From Cetorhinus maximus (taxonomy: Eukaryota): 64,000 nucleotides of DNA. The DNA lies in assembly GCF_964194155.1 (NCBI RefSeq), contig NC_135892.1, forward strand, positions 110,174,001 to 110,238,000, written 5' to 3'. Below, piece after piece: positions 1 through 64,000 of the stretch. A program made the translations under genes and the position numbers. The notes under the pieces were generated by a model. That model was not told the origin of the DNA, made no database searches, and worked only from the letters and a program-made list of their open reading frames with translations. Numbering within the stretch: position 1 is the first letter of the stretch; every line of letters begins with the position of its first letter.

Positions 1-1189
1 GTTGCCTGGAAAGCATGTTGGGACAACCTGAGGATGTGAAAGTTGCTGTGTAAATGCATGTTAATTCTTTCCTTTTTTTTCTCATCAAAATTGGAATAAA
101 ACTGGCTTGGTGGGGGGGATTTAGCAGTGGGGAAGAAACCTTGAAGGTTGGCGGTATTTTTGGTATTGAGCAGCACTTAGCTGTGAACTCACCATCTCTG
201 CTCCAGATGTCAAGGTGAGCAGAGTGGAGAGAAGTTGGATATTTGGTCAATCTGGGTCCCTCAGACGTCTCACCAGTCCCTGAGCGAGTAGTGTTGGCAG
301 AAGCCTGGCACCCGCCGGTCTCAGGGGGATTGGCCACTCCATCTTGAGCAGCTGGGAAAATGCTTGGCAGGCTGGGCAGGACGTGAACCTGAAGATGTGG
401 TACATGGTGGGGAAGTGGAAGACAGAGGGGCGGCTGGTCAAAAAAACAAACCTCCAAACCAAACAACATCCTGACTCGGAACTATATCACTGTTCCGTCA
501 ATGTCAGAGGGTCAAAATCCTGGAACTCCCAAGCAGCATTGTGGGTGCACCTACACCCTTTGACTCCAGTGGGTGAAGAAGGCAGCTCACCACCACCAAT
601 TTGATGTGGGCGTCGCTGGCAAGAACAGCATTTGTTGCCCATCCCTAATTGCCCTTGAACTGAGTGGCTTGCTAGGGCCATTTTAGGAGGGCAGTTAAGA
701 CTCAACCACATTGCATTGGATCTGAAGTCACATGTAGGTCAGACCAGGTAAGGACAGCAGACTTCCTTCCCTGGGGTTTTTAACAACAATCAATGATAGT
801 TTCATTCATTACTGAGACTAACTTTCAATTTCAGATTTTTATTTTAATTAATTGATTTTAAATTGAATCCTCTGAAGGGGTTTGAGGCTGTGTTTCCAGC
901 ACATTGACTGGGATCGCTGGCTTATTAGTCATTAGTCACTAGTACCATTACACCACCTTCTCTCCTAGTTTATTAGGGATGGGCAATAAACCCTGGCCTT
1001 GCCAGCAACGCTCACATCCCATGAATTAATAAAAAGAACATGGGATTTCTGGATATTCACCAGTGCTTAAGGGTTTGCTTTTTGCATTATGACCATTTTC
1101 CCCAAAGAAACCAAAATAATTCGCCTAATTGTAAGCCGCTCTGTCAACTTTTCCGATTACTTTTCCAAGTGATTTCCAAGCTTATTTGG

Positions 1190-1630
1190 AGACTGGAGAA
1201 GCTGAGATTGTTCCCCTTAGGGCAGCATAGGTTAAAGGGGATATTTAATCGAGGTGTTCCAAATATTGTTGGAGGGGTGGGGGGCGGGGTAGAGTTTGAT
1301 AAGAGTGGATGGGGAGAAACTGGAGAGCCAATAAGCAGAGGACGCAAATTTAAAATCAGAGGGGAGATGAGGAGAATTTTTTTTTTTCTGCACAACAAGT
1401 TGCTGTGATCTGGAGTGCGCTCCCTGAAAGGGCGTTGGGAGCAGATTCAATAAGAACTTTCGATAGGGAATTGGGTAGAAACCTGGAAAGGAGAAATTTG
1501 CCTGACCGTGGAGCAAGAGCAGAGTGGACTGGAGCTCATCGGATTGCTCTGTCAAAGAGCTGGTACAGGCTGGTGTGTGGACTGAATGGCCTCCTTCTTC
1601 ACTGCTGTATGACTCCATGACCCCATGAAG
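1190..1630 (+). mobile_element. Degraded CR1 3' fragment (similar fragments at ~14890-15210, ~20720-21065, ~33500-33835)
   Basis: Shared motifs gatgaggagaatttt…tggagtgcgctccc…ggactgaatggcctcc. Confidence 0.65.
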
Positions 1631-2407
1631 CAGCCTTTGGAGGTGAGAGAGAACTTTTAGGTATAGTGGTGTTTTGCAGATCAGGCAGGAGTGTTCCATT
1701 TCCAGGGCCTCCCTGTCATGAATAAGGCTTGTGATGTAACCCTGTTTTATGGATTTCCCAGCTTAAGTTGGCTCAGTTCCAATGTTTGCAATCATGTGCA
1801 TGCGCAATTATTTTCTTTCCCCTTTTAACGTGTTCCTTCTTAAATACCCCTGAGGGGTCAGTTTTTAAAGTCTATTTGCCTAATTTTAAACTGTTGCAGC
1901 TGCTGCACTTACCAGATTTATATATATTTAAAGTGAGCTAGACTGATTATTTTTGCATGGACTTTATGGGGGATTTAAGAATAATGGGGCTTTGCCTCGG
2001 GAGTTGGACTGGGAACTGAATGTCCATTGTGCTCGTGGCATCTGGAAAATCACGATCATTGGTGGACCTTCTGAGGGGAGAGGAGGGAAAGAAGGGTGTA
2101 AAATCTTCTAGGCGTATTTTTGGTTCTGAAATGGGGTGCCATGAACACCCCCAACCGGGAGGGCCCAAAGCTGGCCTGAAATTGGACCTTGAACCTCATT
2201 AATGTTACTTAACAGTCACGGGGAACAATCCTTCTCCTTCTGATCCACAGCAATGTTTTTCTTTCCTACCAGATGCCAAAGAGGCTGAGTGGATCAGGCC
2301 CATCGCCTACACCACTCATTTTTAATCCAATTTTAGCAAGGAGGCCAAAAACAGCGTTGGGCCTTTCCATGTAATTGGCCAAACGGCTGTTTCAGGGAGT
2401 GAAGCAT

Positions 2408-2880
2408 GTAAGAACACAAGACACAGGAGCTGGAGTAGGCCATTTGGCCCCTTGAGCCTACCCCGCCATTCACTTAGATCATGGCTGACTGAGTGTGGCC
2501 TCAGCTCAACTTTCCTGCCTGTTCTCCAACATCTTTGATTCTCCTATAGTTAAGAATGTGTCTATCTCAGCCTTGAGCATATTCAATGACTCAGTCTCAA
2601 CTGCTCTCTGGGACAGAGACTTTCAAAGAGGCACAATCCTCTGAGGGAAGAACTTCCTCCTCATCTCCGTGTTAAATGGGGGACCCCTTATTCTGAAACT
2701 GTGTCCCCATGTTCTAGATTCCCCCAAGAGGGGAAGCATCCCTTCAGCATCTACCCTGTCAAGTGCCCCTGAATCTGACATGGTTCAATAAGATCACATC
2801 TTGCTCTTCTAAACTCCAATGAGTATAGGCCCAACCTGCTCAACCTTTTCTTATAAAAAAAATTCCCTTCATTCCAAGAA
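2408..2880 (-). mobile_element. CR1 LINE 3' fragment, antisense
   Basis: Reverse complement resembles 29522-30082 (ggagtaggccatttggccc…, aacttcctcctcatctcc…, tctaccctgtcaag). Confidence 0.75.
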
Positions 2881-5664
2881 TCGGTCAACAATGCCTGAAA
2901 ATTGGCTCAGTCCAATATGTTGGGTCAGAGACCTTTCAGGCATCTTGTGAGCGTGAAAATGGTGCTCAATTGTATTCGTTTTTTACCCTGTGCAATGGAT
3001 GCAACAAGGTCCAGTTTCTACCAAAGAGTGAGAGTGAGAGAGAGAAAAAGAGCACTAGTTTTTATTGTATTATGTACACGGCTACATATAACCTTTTGCC
3101 TCTCCACAGCTCCAAGCTGTCATTATTAACAAAATATTCCAATATGATTCTCTCGGGTCCAAAACATTACACTTCCCCATATTCAACTTCAGCTGCCAAT
3201 TTTCCCCACTCCCTTAATCTGTCTGCGTTCCTTTGTAACTTCTTCCTCTCATGTGCTCCATTTACTGTGCCTCCTAACATTCTGCCCTCTGCAAATTTGG
3301 ATATACAATTTCCTATTCCTTCGGGCAAGTCGGTGATAAATATTGTGAAAAGCTGAGGCTTCAGAAAAAATTCCAAGTGAACACCAGTTCTCACTGTTGT
3401 ATATTTTATATATCTCACGGCAACGCAGAGATGACACTAGTTTCTAAGAGCGGAATTTTATGGCCCTGTCGCGGTGGGGGTGGGGCCGTAACATGCGGCG
3501 AGACATTCAAAAGTCCGTTGACTTCGGCGGGACTGTAAAATCCTGCTAGTGTACAACTCCACCCTAAATATGCAACAGGTTTATATACGAGAGTTTAAAA
3601 ATATCCCTGCAACCACAAAATGTCTGCACTCCTGCTAACAGCTCAGCTTCTGTGGTGAAGTTTACTTTGCTCTGAGTCCACACCCAGGCTTAGCCGATCA
3701 AGCACAGTGAGCATGGATCAGTTACCAGACTCGCATAATCAAACGCAGAATATTTGAACACCACAACACTGATTCACATTAGGTCAGCTGACCAAGAGCT
3801 TGGTTAAAGGGATAGGTTTTAAGAAGTGTCTTTAAAGCAGGATAAAGTGAGGAAGGGAGGGAATTCCAAAGCTTGGGGCCTAGGAAACTGACCCCTATTG
3901 GTGGAACAATTATAATTGGGATTACATACAAGGCCAGAATTAGGAGTGCAGATATCTGGGAGGGTTATGGGGCTGGAGGAGATTACGTTTATAAGGAGGG
4001 GCAAGGCTATGGAGGGATTTCAAAATAAGGATGAGAATTTTAGAATCAAGGTATTTCTTGAGCAGGAGTCAATGTAGGTCAGTTAGCAAAGGGGTAACAG
4101 GGGAACAGGACGCAGAACAATTGAACACTACAGTCACGTTCCACCAGTCAGAAATCTGGTGCAGAATTTTATGTTCCTCCGTTGGTGATTTTGTAGCTGG
4201 GGTGGGGGTGGGTGGGTGGTGGTGATGGCCATAAAATCCTTCGGATGGCCTTCCCACCAGGCTCGCGCCGGTCCCTGACCTCTCCACAATTTTATGGTGG
4301 CTGCGCCCCCCCACTCCCCAACCTTGCCCTTGCCCCAATTGAAGTCCTTCAGTGGCCAATTAATGACCTCTTAAGGGCAGTTTCCCACCTAGCCTCAATT
4401 GTCAGGCTGATGGGAGGAGTTCAGGGGCAGGGGGGGAAATCTAGGAAAGGGACCCTGCTCAGGGCTCAGGTGGGTGGGAGATTGGGGGTGGGGTGTTGTG
4501 GGAGGGGCACCTCCGTCAACAGCCACCTTTCAACATTAGGTCACCCTCCCTCCCAAAAAGCCTGGCCCCTGCGATGCTCCCTTCTCCTTGGCCTCTAAAC
4601 CAACACCACCCGCACCCCCCCACCCCTGCAACCTGCCTCACCCTCCCCACCATCCTAAAAATCCTGGCCCTGGTTACTGGTAGACTAGTACCGGGAGATA
4701 ATATGGGCACGGAAGTTATTGAATTTTTGTAAAAACCTAACTGTTTTTACCAGTGTCATTCAGAGGAGAGAACCTTTCATCCTCACTTATTATTCCCCAC
4801 ATTATCTGGTTCTCCAGTGCCTAAATTAGCCTCGTGAACTGCTCAGTTTTAAAAAAAAACCTCCTCTGAAAGAAGCTCCTCCATATATTATGTTGCATCC
4901 TGGCAAGAAATTCACCCAAAATCCATACGGCAAGATAGATCCTCAACGTCACAACAACCCAACTTGGGATTTGCCTATTTCTTTCACAGCCTCTGGAGAG
5001 ACGTCAATAGAAACAGAGGAAACCTCGGCGGGTGTGACAGCATCCGTGGAGGGGGAAAGTGGGATAACGGGTGGGATTTTCCGGCCCCCCCCCCCCCCAC
5101 CCAAACTGGCGGGATCTCCCAGTCCCGCCAAAGTCAATGGGTCTTTGGCTCGCTCACCTCCTCCGTTGCGGCAGGACCCCCCTCCCCAGGGCCAGCAAAC
5201 CCCATCCAACGTTTCAAGTTGAGTGCGACTCTCCCTCGGAACTTTTGGAAAGACGTAGTACTCAGCGGAGGGATTGTAATGTATTCAGACACACGCTTCA
5301 ACATTCTCACAGTCAACAGCTTTGAACCATTTCATTGACGTTCCCATTAGCCTCAGCCTGGTGATTAAAATCTGGCATGTTTCCTGTGATTTCCCACTCG
5401 GAGCATTCCTGGCTTCGATTGAATCACCTAAAGAAGGTGGGGAGATAAAACCCAGTTGCCACCTCAGGAAATGGTGAGATGGATGTGGAGATGCCCTTTG
5501 AGTTGAAGGAAGGGAAAAGAAAATGACAGGCACATTGCCATCCAGTACATTGAATACAGATGTGACAGAATGAATCAGATCCTCTGCGCAATACAGAATC
5601 TTTTCTGATGTAATGCACACTGGTCATAGTGCCCCTCCTATTGACTGGTGTTCAAATGTGTGCC

Positions 5665-6105
5665 AGCTGCGGCTCGGTCTTACCTCTGAATTGTAAGGCT
5701 CGAAATTCAAGTCCCACTCCAGGACTTGAGTACAACGATCAAGGCTGACACTGCAGTGCAGTACCAAGGGAATACTGCCTTGTTGGAGGTGCTGTCTTTC
5801 AGATGAGATGTTAACCAAGGCCCCCATCTCCCTGCTTGGGTGGATGTAAGCAATCCCATGGGACCATTTCAAAGTAGAGTAGGGGAGTTATCTTGATGTG
5901 CTGGTCAATATTTATCCCTCAATCAACAGCGCGCAAAAAGAAAACAGATTGTCACGTGGCTGTTTTGGGAGTTTACCGTGTGCGTGGCTGCAGTGATTCC
6001 TTCATCACAACAGTGACTACGCTTCATAAGTATTTCATTGGCTAACAGTTGCTTTGAGATGTCCAGTTGCCCCGAAAAGTGCTAGGTAAATGCCAGTCTT
6101 TCGTT
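5665..6105 (+). mobile_element. Deu-domain SINE (SacSINE1/AmnSINE1-like)
   Basis: B-box-like ttcaagtcc, then ggaggtgctgtctttcagatgagatgttaa…atcccatgg…agagtagggg, which resembles the Deu core as recalled. Confidence 0.65.
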
Positions 6106-9100
6106 TTATATTGTGTCTTCCCTAACTTTAAGATGTTCCTTAAGAGACGCACTGCAGCAAATTAAGTGCTACCGAAATGTGTTTGCTGTTGCAATGTAGA
6201 AATGCCTATTGGCACACAGCGAGCTCCCACAAACAGAAATGTGACAAGTGATGAGTTTTTTTTGGTGATTTGAATGATTAATATCGCCAAGACAAATGGG
6301 AGAACTCCCCTGCTCTTCTTTGAAACAGTGCTGCAGGATAGAGGGGAGAGATGGAGCCTCGCACTTACAGTTCATCCAAAACCTGGCAGCTTTCGACAAT
6401 GCAGCACTCCCTCAGTGCTGTACTGCAGAGTCAGCTTGGATGGTGTGTTCAGATCTCTGGGGTGAGACTTTGAACCCACAACGTCTGACTCAGGGACAAC
6501 AGTGCTGTCCACTAAACCACATCTCATTGAAGGGATGGCAGAGGGGAGAGTAACGTTAGCCTGGGGTTTGTCCTGTGGGCCGTATCATTCCATTTTGGAA
6601 AAAAAAAAATTCACAACACTTATTTCCATTGGGAAGGTGGTGATGAGCCATATTCTTGAACACAACTCAATGGCCGCTGGGCCATTTCAGAGGGCAACCA
6701 CATTGCTGTGGGTCTGGAGTCACATATAAATCAGAAAGTCGATAGATTTGCCCCCCTAAAGGATATGCGTGAACCAGATGGGTTTTTACAAACAATTCAG
6801 TAGTTTCAAAGTCACCGTTGGTAAAACCAGCTTTTATTCCCGATTTATTCAATTAAAGGAATTTAAATACCCACAACTGACGTGGTTTTTTTTTTCTTCA
6901 TTTATTCATTCATGGGGTGTGGGTGTCGCTGGCTGGGCCAGCATTTGTTACCCATCCTTAGCTGCCCTTGAGAAGGTGGCGGTGAGCTGCTGCCTTCTTG
7001 AACTGCTGCAGCCCATGTGGTGTAGGTACACCCACAGCGCTGTTAGGGGAGGGAGCTCCAGGATTCTGACCCAGCGATAATGAGGGAACGGCGATAAAGT
7101 TCCAAGTCAGGATGGTGGGATTTGAACTCGTTGTCTTCAACTCATGAGTTCAGGCCCTTTGATTGCTAGTTTAATAACATAACCACTATGCTGTTGCAAC
7201 CTATAACCCCTGGTCTCCATCTTCCTATATGCTGATGTGTTACATATTGTTCGAAGCTTATCACAGACAATCCCTTTGCTGCTTTGTCACAGTGGGTTCC
7301 CACGGACACCGGAGTTTTGGCTGCTCTGGATCTGGGAGTGCTGGATTGACTTCCTTTTGGCTTGCAAACCAAAATTATCGCGACAAAAGATCTAAAGGAA
7401 GTTAAGTTTCATCTTCGTTACTGATAGGCAAAAGAATGGAGAAAGGAAGAAAGAATTTTGCATTTATTTTTGCATCTTACCACCGCTTCAGAAAGCACTC
7501 CGCAGCTAATGGCTTACTTTTAGAAATGGAAAGTTTCAGACCCTGACTTGACTATTTTAATGTTGCTCCTAAGATAATGAAACAATCTGTTTTTCGTGAA
7601 GTTGGTTGTGGGGGGGGTAAATGTCGACCAGGACGCCGGGGAGAACTCAGCCGAACATCTACGAGATAATGCTGTGAGATCATTGCCTGAGTGGGCAGAC
7701 AGGACCTCAGTGCAGTGCCTGATCTGAACAATATCCCTCAGTGCGCTGCCCTGGGAGCTCTGGGCTTGAACCTGTGACCTCCTAATTCAAAAAAAAAGCT
7801 AGAGTGCTGTCTGCTGAGTCACAGCTAACGTCTGAAGTAATTGTTGGTTTTGCTTCAGTGAGTTTAGTTAAGTGGGTGGTTTCAGTCGTACTTAACACTG
7901 AGTGGCTAGTAAACAGAACCATGTTCAGAATACCGAGCGCAGGTTTAATACTCTGGGCCGAGGTTGAGAATGGAGCCGGGCGGGGGGGACCGAGAATACT
8001 CGTGCCAGCCTTGTGCCCGCTTCCTGACTCTGTCCCCGGCTTCTGCCATTTTTGGCAAAGGGGAGGGGGTGGGGGGGGTTCGGGGCCCACGAGCTGAGCA
8101 GCCAGTTGGGGTCATTTAAGAGCTGTGAAGCACAATGACTGGGATTTTCCAGTTGGCCTCCAGTTTCCCAGCGCAATGGGGTATGGGGGGGTGGGGTTGG
8201 GGCGGTGGGTAGGGGTGATTTAACTACCCAGGGGTGGAAACCCAGTGGCAGACCAGGGGCCCAGTGCTCCGGGCAGGCGTACAGACCCTCCTTTGCCCGC
8301 CTGGGTGTGGGAGCAGCCACAAGCCTCCCTGTAGAGGAGGTCCAAGTCCACCCCTCCCCCCCCCACCCTCAGTCCCAACCAACAGTGGTGCCCTTGGCTC
8401 CTGAATCTTTTTTATTACAAGCCTTAAAAAGTTTGGCCTCCATGTTGAAGCTCTCTCTCAGTTACTTACCCTCGACTGCACCCTGCTGCTCCCCTCAAGC
8501 TGAAATGCCTCTGATTGGCCCAACAGCTTTGAGGGCCCGCTTGGTGCCAATTGGTTGGGAAACCCGTCCCCGTGAAAAATCAGGGGGCACCCTCCGCGAA
8601 AATGTCAAGGAGCGACTGTTTCCTCCCGGGCAGCGGGTTCAGGACCCGAAAGCCGTTCCGGCTCCTGTTTCCCTGCCCCAAAGGGAAAACTCCAGCCCCA
8701 AATGTGGAGTGGTCTACTCCTGTTCCAATGGGACAGCTTACAAAAGGAGCCTCACCCGGTATGACTGCTGCACAGCTCGGGGAAGGAGGAAGGTGTTTGG
8801 AGCAGTTTCTGGCTTTAATGATCTGGAGAGACTCACCGAATGGAATTTGGGTTCATTAGGAGGGGCGGGGGGAAAGGAACTCAAACTGACTGACGTCAGT
8901 TTTCATTGGATCAGAGGCCTGAATAAGGTGGAGGTAAATAAGTGATTTAATGCAGACTGTGGTTGGGCAGGGCCAGCACAGAAATCGGAAAAATCTGTGC
9001 ACGCACAGCCTTCTCCACCCCATCTCCTCCACACCCCCTTCCCCCACCCTCCTCTGGAATTATGTGGAATAAATGTGGAATGATCTCAAAAAACCCAGTT

Positions 9101-11934
9101 AGCATCACATAGGAAAAATGTTATGTAATGGGTTTGTACATCCCATGTGAAGGATAGGCACATACACTGACGCTTAACGCTAGGAGCATGGAAAATGTTA
9201 TTGGTGGAATGTGATGTTCAAAGCAGGAGAGTGTCTGTTAAAATGTCAGTAATGAGTTTTGCAAGATTACCTCAAGGGTTAGTGAGACAATTACTTCAAA
9301 TACTTACACCTCCCTCAGTGAAAGACGTTGGGCACTGTCCAAGGCTATGCGAATTATAACCTCTCTGTGGAAGCAAGCAACTTAAACAAAGTGGTCTCTC
9401 GTGGTTTTTAATATGTTAATTGGCTGGATATGTTCACAGAACGTTCATAGGCAAAAATACTGCGATCTTTTTCGATGTGTGTGTTTCCTCGTCTATCCTG
9501 AGGTGTTCCTTGTTGCATTTTGATGCATCTGCTGGCATGCGCTGGTGAAACTGATGCTGATAGACTTTCTGCTGAAGTTGACAAGAGCAACAATCACCTA
9601 TATTTTTATTACATTTGTTGTGGTTAATTGGTGGTGAATGTTGGTGAAGTTTCTGGTGAAATTAGTGACTGTTGATGGACTTTTTGGTGAATATTGGTGA
9701 ATTTTCTGGTGAAATTGGTTGATGTTGATGGATTTTCTGGTGAAATTGATGTATTTGCTGGTGTATTTCGTTGGGTGCCTTTTGAGAAATTTGTAGAGTT
9801 GGTTGACTTATTGCCTTATTAGGGAAGTCTGAATATTCTGTCGAGTATTTACACCGTTGCTGATATGTTTGGTGTGTGTCTTAGTGTGCCTTGGTGGATT
9901 GATGGTTTGTTTTGATGATGATACAGTTGTACGTTGTCCTGAGATGGTCCTTCTTATTCTGTGGACTCTAGGTGTCATATTCGGTTACTAGACAGACTGT
10001 AGTCATACTCTAGTATCTGCTTAACCCTTGTCTATTTGTACTACACGAAACAGTTTACAGAGAAGATTTGTTGCTCCTGGGCCTGGTGTTCCCACCTCCC
10101 TCTCTCTCTCTCCGAAGTCTAACATGACTGACTAATGTCAGTGATACATCAGCATCTATGTCACACATTAGCATATCCCACCTGTTAATCCTTTATACTA
10201 CATATGTGACAGTGATTCTAGTTTGTTTTTGTGGGTTATTTTTGAAATGTTTGTTTAATTTGTGTATGGATAGCGTGTTTTATGCATAAGCTAATGTCCT
10301 TTAGGGAAGGAAATCTGTCGTCCTTACCTGGTCTAGCCTATATGTGACTCCAGACCCACAGCAATGTGGTTAGCACTTAAATGCCCCCTGAACAAGGGCA
10401 TTTAAGGATGGGCAATAAATGCTGGCCTAGCCAGCGACTCCCACATCCCATGAATGAATAAGAAAAAAGCTGAGGTTTTTGGTATATCTTTGTGGTTTGC
10501 TTGTGCTGTGCCACACTGTCGATGGTTTTGGAGTATGGTTGCAGTCTTTATGCTTTGTTGCTGATGTGCTTTGACAGATCACAGCATGTTAGCTGCGTCA
10601 CTTGGTGGGATATTGTAATTTGGGTGGTTGCTGTTCTAGCTTTTTAAATTCATTCACAGGATGTGGGCATCACTGGCTAGGCCAGCATTGATTGCCCATC
10701 CCTAATTGCCCTTGAGAAGGTGGTGGTGAGCTGCCTTCTTGAACCGCTGCAGTCCCTGTGGCCTAGGTACACCCACAGTGCTGTTAGGGAGGGAGTTCCA
10801 GGATTTTGACCCTGCGTGGGGAGGTGGTGATGTCGTGGTATTGTCACTGGGCTGGTAATTCAGAGACCCAGGTTGATGCTCTGGGGACCGGGGTTCGAAT
10901 CCACCGCAGCAAATAATGGAATTTACATTCAATAAAAATCTGGAATTGAAAGTCTACTGATAACCATGAAACCATTGTCACCTGGTTCACTAATGACTCT
11001 GTAGGGAAGGAAATCTGTCGTCCTTACCTGGTCTGGCCTACATGTGACTCCAGACCCACAGCAATGTGGTTGACTCTTAAATGGCCTCGCAAGCCACTCA
11101 GTTGTATTGAAACTGCTACAAAGCCAATAAAAGTCTTGTTGATGGGTTTTGATTATGTTTCAGTGACTTTCTGATGTATTTTGTTGACATGCCTGGATAG
11201 ATTCACAGACACTTGTGTTATGTTACTGGTCAGTTTTGTTGGGTTGCTGTGTGGGTGGTTGCTGTGTGGGTGGTTGCTGTGTGGGTGGGGTAGATGATTG
11301 GTGCACTGTTATGATATGATTTAGTGGATTGTTGGGGTATTTTAAATGTTTCTGTGTATTTTTAAAGAATTGCTGGAACATATTGATATGTCATGGAGCC
11401 ACAGAGTCTTTACCGAAAAGAAGGAGGCCATTCAGCCTATCGAGTTCATGCTGGCTCTCTGTAGAACAACCCATTCAGCCCTACTCACTCACTCTTTTCC
11501 CATAGCCCTGCAAGTTTATTTCCCTTAAACGCACGACCAATTGGAAATTTTCTAAGATTGATGGCAGATTTGCTGTTGTTTTTTGGTGGGTGTGTTTTTC
11601 CCAGGACACAAGGGAGAACTCCCGATCTGTTCTTCAAAGCAGCACCATGGAATCTTTTGTGTCCACCTGAGTGGTCAGGGGGGACCTTTAAGATCTCATC
11701 TAAAAGAAGACACTTCTGACAGTGCAGCACTCCCTCAGTACTGCACTGCGCACGAGTCTCTGGAGTGGGGCTTGAATCCACAACCTTCTGACTGAGGTGA
11801 CCCAAACTATTCTAGAAGATCACTTTTTTGGTACTGACTGACCGTACGCAAGGTACACGCCGCTTGTTCAAGGTCAGAAGTCGGAATGAATTCACTGAAT
11901 CAGCTCGCACCGATTCAGCCAGCAGCCTGTCCCA

Positions 11935-12075
11935 AAAGCAAAATGCTGCAGATGCAGGAATTCTGAAATAAAAAGCCAAAAAAAATGCTGGAAACACTCA
12001 GCTGGTCAGGCAGTATCTGTGGAGAGAGAAACAGAGTTAACGCTTCAGGTTGAGATGACTTTCATCAGTCTGAAA
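11935..12075 (+). repeat. Short interspersed repeat (inverted copy at ~28862-28970)
   Basis: gctggaaacactcagctggtcaggcagtatctgtggagagagaaacagagttaacg versus the reverse complement of acgtcagctgtgctcttctccgccgatgctgccagacctgctgagtttttccagg. Confidence 0.55.
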
Positions 12076-13662
12076 AAAAGTATCCTAACTTTGAACTTAC
12101 ATCTGTTCTCACATAAACCAGCATGATAGTGAATCTCACCTGTCCAGTTGAATCCAACTGATCCACAAAACACTGTGCGGTCCCTTGATGACTTAAAAAC
12201 CTTAGTCAAATCACCGTGTAGTCTACATTTGCCTTGAGTACCAAGACCCAATTTGTTGAGCCTCTCTGTGTAACCAAAGTACTTTAAACTGAAGTATTCT
12301 GATGTTTGGATGGATCCCCTTTTCTGTTTAACTACGAATGAGACAAGTGCACATGTTCTGCCATCTATAATTGCAGGGTTTGCGCAATGAAATTACTAAG
12401 GGAGGGGTGGTTGAGGTCAGATAGCTCCCTGTATCCAGTCTCTCTCTTTCTAATGGGGAATGCCCTCCGGAGGCTTAAATTCCTCACTTGTGCTGTCACT
12501 GGAGTGGAACTGAATGATGTCATGGTGGAGGATTCCAACTCCAAAACCCACCAGGCAGCAGTTTCAAAGCAGAATGCACTATTTCACATAAGAGTGGTGA
12601 AAGGGCATTAGTAATAGTCCAGATCTCCTCCTTTCAGGATTTGGGCCAATTCAAAGAATGAGTCAGGAATCCCAGTATACGAGATTTCCACTTTTTCATG
12701 AAACATATTTCAGCAAGATGTTTAAGGTAACCTGGACTTGTTTTGATGATGCAATTATTGGACAGGTAGTTCCCTTGCTAACACATGATAGATGGACCAT
12801 CCTAGGAATGCGGTTGGCAACCCAATTTTATACTTGACATGTACAGATAAGGAAGCTTCCTCGTATTCGTTCCTGGCACATGGTGTATGGCTAATTCCAG
12901 CCAGGTTCAGCGGCCGCAGTGCAGATCAACCATGATCTACTTAAACGGCAGAGCAGGTTCGAAGAGCCAAATTTTTTTTTTACTTGTTCACGGGATGTGA
13001 GACTCGCTGGTAAGGCAAGCATTTATTACCATCCCACCTGCCCTTGAGAAGGTGGTGGTTTCCCGCTGCCTTGACCTGCTGCAGTCCACGTGGTGTAGGT
13101 ACGCCCACCATGACTTTTCTGTAGCGGTTCGGTACAACTGAGTGGCTTACAAGGTCGGGCGATTTAAGAGCCAAGCACGTTGTTGTGGGCCTGGAGTTAC
13201 ATGAAGGCCAGACCGGGTGAGGATAGCAGTTTTCCTTCACTGTGACAATCTGATAATTATATGTTCATCGATATTGATGCTAGGCTCTTCATTCCAGATA
13301 TTTTGTACTTAATTAACGAGGATTTAAATTCTCCAGCTGCCAGGAAGGGATTTGAACTCATTAGTAGAGTTACAACCACGATACTACCATAACCCTTATT
13401 GGCCTATTCCTATTTCTACTGTTCTAGGTTTCTAAAGTGAATTCAATAAATCTTTGGGCTACCCTGAGGAAGCAACATTACCTAAAAGCTGTACTGGTTC
13501 ATCCATGTGTTTCAGGAAAGGATATTCCCAACACTATCCAATCTGGCCTCCCGTGACTGAAGTCTATGCCATGTATATGAGGCAATTATGTCAGCCACAG
13601 GGCAGCTTGGGATGGGGGAAAGATGTGGATTGGCCAGTTTTAGTTATTGCTGAGAATTAATA

Positions 13663-14010
13663 GGGGAGGCAGTGGCGTTGTGATATCGTCACTGGACTAA
13701 TATTTCAGAGTAGTCCCAGGGTAATGACCTGGGTTCAAATCCCAACATAGCAGATGGTGAAATTTGAATTCAATAAAAATCTGGAATTAAAAGTCCGATG
13801 ATGACCAAGAAACCTGTGCCGATTGTCATGAAAACCCATCTGGTTCACTAACGCCCTTTTAGGGAAGGAAATCTGCTGCCCTCGCCTGGTCTGGCCTACA
13901 TGTGACTCCAGACCCACAGCAATGTGATTGGCTCTTAAATGCCCTCTGAGCAAGGAGTAATGAGGGATGGGCTAACCAGTGATGCCCACACCCCATGAAT
14001 GAATAAAAAG
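13663..14010 (+). mobile_element. tRNA-derived SINE with LINE-derived 3' tail (related copies ~10816-11095 +, ~600-960 -, ~6620-7200 -, ~58610-58935 -)
   Basis: Pol III A-box-like tggcgttgtga and B-box gggttcaaatcc; conserved body agggaaggaaatctg…ggtctggcctacatgtgactccagacccacagcaatgtg; tail agggatggg…cccatgaatgaataaaaa. Confidence 0.8.
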
Positions 14011-14045
14011 AAGGAAACTGGAGTTGAAATTTTCTTGGAGCTGCA

Positions 14046-14100
14046 CCCCCTCCCCAGCCAATCCATGCCTGGAAGTGCGGTCGCAGTCCTGTTTTCCGGC
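14046..14100 (+). promoter_or_regulatory. Possible promoter-like motif cluster ~250 bp upstream of the signal-peptide exon
   Basis: cccctcccc (GC-box-like), ccaat (14058-14062) and ggaagt (ETS-like, 14071-14076) lie within 30 bp. Motif evidence only. Confidence 0.2.
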
Positions 14101-14325
14101 AAAGTTATGGAGGAGGAGCGGGAGCACTCCGGTGGTATTCCCAGCCTAAAGTGCCTTGTTTGGACAAGCTGTGTAATTATGTGTAAAATAAGCAGTGGGG
14201 AATATTTTGCTGATTTGGAACAAAGATTGTGTAAAGGCTACAGCCCTGCTGAAAGGGAGCCAATCATTTCTCTGAAGACTTACTCTTGTTTCTCTGCACC
14301 CTCGGGCCTGTTTGTTTCCTGCAGG

Positions 14326-14425
14326 ATGTCCCAGAAAGCCAGTGAGTGGTGCTTCTACCGAGGCTGGAGCATCCGGAATTTTCTCTGCCATTTGGCTGTT
14401 TTCGCAACCTGTCTAGATCCCACAG
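14326..14425 (+). CDS. ADGRG6: ADGRG6/GPR126-like signal-peptide exon (exon 14325-14425; MSQKASEWCFYRGWSIRNFLCHLAVFATCLDPT, ends phase 1)
   Basis: Acceptor tttgtttcctgcag|GATG and donor ACAG|gtaagc. The exon is 101 nt, has a hydrophobic stretch and splices in frame to the CUB exon. The G-ATG start and size match GPR126 exon 2 as recalled. Confidence 0.8.
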
Positions 14426-17400
14426 GTAAGCAAATCTCTTTCTCAGCAAGTGGGAGGAAATCATCATTTTCAGTTTTGATTGTTTTCACAGTTGATGTGA
14501 CGTTTCTGGCTCATTTTAAAAAGATGACTTCTTTTTAAGTAAAACATTGTCTTTTTTTTTTATTTCGAATGTTTTAAATCTAGTAGTCCAGAAACCGCTG
14601 CTGGCGATGTTAGCGGGTGAATTCATAAAGTGACATTCCACAGTGATTGCTACATTGAGATGTCTGCTTTAAGTGAACAGATCTCCTGTATTTTTGTTCA
14701 CAGTGAGTCAAGGCAAGTGGAATCTTCAGGTTAAGCAGGGTTAGAGGCGGAGGGAGGGGGATAATTGGACTAAGAGCCTGCAGATAAAATTCAATTTCAC
14801 TATCGAACCATACGCTTTATCCTTTTTTTTAATGTTTCCAATATAAACTCCTATGTCAAGATTTGCAAAGAGATACTGGAAATAAGGCATGTAGAGAATG
14901 TAGTGGATGTAGAGAAAATGTTTCCACTTGTAGGGGTGACCAGAACTAGTGTCCATGAATACAAGATAGTCACCAAGAGTGCAAATAAGGAATTAAAAAA
15001 AGCTTCTTTACCCAGAGAGTGGTGAGAATGTGGAACTCGCTACACCAGGGAGCGGTTGAGATGAATAGTATAGATACATTTAAGGGGAAGCTAGATAAGC
15101 ACATGAGTGGAAAAAGAATAGAAGTTTATGCTAATAGGGTGAGATGTAGAAGGGTAGGGGGAGGCTCTGAGCATAAACACTGGCATAGACCAGTTGAAGT
15201 AAATGGTCTGTTGATGAACACTGACAATATAAACTTTCCAGGGTGTAATTTTACCTTCCCAGCAGTGGTGGTGCTGCGATGGGATGCAATTGCAACTTAT
15301 CAATTTGCATATTGCAAATATGGGCATAGGAACTTAGAAGGGGAAAAAGTTGACAGAAAGTGAGTGCAGATAATCTTTAACATGTAAATAAACTTACAGT
15401 TGATCAGCAATTTGTACAGCAATTTGAGAAAGATGGAAGTAGAGCCGGTTGGAGAGAAGGGGTTTCCCAACTACACAGGCTGAGGAGTTGGGTTAGGCAA
15501 AGCTGATGACTGCTACAGTGCCACCACTGTTGGGGGAGTGTAATTACAGCGTGACAAGTTTACATAGCCAATTTCCATTTGACATGTGGACACAGGATGT
15601 AGGAATTTACAATGTGGAATGTTGGCATAAAATTGTGAGAGAAATGCAACCACAGGAAGGCTGTGAAGACATCTGTATTTTAATAAATTATAGATCGGTT
15701 AAGATCTATATGAAATAATAAACAAAACAGTATCAAAACACTTAATAATAGGCACTGATATCGACAGCAGCAGGTTTTAAATTAATGTCTTCATTGAAAT
15801 GGTCGCTTGTTTTATTGTGTACAGTATACTATGATTTTCTCTTAATCTAATTTCTAATTTGTTCCATTCCACTTGTCCTTTTTCTGTGCTACCAGTTTAT
15901 TCCATTCCCTTTCTCTTGCCAAGCTTGCTTTCATTAATGGAACTAAATCCTGCATAACGAACTAACATATGTGCATGATTTAAACCACTTGAGCGCTCTG
16001 AAAGGCAAGCCTGGTTGTACTTCAAGAGGTTGCTTGTATTCTGAATCACTCCCTGATCCTAACAAGTCATGGCTAGTGTGTCTTGGCCCTCTATTCCTCT
16101 CACGTCTCTTCTGATTGAAAGCTTCAGGGCAGTGGGCAGTGGGCACTACCTTGTGTGGCATCAGTTCATACAGAACAGGAAGGTATCGTGAGCGACTGCC
16201 ACTCTGGGCTTGGGTGCTTGTTCTCCCATAGAACCATTCATAGCGGGTGCTAGAATCGGCCTGTCCGCTTCTGAGTTTGGAAAGTGCGCGGGCGTGTCAT
16301 ACTGGGCCAAGAGCAGTAAATGGCTCCCGCTGAGAAATAGCCTGCTACAATTTACTGCTTTTGTCTCACGTGGGAAAGGGAGCTGTAGGGCGGAGGGCTG
16401 TGACTCACATGAAACCGACCTCAACACAAGACCACATCTTCGGTAGAGGATGGGAGAAAGCGGTAGGAATTTGAGGAACAAGCAGTTGCTTTGTGCAGTG
16501 TCTTGAAAGGCATCGTAAACAAAATATCATCAACAAAGTAATAATTATTGTTGTAGAGAGTAATAACATGGGGCATATTGACAAATGCCACCAACATTGG
16601 TGGTGTACAGTAACAACAACTTGCACTTGTATAGCTTCTTTAGTTTAGTGAAACGTCTCAAAGCATTTCCCAGGAGTGCAATCAGATCCAAAATTGATGC
16701 CAAACCATAAAAAGGAGATATTAGGAGCAGTGACTAAGAGCTTAAGGAGGGTTTTGAAGGACAGGAGAGATGTAGAGAGGCAGAGAGATTTAGGAGGGAA
16801 TTCATGAGCCTGGAACCTAGATGCTGAAGACATGGCTGCTATTGTTGGAGCGATTAAAATTGGGGCTTACTCAAAAGACCAGATTTGGAAGAGCACAGAG
16901 ACCTCAGAGAGCTAGGGGTCTGGAGGAGATTTCAGAGATAAGGATAGGCGAGAGCATGGAGTGATTTGAAAACAAAGATGAAAATTTTCAAATTGAGGCG
17001 TTGTTTAATCAGGAGCCAATATAGATAATTGAGGGGGTGATGGACAAATTGAACTTGACAGCAGAGATTTGGAAGATGTGAGGTCAACCAGGAATGTGTT
17101 GAAATGGTCAAGTCTAGAGATAACAAAGGCATGAATGAGCATGGATTTTAGTGGGCAAAGGCATTAACTCACTACAATGAATGGGTTAAAATAGTGAGCA
17201 GGCCAACGTCTCATGAATGAATTAAGGGCTATATTGTAAGATTTATGACTAGGCATCGCACAACCAGTACATTGAAAAATTGTGTCCTTGCAAAATTTAC
17301 CCTTAAGTGTTTGTTTTTACAATGGCAGTGATTATCTTTAGGCTTCGGAGAGGGTCCTGGTTGTCCAGCATCTCATGATGAGTTAGGCTCACTAGAGTGG

Positions 17401-20400
17401 ACATTGGGGTTGACGATAGGGTTCTGCTGCGCTGAGGCCATAGTCAACTAGCCTGTCAGCATTTATGTTTGCATGTGAAGAAACAGCCTCATTGGTTGAG
17501 ATTTTATTTACATCAAAATGAAGGATGGAGTCTGACTATCAAAACCACTTTACAGAGCTAAATGTAAATGTCAAAAAGGGAGGTGGATAAATATTGGGTT
17601 AGGAATTGGATTGAGGGTTATAGGGATAGATGCAGGGCTCAAATGATCAAATATTTCATGGGATTTCATACTTCCTGTATTCCAAGGACCAGAAGTAAAG
17701 AGGATGTTTAAGTGGAGTAAGGCAGCATTGAATAATTGTAGTGGAGGGAAGTATTTGGCAGTTTTGCTTGATTATCTGCAATGAATAATTAAACACAGTT
17801 TACAGCCATGAGATTAAATGGTTTGGATACAATCCATGACATGGTGGTATATGGTCTATGAAGGAGGAAGATTTAAAAGCCAAATGCCCTATGCCTGTTC
17901 GACATTACTTTCATGATGCTAGGAATTGTTGAATGTTGCTGACATAGTGTGGAGGCTGTGGAAATGGGGAATATCAGTGATGATGGTTAGAATGGATGTT
18001 CCTCATTGACAGAGGGAAACTTACAGATGTCTCTGATAGCATGAGTAGGTGATACTTTTGATATAATATATTATTGGGGCTGAAAATGTAAAGAATGCCT
18101 GGAATACTGACTTTGTTACAATTCTGAATGGACAGTTGGAAGTGTGGATTGTCAATTAAGGTTCTCCTGTTGTGTTAGAAATGGAGATGATGCTAATAGT
18201 GTTAATTCCATGGATATTATTGGCACCACTCATAATGCTGGGCAGTAGCAACGCTGTGGAAGTTATGATCATGTTAGGTAGAAATGATAATATGTGTAAC
18301 TGAGGGTGTTGTGCGTTTTTGATCTCATTGTATGAAGTAGGTGGTGATGCATATTGATAATATTGGATATTAATGACATAGAGTTTGATAAGGTTGAATA
18401 TTGCTGATAACATTGGGCATTGTTTAGTTATGTGTTAGGAGTAGTGTTTTATATACCTGACAATGCTATGTACTGTTGATAATGGAGGCAGTTTTCCGTA
18501 TTGTTGACAATGATGGCCATTGTTAATTGTGATTGCGAATTATGCCTTGTGCTCTGCATTGTTGACTGTGTTATGTATGATTATTAGTGTTACAAATTGC
18601 TGGTAGTAGATAGTGTTACATATAATTGGCAGCATTGTCTATCATTCATAGTATTATGTATATTTCACATTGTTATATAATGAGGAAATTGTAATTTATA
18701 ACATGATATGATGAATTACAATTAGCTATTGCTAATTGTGTTATGTATTGCCAATAGCATTGAGTGTAATTTATAGTATTATGCTTAATTCATTCTTGGG
18801 ATGTGGGCAATACTAACAGGGGCCATACCTAGTTGCTTTGGGAAGATGGTAGTATGCCTTCTTTTTGATCCATTACAGTCCTTAAGGTAATAGTGCTCCT
18901 AGGAGGGTATTAGGCAATAAATTGCCAGACCCAGCAATGACAGACATGTCCAGAATGGCATGTCACTTGAAATTGATGGTGTACTGATGACACTGTGGCT
19001 CTTGTCCTAGTTAGAGGTAGAGGAGGTGAAGGGGTTGTTGGGTGGTGGTGTGCTTGAACAGTAGCATGCCTGCAGTGTTATGTATTATTATTTGTGTTTG
19101 GCACTGTTGATGTTGTTATATATTGGTGTTATTGGTCAGTATAGTTCATAGCTCTTTTGTATTGTTGATTGTGCCCGGTGCTATGTAGTGTACAGTCTTA
19201 TGCATTGCTGATCTGAGTGTTGTTGATTGTGCTTGTCTGCACTTGAATGTCAAAACAACAACTTGCATTTATATAGCACCTTTAACGTAGCAAAAAATAT
19301 CCTGAGGCACTTTACAGAAGTGTTGTTAGACAAAATTGGACATCGAGCCAAAGAAAGACAGGTGGTTAAAAGCTTGTTCAAAGAGGTAGGTTTTAAGGAT
19401 GACAGGAAAGATGTGCCTAAGAGTAAAGAATGGGGAATAGAAGTGATTGGGCTCAGTTTTAGAAGAAGACATTGTAATGCTTTGTGTTTTGTGACACTCT
19501 GATAACCATTGACTGTTGCAAGCATGTAAAAAGAGTTACCAAAACCCACAAACAACTCTACACGTCTATGCATCGCCTGAATGACGTGTGCAGCCCTGAC
19601 TATCTCTGCGTTTGCTGCTTCTCTTGCCTTGCTGGTGCTAAAACTGCAACCTCTTCTCATCTCAATGTCTTCACAGCATTGACACACTGTTTCTGCTACA
19701 GTTCTGGACCCATTATCCCTATTCAGGCAGTGCATTTGTTCCTGGCTCTTAAATAGATTAAACCCCAATGAATACGTTTGGGCTGAGTGGTACTTGAAGC
19801 GCACAGAAACAGGAAGATGCTAGAATCAGTTGGCGGATTGGGCTTAGGCTAAGTAATGGACAAGTTCAAATAGTGCTCCCACTCTAGTCTACAAGCTAGT
19901 GGCACTTGCTGGAAGGTGCTCCAATAAAGGTGTGGAATGAGGAATGCTTCACCATAGGACAGTCTAACCCAAGGGCACCTTATTGCAAAAGGGCTGACTG
20001 GGCCCTCACTGAGAGGCTCCAGCCTTATCTGGCACCCCCCTTGCCCACCGCCAGGGAGCTCCTGCCAACAAGTGCTCCATCAAACCCGCTCTCGCGCAGC
20101 AAACCTATTGGATTCGAGTTTCCCAACTTTTAAACATATTGTCAGAATTGGAGGAGTGCAGGTATCCCACAGGATTGCAGGATTGGAGGAGATTACAGAG
20201 ATGGAGAGGGGGTGAGGCCCTAGAGGGATTTGAATACAAGGATGAGAATTTTAAAATCAAAGCGTTGCCGGACCAGGAGCCAATGTAGGACAGTGAGGGC
20301 AGGGGTGATGGGTGAACGGGACTTTGCGATAGGTGAAATGAAATAGTTGGATGATTCAAGGTAGTGAGGAGTCAGGCGAGGGCAAATTCCCTCTACCCTC

Positions 20401-20435
20401 TGCACATAACGAAATCATACAGTACTATGACTGTA

Positions 20436-20715
20436 AAGGATGGGGTGGCAGTCTGTTTGCACCCAGCACATGTAAGGAATTTCCCTCCCTAGTAAGGACA
20501 CGATTAAGGATGGGGTGGCAGTCTGTTTGCACCCAGCACATGTAAGGAATTTCCCTCCCTAGTAAGGACACGATTAAGGATGGGGTGGCAGTCTGTTTGC
20601 ACCCAGCACATGTAAGGAATTTCCCTCCCTAGTAAGGACACGATTAAGGATGGGGTGGCAGTCTGTTTGCACCCAGCACATGTAAGGAATTTCCCTCCCT
20701 AGTAAGGACACGATT
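20436..20715. repeat. Perfect minisatellite, 4 x 70 bp
   Basis: aaggatggggtggcagtctgtttgcacccagcacatgtaaggaatttccctccctagtaaggacacgatt is repeated four times without a visible mismatch. Confidence 0.95.
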
Positions 20716-21452
20716 GGTTTCAGCTTTGATAAAAGTTGGTAAGGTGGGTAGAGAGAAACCATTTCCTCTGATGGGACATTCCAGAACAAGGGGGCATAAC
20801 CTTAGGATAGAGCCATGATGTTAGGAAGCACTTGTTGACACACAGGCTATTGGAGATCTAGTACTCCATCCCCCCAAAAAGTAATTAATGCTGGAGGTCA
20901 GTTGCGAATTTCAAAACTGAGATTGATCGGCTTTGTTGGTTAAGGGTATGAAGGGTTATGGAGGTGGATAGATGGAGTATAGATGCAGGTTGGCCATGAT
21001 GTAACCGAATGGTGGAACAGACTCGAGGGGCTGAATGGCCTCCTCCTGCTCCCATTTCCCTATGATACTGCTCGCCTGCTGTCAATCACTGTCCAGTCAA
21101 TCGCGTGGAGTTTATTGAGTCGGTTTGAGTGGTGGACAGTTACACACAACAGCCCAGCATCAGTTGGCACTTTCAGGTAGGGAATTGTGAGGGTGTTAGG
21201 GTTTGGGGTGTCTGAGGTGAAATCCTGTCGTGAGCCCAGAGGGTCCAGACTGTAGTTGGTGACATTCCAGTGCTGTGTTCCTGTGAATTGGTGTCAAGCG
21301 ACTGACTGCACGCCTGGAACTAAATCTTGGCAGCCTTCCCTATCCTGACCTTTCTGGGACTCTGTCCAATATGTGTCGATTTGAGTTTTCCGAGGTCAAA
21401 TTGACCATTATAATTGTGTTCCATTTTCTTTTCCCTTTTGGTTGGGGTTCAG

Positions 21453-21797
21453 CCGTGTTGGCCTGCTCAGACTGCACAGAGACTCTGACCCATCCCTCTG
21501 GACACTTCACATCCCCTTGCTTCCCCCAAGAGTATATTTCTAATTTAAATTGTCTCTGGACCATCCAAGCCCCTTCTGGATTTATCATACAGTTGACCTT
21601 TCATGAGTTCGAGTTAGAGGAAGCCCAAAGATGCCTGTACGACGTTGTTTCGATAAACACGGGGGCCGAGTTCGTAGAGTTCTGCGGTGTCACAGCTAAG
21701 GGCCTCACGTTGAACTCCACGGGGAGTAAAATGATTGTCACGTTCAAGACTGACTTTAGCATCCAAAAGAAGGGCTTCAGAGCCACCTACATACAAG
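21453..21797 (+). CDS. ADGRG6: CUB-domain exon of ADGRG6/GPR126 (345 nt, phase 1-1)
   Basis: Pyrimidine tract plus ttcag| acceptor and CAAG|gtatgt donor. The peptide C..C...LTHPSGHFTSPCFP..Y..C.WTIQAP.G..IQLTF..FELEEA..CLYD...FCG.TAKGLTLNS..M.V.F.TDFSIQKKGF.A.Y is a CUB domain with GPR126-specific motifs. Confidence 0.95.
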
Positions 21798-22450
21798 GTA
21801 TGTGATAAAGGAAATGGCGTAAAACTACGTGAGTTTGTGGATTTCGGAATTGTTCACTAAGGCTAACGCTGTACTCCAAAGGAAGAGACGCTTGCATTTA
21901 TATAGTGCCTTTCATGACCTCAGGTCACTTGCTTTTACAGACAATGCAGCACTTTTGATGCATAGTTAATGTTGTAATATAGGAAACCTGGTAGCCAATT
22001 TGTGCACAGCAAGCTCCCACAAATTGCACTGTGACGATGACAGAAAATTTGTTTTATTGCATTCTGGAACTGACTCCCAGATATCCTTTATTCTGTATAT
22101 GAACCCCTCGATTACATTCCAATCTGTAACACGTGCCAAGGTATCAATTATTCTCTATATAAACCATCTGAACCCTTCAGTTAGATTCCAGCCTGTAACC
22201 TCCTCCAAGGTATCCATTGATCTAATCATTGAGGTACTTAATCAATGATGATTTTTACCTAATTCCTCAACCAAGCATTTCTTAAAGCGGTTTGCATTTT
22301 GTTGCCAGCTATGTGGTTTGAAAAGCATTCTGCACACGCACATCAGTACAGGTGTGTGGTTTCAGCCAGCTGAAATAAAACAATGGCACACCTGGCCCTT
22401 CAATGTACCAGCCACAAAGCGAATAGCTGGATGGACCAGTGTAACATCTG

Positions 22451-23108
22451 GGGCAGAATTTTCTGCCTGCCGGGCGGGCAGGCATGACCCAATCTCCGGC
22501 GGGCAGGGAGCCGATCCCCGCCGGAGAAGCGGGCCCCACCGCCATTTTACGTGGGCGGGCCAATTAAGGCCCGCCCAGTGTGACGCCCGGCAGGAAGCGC
22601 TATGCGCTCCCTGTGCGGGTGGGGGGGATTCCCTAAAAGCGAGAGTGCGCTCTTTCGCGCATGCGCACAATAGAGCGCACATCTCCCTGAGGCTAAGTGC
22701 AGCCTCAGGGAGATCGCTTCCACTTTGAAAAATATTAAAAATAGAGAAAAAAAAATTCCCTAACATGTTCATAATTTACAGAATAACTTTATTACAATTT
22801 TTAAAACCCTGCATGAAACCTCATCCCGCCACTGGATGAGGTTTCGTGTTTTCTCACTTCCCCGCCGGGGCTCCTGGCCGACCCGCCGACCTTAAGGTTG
22901 GACGGGCAGGTCCTTTAATTGTTTCAATGATCATGTCAATGGCCTCAATGGGCCATTGACAGGTCGGCGGGCCCGCAGCTGATTTTGCTGCGCCCCCGCC
23001 TTTCTGAAAATTTAAATGGGGCGGGATGATGTCGGGGGTTCCGCCTGATGTCATCCTGCGTCGGCAAGCGGGCCCCACCCCCTGCTCGCCGACGGCAAAA
23101 TTTTGCCT
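22451..23108. mobile_element. Non-autonomous DNA transposon (MITE), probably PIF/Harbinger type
   Basis: Termini gggcagaatttt and aaaattttgcct form a 10/12 inverted match. The element is flanked by a 3-bp CTG duplication (22448-22450 and 23109-23111) and has a GC/CpG-rich body with internal hairpin gaaacctcatcc…ggatgaggtttc. Confidence 0.7.
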
Positions 23109-24560
23109 CTGAACTTGGACAATACTGAACTGAAAGTAAGCTGTATATCTGGGCCCCACAGCATCAGCTCAAAATAACACTTAACTGCTTCGAGAAAAAT
23201 ACTGACGTAGAATTCAAAATGGACCGAGCTATACAGTCTCATTGCACAATGTTTCCGTGGATGAGGGGTATGGTAGTATAGTGCTCATGTTATTGGACTG
23301 ATAACTCAGAGACCTGGACTAATAATCCAAGTAAACCCACCACTGGGGTTTGAGAATTTTAGTTTAGTTTAAAAGGAAATCAATATAAGTGATCCTGAAA
23401 CTTTTGACTTGTCGGAGTAACCCAACTCTTTCAGTGGTAGAATTAGAGGGTTGAATTTAATTGAACCCGTGAGAATGGGAATGGTGGCAGGAGCACAGGA
23501 GAATCGGGAAGAAGTAGCCGCGTTGGATTCCAAGTGCCGGGAAAACTGTCCCGAATTAAATTGGGACAGGAAGGCTCCGATGTGGGAATCCTGCCTCTAG
23601 GCGGCAGCATGTCAGTTAGGCTCATTAACAAGCCACTTGACACCCATCATCCCTGAGCCCACTGGGATTTAGTGGCAGCTCAGAGGTTAAGTGGGAGTCA
23701 GGCATCTTGCCTGTGTTTCCACAGGCCTCTCAGCAAACCCTGGTGCTATCTTCTGGATGCACTGCAGCAACTCACGAAGGCTTCTTCAGCCACACCTTCC
23801 AAACCCATCACCTCCACCACCTAGAAAGACAAGGGCAGTAGATGCACGGGAACAACATTACCTGCAGGTTGCCCTCCAAGCCACTCGCTATCCTGACTTG
23901 GAGATATTATCGCCATTCATTCTTGAGATATCAGCATCCTTGGGAAAGTCAACACTTATTGTCCCTCTCTAGTTGTCCTTCAAAGGAAGAGGTGGGTCGT
24001 CTTATTGAAGCTCCACAATTTGAAGGTGATGGTGTTTCTGCACATGTGCAGCCCCTGTCCTTCTGATCCTGTTCTCGCCCAGGTATCGATCCAGAATCTT
24101 TCTGAAGCAGTAGGTTGTCACTGCACCGAACACACTTGGGTAGAGCACGTTCATTCTCATAACAAGCATAATTTTAGCCTTTAATTTGTTCTCAGGATGT
24201 GGGCATTTGTTGCCCATCCCCCACTGTCTTGAGAAAGTGGCTATTTGCTAGGCCCTTTCAGAGGTGGTGCGGGACTGGAGTCACATACAGGGCAAGACAC
24301 AAGCTCCCTTTCCCAAAGGACATCAGTTGAATCACTTGGATGTCAGAAACAATCCAACGGTTCCCATGCATACTTTTACTGATACCAGTTTCTTTAGTCC
24401 TAGATTTGTATTTAAACTGAATTCAGATTCTCAAACTGTCACAGTGGGATTTGAACTCTGAATCTCTGGATTGTTACTCCAGGCTTCTGGATTACTGGTT
24501 CAATAACTTAAGCATGAATACTGATATTAGTCTGTGATGCCGACGCAAATAAAATTGACG

Positions 24561-25810
24561 CCCAGTTTGGGTTCCACCAGGGTCATTCAGCTCCTGACCT
24601 CGTTACAGCCTTGGTTCAAACATGGACACAAAAGCTGAACTCCCGAGGTGAGGTCAGAGTGACTGCTCTTGACATCAAGGCAGCATTTGACCAAGTGTGG
24701 CACCAAGGAGCCCTTACGAAACTGGAGTCAATGGGAATCAGGGGGAAAACTCTCTGCTGGTTGGATTCATACCTAGCAAGTAGGAAGGTGGTTGTGGTTG
24801 TTGGAGGTCAGTCATCTCAGCTCCAGGACATCACTGCAGGAGTTCCTCAGGGTAGTGTCCTGGGCCCAGTCATCTTCAGCTGCTTCATCAATGAACTTCC
24901 TTCCATCATAAAGTCAGAAGTGGGGATGTTCGCTGATGATTGCACAATGTTCAGCACCATTTGTGAGTCCTCAGATACCGAAGCAGTTCATGTCTAAATG
25001 CAGCAAGACCTGGACAATATCCAAGTTTGGGCTGACAAGTGGCACAACACAACACAAGTGTCAAACAATGACCATCTCCAGCAGGAGAGAATCTTGACGT
25101 TCAATGGCATTACCATCAACGCATCCCCCACTATCAACATCCTGGGGGTTACCATTGACCAGAAACTGAGCTGGACTAGCCATATAAATACTGTGGCTAC
25201 AAGAGCAGGTCAGAGGCTAGGAATTCGGCGATGAGTAACTCACCTCCTGACTCCCCAAAGCCTGTCCACCATCTACAAGGCACAAGTCAGGAGTGTGATG
25301 GAATTCTCCCCATTTGCTTGGGTGAGTGCAGCTCCCACAACACTCGAGAAGCTTGACACCATCCAGGACAAAGCAGCCCACTTGATTGGCACCACATCCA
25401 CAAACATTCACTCCCTCCACCACCGATGCACAGTAGCAGCAGTGTGTACCATCTACAAGATGCACTGCAGAAATTCACCGAGGCTCCGTAGACAACACCT
25501 TCCAATCCCAGGACCACTACCATCTAGACGGACAAGGGCAGCAGATAGATGGGAACACCAGCACCTGGAAGTTCCCCTCCAAGTCACTCACCATCCTGAC
25601 TTGGAAATATATTTCCGTTCCTTCACTGTCGCTGGGTCAAAATCCTGGAACTCCCTTCCTAACAGCACTGTGGGTGTACCTACACCACATGGACTGCAGC
25701 GGTTCAAGAAGGCAGCTCACCACCACCTTCCCCAGGGCAACTAAGGATGGGCAATAAATGCTGGGCCCAGCCAGCGAAACACACATCCCATGAATGAATC
25801 AAAAAAAAAC
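24561..25810 (+). mobile_element. 5'-truncated non-LTR retrotransposon (CR1/L2-group LINE) with degraded reverse transcriptase and 3' tail
   Basis: RT motifs ALDIKAAFD, GVPQGSVLGP and FADD, interrupted by stops and frameshifts; ends aataaatgctgg…cacatcccatgaatgaatc(A)n. Confidence 0.9.
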
Positions 25811-26289
25811 AGAAGTACCATCACACTAGCATAGTACTGTGATCATGTCAAAATTTCTCTCATTATATGTAGCTTTATGACTCTCATTAGGATTACAAAA
25901 CAACCCAGAATCACGTGTCTCTTAGGATACTCTGTCGTGTGGTGGAAAGGCTCACAAAGATGCCCATAACATGGCATTGTCACCTTGCAGCACGTTTGAA
26001 GGTGCATTCAGTCAATAGGAATATTATGTTCTTGAATCACATTTTGGGGAAAACAGCTTCCTGGGCAATGGTGAAAGGGTGGGATTAATTGGCTTAGCTC
26101 TTTCAGAGATCTGCATCCACTTTGGCTATAAGATGCTATGGTTCAGCTTTGTGCAGTGAATGCATCACATTGTTCAGCAATAGAGTCTGCTCCTTTCTGT
26201 ACTCTGTGTTTGTACGTCCTCTTCCTGTACCTCCATAACTGAATTCTGCTCTTTGTTTTGTCTCCCTTTTCTCTGGGTTAACGTTCAAG

Positions 26290-26907
26290 TGGCAGCCTCA
26301 CTGCGGAATCAGAAGGTGGTGTTGACTTCTAAAAGCCAGGCCGCCTCTATCTCCCCTTCAGTCCCCATCCCAGAGCTGCAGCAGTTCACCGTGTGCCTGG
26401 AGGCCAAGTCAACCACCGTGAAGGACAAATGGACCTTGTTCTCCTACTCGGACAGCAATGATGCAACGCTGATCAGTTTCACGAGAAACAAAAATGACAT
26501 CAGTCTGTCAATTTCCGATGTGGTGTGTGATGTGGCTGAATTCTGGAAGGACTATTTTTCCAAAGAGGTGATCACGGATTCTTGGCGCCGATTGTGCATC
26601 GCCTGGGATGGGAGCTCTGGCAATGTCATCACCCAGACCCAAGATAAGGCCCGGCGCAACTCCTGCAGGGCATCCAAGAACAAGGTCATTGCGGGCAGTG
26701 GCACCCTCACACTGGCACCGAGAACGGTTTCAGCCAGCAAAATCTACACCGGTGAGCTCTACAACTTCCGCTTCTGGAACTTCAGCATGCCCAGGGACAC
26801 ACTGCTGGGCTTAACTTGTGATGAAATGGGGAATGTCGTGGACTGGGAGAATTCGTTCTGGGATATCCCTGTTGGTGTGCTGGAACCTGACAGTGATCTG
26901 AGCTGTG
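26290..26907 (+). CDS. ADGRG6: Pentraxin/LamG-domain exon of ADGRG6/GPR126 (618 nt, phase 1-1)
   Basis: Long pyrimidine tract with gttcaag| acceptor and TGTG|gtgagt donor. The peptide VAASLRNQKV...IPELQQFTVCLEA...LCIAW...GELYNFRFWNFSM...LTCD..GNVVDWEN.FW.IP...SDLSC matches the GPR126 PTX domain and directly follows the CUB exon. Confidence 0.95.
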
Positions 26908-27140
26908 GTGAGTAGGCTGCTAACTTTGGTGGGTTTGGTTTCTTGAGTCCCTCATCCTCTCTTTATCCGATTATTTTCTGTGCAATAATACGTCGTTGGC
27001 ATTTTTCCCAGTCAACCCTTCAAGTGTAATTTCCCTCATGTTTGTTCATTTCTGCTCAGTGAACATCAGTGCACATTAGCTGCACGAGCCTCAACTGTGA
27101 TATGGGTGGCAAATAATATTGATGACAAATGTACACGCTT

Positions 27141-28020
27141 TCACATACACAGACACTCTCTCACACTCACTCTCACTGACACTCACAAATGCAAAAACAT
27201 TCACACACACACACTCACATGCTCACATTCACACAGACACACACACACTCTCCCATTCACACACACACACACTCTCTCATTCACACACACACACACTCTC
27301 TCATTCACACACACACACACACACACATTCACACACACACACACTCTCTCATTTACACACACACACACACACACATACACTCTCATGCTCACATTCATAC
27401 ACACACTCTCTTACATTCACNNNNNNNNNNNNNNNNNNNNNNNNNNNNNNNNNNNNNNNNNNNNNNNNNNNNNNNNNNNNNNNNNNNNNNNNNNNNNNNN
27501 NNNNNNNNNNNNNNNNNNNNNNNNNNNNNNNNNNNNNNNNNNNNNNNNNNNNNNNNNNNNNNNNNNNNNNNNNNNNNNNNNNNNNNNNNNNNNNNNNNNN
27601 NNNNNNNNNNNNNNNNNNNNNNNNNNNNNNNNNNNNNNNNNNNNNNNNNNNNNNNNNNNNNNNNNNNNNNNNNNNNNNNNNNNNNNNNNNNNNNNNNNNN
27701 NNNNNNNNNNNNNNNNNNNNNNNNNNNNNNNNNNNNNNNNNNNNNNNNNNNNNNNNNNNNNNNNNNNNNNNNNNNNNNNNNNNNNNNNNNNNNNNNNNNN
27801 NNNNNNNNNNNNNNNNNNNNNNNNNNNNNNNNNNNNNNNNNNNNNCACACACACACTCTCACATGCTCACATTCACACACACACACACACACACTCAAGT
27901 GCACTCATACTATCAGACAAACAAAGACACATACATGCTCAGATTCTCACACACATTTACCTATATATATACACACACACACACTCTCTCACATTCACAC
28001 ACACACACACGTACACACAC
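27141..28020. repeat. Compound (CA)n/(CT)n microsatellite spanning an assembly gap (N 27421-27845)
   Basis: Seen directly. Confidence 0.95.
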
Positions 28021-28074
28021 ACTAGTGATGATGGGATGGTTAACCACTTAACAGCTATGCCGGTTTATGATCTT

Positions 28075-28244
28075 GTCTGAACCCTTCGGTTAGATCCCAG
28101 CCTGTAACTCACTGCCGGAATTCTGTTATTCTATATATAAACCACTCAGACCCTTGATTATAACTCACTTCCGGGCATCCATTATTCTATTTATAAACCA
28201 GATGAGCCCTTCCATTAGATTCCAGTCTGTTACTCACTCCCAGG
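28075..28244. repeat. Degenerate ~65-70 bp tandem repeat family (also ~22070-22220 and ~30253-30365)
   Basis: Recurring unit tccattattctatatataaaccatctgaacccttc(g)attagattccagcctgtaactcactcc. Confidence 0.7.
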
Positions 28245-29521
28245 CCGGGATTTTGTCAATAGCGTGCCTTTCCTGACATCATAACTGGAACTATGCGCCG
28301 CTCATGCTTTCCCTCTTTTTGCCCTTTCCCGCCTAACTATAATTAAAATTCTAAGTTCCAGTGGGGTGGATGCAAAACACATTCAACATAGCGGCTGTGC
28401 AAGCTTTTCATTAGCGAAACCCATCTTCATCTGACAATGCTGCGGTTAGGGGCAGCCTATTAAAGCAGCCCCTGGTCAAAGACAATTTTCCAACCCCGGC
28501 CCATCGCATTGACATAAGGTTTGAAAGCACAAAACGGGCATGGATGCTTTTCAAAATTAAATTTCACTTGCAAGTACTTCACATTCCATTGGTTTCGCTT
28601 TATTCACGTGTGCATCGTGGTTATTTGTTGAGATCTGCTCAGTCAGAGAGCTAAATGTACTGGCCTCATGGTTGGCACGCCCTGATACAGGGGATTAGGG
28701 ACATTTCCTTTATTGTGGAGGAAACAATGTTATGTTTTTTTTTCTTCACTCTATTGAAGGTTCAGGTAAGTGTCCAGTGTTGTACTCGCCGCTCTGTGGG
28801 AAGTGGGTGAACTTGCTGGTTCAGCTGGACCTCCCTTCTGTACGTTGTAAAGGACATTGTCTGAGTTCTGTTGAAGGGTCATGAGGACTGGAAACGTCAG
28901 CTGTGCTCTTCTCCGCCGATGCTGCCAGACCTGCTGAGTTTTTCCAGGTATTTCTGTTTCTGTTTTGTCTGAGATCCCTGTCAGCGGGGGTAATTGAAAT
29001 GTTGTAGGTGAACTCAAAGCCCTGTAAGGACTTTGCCAGACAACACCCTGAGGTGGACCCACATGTGGACGTTACTGATTCTGCCCTCATCATCTTACCT
29101 TGACTGACCGTCCCCACCTCCCCTCCCCACTACAGCCAGGACACCAGGCCCTTCCCCCTTCACTCCTCCATGCCCCCAGCCCTACCCTCTGTCTTCCCCT
29201 GGATCTCCCATGCCCCAAATCCCACCCCCCCCCCCACCCCCCCACCCCCCCCCATTACAGACTCAACCCATGGGTCCCCAGCCTCCATGTTGGCTTTCAA
29301 TCTCCTTCTCCCATCCCTTTTGTGGAAGAGCTCAGCAAGGAAAACCGCTGACCTTACACACAACTACGCAAAGCTGACAGGTGGATGCCACCTTTATATG
29401 ATCGTGAACTGGGTGCCATGAGATGCTTGGGCGGCGCTGACTTTATCCTAGAGGTAGGACTTTACTGAAAACAATTTCATATTAATGAGTATTCATGGGA
29501 TGCAGATGTATTACAGTACAG

Positions 29522-30082
29522 ATCACATTTAGAATATTGTGAGCAATTTTGGGCCCCGGATCTCAGGAAGGATGTGATGGCCCTGGAGAGGGTCCAGAGG
29601 AGGTTCACGAGAATGATCCTAGGAATGAAAGGCTTAACATATGAGGAACGTTTGAGGACTCTGGGTCTATACTCGATGGAGGTTAGAAGGATGAGGGGGG
29701 ATCTGATTGAAACTTACAGAATACTGAAAGGCCTGGATAGAGTGGATGTGGGGAAGATGTTTCCATTAGTAGGAGAGACTAGGACCCGAGGGCACAGCCT
29801 CAGAGTAAAGGGAAGACCTTTTAGAACAGAGATGAGGAGAAACTTCTTTAGCCAGAGAGTGGTGAATCTATGGAATTCATTGCCACAGAGGGCTGTGGAG
29901 GCCAGGTCATTGAGTGTATTTAAGACCGAGATAGATAGGTTCTTGATTGGTAAGGGGATCAAAGGTTACGGGGAGAAGGCGGGAGAATGGGGTTGAGAAA
30001 CTTATCAGCTATGATTGAATAGCGGAGCAGACTCGATGGGCCGATTGGCCTAATTTCTGCTCCTATGTCTTATGGTCTTATA
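29522..30082 (+). mobile_element. CR1-clade LINE 3' end (elasmobranch HER1-like), young copy
   Basis: ORF2 C-terminus LERVQRRFTRMI…YEERL..LGL.S.E.RR.RGDLIE.Y…RTRGH…FFSQRVVNLWNSLP; tail ctcctatgtcttatggtcttat. Confidence 0.9.
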
Positions 30083-31419
30083 GTACGAACCTCCCACAGG
30101 CCAACACGAGGCTCGACATGTCACAAACATGCTTCGGACTTTATCTCTGCATCTCAACCACCATGGGGAAATTGAAATTTTGCGCCCCGCCTAATTAAGT
30201 CACCCCACACATCACATTTCCTATCCTTGTAGGCTTCATAAAGTCCCCCCTTCAGGTATCCATTATTCCAATAATTAACCACCCAAACCCCTCGATTAGA
30301 TTCCAATTTGTAACTCATTCTAGTCATCCATTATTCTATATATAAACCATCTGAACCCTTCAGTTAAGTCCAAAGTCACTTGATCCTTCTAAGCATGCTA
30401 CACTTATGACATGCCACAACTCCAATAACCTCCGATATTATGTCCCAAGATATTATCTTACTGAAAGAATTCTATCAAATTTACATTTGCATGAGGCAAC
30501 ATTAATTGCTCATGTCATCTTCCTCAGTGGCCCATCCCATAAATTGACCTCTGTTCACTGAGAAATTGTTTGGTTGAATAGATTTGGTGTAGGCTGAATT
30601 ACCCATTTCCTCCCCCCCCCCGCCCCATCCTGACCCCAGCACCCGCCTCCTCCCATGCCCGCACCCCCAGCTTCAAGTGAAGGCCATGCTCTCTGGCTCG
30701 TGTGGTCTCGGCAATGTATTACCGCTTGTCCAGGTAAACATTATCTCGGCCCTCTAGAGCCTGAAAAGCGGCAATCACCTCACCTCTCAGACTTCCCTTT
30801 ACCATTTAGAAATGTTGTGACCCTGGGCAGGATCCAGCTGCACGCTCCTGCCTGCCTGCCTGTCTGCAACTTGACTCTTCCTGCACCGTAATGTCAGGTG
30901 GAACCACAGGCGTGTTCCCCTCCCCGCAATCTGTCAGTCACACCAGCCGCTTGAGGGGGATGGCAGGGATCATGTGGTAAAAGCAAAACCAGAGTGAGCG
31001 ATGAAAACAATCTCTCCGAGGGTCATTGAATAATCTCCACCGCTCGCAGCAAGATACAATCAGTCAGAGCTAGCGAAATGAAAGAGGTGACTTGGAAGGG
31101 CCAAGTGCTGAAGTGGCTGCGGCATGAAGAGAATGTGCTGTTGTGGGCTGTCGAAAGAGAAGTTATTCAGTAAGTGACTCAGCCCACTCCATCGCTCCAG
31201 CTTCATTATCCATGGCATTAGTCACTTCGTTATCTCAAACCGGCTTTTTGGAAAAATGTTATATCCCGTTTACCTCATTGTGTTGGCGTCCTGGGAAGGT
31301 GACTTCGCTGCCCCCCTCCATGTAGTAGCCCTGGGCGGAACCCTGTGCTCTCGCTGGTGGCGAGCTCGGAGATGGGAAGAGCACAGAATGAGGCGGGATC
31401 GGAGCTCTGCGCCACCCTG

Positions 31420-32780
31420 CCTCCGGCAGAATTCAGGGCAGGGTTTCCCGTGCCACGGGGCGGGCTGGCGGGCGCCAGACACAATTGGGTGTGAAATAGC
31501 GCGCGATGACGTCAGGCGAGTGTCCCGATGTCATCGTGCACAAGCACAATATTTCGGTTGGTGGGCGCGCGCAGGAGTCAGCAGCGGGCCCACTGACAAT
31601 TAAGAGGCCGATTTAAGGCCATTAACCTATTAAGTAAGTTCGGTTTTTCACTGCCCGTCCAACGTTACAGTTGGCAGGCGGGCGAATCGGCCAGGCGGCC
31701 TTTGGATTTTTGAGGAAACCTCATCCACGGGTGGGGTGAGGTTTCTGATACTAATTTAAAAAAAAAGTTTTGACAGAGTTTTTATAATCTACATGTTCGT
31801 GTGAGGGAGTCTAACATGTGAACATTTTTTTCCCCGCATTTCCAAAACTTTATTTCATGGTTTAAGATTCTTCAGCTCTGCCTTCAGGGAGCTTTCATTC
31901 CGCCCTCCTCCCGCCCCCATTCCCGGCAGCGCTCGCCCTCCTCCTCCCGCCCCCATTCCCGGCAGCGCTCGCCCTCCTCCTCCCGCCCCCATTCCCGGCA
32001 GCGCTCGCCCTCCTCCTCCCGCCCCCATTCCCGGCAGCGCTGAGCCTTTCAGTGCGGCTGGGGGCCTGTTTCCCGGCCACTCCCAGGCTCGTCCACCGCG
32101 CTGGCCCGACAGGCCAACAATCCTTCCCTAAGTCACGGGTGGGAAGGTCGACCATGTGCCTATGGTGTCACCTATTGAGGCCCTTAAGTGGCCAATTAAT
32201 CAGCACTGAAGGGCTTCGTCCCACCCTCACTGGTATTTACCCAGCCATAGGCGGGCCTGTAGCTCGACGGTGTGCATGGCAGCTAAAACAATGCAGCCAG
32301 CTTGTTTGGGGGTTTGGGGGGGGTGACATTCCCTTGATCAGTGACACTCAGTGCCTGCTCAAGGGGCTTGATATTAGGAAGCGGGGGGGAGGTGCCTGCT
32401 GAGAGTCACTCCCCTGTCCTTGCTGCCCACCCTCCTCCACCCCTCCCCCCATGACCCCCCCAACCCTGTGAAGCTCCCCCCACCCCTCCCCCCCCCACAT
32501 TACTTACTTGTGTCCTGGGTCGCTCTGCAATCCTGGGGCTCCGGGAGCTGTTTTTTTTACCAGCAGCAGCCAATGCCTAACCTGTGGTGCTGCTGAGCAC
32601 ATGGGCTGCCAGCCTCTGATTGGTCGGCAGCCGTCAGTAGGCAAGATTTCCCCCCCCCCCCCCCACCCCCCGGGGTCTTGGTTCCAGGGCAGGGCCCTCT
32701 GGTGGCCTCACCACTGCCCGATTGGCTTGTGATTCTGTGGGCCTTCCTGAAAAGAGGCTGAGCGGGTCTCTCACTGACTC
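31420..32780. mobile_element. GC-rich MITE-like sequence related to 22451-23108 (probably composite)
   Basis: Shares ggcagaatt, ttaaggcc and the gaaacctcatcc…tgaggtttc hairpin. Boundaries are uncertain. Confidence 0.45.
31900..32041. repeat. GC-rich minisatellite, ~4 x 36 bp
   Basis: cgccctcctcctcccgcccccattcccggcagcgct repeats; the first copy lacks one ctc. Confidence 0.9.
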
Positions 32781-33904
32781 CAGCCAGCAGGCAATGGCCT
32801 AATTTCTGCTCCTATGTCTTATGGTCTTATTATCAGATCAGCCATGATCTCATTGAATGGTGGAGCAGACTCGATGGGCCGAATGGCCTACTTCTGCGCC
32901 TATGTCTTATGGTCTTATGGTCTTATTCTGCCCACAAATGTCCCAAAACACTTGTTCTGCTCCATGTAAAATATGCCCCTGAAGACCTGCTCAGTGTAGT
33001 GACTATAAACATGTTCCTGAAGTCTTTCCCTGCCCCCTCTTTGTAATCTCTTTGTAAATGTGCCCTAAAATGATTTGGTATTCCCAGTGAAATTGTAAAG
33101 GAATTTCTTTTCGCCATTTGCTTTCATTAGGAGTACCAGTCAGAGTTAACCTCTAGGAACACATCCACACTGTCACAAAGCACTTCACTCCCCTCTCGTG
33201 TTTATATTGCTCTTTAACCTGAAGGAACAGGTTCCTGTCACCGAACCCATCCCACCCTCCAGAAATGGAAACTCCATTTTTTCAACGTGTTTCTGGCTGA
33301 GGACCAGGGAAAGCCTCTCCACCCGTTCAACGTGAGCAGTCCTCAAAGGCTGGTTGTTGACAGGTGTCCCACAGTCCCTCATATTTAGGCACCTGACAAT
33401 GCATTGTTGCCCCATCAGCAGAATCGGGCACAGCGTGAGTTAGATCCAGAGTAAAGCTCCTTGTTAGGACCGGCCAGCTTGCCACAACACACAGAGTGGA
33501 TGGATACAGGGAGAACATTTCCTCTTGTGGGGACGAGCATAACTAGAGGCCATCGACATAAGATAGTCACCTAGGAAATCAAAATAGGGAATTCAAAGGA
33601 AACTTCCTTACCCCAAGAGTGAACAGAAAGTGGAACCCGCTACCACAGGGAGTGGTTGGAGCGAATAGCGTAGATGCATTTAAGAGGAAGTTAGACAAAC
33701 ATTTGGGGGAGAAGTAAATAGAGGTCTACGATGGTAGATTTAGATGAGGAAAGATGGGAGAGGCTCGAGTGGAGCATAAACACAGAATGGACTGGCTGGG
33801 CCGAATGGCCTGTTTCTGTACTGTATATCCTATGTAACTCCAATCCCCAAAGTATTTCTTAACGCACCAATGTGATATTTCCATTTCTCAGAAAAAAGGA
33901 AAAA

Positions 33905-34300
33905 AATTTACATTTAGCAAGGTGCCCAGAGCCAATGATGTGCTTTGGAAGTGTAGCTACTGTTGTAACATCGCCGTGACAGCTAGTTTGTACACGGCAA
34001 GCTACCACAAGTCTTATACACTTATAGATAAGGCTATAGTGATGTTGACTGAGGGGTAACTATTGCCCAGGAATCTGGGGATAACTCTCCTGCTCTGCTT
34101 CCGAATTTTTGGCCGTGGGATCTTTTATCTCCACCTGAGAGGATCTGACAGGGTCTTGGCTTAATGTCTCCTCTGAAAGACAGCACCTCTGACAGCCCAG
34201 CAATCACTCAGTACTGCACTGGAGTGTCAGCCTCGATTTTTGTACTCAAGGATCTAGATCTTGAAGCCAGGACCTTCTGACTCAGAGGTGGGAGTGCTAC
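33905..34300 (-). mobile_element. Deu-domain SINE, antisense (further antisense copies ~6190-6515, ~11600-11800, ~61985-62330, plus a partial copy upstream of each cassette exon)
   Basis: Reverse complement of the 5665-6105 element (tctgaaagacagcacctctgacag…cagtactgcactggagtgtcagcct). Confidence 0.65.
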
Positions 34301-34559
34301 TCCCCATGTTGTATCTGACTCTCACAAGGAGCATTGTTCCGGCAGTTCTGAGTCATATTGTCAATTTATAGTGTTTTGCTGCTTGCTTATTTACACATGG
34401 GTCTGTATGGGCACTCCTCAGAGTTTGATAGCCATATGAAAGTTGATATTAATCTATGATTCATCTGGGCCAGTTCCAATTTGGGGCTCACTGTGTATTT
34501 AAATGTACAACACTGTCTTGTTTCCATGCCACACATTAGTTCAGGTTTCTGGAACCATC

Positions 34560-35390
34560 TTGCAGCAAGACCTAGACAATATCCAGGCTTGGGCTGACAA
34601 TTGGCAAGTAACATTCTTATCACACAAGTGCCAGGCAATGGCCATCTCCAGCAAGAGAGAATCCAACCATCATCCCTTGATGTTCAATGACGTTATCAAT
34701 ACTGAATTCCCCACTATCAACATCCTGGGGGTTACCATTGACCAGAAACTGAACTGGACTAGCCATATAAATACTGTGGCTACAAGAGCAGGTCAGAGGC
34801 TAAGGATCCTGCGACGAGTAACTCACCTCCTGACTCTCCAAAGCCTGTCCATCATCTACAAGGCACAAGTCAGGAGCATGATGGAATACTCTCCACTTGC
34901 CTGGATGAGTGCAGCTCCCACAACACTCGAGAAACTGGACACCATCCAGGGCAAAGCAGCCCGCTTGATTGGCACCACATCTACAAACATTCACTCCCTC
35001 CACCACTGACGCACAGTAGCAGTAGTGTGTACCATCTACAAGATGCACTGCAGAAATTCACCAAGGCTCCTTCGACAGCACCTTCCAAACCCATGACCAC
35101 TATCATCTAGAAGGACAAGTGCAGCAGATAGATGGGAACACCATCACCTGGAATTTCCCTCCAAGTTGCTCACCATCCTGACTTGGAAATATATCGCCGT
35201 TCCTTCACTGTCACTGGGTCAAAATCCTGGAACTCCCTCCCTAACAGCACTGCGGGTGTACCTACACCACATGGACTGCAGCGGTTCAAGAAGGCAGCTC
35301 ACCACCACCTTCTCAAGGGCAATTAGGGATGGGCAATAAATGCTGGGCCCAGCCAGCGAAGCCCACGTCCCATGAATGAATAAAAAAAAT
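34560..35390 (+). mobile_element. 3' fragment of the same LINE family as 24561-25810
   Basis: QQDLDNIQAWAD…ILGVTIDQKLNW…YKAQVRS.MEYSP peptide and the same 3' tail with poly(A). Confidence 0.9.
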
Positions 35391-36221
35391 ACAAGCTGCT
35401 CAGTGTAACTCCATGTAATGCCAGAGAGATACAAGATATCAGCTTGTCCCCCACACCAGTTTGCATACGGTGGCAATACATGTGAGCAACTAAGTCAACA
35501 AACCAGACAGACAATACTGAGTCTGTCTTTCTTCTTCCGGCTGAGAACTGCACTCCAAGTTTCGGCTGACGGATAAACAGAAAAAGATGTCCCCAAGTAC
35601 AACCACTTTCATTCTGCCATCCTTTCTCAATGTTGGCTCTCGGTGAGGAGCTTGTAATGCAGAATTCTTTCCCTCTCAATCTGTGAACCTTTGAAAGTTT
35701 GTTTGAAGAAGCCCAGAAAGTTTTGAAGTTCCTTTTTATACGCATCATACCTATTTGGGGGCAGGCATTGCTGAACTAAGAGCTGTAAAAGAATTGCATT
35801 AATATAATGCCTGTCATGATACCCCAAAACACTTTATCGCCACTGCAGCGCTTTTTTGAAATGTACTCACTTTTGTAATGTAGGAAATGTGACAATTTGT
35901 GCACAGCAAGATCCCACCATCAGCAATTCTCCAGTCAGGGGGAAGCATTTTCTCATCATCTATCCTGTTAAGACCCTTAAGAATTTAATATTCAATCACC
36001 TATTGTTTTTCTATACTCCAGGCAATAAAGGTCTAGTCTGCTCAGTCTCTCCTGAGAGGACAACCCCTCATCCCAGGAATCAGTCAAATGAACCTCCTTT
36101 TCTTGCACTCCCACTAGGGCCAGTATGTCCTTCCTTAGGTAAGGAGGCCAAAATTACACTCAGTACTCCAGGTGTAGCAAATGAATTATTTTGAAGTGTT
36201 TAATATGGAACAGTGGATAAA

Positions 36222-36462
36222 TACACATGCACGTACAATCGTGTGTGTGCACATGCTCACTCAAGCAGATGTGTGCGTGCACACAGATGTGCACATAAAC
36301 GCACATGCGCATGCACACGTGTGTGCACACATGCACATACAGCCATGTGCACATGTGTGCGCGCACATGTACACATACAGCCATGTGGACACAAACAGCC
36401 ATGTGGGCACATACACATGTGGGCACATGCACACACAGACAGGCGCGCGCGCGCGCACACGT
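36222..36462. repeat. Alternating purine-pyrimidine low-complexity tract (CA/TG/CG)
   Basis: Seen directly; it ends ~70 bp before the 36533 acceptor. Confidence 0.85.
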
Positions 36463-36532
36463 TGCTGTATCTGACACAATGGTACTTCTGTAAAGATTTC
36501 TTTACTAATGTGCATTTCTTTCACCTTCACAG

Positions 36533-36601
36533 CCACTACGCCACTAACCCCGACGACCATCAGACCCACCTACTGTTCTACCCCAGGTTCTGGATGTCAA
36601 G
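36533..36601 (+). CDS. ADGRG6: Linker exon with Cys loop (ATTPLTPTTIRPTYCSTPGSGCQ; 69 nt, phase 1-1), equivalent to GPR126 exon 5
   Basis: Branch-like tactaat (36503-36509), pyrimidine tract, cacag| acceptor and CAAG|gtaggg donor. It has 23 codons ending C-x3-G-x2-CQ, like the human linker CADLGTLCQ (recalled). Confidence 0.85.
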
Positions 36602-38009
36602 GTAGGGCCAAGGGTAACAATGCCTGCAGTTTCGGAGTAAGACAAACTGGCCATCATGGCCTGTACCACTATTCTAAATAAAGTCATTAGCTTTTAACAG
36701 GGTCGATTTTCAATTGGACCCCACCCCTCTTTTAGCTTGGCAAGTTTATCCAATGAATAATTGAGCCTCGTTGACCGAAAGAAAAAAAATTGTTGGTCAA
36801 AGCCCCCACATCTGGATGTTCCCCAGCAGTTTCTGTTCAAAAGGATGTCACAACTGGGGTCAGACCATAGGCTGAAACTAAGACTTTCTGACCAGCTTCC
36901 TTTAGGACTGCCTGACCACTGGGTGTTGAGGTGACCTGAGTTTGGTATTTTAAATGGCCGTTCTCTGGATCAGCTGATTTCCTGGTCCTGTGACGGTTTG
37001 GTCGATATTCTGAGGGCACGATCTCCAGGAGAATGGGAAGGGGAATGAAAGAGAGAGAGAGAGAGATTTATCTAAGTTTTCCTGGACCATAAGTGCCTAG
37101 AAAAGTCTTTCAATTCACTTGATGTCAAACCGGGTCTCTCAAAACTTTCTCGTTATTTCAATTTACCTGATGCTGACATTTTTCTCCACCTTTTATTTGT
37201 GGCACATTTTGGACGTTGAGCTGAAGCTTACACACACAAGAAGGGCGTTGGAAGATTCCAGAAATTCCGAATCTTTCCCTTGTGAAAACAAACATAAAAA
37301 AAACAGTTTATTTAATAAACACGATGGGCTCTTGGGAAAGAGTATTCCCCACCGGAAAATGTTGGGAGGGGAGTCCAGAATAGAGGGAAATTAATCAAGA
37401 ATTCCACAGAGTCTCAGGCCACACAGGGAGGCCATTCAGGCCATCATGCTGATGCCAGCCCTTTGAGGGAGCGATCTCGAGTTTGAGGAAGTAAAATGTA
37501 AAGAGGGAAGGGTAAGAGTAATTAAGCACATACCTGTTGCACGGAGATGGCACTCCTTAATATACTGTAAAACACGCCAAGCCTAGTTAACAAATAAGTT
37601 GATAAGATAAATTTAATCTCACTACTTTCATCAGTGTTTGTTTGGGTGATGTGATTGACCAAATCACATGCCAATCAAACTTCACCTGAATATTAAAATC
37701 GGAATCATTTTTTTTCCCGTTGTGAGCGATGATCTCTGAGGAAACCACCTCTTGATCTCATTAATAATGTGATAATAATTCCACCAAATCAAATTCTACA
37801 GGTAAAAACCATTCTGGAGATTAAAAAATTCCTCTACAGCTCTCTTTAAGTGATCAAAACTCGGCCAAGGGATCATTCTGGCCCTGATAATTCTATGCAA
37901 CACCTACCCTTTATACTAGGTGACCTCTGCACAAGCCATAAACAATCCAGCTGTTGCTTGACGGAGTTCAGCAAATCAGAATTCACCTCATGAACCAGCA
38001 GCCTGTTCC

Positions 38010-38760
38010 AGAATCTTGACACCATCCAGGACAAAGCAGCCCGCTTGATGGGCACTCCATCCACCACCTTAAACATTCACTCCCTTCGCCACCGACGCAC
38101 AGTGACAGCAGTGTGTACCATAATGCATTTTTTCCAATACTGGAGGGATCAATAACCAGGGGTCATAGATTTAAGGTAAGAGGTAGAAGGCTAAGAGGGG
38201 AGTTGAGGAGAATTTTTTTTCACCCAGAGGGTGGTGGGAGTCTGGAACTCTCTGCCTGAAAGGGTGGTTGAGTCAGAAATTCTTGTAACGTTTAAGAAGT
38301 ATTTAGATATTCACTTGCGTTGCCATAGCCTCCAGGGCTATAGGCCAAGTGCTGGAAAATGGGATTAGTGTAGTCAGATCTTTGTTGACCAACAAGGACA
38401 TGATGGGCTGAATGGCCTCCTTCTGCGCTGTAAACATCTAAGAGCCATCTACAAGATGCACTGCAGCAATTCACCAAGGCTCCTTCAACATCACCTCCCA
38501 AACCCATGATCTCTACCACCTAGAAGGACAAGGGAACATCTCCAAGCCGCACACACCATCCTGAACTATATCGCTGTCCCTTCACTGTCGCTGGGCCATC
38601 CTTGAACTCCCTCCCTAACAGCACTGTGGGCGGACCTACACCACATGGACTGCAGTGGTTTAAGAGGATGGCTCACCACCACCTTCTCAGTGGCCATTAG
38701 GGATGGGTGACGTTAATTGCCAGCTTCGTTCACATCCCGTGAACAAATAAAAAAAAATAT
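38010..38760 (+). mobile_element. LINE 3' fragment interrupted by a nested CR1 3' fragment (38122-38444)
   Basis: The host sequence gtgtgtaccat…ccatctacaagatgc is split and 'ccat' is duplicated. The insert carries the CR1-type cagagggtggtg…tggaactctctgcc and gggctgaatggcctcc tail. Confidence 0.8.
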
Positions 38761-39899
38761 ATGTAGTTGGAACAAACTAACAAAAAAGGCAATCTCGCTC
38801 GGCCATCTAAGAAGTAAATTAAGCCTGCTATAGGTGTGAATGAGGAGCCTACACCGGTTTAAGGTCCCGTTGCAGAAATGGGTTAAGGTTGTGTGGAACT
38901 GACCAAGCCCACACCACTCAGCATTCTTAAGTGATCCATAATGCAAACACGACAGTGAGAGCTTAGTCTGAGGTGAGGCAAGTTGCCTGACGCGCCTCTT
39001 ATGAAAACACGTGAGTCATTTATGGAGGCACCGGCAATTTGTGATAAAGCTGTAACCGAGGCCCCAGGCCGGTCGGACATTGGGTAGCGCCCGCTTTCTG
39101 GGTGCTGACCCATCTCCACCCCAACCAGCACCTTTCAGGAGAGGGGGAGGGGGGGAAAAGGGGAAGAAGAGCAGCAAGTTCAAAATTAAAACCAGTTAAT
39201 TGTTGGCCAAACTTGAGTGGCTCTCTCACCAACACCCTGCCTTAACCCTCTCTGCCTTAGCAGCCTTCCCAGTGAGTAGCACAGGCTGAGGTAGTTCATT
39301 TGTTAAAACCCTAGCCTCTTTATGTTGTAGTTTCCCCTTTGATCGCATTTATGTGAGGGCATTGTGCGTGCACGCATTGTCAGGCAGCCAGCTTACAGCC
39401 TTTTTTTTTGTGCGAACGATTAATGGTTTGAACTGGTCGACATGTCAGAGGAGGGTGTAGAGTCCAGTGGGCCAACAGGATCACGGAGCTTGTTGACATT
39501 CTGTCACCAAAAAAGACGCGATAGAAAAGCTGGGACATGAACTGCGGAGGCTGCTGGAGGGATATGCCGACAAAGGTTTGTGTAATCAGGGCAGTTGTAT
39601 GTCATTCGCTATCGATACGGATTCATCTTGAAATTCTGTGTAATTGTCACTCGTGACGTGCATCCGTAATCCATTCCTGGGATCTGGCTCGCAGCCACAA
39701 AACAGGAAGCAGACCACCTGGATCACTGGAAATATGCCAGAAGCTTAAAACACTTGCTGCTGATTGTCGTCGGCTCCTGCGAAGCATCTCCTTGGCTCTC
39801 CTTTAGATTGACTTAAAATGTAACTCTAGTCCCAGAGATCCTGGTAGAGACCCTTGCCCCTTGGCAGTAGCCCTGCTTTGCAAACGAACCTGCACAACA

Positions 39900-40265
39900 A
39901 CACCAACGCTCATTTTATATAGCACCTTTAATGCAATAAAACATCCCAAAGCCTTTCACAGGAGCGTTCCCAAGCAAAATTTGACAACCGAGCCACATAA
40001 GGAGACTTTTGCACAAGTGTCCTGAAGCTTGATCAAGTGTGGATTTTAAGGAGTGAAAAGGAGGAGAGAGTGGTAGAGAGATTTAAGGAGTGAATTCCAG
40101 AGCTTAGGGCTCAGGCAGCTGAAGACTCGGCTGTTAATCATATGGAAGGATTAAAATCCGGGATGCTCAAAAGGACAGATTTGGAGGATAACAGAGATCC
40201 TGGAGGTTTGCGGGGTTGGGGGAGAACCCGGAGACAGGGAGGGGCAAGGCCAAGGAGAGATTGAG
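39900..40265 (-). mobile_element. L2-type LINE 3' end, antisense (related pieces ~3780-4110, ~16610-17135, ~19250-19400, ~20145-20330)
   Basis: Recurrent tttatatagcacctttaa…catcccaaag…ggagagagtggtagagagattta…gaattccagagcttaggg motif. Confidence 0.55.
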
Positions 40266-41579
40266 GAGGTTTGAATTGGGTCCACTACATTTTCCTAGAT
40301 GTACCAAATACTACTAGTATGTGATGAGTGTTCCAGTTGACTCAGGGAGTCCAAGTTGCTTTTACATGCGTGTTATAGCCTGGAGCTATGGATAGTGGTG
40401 GTAGAGGCTCCAATGTACTTTCCATCACGTGGCTGACCAGGAATCTCTCCCACTTTTACCACTGGCCATTGGCAGGATTTGCAGGTGATTACTCAATGTG
40501 GTTGGTGGTATTACATGGCCATCAATCCCTGGGATGGATCTTGAACACAGGGCTTCTGGCTCAGAGACAGGGACATTGCCCACTGCACCACAAGACCAAG
40601 CTAGTATGTGACACCACTGCTTCCAAACAGAAATAAATGAATGAAGGGATATGACTCACACGGTTGCCATGATGACTGTAAATTTTATTCTTGCACCATG
40701 GGCAAGGCTAGTATTTATTTTCCATCCTGAGTTACCATTTGAAGAGGTGGTGGCGGGCTGTCTTCTTGAGCAGTTTGAGACAACTCATGCGGCCACTTCA
40801 GGGGGCCAGTTAAGAATTAAATGCGTTAGTATGGGACTGGAGTCACCTATCGGTCAAACTGGGTAAGGACGGCAGGTTTCCTTCCCTGAAGGATGTTACC
40901 TTTAGCGGAACCAGTGAGAGTGGGAAAGCGTGAGGGTGGGTGGAAGGAACAATAGCTGGAAGCTGATTGGACTCCCTATGAGGTGCTCTTCATCCCAACT
41001 ACTCCATATGATAGCGAGTTCCACTGGTAGTGGCTACAGTGCTGGACTGCTGACCCAGGGGTTGAAGTTCAGACCCTGTCCTGATAACTTGTGCCCTATG
41101 GGCGAATCCTAGAAATATGCCGGATTGTTTTAACAACCCCGTTGGTTCATTCGTGTTCTTTTAAGAGCTCATCTTCAAACTATGCACTACAATCTTCAAA
41201 GTTCACCTCAGATGCCAGACACTGCCTGATTTTAATGTCATATTTAAGGAATGGTACCGCCAATATCGCAGCACTCCCTGACTACTGCACTGAAATGTCA
41301 GTTCAGATTATGTGCTGAAGTCTCCAATGTGGGATGTGAACATACAATCTTCCAAGGTCAGAGGGGAGACTGTCACCGCTGAGAGCCAAGGCTGACATGA
41401 GTCCCTTGCAATGGCAAAATCCATGAACTTTGCAAAATTACGCAAAACCCGTGGGCAAGGGAGGTATCATTCCTTTTAACGGTGTGGAGATTCAGTAACC
41501 GTGTGTGATGACTAACTCCTTTACCCTTCCTGAAATAACCTGCAGTTACCTGCATATTTCTTCCTTGTCTTGTTAACAG

Positions 41580-41654
41580 CTACCACATCAGCCCACTCCA
41601 GCACTAGCACCACTAACACGCTTGGCACTAACAGCCCTGAGCCCTTCACTTCTG
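41580..41654 (+). CDS. ADGRG6: Ser/Thr-rich cassette exon copy 1 (ATTSAHSSTSTTNTLGTNSPEPFTS), homolog of GPR126 alternatively spliced exon 6
   Basis: tttcttccttgtcttgttaacag| acceptor and TCTG|gtaagc donor; 75 nt, phase 1-1, no stop codon; AT...TTNxxxTN motif. Confidence 0.8.
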
Positions 41655-42572
41655 GTAAGCAAAGTGTGTTTGAATCATTCTATTCTTATTTTGTTACATT
41701 TCCAATTATCAATTACTATGTGCATAATTATAATGGAAAAAACGGATTCAGGGATGTCGTGATATAATTATACCCCCCCACCAGTAGTGGTGTTGCAGCT
41801 CCTCTGTTGGGAGAAGGTTAATCGCAATGTGATGTGTTTTTAAGATAATTCTCCTTATAGATGTGTACGTCGTTATTTGTGACAGAAAATGTTGAGAAAA
41901 AGCCTACACAGGTGTTGAAAATTAAGAACAATTTGCAAAATACCATATTAGAATAATCTCTGGCAGAAAGAATATATTAAATCCAACCGTGCGGTGGTAT
42001 ATTCTGAAATATTGTTTGCTACATGATATGATACAGTAACGTATGGGATATTATGGATCAGAATGGTATAGTATAGTGTGTGTAGTGTAATATATAACAG
42101 TTTGCAATATGCAATTATAGCATATTCTAATACATACATACATACTCACTCACTAACTTACTCGCGCACTCTGGCATGGACTAGATGGGCCTAATGGCTT
42201 CCATCTGTGCCATATTGAATCTATGAATTTATATTATAGTATGTGGGATGTAGTCTATCATGACGGAATGGGTTTCATATATGGTTGAGTGTACAGAGGA
42301 TCTTCTAAATTCACCTCAGATGCCAGACACTGCCTGATTTTAATGTCATATTTAAGGAATGGTACCGTCAACAATGCAGCACTCCCTGACTACTGCACTG
42401 CAGTGTCAGTTCAGATTATGTGCTGAAGTCTCCAATGTGGGATGTGAACATACAACCTTCCAAGGTCAGAGGGGAGACTGTCACCGCTCAGAGCCAAGGC
42501 TGATATGAGTCCTTTACCCTACCTGAAATAACCTGCAGTTACCTGCATATTTCTTCCTTGTCTTGTTAACAG

Positions 42573-42647
42573 CTACCACATCAGCCCACTCCAGCACTAG
42601 CACCACTAACACGCTTGGCACTAACAGCCCTGAGCCCTTCACTTCTG
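42573..42647 (+). CDS. ADGRG6: Ser/Thr-rich cassette exon copy 2 (identical to copy 1)
   Basis: Identical 75-nt exon with intact AG/GT splice sites. Confidence 0.75.
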
Positions 42648-43566
42648 GTAAGCAAAGTGTGTTTGAATCATTCTATTCTTATTTTGTTACATTTCCAATT
42701 ATCAATTACTATGTGCATAATTATAATGGAAAAAACTGATTCAGGGATGTCGTGATGTAATTATACCCCCCCCACCAGTAGTGGTGTTGCAGCTCCTCTG
42801 TTGGGAGAAGGTTAATCGCAATGTGATGTGTTTTTAAGATAATTCTCCTTATAGATGTGTACGTCGTTGTTTGTGACAGAAAATGTTGAGAAAAAGCCTA
42901 CACAGGTGTTGAAAATTAAGAACAATTTGCAAAATACCATATTAGAATAATCTCTGGCAGAAAGAATATATTAAATCCAACCGTGCGGTGGTATATTCTG
43001 AAATATTGTTTGCTACATGATATGATACAGTAACGTATGGGATATTATGGAACAGAATGGTATAGTATAGTGTGTGTAGTGTAATATATAACAGTTTGCA
43101 ATATGCAATTATAGCATATTCTAATACATACATACATACTCACTCACTAACTTACTCGCGCACTCTGGCATGGACTAGATGGGCCTAATGGCTTCCATCT
43201 GTGCCATATTGAATCTATGAATTTATATTATAGTATGTGGGATGTAGTCTATCATGACGGAATGGGTTTCATATATGGTTGAGTGTACAGAGGATCTTCT
43301 AAATTCACCTCAGATGCCAGACACTGCCTGATTTTAATGTCATATTTAAGGAATGGTACCGTCAACAATGCAGCACTCCCTGACTACTGCACTGAAGTGT
43401 CAGTTCAGATTATGTGCTGAAGTCTCCAATGTGGGATGTGAACATACAACCTTCCAAGGTCAGAGGGGAGACTGTCACCGCTCAGAGCCAAGGCTGATAT
43501 GAGTCCTTTACCCTACCTGAAATAACCTGCAGTTACCTGCATATTTCTTCCTTGTCTTGTTAACAG

Positions 43567-43641
43567 CTACCACATCAGCCCACTCCAGCACTAGCACCAC
43601 TAACACGCTTGGCACTAACAGCCCTGAGCCCTTCACTTCTG
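43567..43641 (+). CDS. ADGRG6: Ser/Thr-rich cassette exon copy 3 (identical to copy 1)
   Basis: Identical 75-nt exon with intact AG/GT splice sites. Confidence 0.75.
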
Positions 43642-46600
43642 GTAAGCAAAGTGTGTTTGAATCATTCTATTCTTATTTTGTTACATTTCCAATTATCAAT
43701 TACTATGTGCATAATTATAATGGAAAAAACTGATTCAGGGATGTCGTGATATAATTATACCCCCCCACCAGTAGTGGTGTTGCAGCTCCTCTGTTGGGAG
43801 AAGGTTAATCACAATGTGACGTGTTTTTAAGATAATTCCCCTTATAGATGTGTACGTCGTTATTTGTGACAGAAAATGTTGAGAAAAAGCCTACACAGGT
43901 GTTGAAAATTAAGTATAATTTGCTATATACCATATTAGAATAATCTCTGGCAGAAAGAATATACTAAATCCAACCATGCGGTGGTATATTCTGAAATATT
44001 GTTTGCTATATGATATGATACAGTAAAGTATGGGATATTATGGAACAGAATGGTATAGTATGGTACTACAAGTGTGTAGTGTAAAATATAACAGTTTGCA
44101 ATATGCAATTATAGCATGTTGCAATAGATACATGCATACATACATACATACAAACTCACTCTGGCATGGACTAAATGGGCCTAATGGCTTCCATCTGTGC
44201 CATATTGAATCTATGACTTTATATTATAGTATGTGGGGTGTAGTATATCATGACGGAATGGATTTCATACATGGTTGAGTGTACAGAGGATTACAAAGGG
44301 GAGAATCTTCCCCGTCAAGGAGAGTTCAATCGCCTGAAATTGAGATCAGGTCTGGATCTTGATGCCAGCGTGCCCTCTACTGGGTTTCTCCCAGGTGGAT
44401 TCCGAGGATCTACCTTAGATCTGGTGGGTAACCAACTAAGACAATTAAAAAGGAAATTTGGAGTTCCTTTAATCCTGGATTCTGATGGTTCCAGCCTGGG
44501 CACCTTCTTTCCTGACCTGTCAGCCCCTTGCCAGGGCCACTGAGGCAAGTACACAGTGAGAAGAGCTTTATTTTCAGTGAAACTGATATGTTGGGAAGCC
44601 TTTTATCCTGGCCTGGTGAGAGGCCGCTTTTCAATGCACATCTTGGAGGGCGCCTGACCTGTCAGGAACTTCACTCCCTTTCAGCTGCACTCCTCTGCTT
44701 CCAGCCTTCACCATGACATGGGGGCAGCTTATGTACCTCCACCTCTCTGATGAGGGTCAATAGCAGAGGCCACATTAGCACCAACAGCGCGAGCAGGAGC
44801 ACTCGCTCTCAGCAGCACCTCCCCCAAAAGGGCAGAGGAGATAGACTCAGAAATTCAACTGGAAGGAGGCGGGTCCCCCACCGCCGAGTCTCCAGGTAGA
44901 AGATCAGATGTCTTGACCTGTCTGAACACCAGTCCCTCAGGAGGCTCAGCATCTCCTGTCAGGTCACTGCCTAGTGCAGCAGGTGGGCACATATTCCCAA
45001 TGGCCGGTAATGTGTCAGTCGCTGGAGGGCCACAAGTCACATCCCTGCCCACCCTCGGTGCCTGCCTCTCACCATGTTGTGTGCTCTCTTCTCCTGTAAG
45101 GAGAGAAAGCAGCGAGTTATGAGTGTTCATAATGGCTTGTGTGGGGAGGAGGGATGGACAGTGTTTGTGGAGGATGACGGTAATTCTGTGATACCCAATT
45201 CTGTTGAGAAGTTCCTTTTGAATCTGCTTCCACCGCCCTTTCAGGCAATGCATTCCAGGTCATAACAACTCTCAGAGTAAAAGAACTTCTCCTCATCGAC
45301 CTTCTGATCATTTTGGGTGATGCCCTTTGAGATTGTTTTGGACAACAAGCTTCCCCATAGAATCACATCTTTAATGAAAGTGACTGGAAAATGAGCACAG
45401 GTTTGCAGAAGTTGCTGCTTGTTCTGGTATCCTGGTAGCCAAGATTGATTAGTTCTGCCTCTCTACGTAATCTAATTAGTTTAAAAAAGAAACCCTCTAA
45501 AATGAAAGAGAAACTGTTGGAAGTGTTAGACAGCTGGATCAATATCTATATGGGGAGAAAGAAATCTTAGCAACTTAGATCTGACGCTTCATCAGAAGAT
45601 AAATCACCTCGCTGATGTGCCAGCTGGCATCTAAGACTGGTGAATTCTTTAGGAATATGCTTTATAAGAGCATGAGAAACAAGAGAAAGAGTAGGCCATA
45701 TAAGAGCAGGTCAGAATCTGGGAATTCTACGGTGAGTAACTCACCTCCTGAGTCCCCAAATCCTGTACCAACTACAAGCTACACATCAGGAGTGTGATGG
45801 AAGGCTCTCCACTTGCCTCGATGAGTGCAACACTCAAGCAGCTGGACACCACCCAGGACAAAGCAGCCCACTTGATTGGCACCCCATCCACGACCTTCAA
45901 CATTCACTCCCTCCTCCACAGCAGTATGTACCATCTGTAAGATGCACTGCAGCAACTCACCAAGGCTCCTTCGATAGCACCTTCCAAACTCTCAAACTCT
46001 ACCACCTAGAAGGACAAGGGCTGCAGATAGATGGGAAAACCACCACCTAAATTCCCCTCCAAGTCACTCACCATCCTGACTTGGAAATATATCGCCTTTC
46101 CTTCACTGTCACTGGGTCAAAATCCTGGAACTCCCTCCCTAACAGCAATGTGGGTGTACCTACGCCACATGGACTGCAGCGGTTCAAAAAGGCAGCTCAC
46201 CACCACCTTCTCAATGGCAGTTAGGGATTGGCAATACGTGCTGGTTGACCAATGACGCCCACATCCCTTGAACGAATATTTTAAAAAATTCTTGGAAATA
46301 TATCGCTATTCCTTCAGTGTCGCTGTATCAAAATCCGGGAACTTCCTTCCTAACAGCACTGTGGGAAATGGCTCACAACCACCACCTTCTCAAGGGCAAT
46401 TAAGGATGGGCAACAAATATTGGCCTCACCACAATGCCCAATTCGTGTGAAAGAATAAAATAAAATGGCCCCTCAAGCCTGCTCTGCCATTCCATTAGGT
46501 CGTTGGCTGATCTGATCTTGCCCTCAATTCCACTTTCCTGTCTGTTATCCAGGGTCCTTAAATTCTCTGTAGTTCAAAAATCTGTCCATCTCAGCCTTGA

Positions 46601-47954
46601 ACATGTTCAGTGACTCAGCCTCCACTGTTCTCTGGGTTAGAGAATTCCAGAATTGGGTCCACTACATTTTCCTAGATGTACCAAATACTACTAGTATGTG
46701 ATGAGTGTTCCGGTTCACTCAGGGAGTCCAAGTTGCTTTTACATGCGTGTTATAGCCTGGAGCTATGGATAGTGGTGGTAGAGGCTCCAATGTACTTTCC
46801 ATCACGTGGCTGACCAGGAATCTCTCCCACTTTTACCACTGGCCATTGGCAGGATTTGCAGGTGATTACTCAATGTGGTTGGTGGTATACATGGCCATCA
46901 ATCCCTGGGGTGGGTCTTGAACCCAGGGCTTCTGGCTCAGAGACAGGGACATTGCCCACTGCACCACAAGACCAAGCTAGTATGTGACACCACTGCTTCC
47001 AAACAGAAATAAATGAATGAAGGGATATGACTCACACGGTTGCCATGATGACTGTAAATTTTATTCTTGCACCATGGGCAAGGCTAGTATTTATTTTCCA
47101 TCCTGAGTTGCCATTTGAAGAGGTGGTGGCGGGCTGTCTTCTTGAGCAGTTTGAGACAACTCATGCGGCCACTTCAGGGGGCCAGTTAAGAATTAAATGC
47201 GTTAGTATGGGACTGGAGTCACCTATCGGTCAAACTGGGTAAGGACGGCAGGTTTCCTTCCCTGAAGGATGTTACCTTTAGCGGAACCAGTGAGAGTGGG
47301 AAAGCGTGAGGGTGGGTGGAAGGAACAATAGCTGGAAGCTGATTGGACTCCATATGAGATGCTCTTCATCTCAACTACTCCATATGATAGCGAGTTCCAC
47401 TGGTAGTGGCTACAGTGCTGGACTGCTGGCCCAGGGGTTAAAGTTCAAACCCTGTCCTGATAACTTGTGCCCTATGGGCGAATCCTAGAAATATGCCGGA
47501 TTGTTTTAACAACCCCGTTGGTTCATTCGTGTTCTTTACGCGCTCATCTTCAAACTATGCACTACGATCTTCTAAGTTCACCTCAGATGCCAGACACTGC
47601 CTGATTTTAATGTCATATTTAAGGAATGGTACCGCCAATATTGCAGCAATCCCTGACTACTGCACTGAAATGTCAGTTCAGATTATGTGCTGAAGTCTCC
47701 AATGTGGGATGTGAACATGCAACCTTCCAAGGTCAGAGGGGAGACTGTCACCGCTGAGAGCCAAGGCTGACATGAGTCCCTTGCAATGGCAAAATCCATG
47801 AACTTTGCAAAATTATACAAAACCCGTGGGCAAGGGAGGTATCATTCCTTTTAACGGTGTGGAGATTCAGTAACCGTGTGTGATGACTAACTCCTTTACC
47901 CTACCTGAAATAACCTGCAGTTACCTGCATATTTCTTCCTTGTCTTGTTAACAG

Positions 47955-48029
47955 CTACCACATCAGCCCACTCCAGCACTAGCACCACTAACACGCATGG
48001 CACTAACAGCCCTGAGCCCTTCACTTATG
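47955..48029 (+). CDS. ADGRG6: Ser/Thr-rich cassette exon copy 4 (ATTSAHSSTSTTNTHGTNSPEPFTY; L>H, S>Y)
   Basis: 75 nt with intact splice sites (TATG|gtaagc) and two substitutions, CTT>CAT and TCT>TAT. Confidence 0.72.
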
Positions 48030-48992
48030 GTAAGCAAAGTGTGTTTGAATCATTCTATTCTCATTTTGTTACATTTCCAATTATCAATTACTATGTGCAT
48101 AATTATAATGGAAAAAACTGATTCAGGGATGTCGTGATGTAATTATACCCCCCCACTAGTAGTGGTGTTGCAGCTCCTCTGTTGGGAGAAGGTTAATCAC
48201 AATGTGACGTGTTTTTAAGATAATTCCCCTTATAAATGTGTACGTCGTTATTTGTGTCAGAAAATATTGAGAAAAAGCCTACACAGGTGTTGAAAATTAA
48301 GAACAATTTGCAATATACCATATTAGAATAATCTCTGGCAGATAGAATATATTAAATCCAACCATGCGGTGGTATATTCTGAAATACTGTTTGCTATATG
48401 ACATGATACAGTAAAGTATGGTATATTAGGGAACAGAATGGCATAGTTTGATACTACAAGTGTGTAGTGTAATATTTAACAGTTTGCTATATGCAATTAT
48501 AGCATGTTGACATACATACATACATACATACACTCACTCACTCACTCACTCACTCACTCACTCACTCACTCACTCACTCACTCACTCACTCTGGCATGGA
48601 CTAGATGGTCCTAATGGCTTCCATCTGTGCCATATTGAATCTATGACTTTATATTATAGTATGTGGGGTGTAGTCTATCATGACGGAATGGGTTTCATAT
48701 ATGGTTGAGTGTACAGAGGATCTTCTAAATTCACCTCAGATGCCAGACACTGCCTGATTTTAATGTCATATTTAAGGAGTGGTACCGCCAACAACGCAGC
48801 ACTCCCTGACTACTGCACTGAAATGTCCGTTCAGATTATGTGCTGAAGTCTCCAGTGTGGGATGTGAACATACAACCTTCCAAGGTCAGAGGGGAGACTG
48901 TCACCGCTGAGAGTCAAGGCTGACATGAGTCCTTTACCCTACCTGAAATAACCTGCAGTTACCTGCATATTTCTTCCTTGTCTTGTTAACAG

Positions 48993-49067
48993 CTACCACA
49001 TCAGCCCACTCCAGCACTAGCACCACTAACACGCTTGGCACTAACAACCCTGAGCCCTTCACTTCTG
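48993..49067 (+). CDS. ADGRG6: Ser/Thr-rich cassette exon copy 5 (…GTNNPEPFTS; S>N)
   Basis: 75 nt with intact splice sites and one substitution, AGC>AAC. Confidence 0.75.
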
Positions 49068-52000
49068 GTAAGCAAAGTGTGTTTGAATCATTCTATTCTT
49101 ATTTTGTTACATTTCCAATTATCAATTACCATGTGCATAATTATAATGGAAAAAGCTGATTCTGGGGTGTCGTGATATAATTATATCCTCCGACCAGTAG
49201 TGGTGTTGCAGTTCCTCTGTTGGGAGAAGGTTAATCGCAATGTGACGTGTTTTTAAGATAATTCCCCTTATAGATGTGTACGTCGTTATTTGTGACAGAA
49301 AATGTTGAGAAAAAGCTTACACAGGTGTTGAAAATTAAGAATAAGTTGCAATATACCATATTAGAATAATCTCTGGTAGAAAGAATATATTAAATCCAAC
49401 CATGCGGTGGTATATTCTGAAATATTGTTTGCTATATGATATATAGTAAAGTATGGTATATTATGGAACAGAATGGTATAGTATGGTACTACAAGTGTGT
49501 AGTGTAATATATAACAGTTTGCAATATGCAATTATAGCATGTTGCAATAGATACATGCATACATACATACATACAATCTCACTCTGGCATGAGTTAGATG
49601 GGCCTAATGGCTTCCATCTGTGCCATATTGAATCTATGACTTTATATTATAGTATGTGGGGTGTAGTATATCATGATGGAATGGATTTCATATATGGTTG
49701 AGTGTAGAGAGGATTACAAAGGGGAGAATCTTCCCCGTCAAGGAGAGTTCAATCGCCAGAAATTGACATCAGGTCTGGTTCTTGACGCCAGCCTGCCCTC
49801 TACTGGGTTTCTCCCAGGTGGATTCCGAGGATCTACCTTAGATCTGGTGGGAAACCAACTAAGACAATTAAAAAGGAAATTTGGAGTTCCTTTAATCCTG
49901 GATTCTGATGGTTCCAGCCTGGGCACCTTCTTTCCTGACCTGTCAGCACCTTGCCAGGGCCACTGAGGCAAGTACACAGTGAGAAGAGCTTTATTTTCAG
50001 TGAAACTGATATGTTGGGAAGCCTTTTATCCTGGCCTGGTGAGAGGCCGCTTTTCAATGCACATCTTGGAGGGCGCCTGACCTGTCAGGAACTTCACTCC
50101 CTTTCAGCTGCACTCCTCTGCTTCCAGCCTTCACCATGACATGTGGGCAGATTATGTACCTCCACCTCTCTGATGAGGGTCAATAGCAGAGGCCACATTA
50201 GCACCAACAGCGCGAGCAGGAGCACTCGCTCTCAGCAGCACCTCCCCCAAAAGGGCAGAGGAGATAGACTCAGAAATTCAACTGGAAGGAGGCGGGTCCC
50301 CCACCGCCGAGTCTCCAGGTAGAAGATCAGATGTCTTGACCTGTCTGAACACCAGTCCCTCAGGAGGCTCAGCATCTCCTGTCAGGTCACTGCCCAGTGC
50401 AGCAGGTGGGCACATATTCCCAATGGCCGGTAAGGTGCCAGTCACTGGAGGGCCACAACTCACATCGCTGCCCACCCTCGGTGCCTGCCTCTCACCATGT
50501 TGTGTGCTCTCTTCTCCTGTAAGGAGAGAAAGCAGCGAGTTATGAGTGTTCATAATGGCTTGTGTGGGGAGGAGGGATGGACAGTGTTTGTGGGGGATGA
50601 CGGTAATTCTGTGATACCCAATTCTGTTGAGAAGTTCCTTTTGAATCTGCTTCCACCACCATTTCAGGCAATGCATTCCAGGTCATAACAACTCTCAGAG
50701 TAAAAGAACTTCTCCTCATCGACCTTCTGATCATTTTGGGTGAAGCCCTTTGAGATTGTTTTGGACAACAAGCTTCCCCATAGAATCACATCTTTAATGA
50801 AAGTGACTGGAAAATGAGCACAGGTTTGCAGAAGTTGCTGCTTGTTCTGGTATCCTGGTAGCCAAGATTGATTAGTTCTGTCTCTCTACGTAATCTAAGA
50901 TTAGTTTATAAAAGAAACCCTCTAAAATGAAAGAGAAACTGTTGGAAGTGTTAGACAGCTGGATCAATATCTATATGGGAAAAAATAAATCTTAGCAACT
51001 TAGATCTGACGCTTCATCAGAAGATAAATCACCTTGCTGACGTGCCAGCTGGCATCTAAGACTGGTGAATTCTTTAGGAATATGCTTTATAAGAGCATGA
51101 GAAACAAGAGAAAGAGTAGGCCATATAAGAGCAGGTCAGAATCTGGGAATTCTACGGTGAGTAACTCACCCCCTGACTCCCTAAAGCCTGTACCAACTAC
51201 AAGCTACAAGTCAGGAGTGTGATGGAAGGCTCTCCACTTGCCTCGATGAGTGCAACATTCAAGCAGCTGGACACCACCCAGGACAAAGCAGCCCACTTGA
51301 TTGGCCCCATATCCACGACCTTCAACATTCACTTCCTCCTCCAAAGCAGTGTGTACCATCTATAAGATGCACTGCAGCAACTCACCAAGGCTCCTTCGAT
51401 AGCACCTTCCAAACTCACAAACTCTACCACCTAGAAGGACAAGGGCTGCAGATAGATGGGAACACCACCACCTAAATTCCCCTCCAAGTCACTCACCATC
51501 CTGACTTGGAAATATATCGCCGTTCCTTCACTGTCACTGGGTCAAAATCCTGGAACTCCCTCCCTAACAGCACTGTGGGTGCATCTACACCACACGGGTT
51601 GTAGCGGTTCAAGAGAGCAGCTCACCACCACCTTCTTAAGAGCAGTTAGGGATGGGCAATAAATGCTGGTTGACCAATGACGCCCACATCCCATGAACGA
51701 ATATTTTAAAAAATTCTTGGAAATATATCGCTATTCCTTAAGTGTCGCTGTATCAAAATCCGGGAACTTCCTTCCTAACAGCACTGTGGGAAATGGCTCA
51801 CCACCAGCACCTTCTCAAGGGCAATTAAGGATGGGCAACAAATATTGGCCTCACCACAATGTCCAATTCGTGTGAAAGAATAAAATAAAATGGCCCCTCA
51901 AGCCTGCTCTGCCATTCCATTGGGTCGTTGGCTGATCTGATCTTGCCCTCAATTCCACTTTCCTGTCTGTTATCCAGGGTCCTTAAATTCTCTGTAGTTC

Positions 52001-53379
52001 AAAAATCTGTCCATCTCAGCCTTGAACATGTTCAGTGACTCAGCCTCCACTGTTCTCTGGGTTAGAGAATTCCAGAATTGGGTCCATTACATTTTCCTAG
52101 ATGTACCAAATACTACTAGTATGTGATGAGTGTTCCAGTTCACTTAGGGAGTCCAAGATGCTTTTACATGCATGTTATAGCCTGGAGCTATGGACAGTGG
52201 TGGTAGAGGCTCCAATGTACTTTCCATCACGTGGCTGACCAGGAACCTCTCCCACTTTTACCACTGGCCATTGGCAGGATTTGCAGGTGTTTACTCAATG
52301 TGTTTGGTGGTATTACATGGCCATCAGGCTCTGAGGTGGGTCTTGAACCCAGGGCTTCTGGCTCAGAGACAGGGACATTGCCCACTGCACCTCGAGACCA
52401 CCCTAGTATGTGACACCACTGCTTCCAAACAGAAATAAATGAATGAAGGGATATGACTCACACGGGTGCCATGATGACTGTAAATTTTATTCTTGCACCA
52501 TGGGCAAGGCTAGTATTTATTTTCCATCCTGAGTTGCCATTTGAAGAGGTGGTGGCGGGCTGTCTTCTTGAGCAGTTTGAGACAACTCATGTGGCCACTT
52601 CAGGGGGCCAGTTAAGAATTAAATGAGTTAGTATGGGACTGGAGTCACCTATCGGTCAAACTGGGTAAGGACGGCAGGTTTCCTTCCCTGAAGGATGTTA
52701 CCTTTAGCGGAACCAGTGAGAGTGGGAAAGCGTGAGGGTGGGTGGAAGGAACAATAGCTGGAAGCTGATTGGACTCCATATGAGATGCTCTTCATCTCAA
52801 CTACTCCATATGATAGCGAGTTCCACTGGTAGTGGCTACAGTGCTGGACTGCTGACCCAGGGGTTGAAGTTCAAACCCTGTCCTGATAACTTGTGCCCTA
52901 TGGGCGAATCCTAGAAATATGCCGGATTGTTTTAACAACCCCTTTAGTCATTCGTGTTCTTTACGCGCTCATCTTCAAACTATGCACTACGATCTTCTAA
53001 GTTCACCTCAGATGCCAGACACTGCCTGATTTTAATGTCATATTTAAGGAATGGTACCGCCAGTATCGCAGCACTCCCTGACTACTGCACTGAAATGTCA
53101 GTTCAGATTATGTGCTGAAGTCTCCAATGTGGGATGTGAACATGCAACCTTCCAAGGTCAGAGGGGAGACTGTCACCGCTGAGAGCCAAGGCTGACATGA
53201 GTCCCTTGCAATGGCAAAATCCATGAACTTTGCAAAATTATGCAAAACCCGTGGGCAAGGGAGGTATCATTCCTTTTAACGGTGTGGAGATTCAGTAACC
53301 GTGTGTGATGACTAACTCCTTTACCCTACCTGAAATAACCTGCAGTTACCTGCATATTTCTTCCTTGTCTTGTTAACAG

Positions 53380-53454
53380 CTACCACATCAGCCCACTCCA
53401 GCACTAGCACCACTAACACGCTTGGCACTAACAGCCCTGAGCCCTTCACTTCTG
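53380..53454 (+). CDS. ADGRG6: Ser/Thr-rich cassette exon copy 6 (identical to copy 1)
   Basis: Identical 75-nt exon with intact AG/GT splice sites. Confidence 0.75.
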
Positions 53455-54392
53455 GTAAGCAAAGTGTGTTTGAATCAATCTATTCTTATTTCGTTACATT
53501 TCCAATTATCAATTACTATGTGCATAATCATAATGGAAAAAACGGATTCAGGGATGTCGTGATGTAATTATACCCCCCCACCAGTAGTGGTGTTGCAGCT
53601 CCTCTGTTGGGAGAAGGTTAATCGCAACGTGACGTGTTTTTAAGATAATTCTCCTTATAGATGTGTACGTCGTTATTTGTGACAGAAAATGTTGAGAAAA
53701 AGCCTACACAGGTGTTGAAAATTAAGAACAATTTGCAAAATACCATGTTAGAATAATCTCTGGCAGAAAGAATATATTAAATCCAACCATGCGGTGGTAT
53801 ATTATGAAATATTGTTTGCTACATGATATGATACAGTAACGTATGGGATATTATGGAACAGAATGGCATAGTATAGTGTGTGTAGTGTAATATATAACAG
53901 TTTGCAATATGCAATTATAGCATGTTCTAATACATACATACGTACTCACTCACTCACTCACTCACTCACTCACTCACTCACTCACTCACTCAGGCATGGA
54001 CAAGATGGGCCTAATGGCTTCCATCTGTGCCATATTGAATCTATGACTTTATATTATAGTATGTGGGGTGTAGTCTATCATGATGGAATGGATTTCATAT
54101 ATGGTTGAGTGTACAGAGGATCTTCTAAATTCACCTCAGATGCCAGACACTGCCTGATTTTAATGTCATATTTAAGGAATGGTACCGCCAACAATGCAGC
54201 ACTCCCTGACTGCTGCACTGAAATGTCAGTTCAGATTATGTGCTGAAGTCTCCAATGTGGGATGTGAACATACAACCTTCCAAGGTCAGAGGGGAGACTG
54301 TCACCGCTGAGAGCCAAGGCTGACATGAGTCCTTTACCCTACCTGAAATAACCTGCAGTTACCTGCATATTTCTTCCTTGTCTTGTTAACAG

Positions 54393-54467
54393 CTACCACA
54401 TCAGCCCACTCCAGCATTAGCACCACTAACACGCTTGGCACTAACAGCCCTGAGCCCTTCACTTCTG
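54393..54467 (+). CDS. ADGRG6: Ser/Thr-rich cassette exon copy 7 (ATTSAHSSISTT…; T>I)
   Basis: 75 nt with intact splice sites and one substitution, ACT>ATT. Confidence 0.75.
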
Positions 54468-55387
54468 GTAAGCAAAGTGTGTTTGAATCATTCTATTCTT
54501 ATTTTGTTACATTTCCAATTAACAATTACTATGTGCATAATTATAATGGAAAAAACTGATTCAGGGATGTTGTGATGTAATTATACCCCCCCCACCAGTA
54601 GTGGTGTTGCAGTTCCTCTGTTGGGAGAAGGTTAATCGCAATGTGACGTGTTTTTAAGATAATTCTCCTTACAGATGTGTACGTCGTTATTTGTGTCAGA
54701 AAATGTTGAGAAAAAGCCTACACAGGTGTTGAAAATTAAGAACAATTTGCAAAATACCATGTTAGAATAATCTCTGGCAGAAAGAATATATTAAATCCAA
54801 CCATGCGGTGGTATATTCTGAAATATTGTTTGCTATATGATATGATACAGTAAAGTATGGGATATTATGGAACAGAATGGTATAGTATAGCCTGTGTAGT
54901 GTAATATATAACAGTTTGCAATATGCAATTATAGCATGTTCTAATACATACATACATACTCACTCACTAACTTACTCGCTCACTTTGGCATGGACTTGAT
55001 GGGTCTAATGGCTTCCATTTGTGCCATATTGAATCTATGACTTTATATTATAGTATGTGGGGTGTAGTCTATCATGACGGAATGGGTTTCATATATGGCT
55101 GAGTGTACAGAGGATCTTCTAAATTCATTTCAGATGCCAGACACTGCCTGATTTTAATGTCATATATTAAGGAATGGTACCGCCAACAATGCAGCACTCC
55201 CTGACTACTGCACTGAAGTGTCAGTTCAGATTATGTGCTGAAGTCTCCAATGTGGGATGTGAACATACAACCTTCCAAGGTCAGAGGGGAGACTGTCACC
55301 GCTGAGAGCCAAGGCTGACATGAGTCCTTTACCCTACCTGAAATAACCTGCAGTTACCTGCATATTTCTTCCTTGTCTTGTTAACAG

Positions 55388-55462
55388 CTACCACATCAGC
55401 CCACTCCAGCACTAGCACCACTAACACGCTTGGCACTAACAGCCCTGAGCCCTTCACTTCTG
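55388..55462 (+). CDS. ADGRG6: Ser/Thr-rich cassette exon copy 8 (identical to copy 1)
   Basis: Identical 75-nt exon with intact AG/GT splice sites. Confidence 0.75.
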
Positions 55463-58400
55463 GTAAGCAAAGTGTGTTTGAATCATTCTATTATTTTGTT
55501 ACATTTCCAATTATCAAATACTATGTGCATAATTATAATGGAAAAAATGGATTCAGGGATGTCGTGATGTAATTATACCCCCCCACTAGTAGTGGTGTTG
55601 CAGCTCCTCTGTTGGGAGAAGGTTAATCACAATGTGACGTGTTTTTAAGATAATTCCCCTTATAGATGTGTACGTCGTTATTTGTGACAGAAAATGTTGA
55701 GAAAAAACCTACACAGGTGTTGAAAATTAAGAATAATTTGCAATATACCATATTAGAATAATCTCTGGTAGAATGAATATATTAAATCCAACCATGCGGT
55801 GGTATATTCTGAAATATTGTTTGATATATGACATGAAACATTAAAGTATGGTATATTATGGAACAGAATGGTATAGTATGGTACTTCAAGTGTGTAGTGT
55901 AAAATATAACAGTTTGCAATATGCAATTATAGCATGTTGCAATAGATACATGCATACATACCTACAAACTCACTCTGGCATGGACTAAATGGGCCTAATG
56001 GCTTCCATCTGTGCCATATCGAATCTATGACTTTATATTATAGTATGTGGGGTGTAGTATATCATGACGGAATGGATTTCATATATGGTTGAGTGTAGAG
56101 AGGATTACAAAGTGGAGAATCTTCCCCGTCAAGGAGAGTTCAATTGCCAGAAATTGACATCAGGTCTGGGTCTTGATGCCAGCCTGCCCTCTACTGGGTT
56201 TCTCCCAGGTGGATTCCGAGGATCTACCTTAGTTCTGGTGGGAAACCAACTAAGACAATTAAAAAGGAAATTTGGAGTTCCTTTAATCCTGGATTCTGAT
56301 GGTTCCAGCCTGGGCACCTTCTTTCCTGACCTGTCAGCACCTTGCTAGGGCCACTGAGGCAAGTACACAGTGAGAAGAGCTTTATTTTCAGTGAAACTGA
56401 TAGGTTGGGAAGCCTTTTATCCTGGCCTGGTGAGAGGCTGCTTTTCAATGCACATTTTGGAGGGCGCCTGACCTGTCAGGAACTTCACTCCCTTTCAGCT
56501 GCATTCCTCTGCTTCCAGCCTTCACCATGACATGGGGGCAGCTTATGCACCTCCACCTCTCTGATGAGGGTCAATAGCAGAGGCCACATTAGCACCAACA
56601 GCGCGAGCAGGAGCACTCGCTCTCAGCAGCACCTCCCCCAAAAGGGCAGAGGAGATAGACTCAGAAATTCAACTGGAAGGAGGCGGGTCCCCCACCGCCG
56701 AGTCTCCAGGTAGAAGATCAGATGTCTTGACCTGTCTGAACACCAGTCCCTCAGGAGGCTCAGCATCTCCTGTCAGGTCACTGCCCAGTGCAGCAGGTGG
56801 GCACATATTCCCAATGGCCGGTAAGGTGCCAGTCACAGGAGGGCCACAACTCTCATCGCTGCCCACCCTCGGTGCCTGCCTCTCACCATGTTGTTTGCTC
56901 TCTTCTCCTGTAAGGAGAAGAAGCAGCGAGTTATGAGTGTTCATAATGGCTTGTGTGGGGAGGAGGGAAGGACAGTGTTTGTGGAGGATGACGGTAATTC
57001 TGTGATACCCAATTCTGTTGAGAAGTTCCTTTTGAATCTGCTTCCACCACCCTTTCAGGCAATGCATTCCAGGTCATAACTCTCAGCGTAAACGAACTTC
57101 TCCTCATCGACCCTCTGACCCTTTTGGGTGAAGCCCTTTGAGATTGTTTTGTACAAGAAGCTTCCCCATAGAATCACATCTTTAATGAAAGTGACTGGAA
57201 AATGAGCACAGGTTTGCAGAAGTTGCTGCTTGTTCTGGTATTCTGGTAGCCAAGATTGATTAGTTCTGTCTCTCTACGTAATCTAAGATTAGTTTATAAA
57301 AGAAACCCTCTAAAATGAAAGAGAAACTGTTGGAAGTGTTAGACAGCTGGATCAATATCTATATGGGAACAAAGAAATCTTAGCAACTTAGATCTGACGC
57401 TTCATCAGAAGATAAATCACCTCGCTGATGTGCCAGCTGGCATCTAAGACTGGTGAATTCTTTAGGAATATGCTTTATAAGAGCATGAGAAACAAGAGAA
57501 AGAGTAGGCCATATAAGAGCAGGTCAGAATCTGGGAATTCTACGGTGAGTAACTCACCTCCTGACTCCCCAAAGCCTGTACCAACTACAAGCTACAAGTC
57601 AGGAGTGTGATGGAAGGCTCTCCACTTGCCTCGATGAGTGCAATACTCAAGCTGCTGGACACCATCCAGGACAAAGCAGCCCACTTGATTGGCCCCATTT
57701 CCACGACCTTCAACATTCACTCCCTCCTCCACAGCAGTTTGTACCATCTATAAGATGCACTGCAGCAACTCACCAAGGCTCCTTCGATAACACGTTCCAA
57801 ACCCACAAACTCTACCACCTAGAAGGACAAGGGCTGCAGATAGATGGGAACACCACCACCTAAATTCCCCTCCAAGTCACTCACCATCCTGACTTGGAAA
57901 TATATCGCTATTCCTTCACTGTCGCTGTATCAAAATCCGGGAACTCCCTCCCTAACAGCACTGTGGGTGTACCTACAGCACATTGTCTGCAGCGGTTTAA
58001 GTAAATGACTCACCACCACCACCTTCTCAAGGGCAATTAAGGATGGGCAACAAATATTGGCCTCACCACAATGCCCACTTCGTGTGAAAGAATAAAATAA
58101 AATGGCCCCTCAAGCCTGCTGTGCCATTCCATTGGGTCGTTGGCTGATCTGATCTTGCCCTCAATTCCACTTTCCTGTCTGTTATCCAGGGTCCTTAAAT
58201 TCTCTGTAGTTCAAAAATCTGTCCATCTCAGCCTTGAACATGATCAGTGACTCAGCCTCCACTGTTCTCTGGGTTAGAGAAATCCAGAGTTTCATGAGCC
58301 TCTGAGTGAAGAAATCCCTGCTCGTCTCCATCTTAAATGCATGACCCCATTATTCTGAAAGAATGCCCCCTGGTTCTAGATTTCTCCCATTCCAGATCCC

Positions 58401-59569
58401 CAACTACCATTTATTTTAAATTAATTAATTTATTGTAATGTTTCTGTAATAAAAATTCATTCCCAGGATACAGGTGTCCTTGGCCAAGGCCAACATTTAT
58501 TGCCCATGTTGATTTGCCCTTTCAAGGTGAAGGCAGCCGTTCCTGAGGCACTGTGATGCATGATGGGATTGCCAACCCTCCAGAACTCTCACTGGAATTG
58601 AAAAACAAACTCATTCATGGGATGTGGGCATCACCAGCTAGGCCAGCATTTATTGCCCATCCCCATTTGCCCTTGTGCAGGGGGCATTTAAAAGTCAACC
58701 ACATTGCTGTGGGTCTGGAGTCACATGTAGGCCTGCAGATTTTCTTCCCTAAAGGGGAATTAGTGAACCAGATGGGTTTCTTATGACAATGGTTTCATGG
58801 TCATCATCAGACCTTTGATTCCAGATGTTTATTTAATTTCCCCATCTGCCATGGTGGGATTTGATCCCAGACTCCAAGAGCATTACCCTGGGTCTCTGGA
58901 ATGCTAGTTCAGTGGCAATCCCACTACCTCCCCCTAAGAGGTTAAACCCCAGAACACTGCTCCACGCAAGCTCCAGGATGAAAAGCACAGGGGTCTTTAA
59001 ATAATGTTACATTATTCTCATTTTTCTTAGAATACTTTAATTTATTAATGACAAAAATATTGGAGATGGGTTAACACTATTGATGCAAGTTTGAGACATG
59101 TAGAAGAGCAGTAATATCTTGGTTTACAAATATGTATATCCTTAAAGGTGTCAGGGCAAGTTGATAAGATGGTTAAAAAAAGTCACATGGGTTACTTTGT
59201 AAGTGGGGAAATATGCCGAGACAGATGTGTAGAGTAACGAGAAAGGACAAGATCAGGAACCGGTACATCAGGGGGTCAATGAAGAATTTGGGAGCATGGA
59301 AGAAAGGAGCCAAGAAGAAGTTGAAATGGTCTGGTCATCTGTTGCGGAGGGAGAGTGAGAGAGAGGAAATGGGGTGAGACGAGTGATGGAGATTAAACTG
59401 CCAGGAAGAAGGAGAAAAGGAAGGATTAAGACCAGGTGGAAAGATGTGGTGGTTAATGCAATGGGATTAGTAGAGGAATGAGTAACTGATAAGAGATGGA
59501 GAAGGTTGATCAGTCAGCATTGTGGAGACCCCAAGTAAAATGAGAGGAACTGGAAGAAGGAGATAAATG

Positions 59570-60075
59570 GAGACTAATACTATAAAAGCAAAGAGATCAT
59601 GCTCGAATTTTATGTAGCACTAGTTAGACCTCAGCTGGAAAACTGTAGACAGTTCTGGTCACTGCATTTCAGGAAAGATGCCAAAACCCTGGAAAGAGAA
59701 GAGGGGAGGTTTAGCAGGATGTCACCAGGGATGAGGGATTTGAGTTATGAGGAGAGGTTGGAAAAATCAAGACTGTTCTTCTTGGAACATAAAAGATTAA
59801 GAGATGACCTAATTGAGGTTTTCCAGATGATGAGATTGCAAGAGTGGATAGAGTAGAGAGAGAAAAATTAGTTCTGCTGGTGAGAGGGTCAGTAACCAGA
59901 GGCCATAAATTTGAAATCATTGGCAAAAAATCTAGAAGGGAGATGAGAAATCTAGAAATCTAAAAATCTGGAAGGGAGATGAGGAGAAATTTTGTCACTC
60001 CGAGTTATTGGGACCTGGAATGCGCGACCTGTAATGTTGGTGGCAGTGGATTCCATAAACAATTTTAAAAGGAGT
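59570..60075 (+). mobile_element. Degraded CR1 LINE 3' fragment
   Basis: Y.ALVRPQLE.C.QFWS.H…LSYEERLEK..LF.LE..RLR.DLIEVF peptide. Confidence 0.8.
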
Positions 60076-63023
60076 TAAACAATAATAGAATGATATGGCA
60101 CTGAAGGAGGCCATTTGGTCCATCATGCCTGTGCTAGTTCTTTGAAAAAGTGGTTAAGTAGTTGCACTCCCTTGATCTTTCCCCATGTCCTGCAATTTTT
60201 TCTCATTCAAGTATTTGTCAAATTCCTTTTGGAAAGTTTATTATTCAATCTGCTTCCAAAACCCTTTCGGGCAGTGCAGTCCAGGTCATGGCATCCTGTG
60301 GCAAAACTTTATTTTTCGTTGATTTGGATGTCCAAGAAACTTCATCACAATCCTGCGATTGCTTCGTGCTGACAAGACTGTAACTGTACTGAGTGACAGA
60401 TCTGAAACAGACCCTTTCAAGTCTGGACCAGGGTCAAGCATGGCTGTGTGATAGCCCCCATATTCTTTGCAACCTACCTGACAGCAGCTATTCACCTCAT
60501 TGGAGATCAACTGCCCTAGATGGAAAACTCTTTAACCTCAGCCGTCTCTGTGCCAAAACTAAACTGACCACCATAAGTACATGTAAGATCATAAGAAATA
60601 GGAGCAGGAGTGGGCCATTCGGCCCATCAATCCTGCTCTGCCATTCAGTAAGATCACGGCTGATCTGTTGGATGAGTTGGTCAGGTGCTGGCGGGCGAGG
60701 AACTTACAGGTTTACGGTCAAAGACTGGGGAAGTGGAACTGAGCACAACTTCTCTTTCAAAGAGCCACCATAGGCACGATGAGTTGAAGAGCCTCTTTCT
60801 GTGCTGTACGTTTCTACAATTGGATGATTCTGACAGGCTTTTTCAGGACTGAAAGACATCTCTTTACTGCAATACTGCTGGTGTGAATGATTGTATTTGT
60901 TGAGTACTCCCCGGCAGAATGAAAGGAAGGATTCTTTCCTCTTGGCTCCAGTTCTCCACTAGCCAATGACCCAGTGAGTAGGGAGGGTCCCAGCTGGACA
61001 AGCAATGCTGCTAATCTGCAGGGTTTTATCTGGTTTTAAAAACTCCAGGAGTATCTGCTTCAGGGAATTCGCTATTCGTGACCCTGTCACTTTCCACCTA
61101 AGCTCTCTGGAATTAAATAAGCGTGGCATGTCCCCTACAGGGACAGAAAGCAGACTTGTATCACAGACAAACAGAAATGCTGAACGTGAGGACTTTTTGG
61201 GTCATTGCATCTGGAGACTGCTTAACACATTAAGAGGTCTCCCTTGCATTTCAGACTCTTTAAAGAAAAGAACCATCTAGATTTTGAGCAGGTGGTTCTG
61301 TTTTTTTTTTGTTATTGTCCGCCGGGGTAGTCCATGCGTTTTTGCTCATCGCTTGCTTTATGTGAACCATGTCATGCTTCCTTGCCACCTGTTCCCACAA
61401 TGTGCAAGATCATGGGTCAAAGGTCAAAATTGGACTGTCTCACGAGCTGGCAACAGCTAACCATTGGCAGTGCACATCAGAAAATAATTCGTAACCACAT
61501 TGCAGAGATTGAAAATATTTAATGTTATTGAATAAATATCATCTTCACAAGGGAGCCATGCACTGCAATCATGGCCACATGGATACACGATGACAGTCCT
61601 TTGCTCCGCAGAGGCCCTAGAATTAGTGCTAAGTGTGCAGTTTTTTTTTAAGCCATGTGATCAATATCTTGCATTTGCTTACATCACAAAGGCACACATC
61701 TTCCATTCACGGAAGTCACAACGCAAGGAGCCAGAGAACCCACAGAGTTGAGTAAGACACTGGATTTTAAAATTTTAATGACTAATTGGTAGATGCGAAT
61801 AAATGTATGATCCCATCATTGAGAGATTGGCCACATAGTTCCTTCGCAAGTCTCTTCCAGCATCCCAGTCCTGTAAAAGGACTTGCAATTATGTCGTGCC
61901 TTTCACAGCCTCAATTAATTGCTTCGGCTGGACGGGCCGAATGGTCTACTCCTGTTCCGATTTCTTATGTTCTCAATAGTGTAGTGATTATTGTAATGCA
62001 CAAAATGTGCCAACCAATTTGCACACAGCAAGCTCTCACAAACAGTATTGTGTTGATGACCAGGTAATCTGTTATCGTGGTGCTGGGTCAAATAATAGCT
62101 AGAACACCAAGGATAACCTAATCCAATCCTTTTCAAAATAGTGGATCTTTTATGCTCACCTGAGGGACACAGTCTAATGTCTCATCTGAAAGATAACACC
62201 TCCCACAGTGCAGTACACCATCAGGGCTACACTGGAGTCTTTGCCTAGGCTTTGTGTTGAAGCATCTGGAGTGGGACTTGAACCCACAACCTTCTGCCTC
62301 AGAGGTAAGCACGCTACCAACTGAGCCAAGGATGACGCTCATGGAGGCCACGACTGATAGCAATGCCTCCGGGTCGATTGGTAACTTTTCCACGGAAAGC
62401 GGGAGGAAGCAAAGACTCTTAGCGGTTGAGGTAGCTCCTGAGGGGACATAGCTGAAAATGGAAGACTGGCATTGATCCTGCCCTCTGGAGCAGACTTACC
62501 AGTCTGAATGGCACTCTGAAGCCAGCTCAGAGTGCTACAGGGCACTATTGATGATTGACCATCCAGCCCACTTATTAATGGGACTTGGAGAGGGGGGTGT
62601 ACCATTGGAGGGGCTGGGATTCTTCCTGCTAATTTCCAGGAAACCAGCTTCCCAATGAGTAGCACAGACCCAGCTATGAGCAGAAGGATGCATCCCAATG
62701 ATGATTGCCTCTAAACTACGGCCTTTTACCTGGTGAAGCCCCGGCAGTAACCCTACGCCCACCTCCGGGTTCCACTGGCTTACCTGCTGCCAACCTGTTA
62801 AGCCTTTAAGGAATGTTGGTAGTCGGGAGTCCATCTGGGCAGGGAGTGTGCACTCTCTATTGGGCAAGCAAATGTTCAATGTAGATGGACTTCTCAATAG
62901 TTTGGCTCCGTCGCTGTTTGGTGACAGGTTTTTGTGAGACTCCCGGTGGCCAGAAACCCAAAGGAAAATGTTGACAGCGGATCCTGATGACTGAGTGCCG
63001 TAACCGGTGTTTTTATTATTCAG

Positions 63024-63080
63024 GCCTGCAAACCACGACGCTCCCCCAAAACAGCAATTGCAATTCCTCAAACAGTGAAG
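63024..63080 (+). CDS. Candidate additional small linker exon (GLQTTTLPQNSNCNSSNSE; 57 nt, phase 1-1)
   Basis: gtttttattattcag| acceptor and GAAG|gtaggg donor. Length is divisible by 3 and the frame is open in phase 1. The peptide is T/S/N-rich with an N-S-S sequon. No homology was recognised. Confidence 0.45.
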
Positions 63081-63717
63081 GTAGGGAGGAAGCATCGTAA
63101 AGCCCTTCGATGGTGACGGTGTGAGAGGCTGGAGTGCTAATGGAGCTGTGGGAATGATGCTACCGGGGCTGGAGGGAGTTAACGATTTCGTTTTAAAGGA
63201 ACACAAACTCACATTTTAAAGGGGCAACGTTCTCACGAAAAAACGTTTGGCAACTCTTTTGTAATGCAGCGACTTAAAATGAACGAATAAAAAAAAAATC
63301 TCATTGTCCCACATCTTGGCTCTTTGCGCAATCGTGAGCCAAAAGAATTTTTAAAAAAATGATCATTTTCTGAACCGTTTCCACAAATTGTCACCCCTTT
63401 AAAACAGGTTGTGTGTTCCCTGTAAAATATAATCTAACGCTGTAGAAATACTACAGGACTGCATTTGGCGCTAGCGGTGGTGCTAAGGGGTGACAGTGGC
63501 ATGGTGATGGTGGTAGCAGCATGGGTGCGGTAGTGGTCGTTCTGGTGGTGGTCAGCTGGTGTCACAGTAGCAGCGGTAGTCTTACTTGACGTGGCTACGG
63601 AGGCCGTCAGCTCCAATGCCAGCTTCTCATTTGAGATATTTCCGAGCGTCTTCAGAAGGGATATTTAAGCAATGGCTGTTGAATTTGTGCCCTGATTTGT
63701 GCCTTTGTGCCCTGATA

Positions 63718-63917
63718 NNNNNNNNNNNNNNNNNNNNNNNNNNNNNNNNNNNNNNNNNNNNNNNNNNNNNNNNNNNNNNNNNNNNNNNNNNNNNNNNNNN
63801 NNNNNNNNNNNNNNNNNNNNNNNNNNNNNNNNNNNNNNNNNNNNNNNNNNNNNNNNNNNNNNNNNNNNNNNNNNNNNNNNNNNNNNNNNNNNNNNNNNNN
63901 NNNNNNNNNNNNNNNNN
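63718..63917. other. Assembly gap (200 N)
   Basis: Run of N. Confidence 0.99.
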
Positions 63918-64000
63918 TGTTACTCAGTGATATGTCTTACAGTTGGGTTTGAGCGTGGGCTGAACATGTGACAGAGCAATGGTAAGAGGAACTAATAAAT

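Follow-up and report, generated by a model that had tools for sequence, protein, structure and literature searches.

The 64-kb window, by which we mean the whole stretch of basking shark (Cetorhinus maximus) DNA that was analysed, with positions counted from its first base, is the 5' part of the ADGRG6 (GPR126) gene. The gene is identified by the combination of CUB and Pentaxin domains, by the best match among solved structures and by the agreement of its exons with the RefSeq protein XP_078413604.1 (P0248 in our survey), labelled Cetorhinus maximus. All exons lie on the forward strand. Exon 1 (coding part 14326-14425) carries the start codon and the signal region, ends in phase 1 and agrees with the RefSeq protein in 33 of 33 residues. 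The CUB-domain exon (21453-21797, phase 1-1) agrees in 115 of 116, the single mismatch being a split boundary codon, and a Pfam search recognises the domain as PF00431 (E 1.5e-27, window 21287-21802). Directly 3' of it, the pentraxin-like (PTX) domain exon (26290-26907, phase 1-1) matches PF00354 Pentaxin (E 1.2e-11); its closest solved structure is that of zebrafish ADGRG6 (6v55_A, 1.2e-32), the matches to other pentraxin-bearing proteins being weaker (1.2e-07 for ADGRG4, ~1e-06 for neuronal pentraxins). Among seven intronic open stretches, one has a Pfam match (24518-24994, RVT_1).

The PTX exon is followed by a 69-nt linker exon (36533-36601, phase 1-1; ATTPLTPTTIRPTYCSTPGSGCQ), whose peptide is also found in the RefSeq protein and contains the disulfide loop C-STPGSG-C. 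This exon is the counterpart of the disulfide-stabilised loop linker presented by Leon et al. 2020 (PMC6954182), where the zebrafish cysteines are separated by five residues instead of the six found here. The six-residue loop is common to all sharks compared except Heptranchias, which has four. The SEA, HormR, GAIN/GPS and 7TM domains are located beyond the end of the window and were judged by proxy through the RefSeq protein, which runs on into SEA-to-7TM sequence as in other orthologues and whose cluster representative (P0133) lists PF01825 and PF00002. Both the gene call of the original prediction and its upstream signal, CUB, PTX and Cys-loop exons were found as described; the SEA exon that it also named falls outside the window.

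Downstream of the linker, the window holds eight small exons, or cassettes, numbered c1 to c8: 41580-41654, 42573-42647, 43567-43641, 47955-48029, 48993-49067, 53380-53454, 54393-54467 and 55388-55462. Each measures 75 nt, is phase 1-1 and is free of stops in the frame fixed by the flanking exons. The sequence TTGTTAACAG occurs exactly eight times in the window, finishing each time one base 5' of a cassette; chance would provide 0.20 matches, and none of 100 shuffles reached eight. The acceptor is identical in all copies, as is the donor (G|gtaagc), so that any subset of cassettes would remain in frame. The encoded peptide, (A)TTSAHSSTSTTNTLGTNSPEPFTS, comprises 14 Ser/Thr and two Pro among its 25 residues (16/25 S, T or P). 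Five cassettes (c1, c2, c3, c6 and c8) are identical and canonical, and the others differ by four single-copy base changes in all: two in c4 (L>H and S>Y), one in c5 (S>N) and one in c7 (T>I). Since all four are non-synonymous, the peptide itself gives no indication of being under purifying selection. When the whole window was searched with the exon by relaxed blastn, no degenerate ninth cassette emerged, the other matches being chance hits of 10-13 nt, and no Pfam family matched the linker exon or the cassette translated with its flanks. The positions, splice sites, phase and Ser/Thr content announced by the original prediction were all reproduced, together with its copy-specific changes in copies 4, 5 and 7 and its proposal that any subset keeps the frame.

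ADGRG6 controls myelination as well as inner-ear and heart development. In this gene, Leon et al. 2020 (PMC6954182) describe a single, optional insert encoded by exon 6 ('+ss'), of 23 aa in zebrafish and 28 aa in human, and cite a scoliosis variant in this exon. In the +ss form, the ectodomain is opened and basal cAMP is roughly doubled, according to the same paper and to Kordon et al. 2025 (PMC12684940). To judge by position and motif, the basking shark cassette is the counterpart of this alternatively spliced S/T-rich exon, as had been proposed: it occupies the same slot after the Cys-loop exon and carries the motif AT...TTNxxxTN. The window exons and the RefSeq protein place it as the first exon after the linker and upstream of SEA, which is also the slot of the '+ss' insert (PMC6954182; PMC12684940). 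The motif is common to the cassette and to the inserts of Paroedura (gecko), Leopardus (cat) and Macrotis (bilby), as compared by eye over a short segment. The cassette further resembles the '+ss' insert in being S/T-rich and of a size (25 aa) near to the lengths given in PMC6954182, and in other cartilaginous fishes some annotated isoforms include it and others do not. It differs in being present in eight genomic copies rather than one, and in being followed by two more optional cassettes, B and C. Moreover, no N-x-S/T sequon is found inside the cassettes or across their junctions, unlike the zebrafish insert, for which PMC6954182 gives a predicted N-glycosylation site.

Cassettes B and C sit between the eight-copy array and the end of the window, and both are phase 1-1. 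Cassette B (61692-61751, 60 nt, 20 aa), encoding (G)THLPFTEVTTQGAREPTEL(S), agrees with the RefSeq protein in 21 of 21 residues; cassette C (63024-63080, 57 nt, 19 aa), encoding (S)LQTTTLPQNSNCNSSNSE, is also present in that protein. Models of the great white shark, Carcharodon carcharias, leave out B in X2, X3, X4, X7 and X11 and C in X3 and X7. The range of 0-200 aa in 25-aa steps suggested originally is therefore an incomplete picture: it overlooked these two small exons, and in Carcharodon models B and C, too, undergo independent skipping.

The array is already recorded in public gene models, though its eight genomic copies exceed the six that are modelled. The sole public model for Cetorhinus, the RefSeq protein, comprises one isoform, in which six cassettes directly follow one another; the fourth of these carries the variant peptide of c4, and c5 and c7 are missing. 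The original prediction was not aware of any description of such an array for this gene, which holds for the open-access literature searched, where we found no paper reporting an array of cassettes or duplicated exons for ADGRG6 or adhesion GPCRs, but not for public annotation, in which six cassettes were already strung together. The Carcharodon models X1-X11 contain 5, 5, 5, 4, 3, 5, 4, 2, 2, 1 and 0 cassettes. The five Carcharodon cassettes each share 23-25 of 25 residues with the canonical basking shark copy; they have diverged from one another (SAH/TVH; PEPF/SELF/PELF), whereas the basking shark copies are nearly uniform. In the skate Rhinoraja longicauda, models X1-X6 contain 2, 2, 1, 0, 2 and 2 cassettes; the species has only two, the product of an independent small-scale duplication affecting optional linker exons in this part of the gene. 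In Mustelus asterias, another exon pair has been duplicated independently, the B- and C-like exons being present twice. The Carcharodon and Cetorhinus models are automatic and are not described in print.

Our homologue survey covered named cartilaginous-fish models and three named tetrapods from 120 listed of 185 matches, most species being represented by one isoform; from a further listing, 3 of 124 matches were examined (P0001-P0003). The model examined contains one cassette in 12 of 16 cartilaginous-fish species, the giant whale shark included, with no obvious biological correlate. In humans, ADGRG6 is a locus for height and scoliosis. A link of the array to gigantism was set aside because of the one cassette in the whale shark model.

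Self-comparison of the window reveals that the array is a higher-order repeat of composition 3+2+3. Block I (40273-46649) consists of a head, c1-c3 and a tail with a repeat insertion; block II (46650-52074) of a head, c4-c5 and a tail; and block III (52075-58050) of a head, c6-c8 and a tail. Blocks I and III are 96.2% identical over 5991 nt (40273-46234 against 52075-58050), the stretches 40273-42171 of block I and 46650-48555 of block II 96.4%, and 43138-49714 is 96.0% identical to 48564-55115. The unit introns are 91.7-99.6% alike and cluster by position within the block.

From these observations we propose that the single optional S/T-rich exon 6 was multiplied in the basking shark by segmental duplication. 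A unit of ~1 kb would have been copied within a block, and this 5.4-6.4-kb block, made of a head, two or three units and a tail, would have come to stand three times, giving 3+2+3 = 8. The acceptor, donor and phase 1-1 being kept in all eight, several cassettes can be spliced in series. Each would add 25 residues of a probably disordered and O-glycosylated spacer that separates the CUB-PTX head from the SEA-HormR-GAIN-7TM body. Going by the Carcharodon and Rhinoraja models, transcripts would carry several cassettes in numbers that differ from one transcript to another. By analogy with the single zebrafish insert, any inclusion would probably release the closed CUB-HormR conformation, and the chief effect of additional copies would be a longer stalk. 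We assign this account as a whole, from segmental duplication to serial and transcript-variable use lengthening the stalk, a probability of about 0.65. Its parts are of unequal strength. Public models suggest differing counts (0-5 of 5 in the great white shark, 0-2 of 2 in the skate), from which we infer variable inclusion in the basking shark. That the number of cassettes influences the shape of the ectodomain or its signalling would be an extrapolation from the single-insert zebrafish experiment. Mutually exclusive splicing of the duplicates was rejected, as several cassettes stand in series in public models; the copies appear to be used additively.

This account presupposes that the copies exist. 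Tandem repeats are prone to assembly error, the RefSeq protein has six cassettes and not eight, and a false tandem duplication or a stacking of haplotypes could have inflated a smaller true number; the reads at our disposal, moreover, probably derive from the very individual that was assembled. Against this, the blocks differ by ~4% and the units by up to 8%, far beyond haplotype copies or assembly echoes, the copies have private exonic changes, and a related species independently has five cassettes. Sequencing reads had been proposed as a check of copy number, and the four runs that best matched the PTX exon (X1-X4, genomic DNA of one sample) agree with the assembly: cassette depth reaches 7.7x, 4.4x, 4.8x and 5.0x that of adjoining single-copy sequence and the block head, present three times in the assembly, 2.0-2.9x, which fits eight and three copies, bearing in mind that contig depth is not copy number. 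The genomic contigs cover the intron at 38679-39943 without difference, and no exon-exon joint of the gene occurs among the 15 of 270 joints listed. The copy-specific bases of c4, c5 and c7 are absent from the 'other letters' of these contigs, an absence that carries no weight, since contigs drop minor variants. With an intron divergence of 1-8%, the 3+2+3 order and the raised genomic contig depth, the array is largely established as real rather than an assembly artefact, and we consider inflation highly improbable. A real array might still consist of one or a few working exons among silent pseudo-exons left by neutral duplication, the multi-cassette models being prediction artefacts. All four exonic changes being non-synonymous would fit such a scenario, and automatic prediction easily links up open exons that are in frame and have good splice sites. 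However, variable columns amount to 4/75 in the exon and 1/63 in the upstream splice region (upstream 150 nt) but 93/641 in the distal intron (exon against distal intron, Fisher p = 0.03), every copy still has its splice sites and is still free of stops although the introns have diverged by ~4-8%, and up to five cassettes are used in the 11 models of the sister lamniform Carcharodon. We regard silent copies as quite unlikely.

A different question is whether the use of functional cassettes is essentially fixed, with most or all of them constitutive, or with the set all in or all out, so that one long form of the stalk, perhaps beside a skipped form, would be made and no graded series would arise. 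The sole Cetorhinus model is a single isoform with its cassettes in series, and identical, strong-looking splice sites in all copies favour the inclusion of all. The intermediate counts in Carcharodon could stem from ambiguous read placement: short spliced reads are ambiguous among near-identical 75-nt exons and may yield false skipping patterns. Fixed use nevertheless fits poorly with a Cetorhinus model that already omits two of eight genomic copies, with Rhinoraja models containing zero, one and two cassettes, and with Carcharodon cassettes distinct enough for models to name particular subsets (#2+#5, #4+#5). Moreover, even the single exon of the ancestral arrangement is optional (PMC6954182). 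On balance, we find fixed use unlikely and retain variable, serial inclusion of the multiplied exon. Among sequencing runs matching the PTX exon, none is on record as RNA for the species, and a search for transcript-derived protein fragments with a 268-aa query from the RefSeq protein, which reaches from the linker into the first part of SEA, gave 0 of 113 candidates at E <= 1e-5 (0.55-1.75x length). Going further, lamniforms might have turned the binary '+ss' switch into an exon-level counter, in which the eight cassettes together with B and C would set a glycosylated stalk, placed between the ligand-binding CUB-PTX head and the signalling body, at 0 to ~240 residues in steps of ~20-25 residues, in a tissue- or stage-specific manner, to grade basal cAMP, ligand reach or force transmission. 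This extension is tentative and rather doubtful; if it were true, the independent duplications in the skate and Mustelus would suggest that selection has repeatedly favoured a longer and adjustable stalk among elasmobranchs.

Variable spacers built from small exons are familiar from other proteins. In CD45 (PTPRC), combinatorial inclusion of the in-frame cassette exons 4-6 (A, B, C) sets the length of the extracellular stalk, and in titin, combinatorial inclusion from the tandem array of PEVK exons sets the length of a molecular spring. The ADGRG6 array would share with both the use of small in-frame cassette exons for an O-glycosylated or extensible spacer. The genes are unrelated, and regulation has been demonstrated for CD45 and titin, whereas the present array is known from the genome and from models; furthermore, the cassettes in CD45 are not known to be identical duplicates of recent origin, and titin is intracellular. 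GPIb-alpha, PSGL-1 and MUC1 offer another comparison, their tandem S/T/P-rich repeats forming a glycosylated stalk whose reach is set by repeat number. The cassettes, six of them in series in the RefSeq protein, are likewise tandem S/T/P-rich repeats. Mucin-type repeats lie within one exon and vary between alleles, whereas here every repeat has an exon to itself, which would allow repeat number to differ among transcripts from a single allele.

The array clearly illustrates one of the less common ways in which tandem exon duplication can turn out, the copies being apparently additive. For annotation, it is instructive that the public model uses six of eight equally competent exons and that short-read evidence cannot count identical cassettes. 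As the signalling level of ADGRG6 depends on one small insert opening the ectodomain, a natural series of 0-8 inserts would lend itself directly to testing how the length of the linker and the size of a glycosylated stalk set adhesion-GPCR conformation, ligand reach and mechanical activation.

Window exons were searched singly, none of them joined, and revealed a CUB domain within 21287-21802 (1.5e-27) and a Pentaxin domain within 26184-26912 (1.2e-11). Among solved structures, the PTX exon is closest to the zebrafish ADGRG6 ectodomain (6v55_A, 1.2e-32), the next being ADGRG4 (1.2e-07), and a HMMER scan with this exon and a follow-up search led to named ADGRG6 proteins from many cartilaginous fishes. 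P0248 (XP_078413604.1), a cluster member, is the RefSeq protein named adhesion G-protein coupled receptor G6 [Cetorhinus maximus]. It shares with the window 33/33 residues of exon 1, 115/116 of the CUB exon, 207/208 of the PTX exon and 21/21 of exon B, both mismatches falling on split boundary codons. Because of the domain matches, 6v55_A and this exon identity, the window gene is, by sequence comparison, basking-shark ADGRG6 (GPR126), as the original prediction had it, or is indistinguishable from it at the exons compared.

The mapped exons are all in phase 1: the coding part of exon 1 (14326-14425, 100 nt), the CUB exon (21453-21797, 345 nt), the PTX exon (26290-26907, 618 nt), a Cys-loop linker exon (36533-36601, 69 nt), eight cassettes of 75 nt each (41580-55462) and two further small cassettes, B (61692-61751, 60 nt) and C (63024-63080, 57 nt). 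The window ends before the SEA exon. Runs of N occupy 27421-27845 (425 bases), where a long (TG/CA)-rich microsatellite precedes at ~27100-27420, and 63718-63917 (200 bases).

The eight cassettes proposed from the sequence (c1-c8, starting at 41580, 42573, 43567, 47955, 48993, 53380, 54393 and 55388) are borne out by acceptor count, length, common donor and frame. The ten-base acceptor TTGTTAACAG is found exactly 8 times within the 64 kb, always on the + strand and with its end 1 base before a cassette start, against 0.20 expected by chance, and none of 100 shuffles reached 8. Every cassette measures 75 nt and is followed by a G|gtaagc donor, with splice sites identical in all eight. Read in the frame that the neighbouring exons impose, the cassette encodes (A)TTSAHSSTSTTNTLGTNSPEPFTS, with 14 Ser/Thr and 2 Pro among 25 residues and no N-x-S/T sequon. 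When the eight exons are aligned together with their flanks (40 nt upstream, 26 nt downstream; 141 columns in all), 5 columns vary, 4 exonic and 1 in the downstream flank. The sequence is the same in five copies, and the remaining three have private changes, L>H and S>Y in c4, S>N in c5 and T>I in c7, so that 4/4 exonic differences alter the protein. When the exon was compared with the entire window by relaxed blastn, the eight copies were recovered and, beyond them, chance matches of 10-13 nt only.

A second frame, LPHQPTPALAPLTRLALTALSPSLL, is also open in 41580-41654 and the other copies; it is probably a by-product of the low-complexity sequence, the ATTSAH frame being set by the flanking phase-1 exons. 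The Heterodontus model P0135 reads ...PFTS-GKQS-TNVPF, where GKQ is the product of the first 9 intron bases (gtaagcaaa) if the GT nine bases downstream serves as donor. Since G|gtaagcaaagtgtg recurs at each of the eight cassettes (41655-41670 and equivalent places), this +9 alternative donor is possibly usable in the basking shark too.

Leon et al. (2020, PMC6954182) describe, after the PTX domain of ADGRG6, a linker of 22 aa whose loop is stabilised by a disulfide, followed by exon 6 and then SEA; exon 6 is there an alternatively spliced, S/T-rich exon of 23 aa in zebrafish and 28 aa in human. The shark cassette directly follows the Cys-loop exon, starts with AT and contains TTNTLGTN; the gecko, cat and bilby inserts start with AT and contain TTNMP[DV]TN. 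Position, size, composition and motif support the orthology of the cassette to exon 6, the segment being too short for statistics. The proposed equivalence with this known exon was thereby upheld by the slot after the Cys loop and the AT/TTN...TN motif.

The cassettes sit in ~1-kb units, themselves nested within a larger repeat. The stretch 40273-46234 is 96.2% identical to 52075-58050 over 5991 nt, with three cassettes per side; 40273-42171 matches 46650-48555 at 96.4% and 43138-49714 matches 48564-55115 at 96.0%. From these self-matches, the locus falls into three blocks, 6.4, 5.4 and about 6.0 kb long (40273-46649, 46650-52074 and 52075-58050), each made of a head, then 3, 2 or 3 units, then a ~3.4-kb tail. 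Flank groupings in a MAFFT alignment of the units agree with this block model: the upstream flanks of the block-opening units (c1, c4 and c6) group at 97.7-99.0%, the downstream flanks of units with another unit behind them (c1, c2, c6 and c7) form one group, and those of the block-closing units (c3, c5 and c8) form a separate one. Between units, intron identity ranges from 91.7 to 99.6%. Variable columns amount to 4/75 in the exon, 1/63 in the upstream 150 nt and 93/641 in the distal intron (exon versus distal intron, Fisher p = 0.03). The lower variability of the exon and upstream splice region is compatible with constrained splicing signals or with local gene conversion, and is no demonstration of selection on the peptide.

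A (CATA)n/(CTCA)n microsatellite whose length varies from unit to unit is also present in each ~1-kb unit (42130-42170, 48510-48560, 53930-53970 and equivalents), and these length differences explain much of the variation in cassette spacing (991-1038 nt). A reverse-transcriptase fragment lies in the CUB-PTX intron (24518-24994, + strand; Pfam RVT_1, 6.8e-22), the only one of seven open stretches tested to give a Pfam match; similar open stretches occur at 25235-25741, 34503-35336, 45603-46252, 51028-51659 and 57416-57860. Further introns, and the tail of every repeat block, contain related-looking retroelement tails, and the element was therefore present in the block before triplication.

Copy number was also approached through read depth in four sequencing runs, X1-X4, all from a single sample that is probably of the assembled individual. 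Among the runs containing the PTX exon none is recorded as RNA, and X1-X4 are genomic since their contigs span the intron 38679-39943 without difference. Relative to single-copy intron depths of 10.2, 74.8, 60.7 and 8.7 in X1 to X4, the cassette 1 contigs reached 78.1 (41517-41716, ratio 7.7), 329.1 (41362-41716, 4.4), 290.3 (41517-41988, 4.8) and 43.6 (41517-41743, 5.0), contig depth not being equivalent to copy number and longer contigs averaging over copy-specific words. Contigs of the head, three-copy in the assembly, run from 40864/40870 to 41231 and reached 24.8 (2.4), 193.8 (2.6), 175 (2.9) and 17.5 (2.0). Cassette ratios of 4.4-7.7 and head ratios of 2.0-2.9 are consistent with eight cassettes and three heads, and are not a count. 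A protein-fragment search across the linker region came back blank.

ADGRG6 models were compared from 16 cartilaginous-fish species, most represented by one isoform. One cassette is present in the model read for 12 of them (Amblyraja, Leucoraja, Pristis, Narcine, Mobula, Hemitrygon, Heterodontus, Heptranchias, Scyliorhinus torazame, Rhincodon, Chiloscyllium and Mustelus) and 0 in the Callorhinchus model. Rhinoraja longicauda has two serial cassettes, its six isoforms carrying 2, 2, 1, 0, 2 and 2, and Carcharodon carcharias has five, with 5, 5, 5, 4, 3, 5, 4, 2, 2, 1 and 0 in isoforms X1-X11, where B and C are present or absent independently. The basking-shark model P0248 has six in series: three canonical, the c4 variant and two canonical. 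Placed on the window, these could only be c1, c2, c3, c4, c6 and c8. P0248 thus omits c5 (48993-49067, S>N) and c7 (54393-54467, T>I) and keeps the two-change c4, with splice sites equal in all; evidence, the predictor or a different assembly are candidate reasons. Judging from cassette counts across these species models, the array is a lamniform feature on record in public annotation, the two-copy skate case being independent.

Taken together, eight splice-competent, frame-neutral exon 6 homologues stand in a real tandem array, beside two more frame-neutral cassettes. Inflation of the copy number by the assembly is the weakest rival, because the copies diverge by 4-8%, private exonic changes distinguish some of them, depth ratios are raised and a sister species has five copies. 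The other rivals accept the array and differ on its use, the cassettes being included in a fixed manner or the copies being silent.

For one insert, Leon et al. (PMC6954182) and Kordon et al. (PMC12684940) report that the zebrafish ectodomain shifts from closed CUB-on-HormR to open-like forms and that basal cAMP rises from about 5-fold over vector to about 10-fold. For the basking shark we infer a splice-tuned stalk: transcripts would contain several serial cassettes, their number varying between transcripts, the first acting as the known switch and further ones adding an S/T-rich, probably O-glycosylated spacer. With an extension of roughly 0.25 nm per residue for mucin-like peptide, the stalk would grow by about 6 nm per cassette and by about 50 nm with all eight. 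The count may be regulated, or the array may be an exon-level VNTR merely tolerated by the receptor. A known optional exon has been expanded into an apparently additive exon array. Literature searches (ADGRG6/GPR126 with splicing, exon duplication and shark; adhesion GPCR with tandem exon duplication) found no such array described in the open-access papers covered, those listed for GPR126 and shark being unrelated by their titles and abstracts, in line with the novelty originally suggested; its sequences are nevertheless already in RefSeq models.

Different elasmobranch lineages duplicated different exons of the same linker region. Isoform X5 of Mustelus asterias (P0141, from a cluster of 20 member sequences) has one cassette, and its B-like and C-like exon pair is doubled instead. 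Isoform X6 of Rhinoraja (P0258) is without the CUB exon and is the counterpart of a splice variant, delta-CUB, examined with zebrafish ADGRG6 constructs (Kordon et al. 2025, PMC12684940); this variant may therefore be ancient. ADGRG6-like representatives of 2083-2374 aa (P0002, P0003, P0011, P0025, P0026, P0028 and P0030) were also encountered, and in P0002 and P0003 an insert of ~1100 aa separates the linker cassettes from SEA. It looks like a giant optional exon of non-mammalian ADGRG6, whose basking-shark position would fall beyond the window end.
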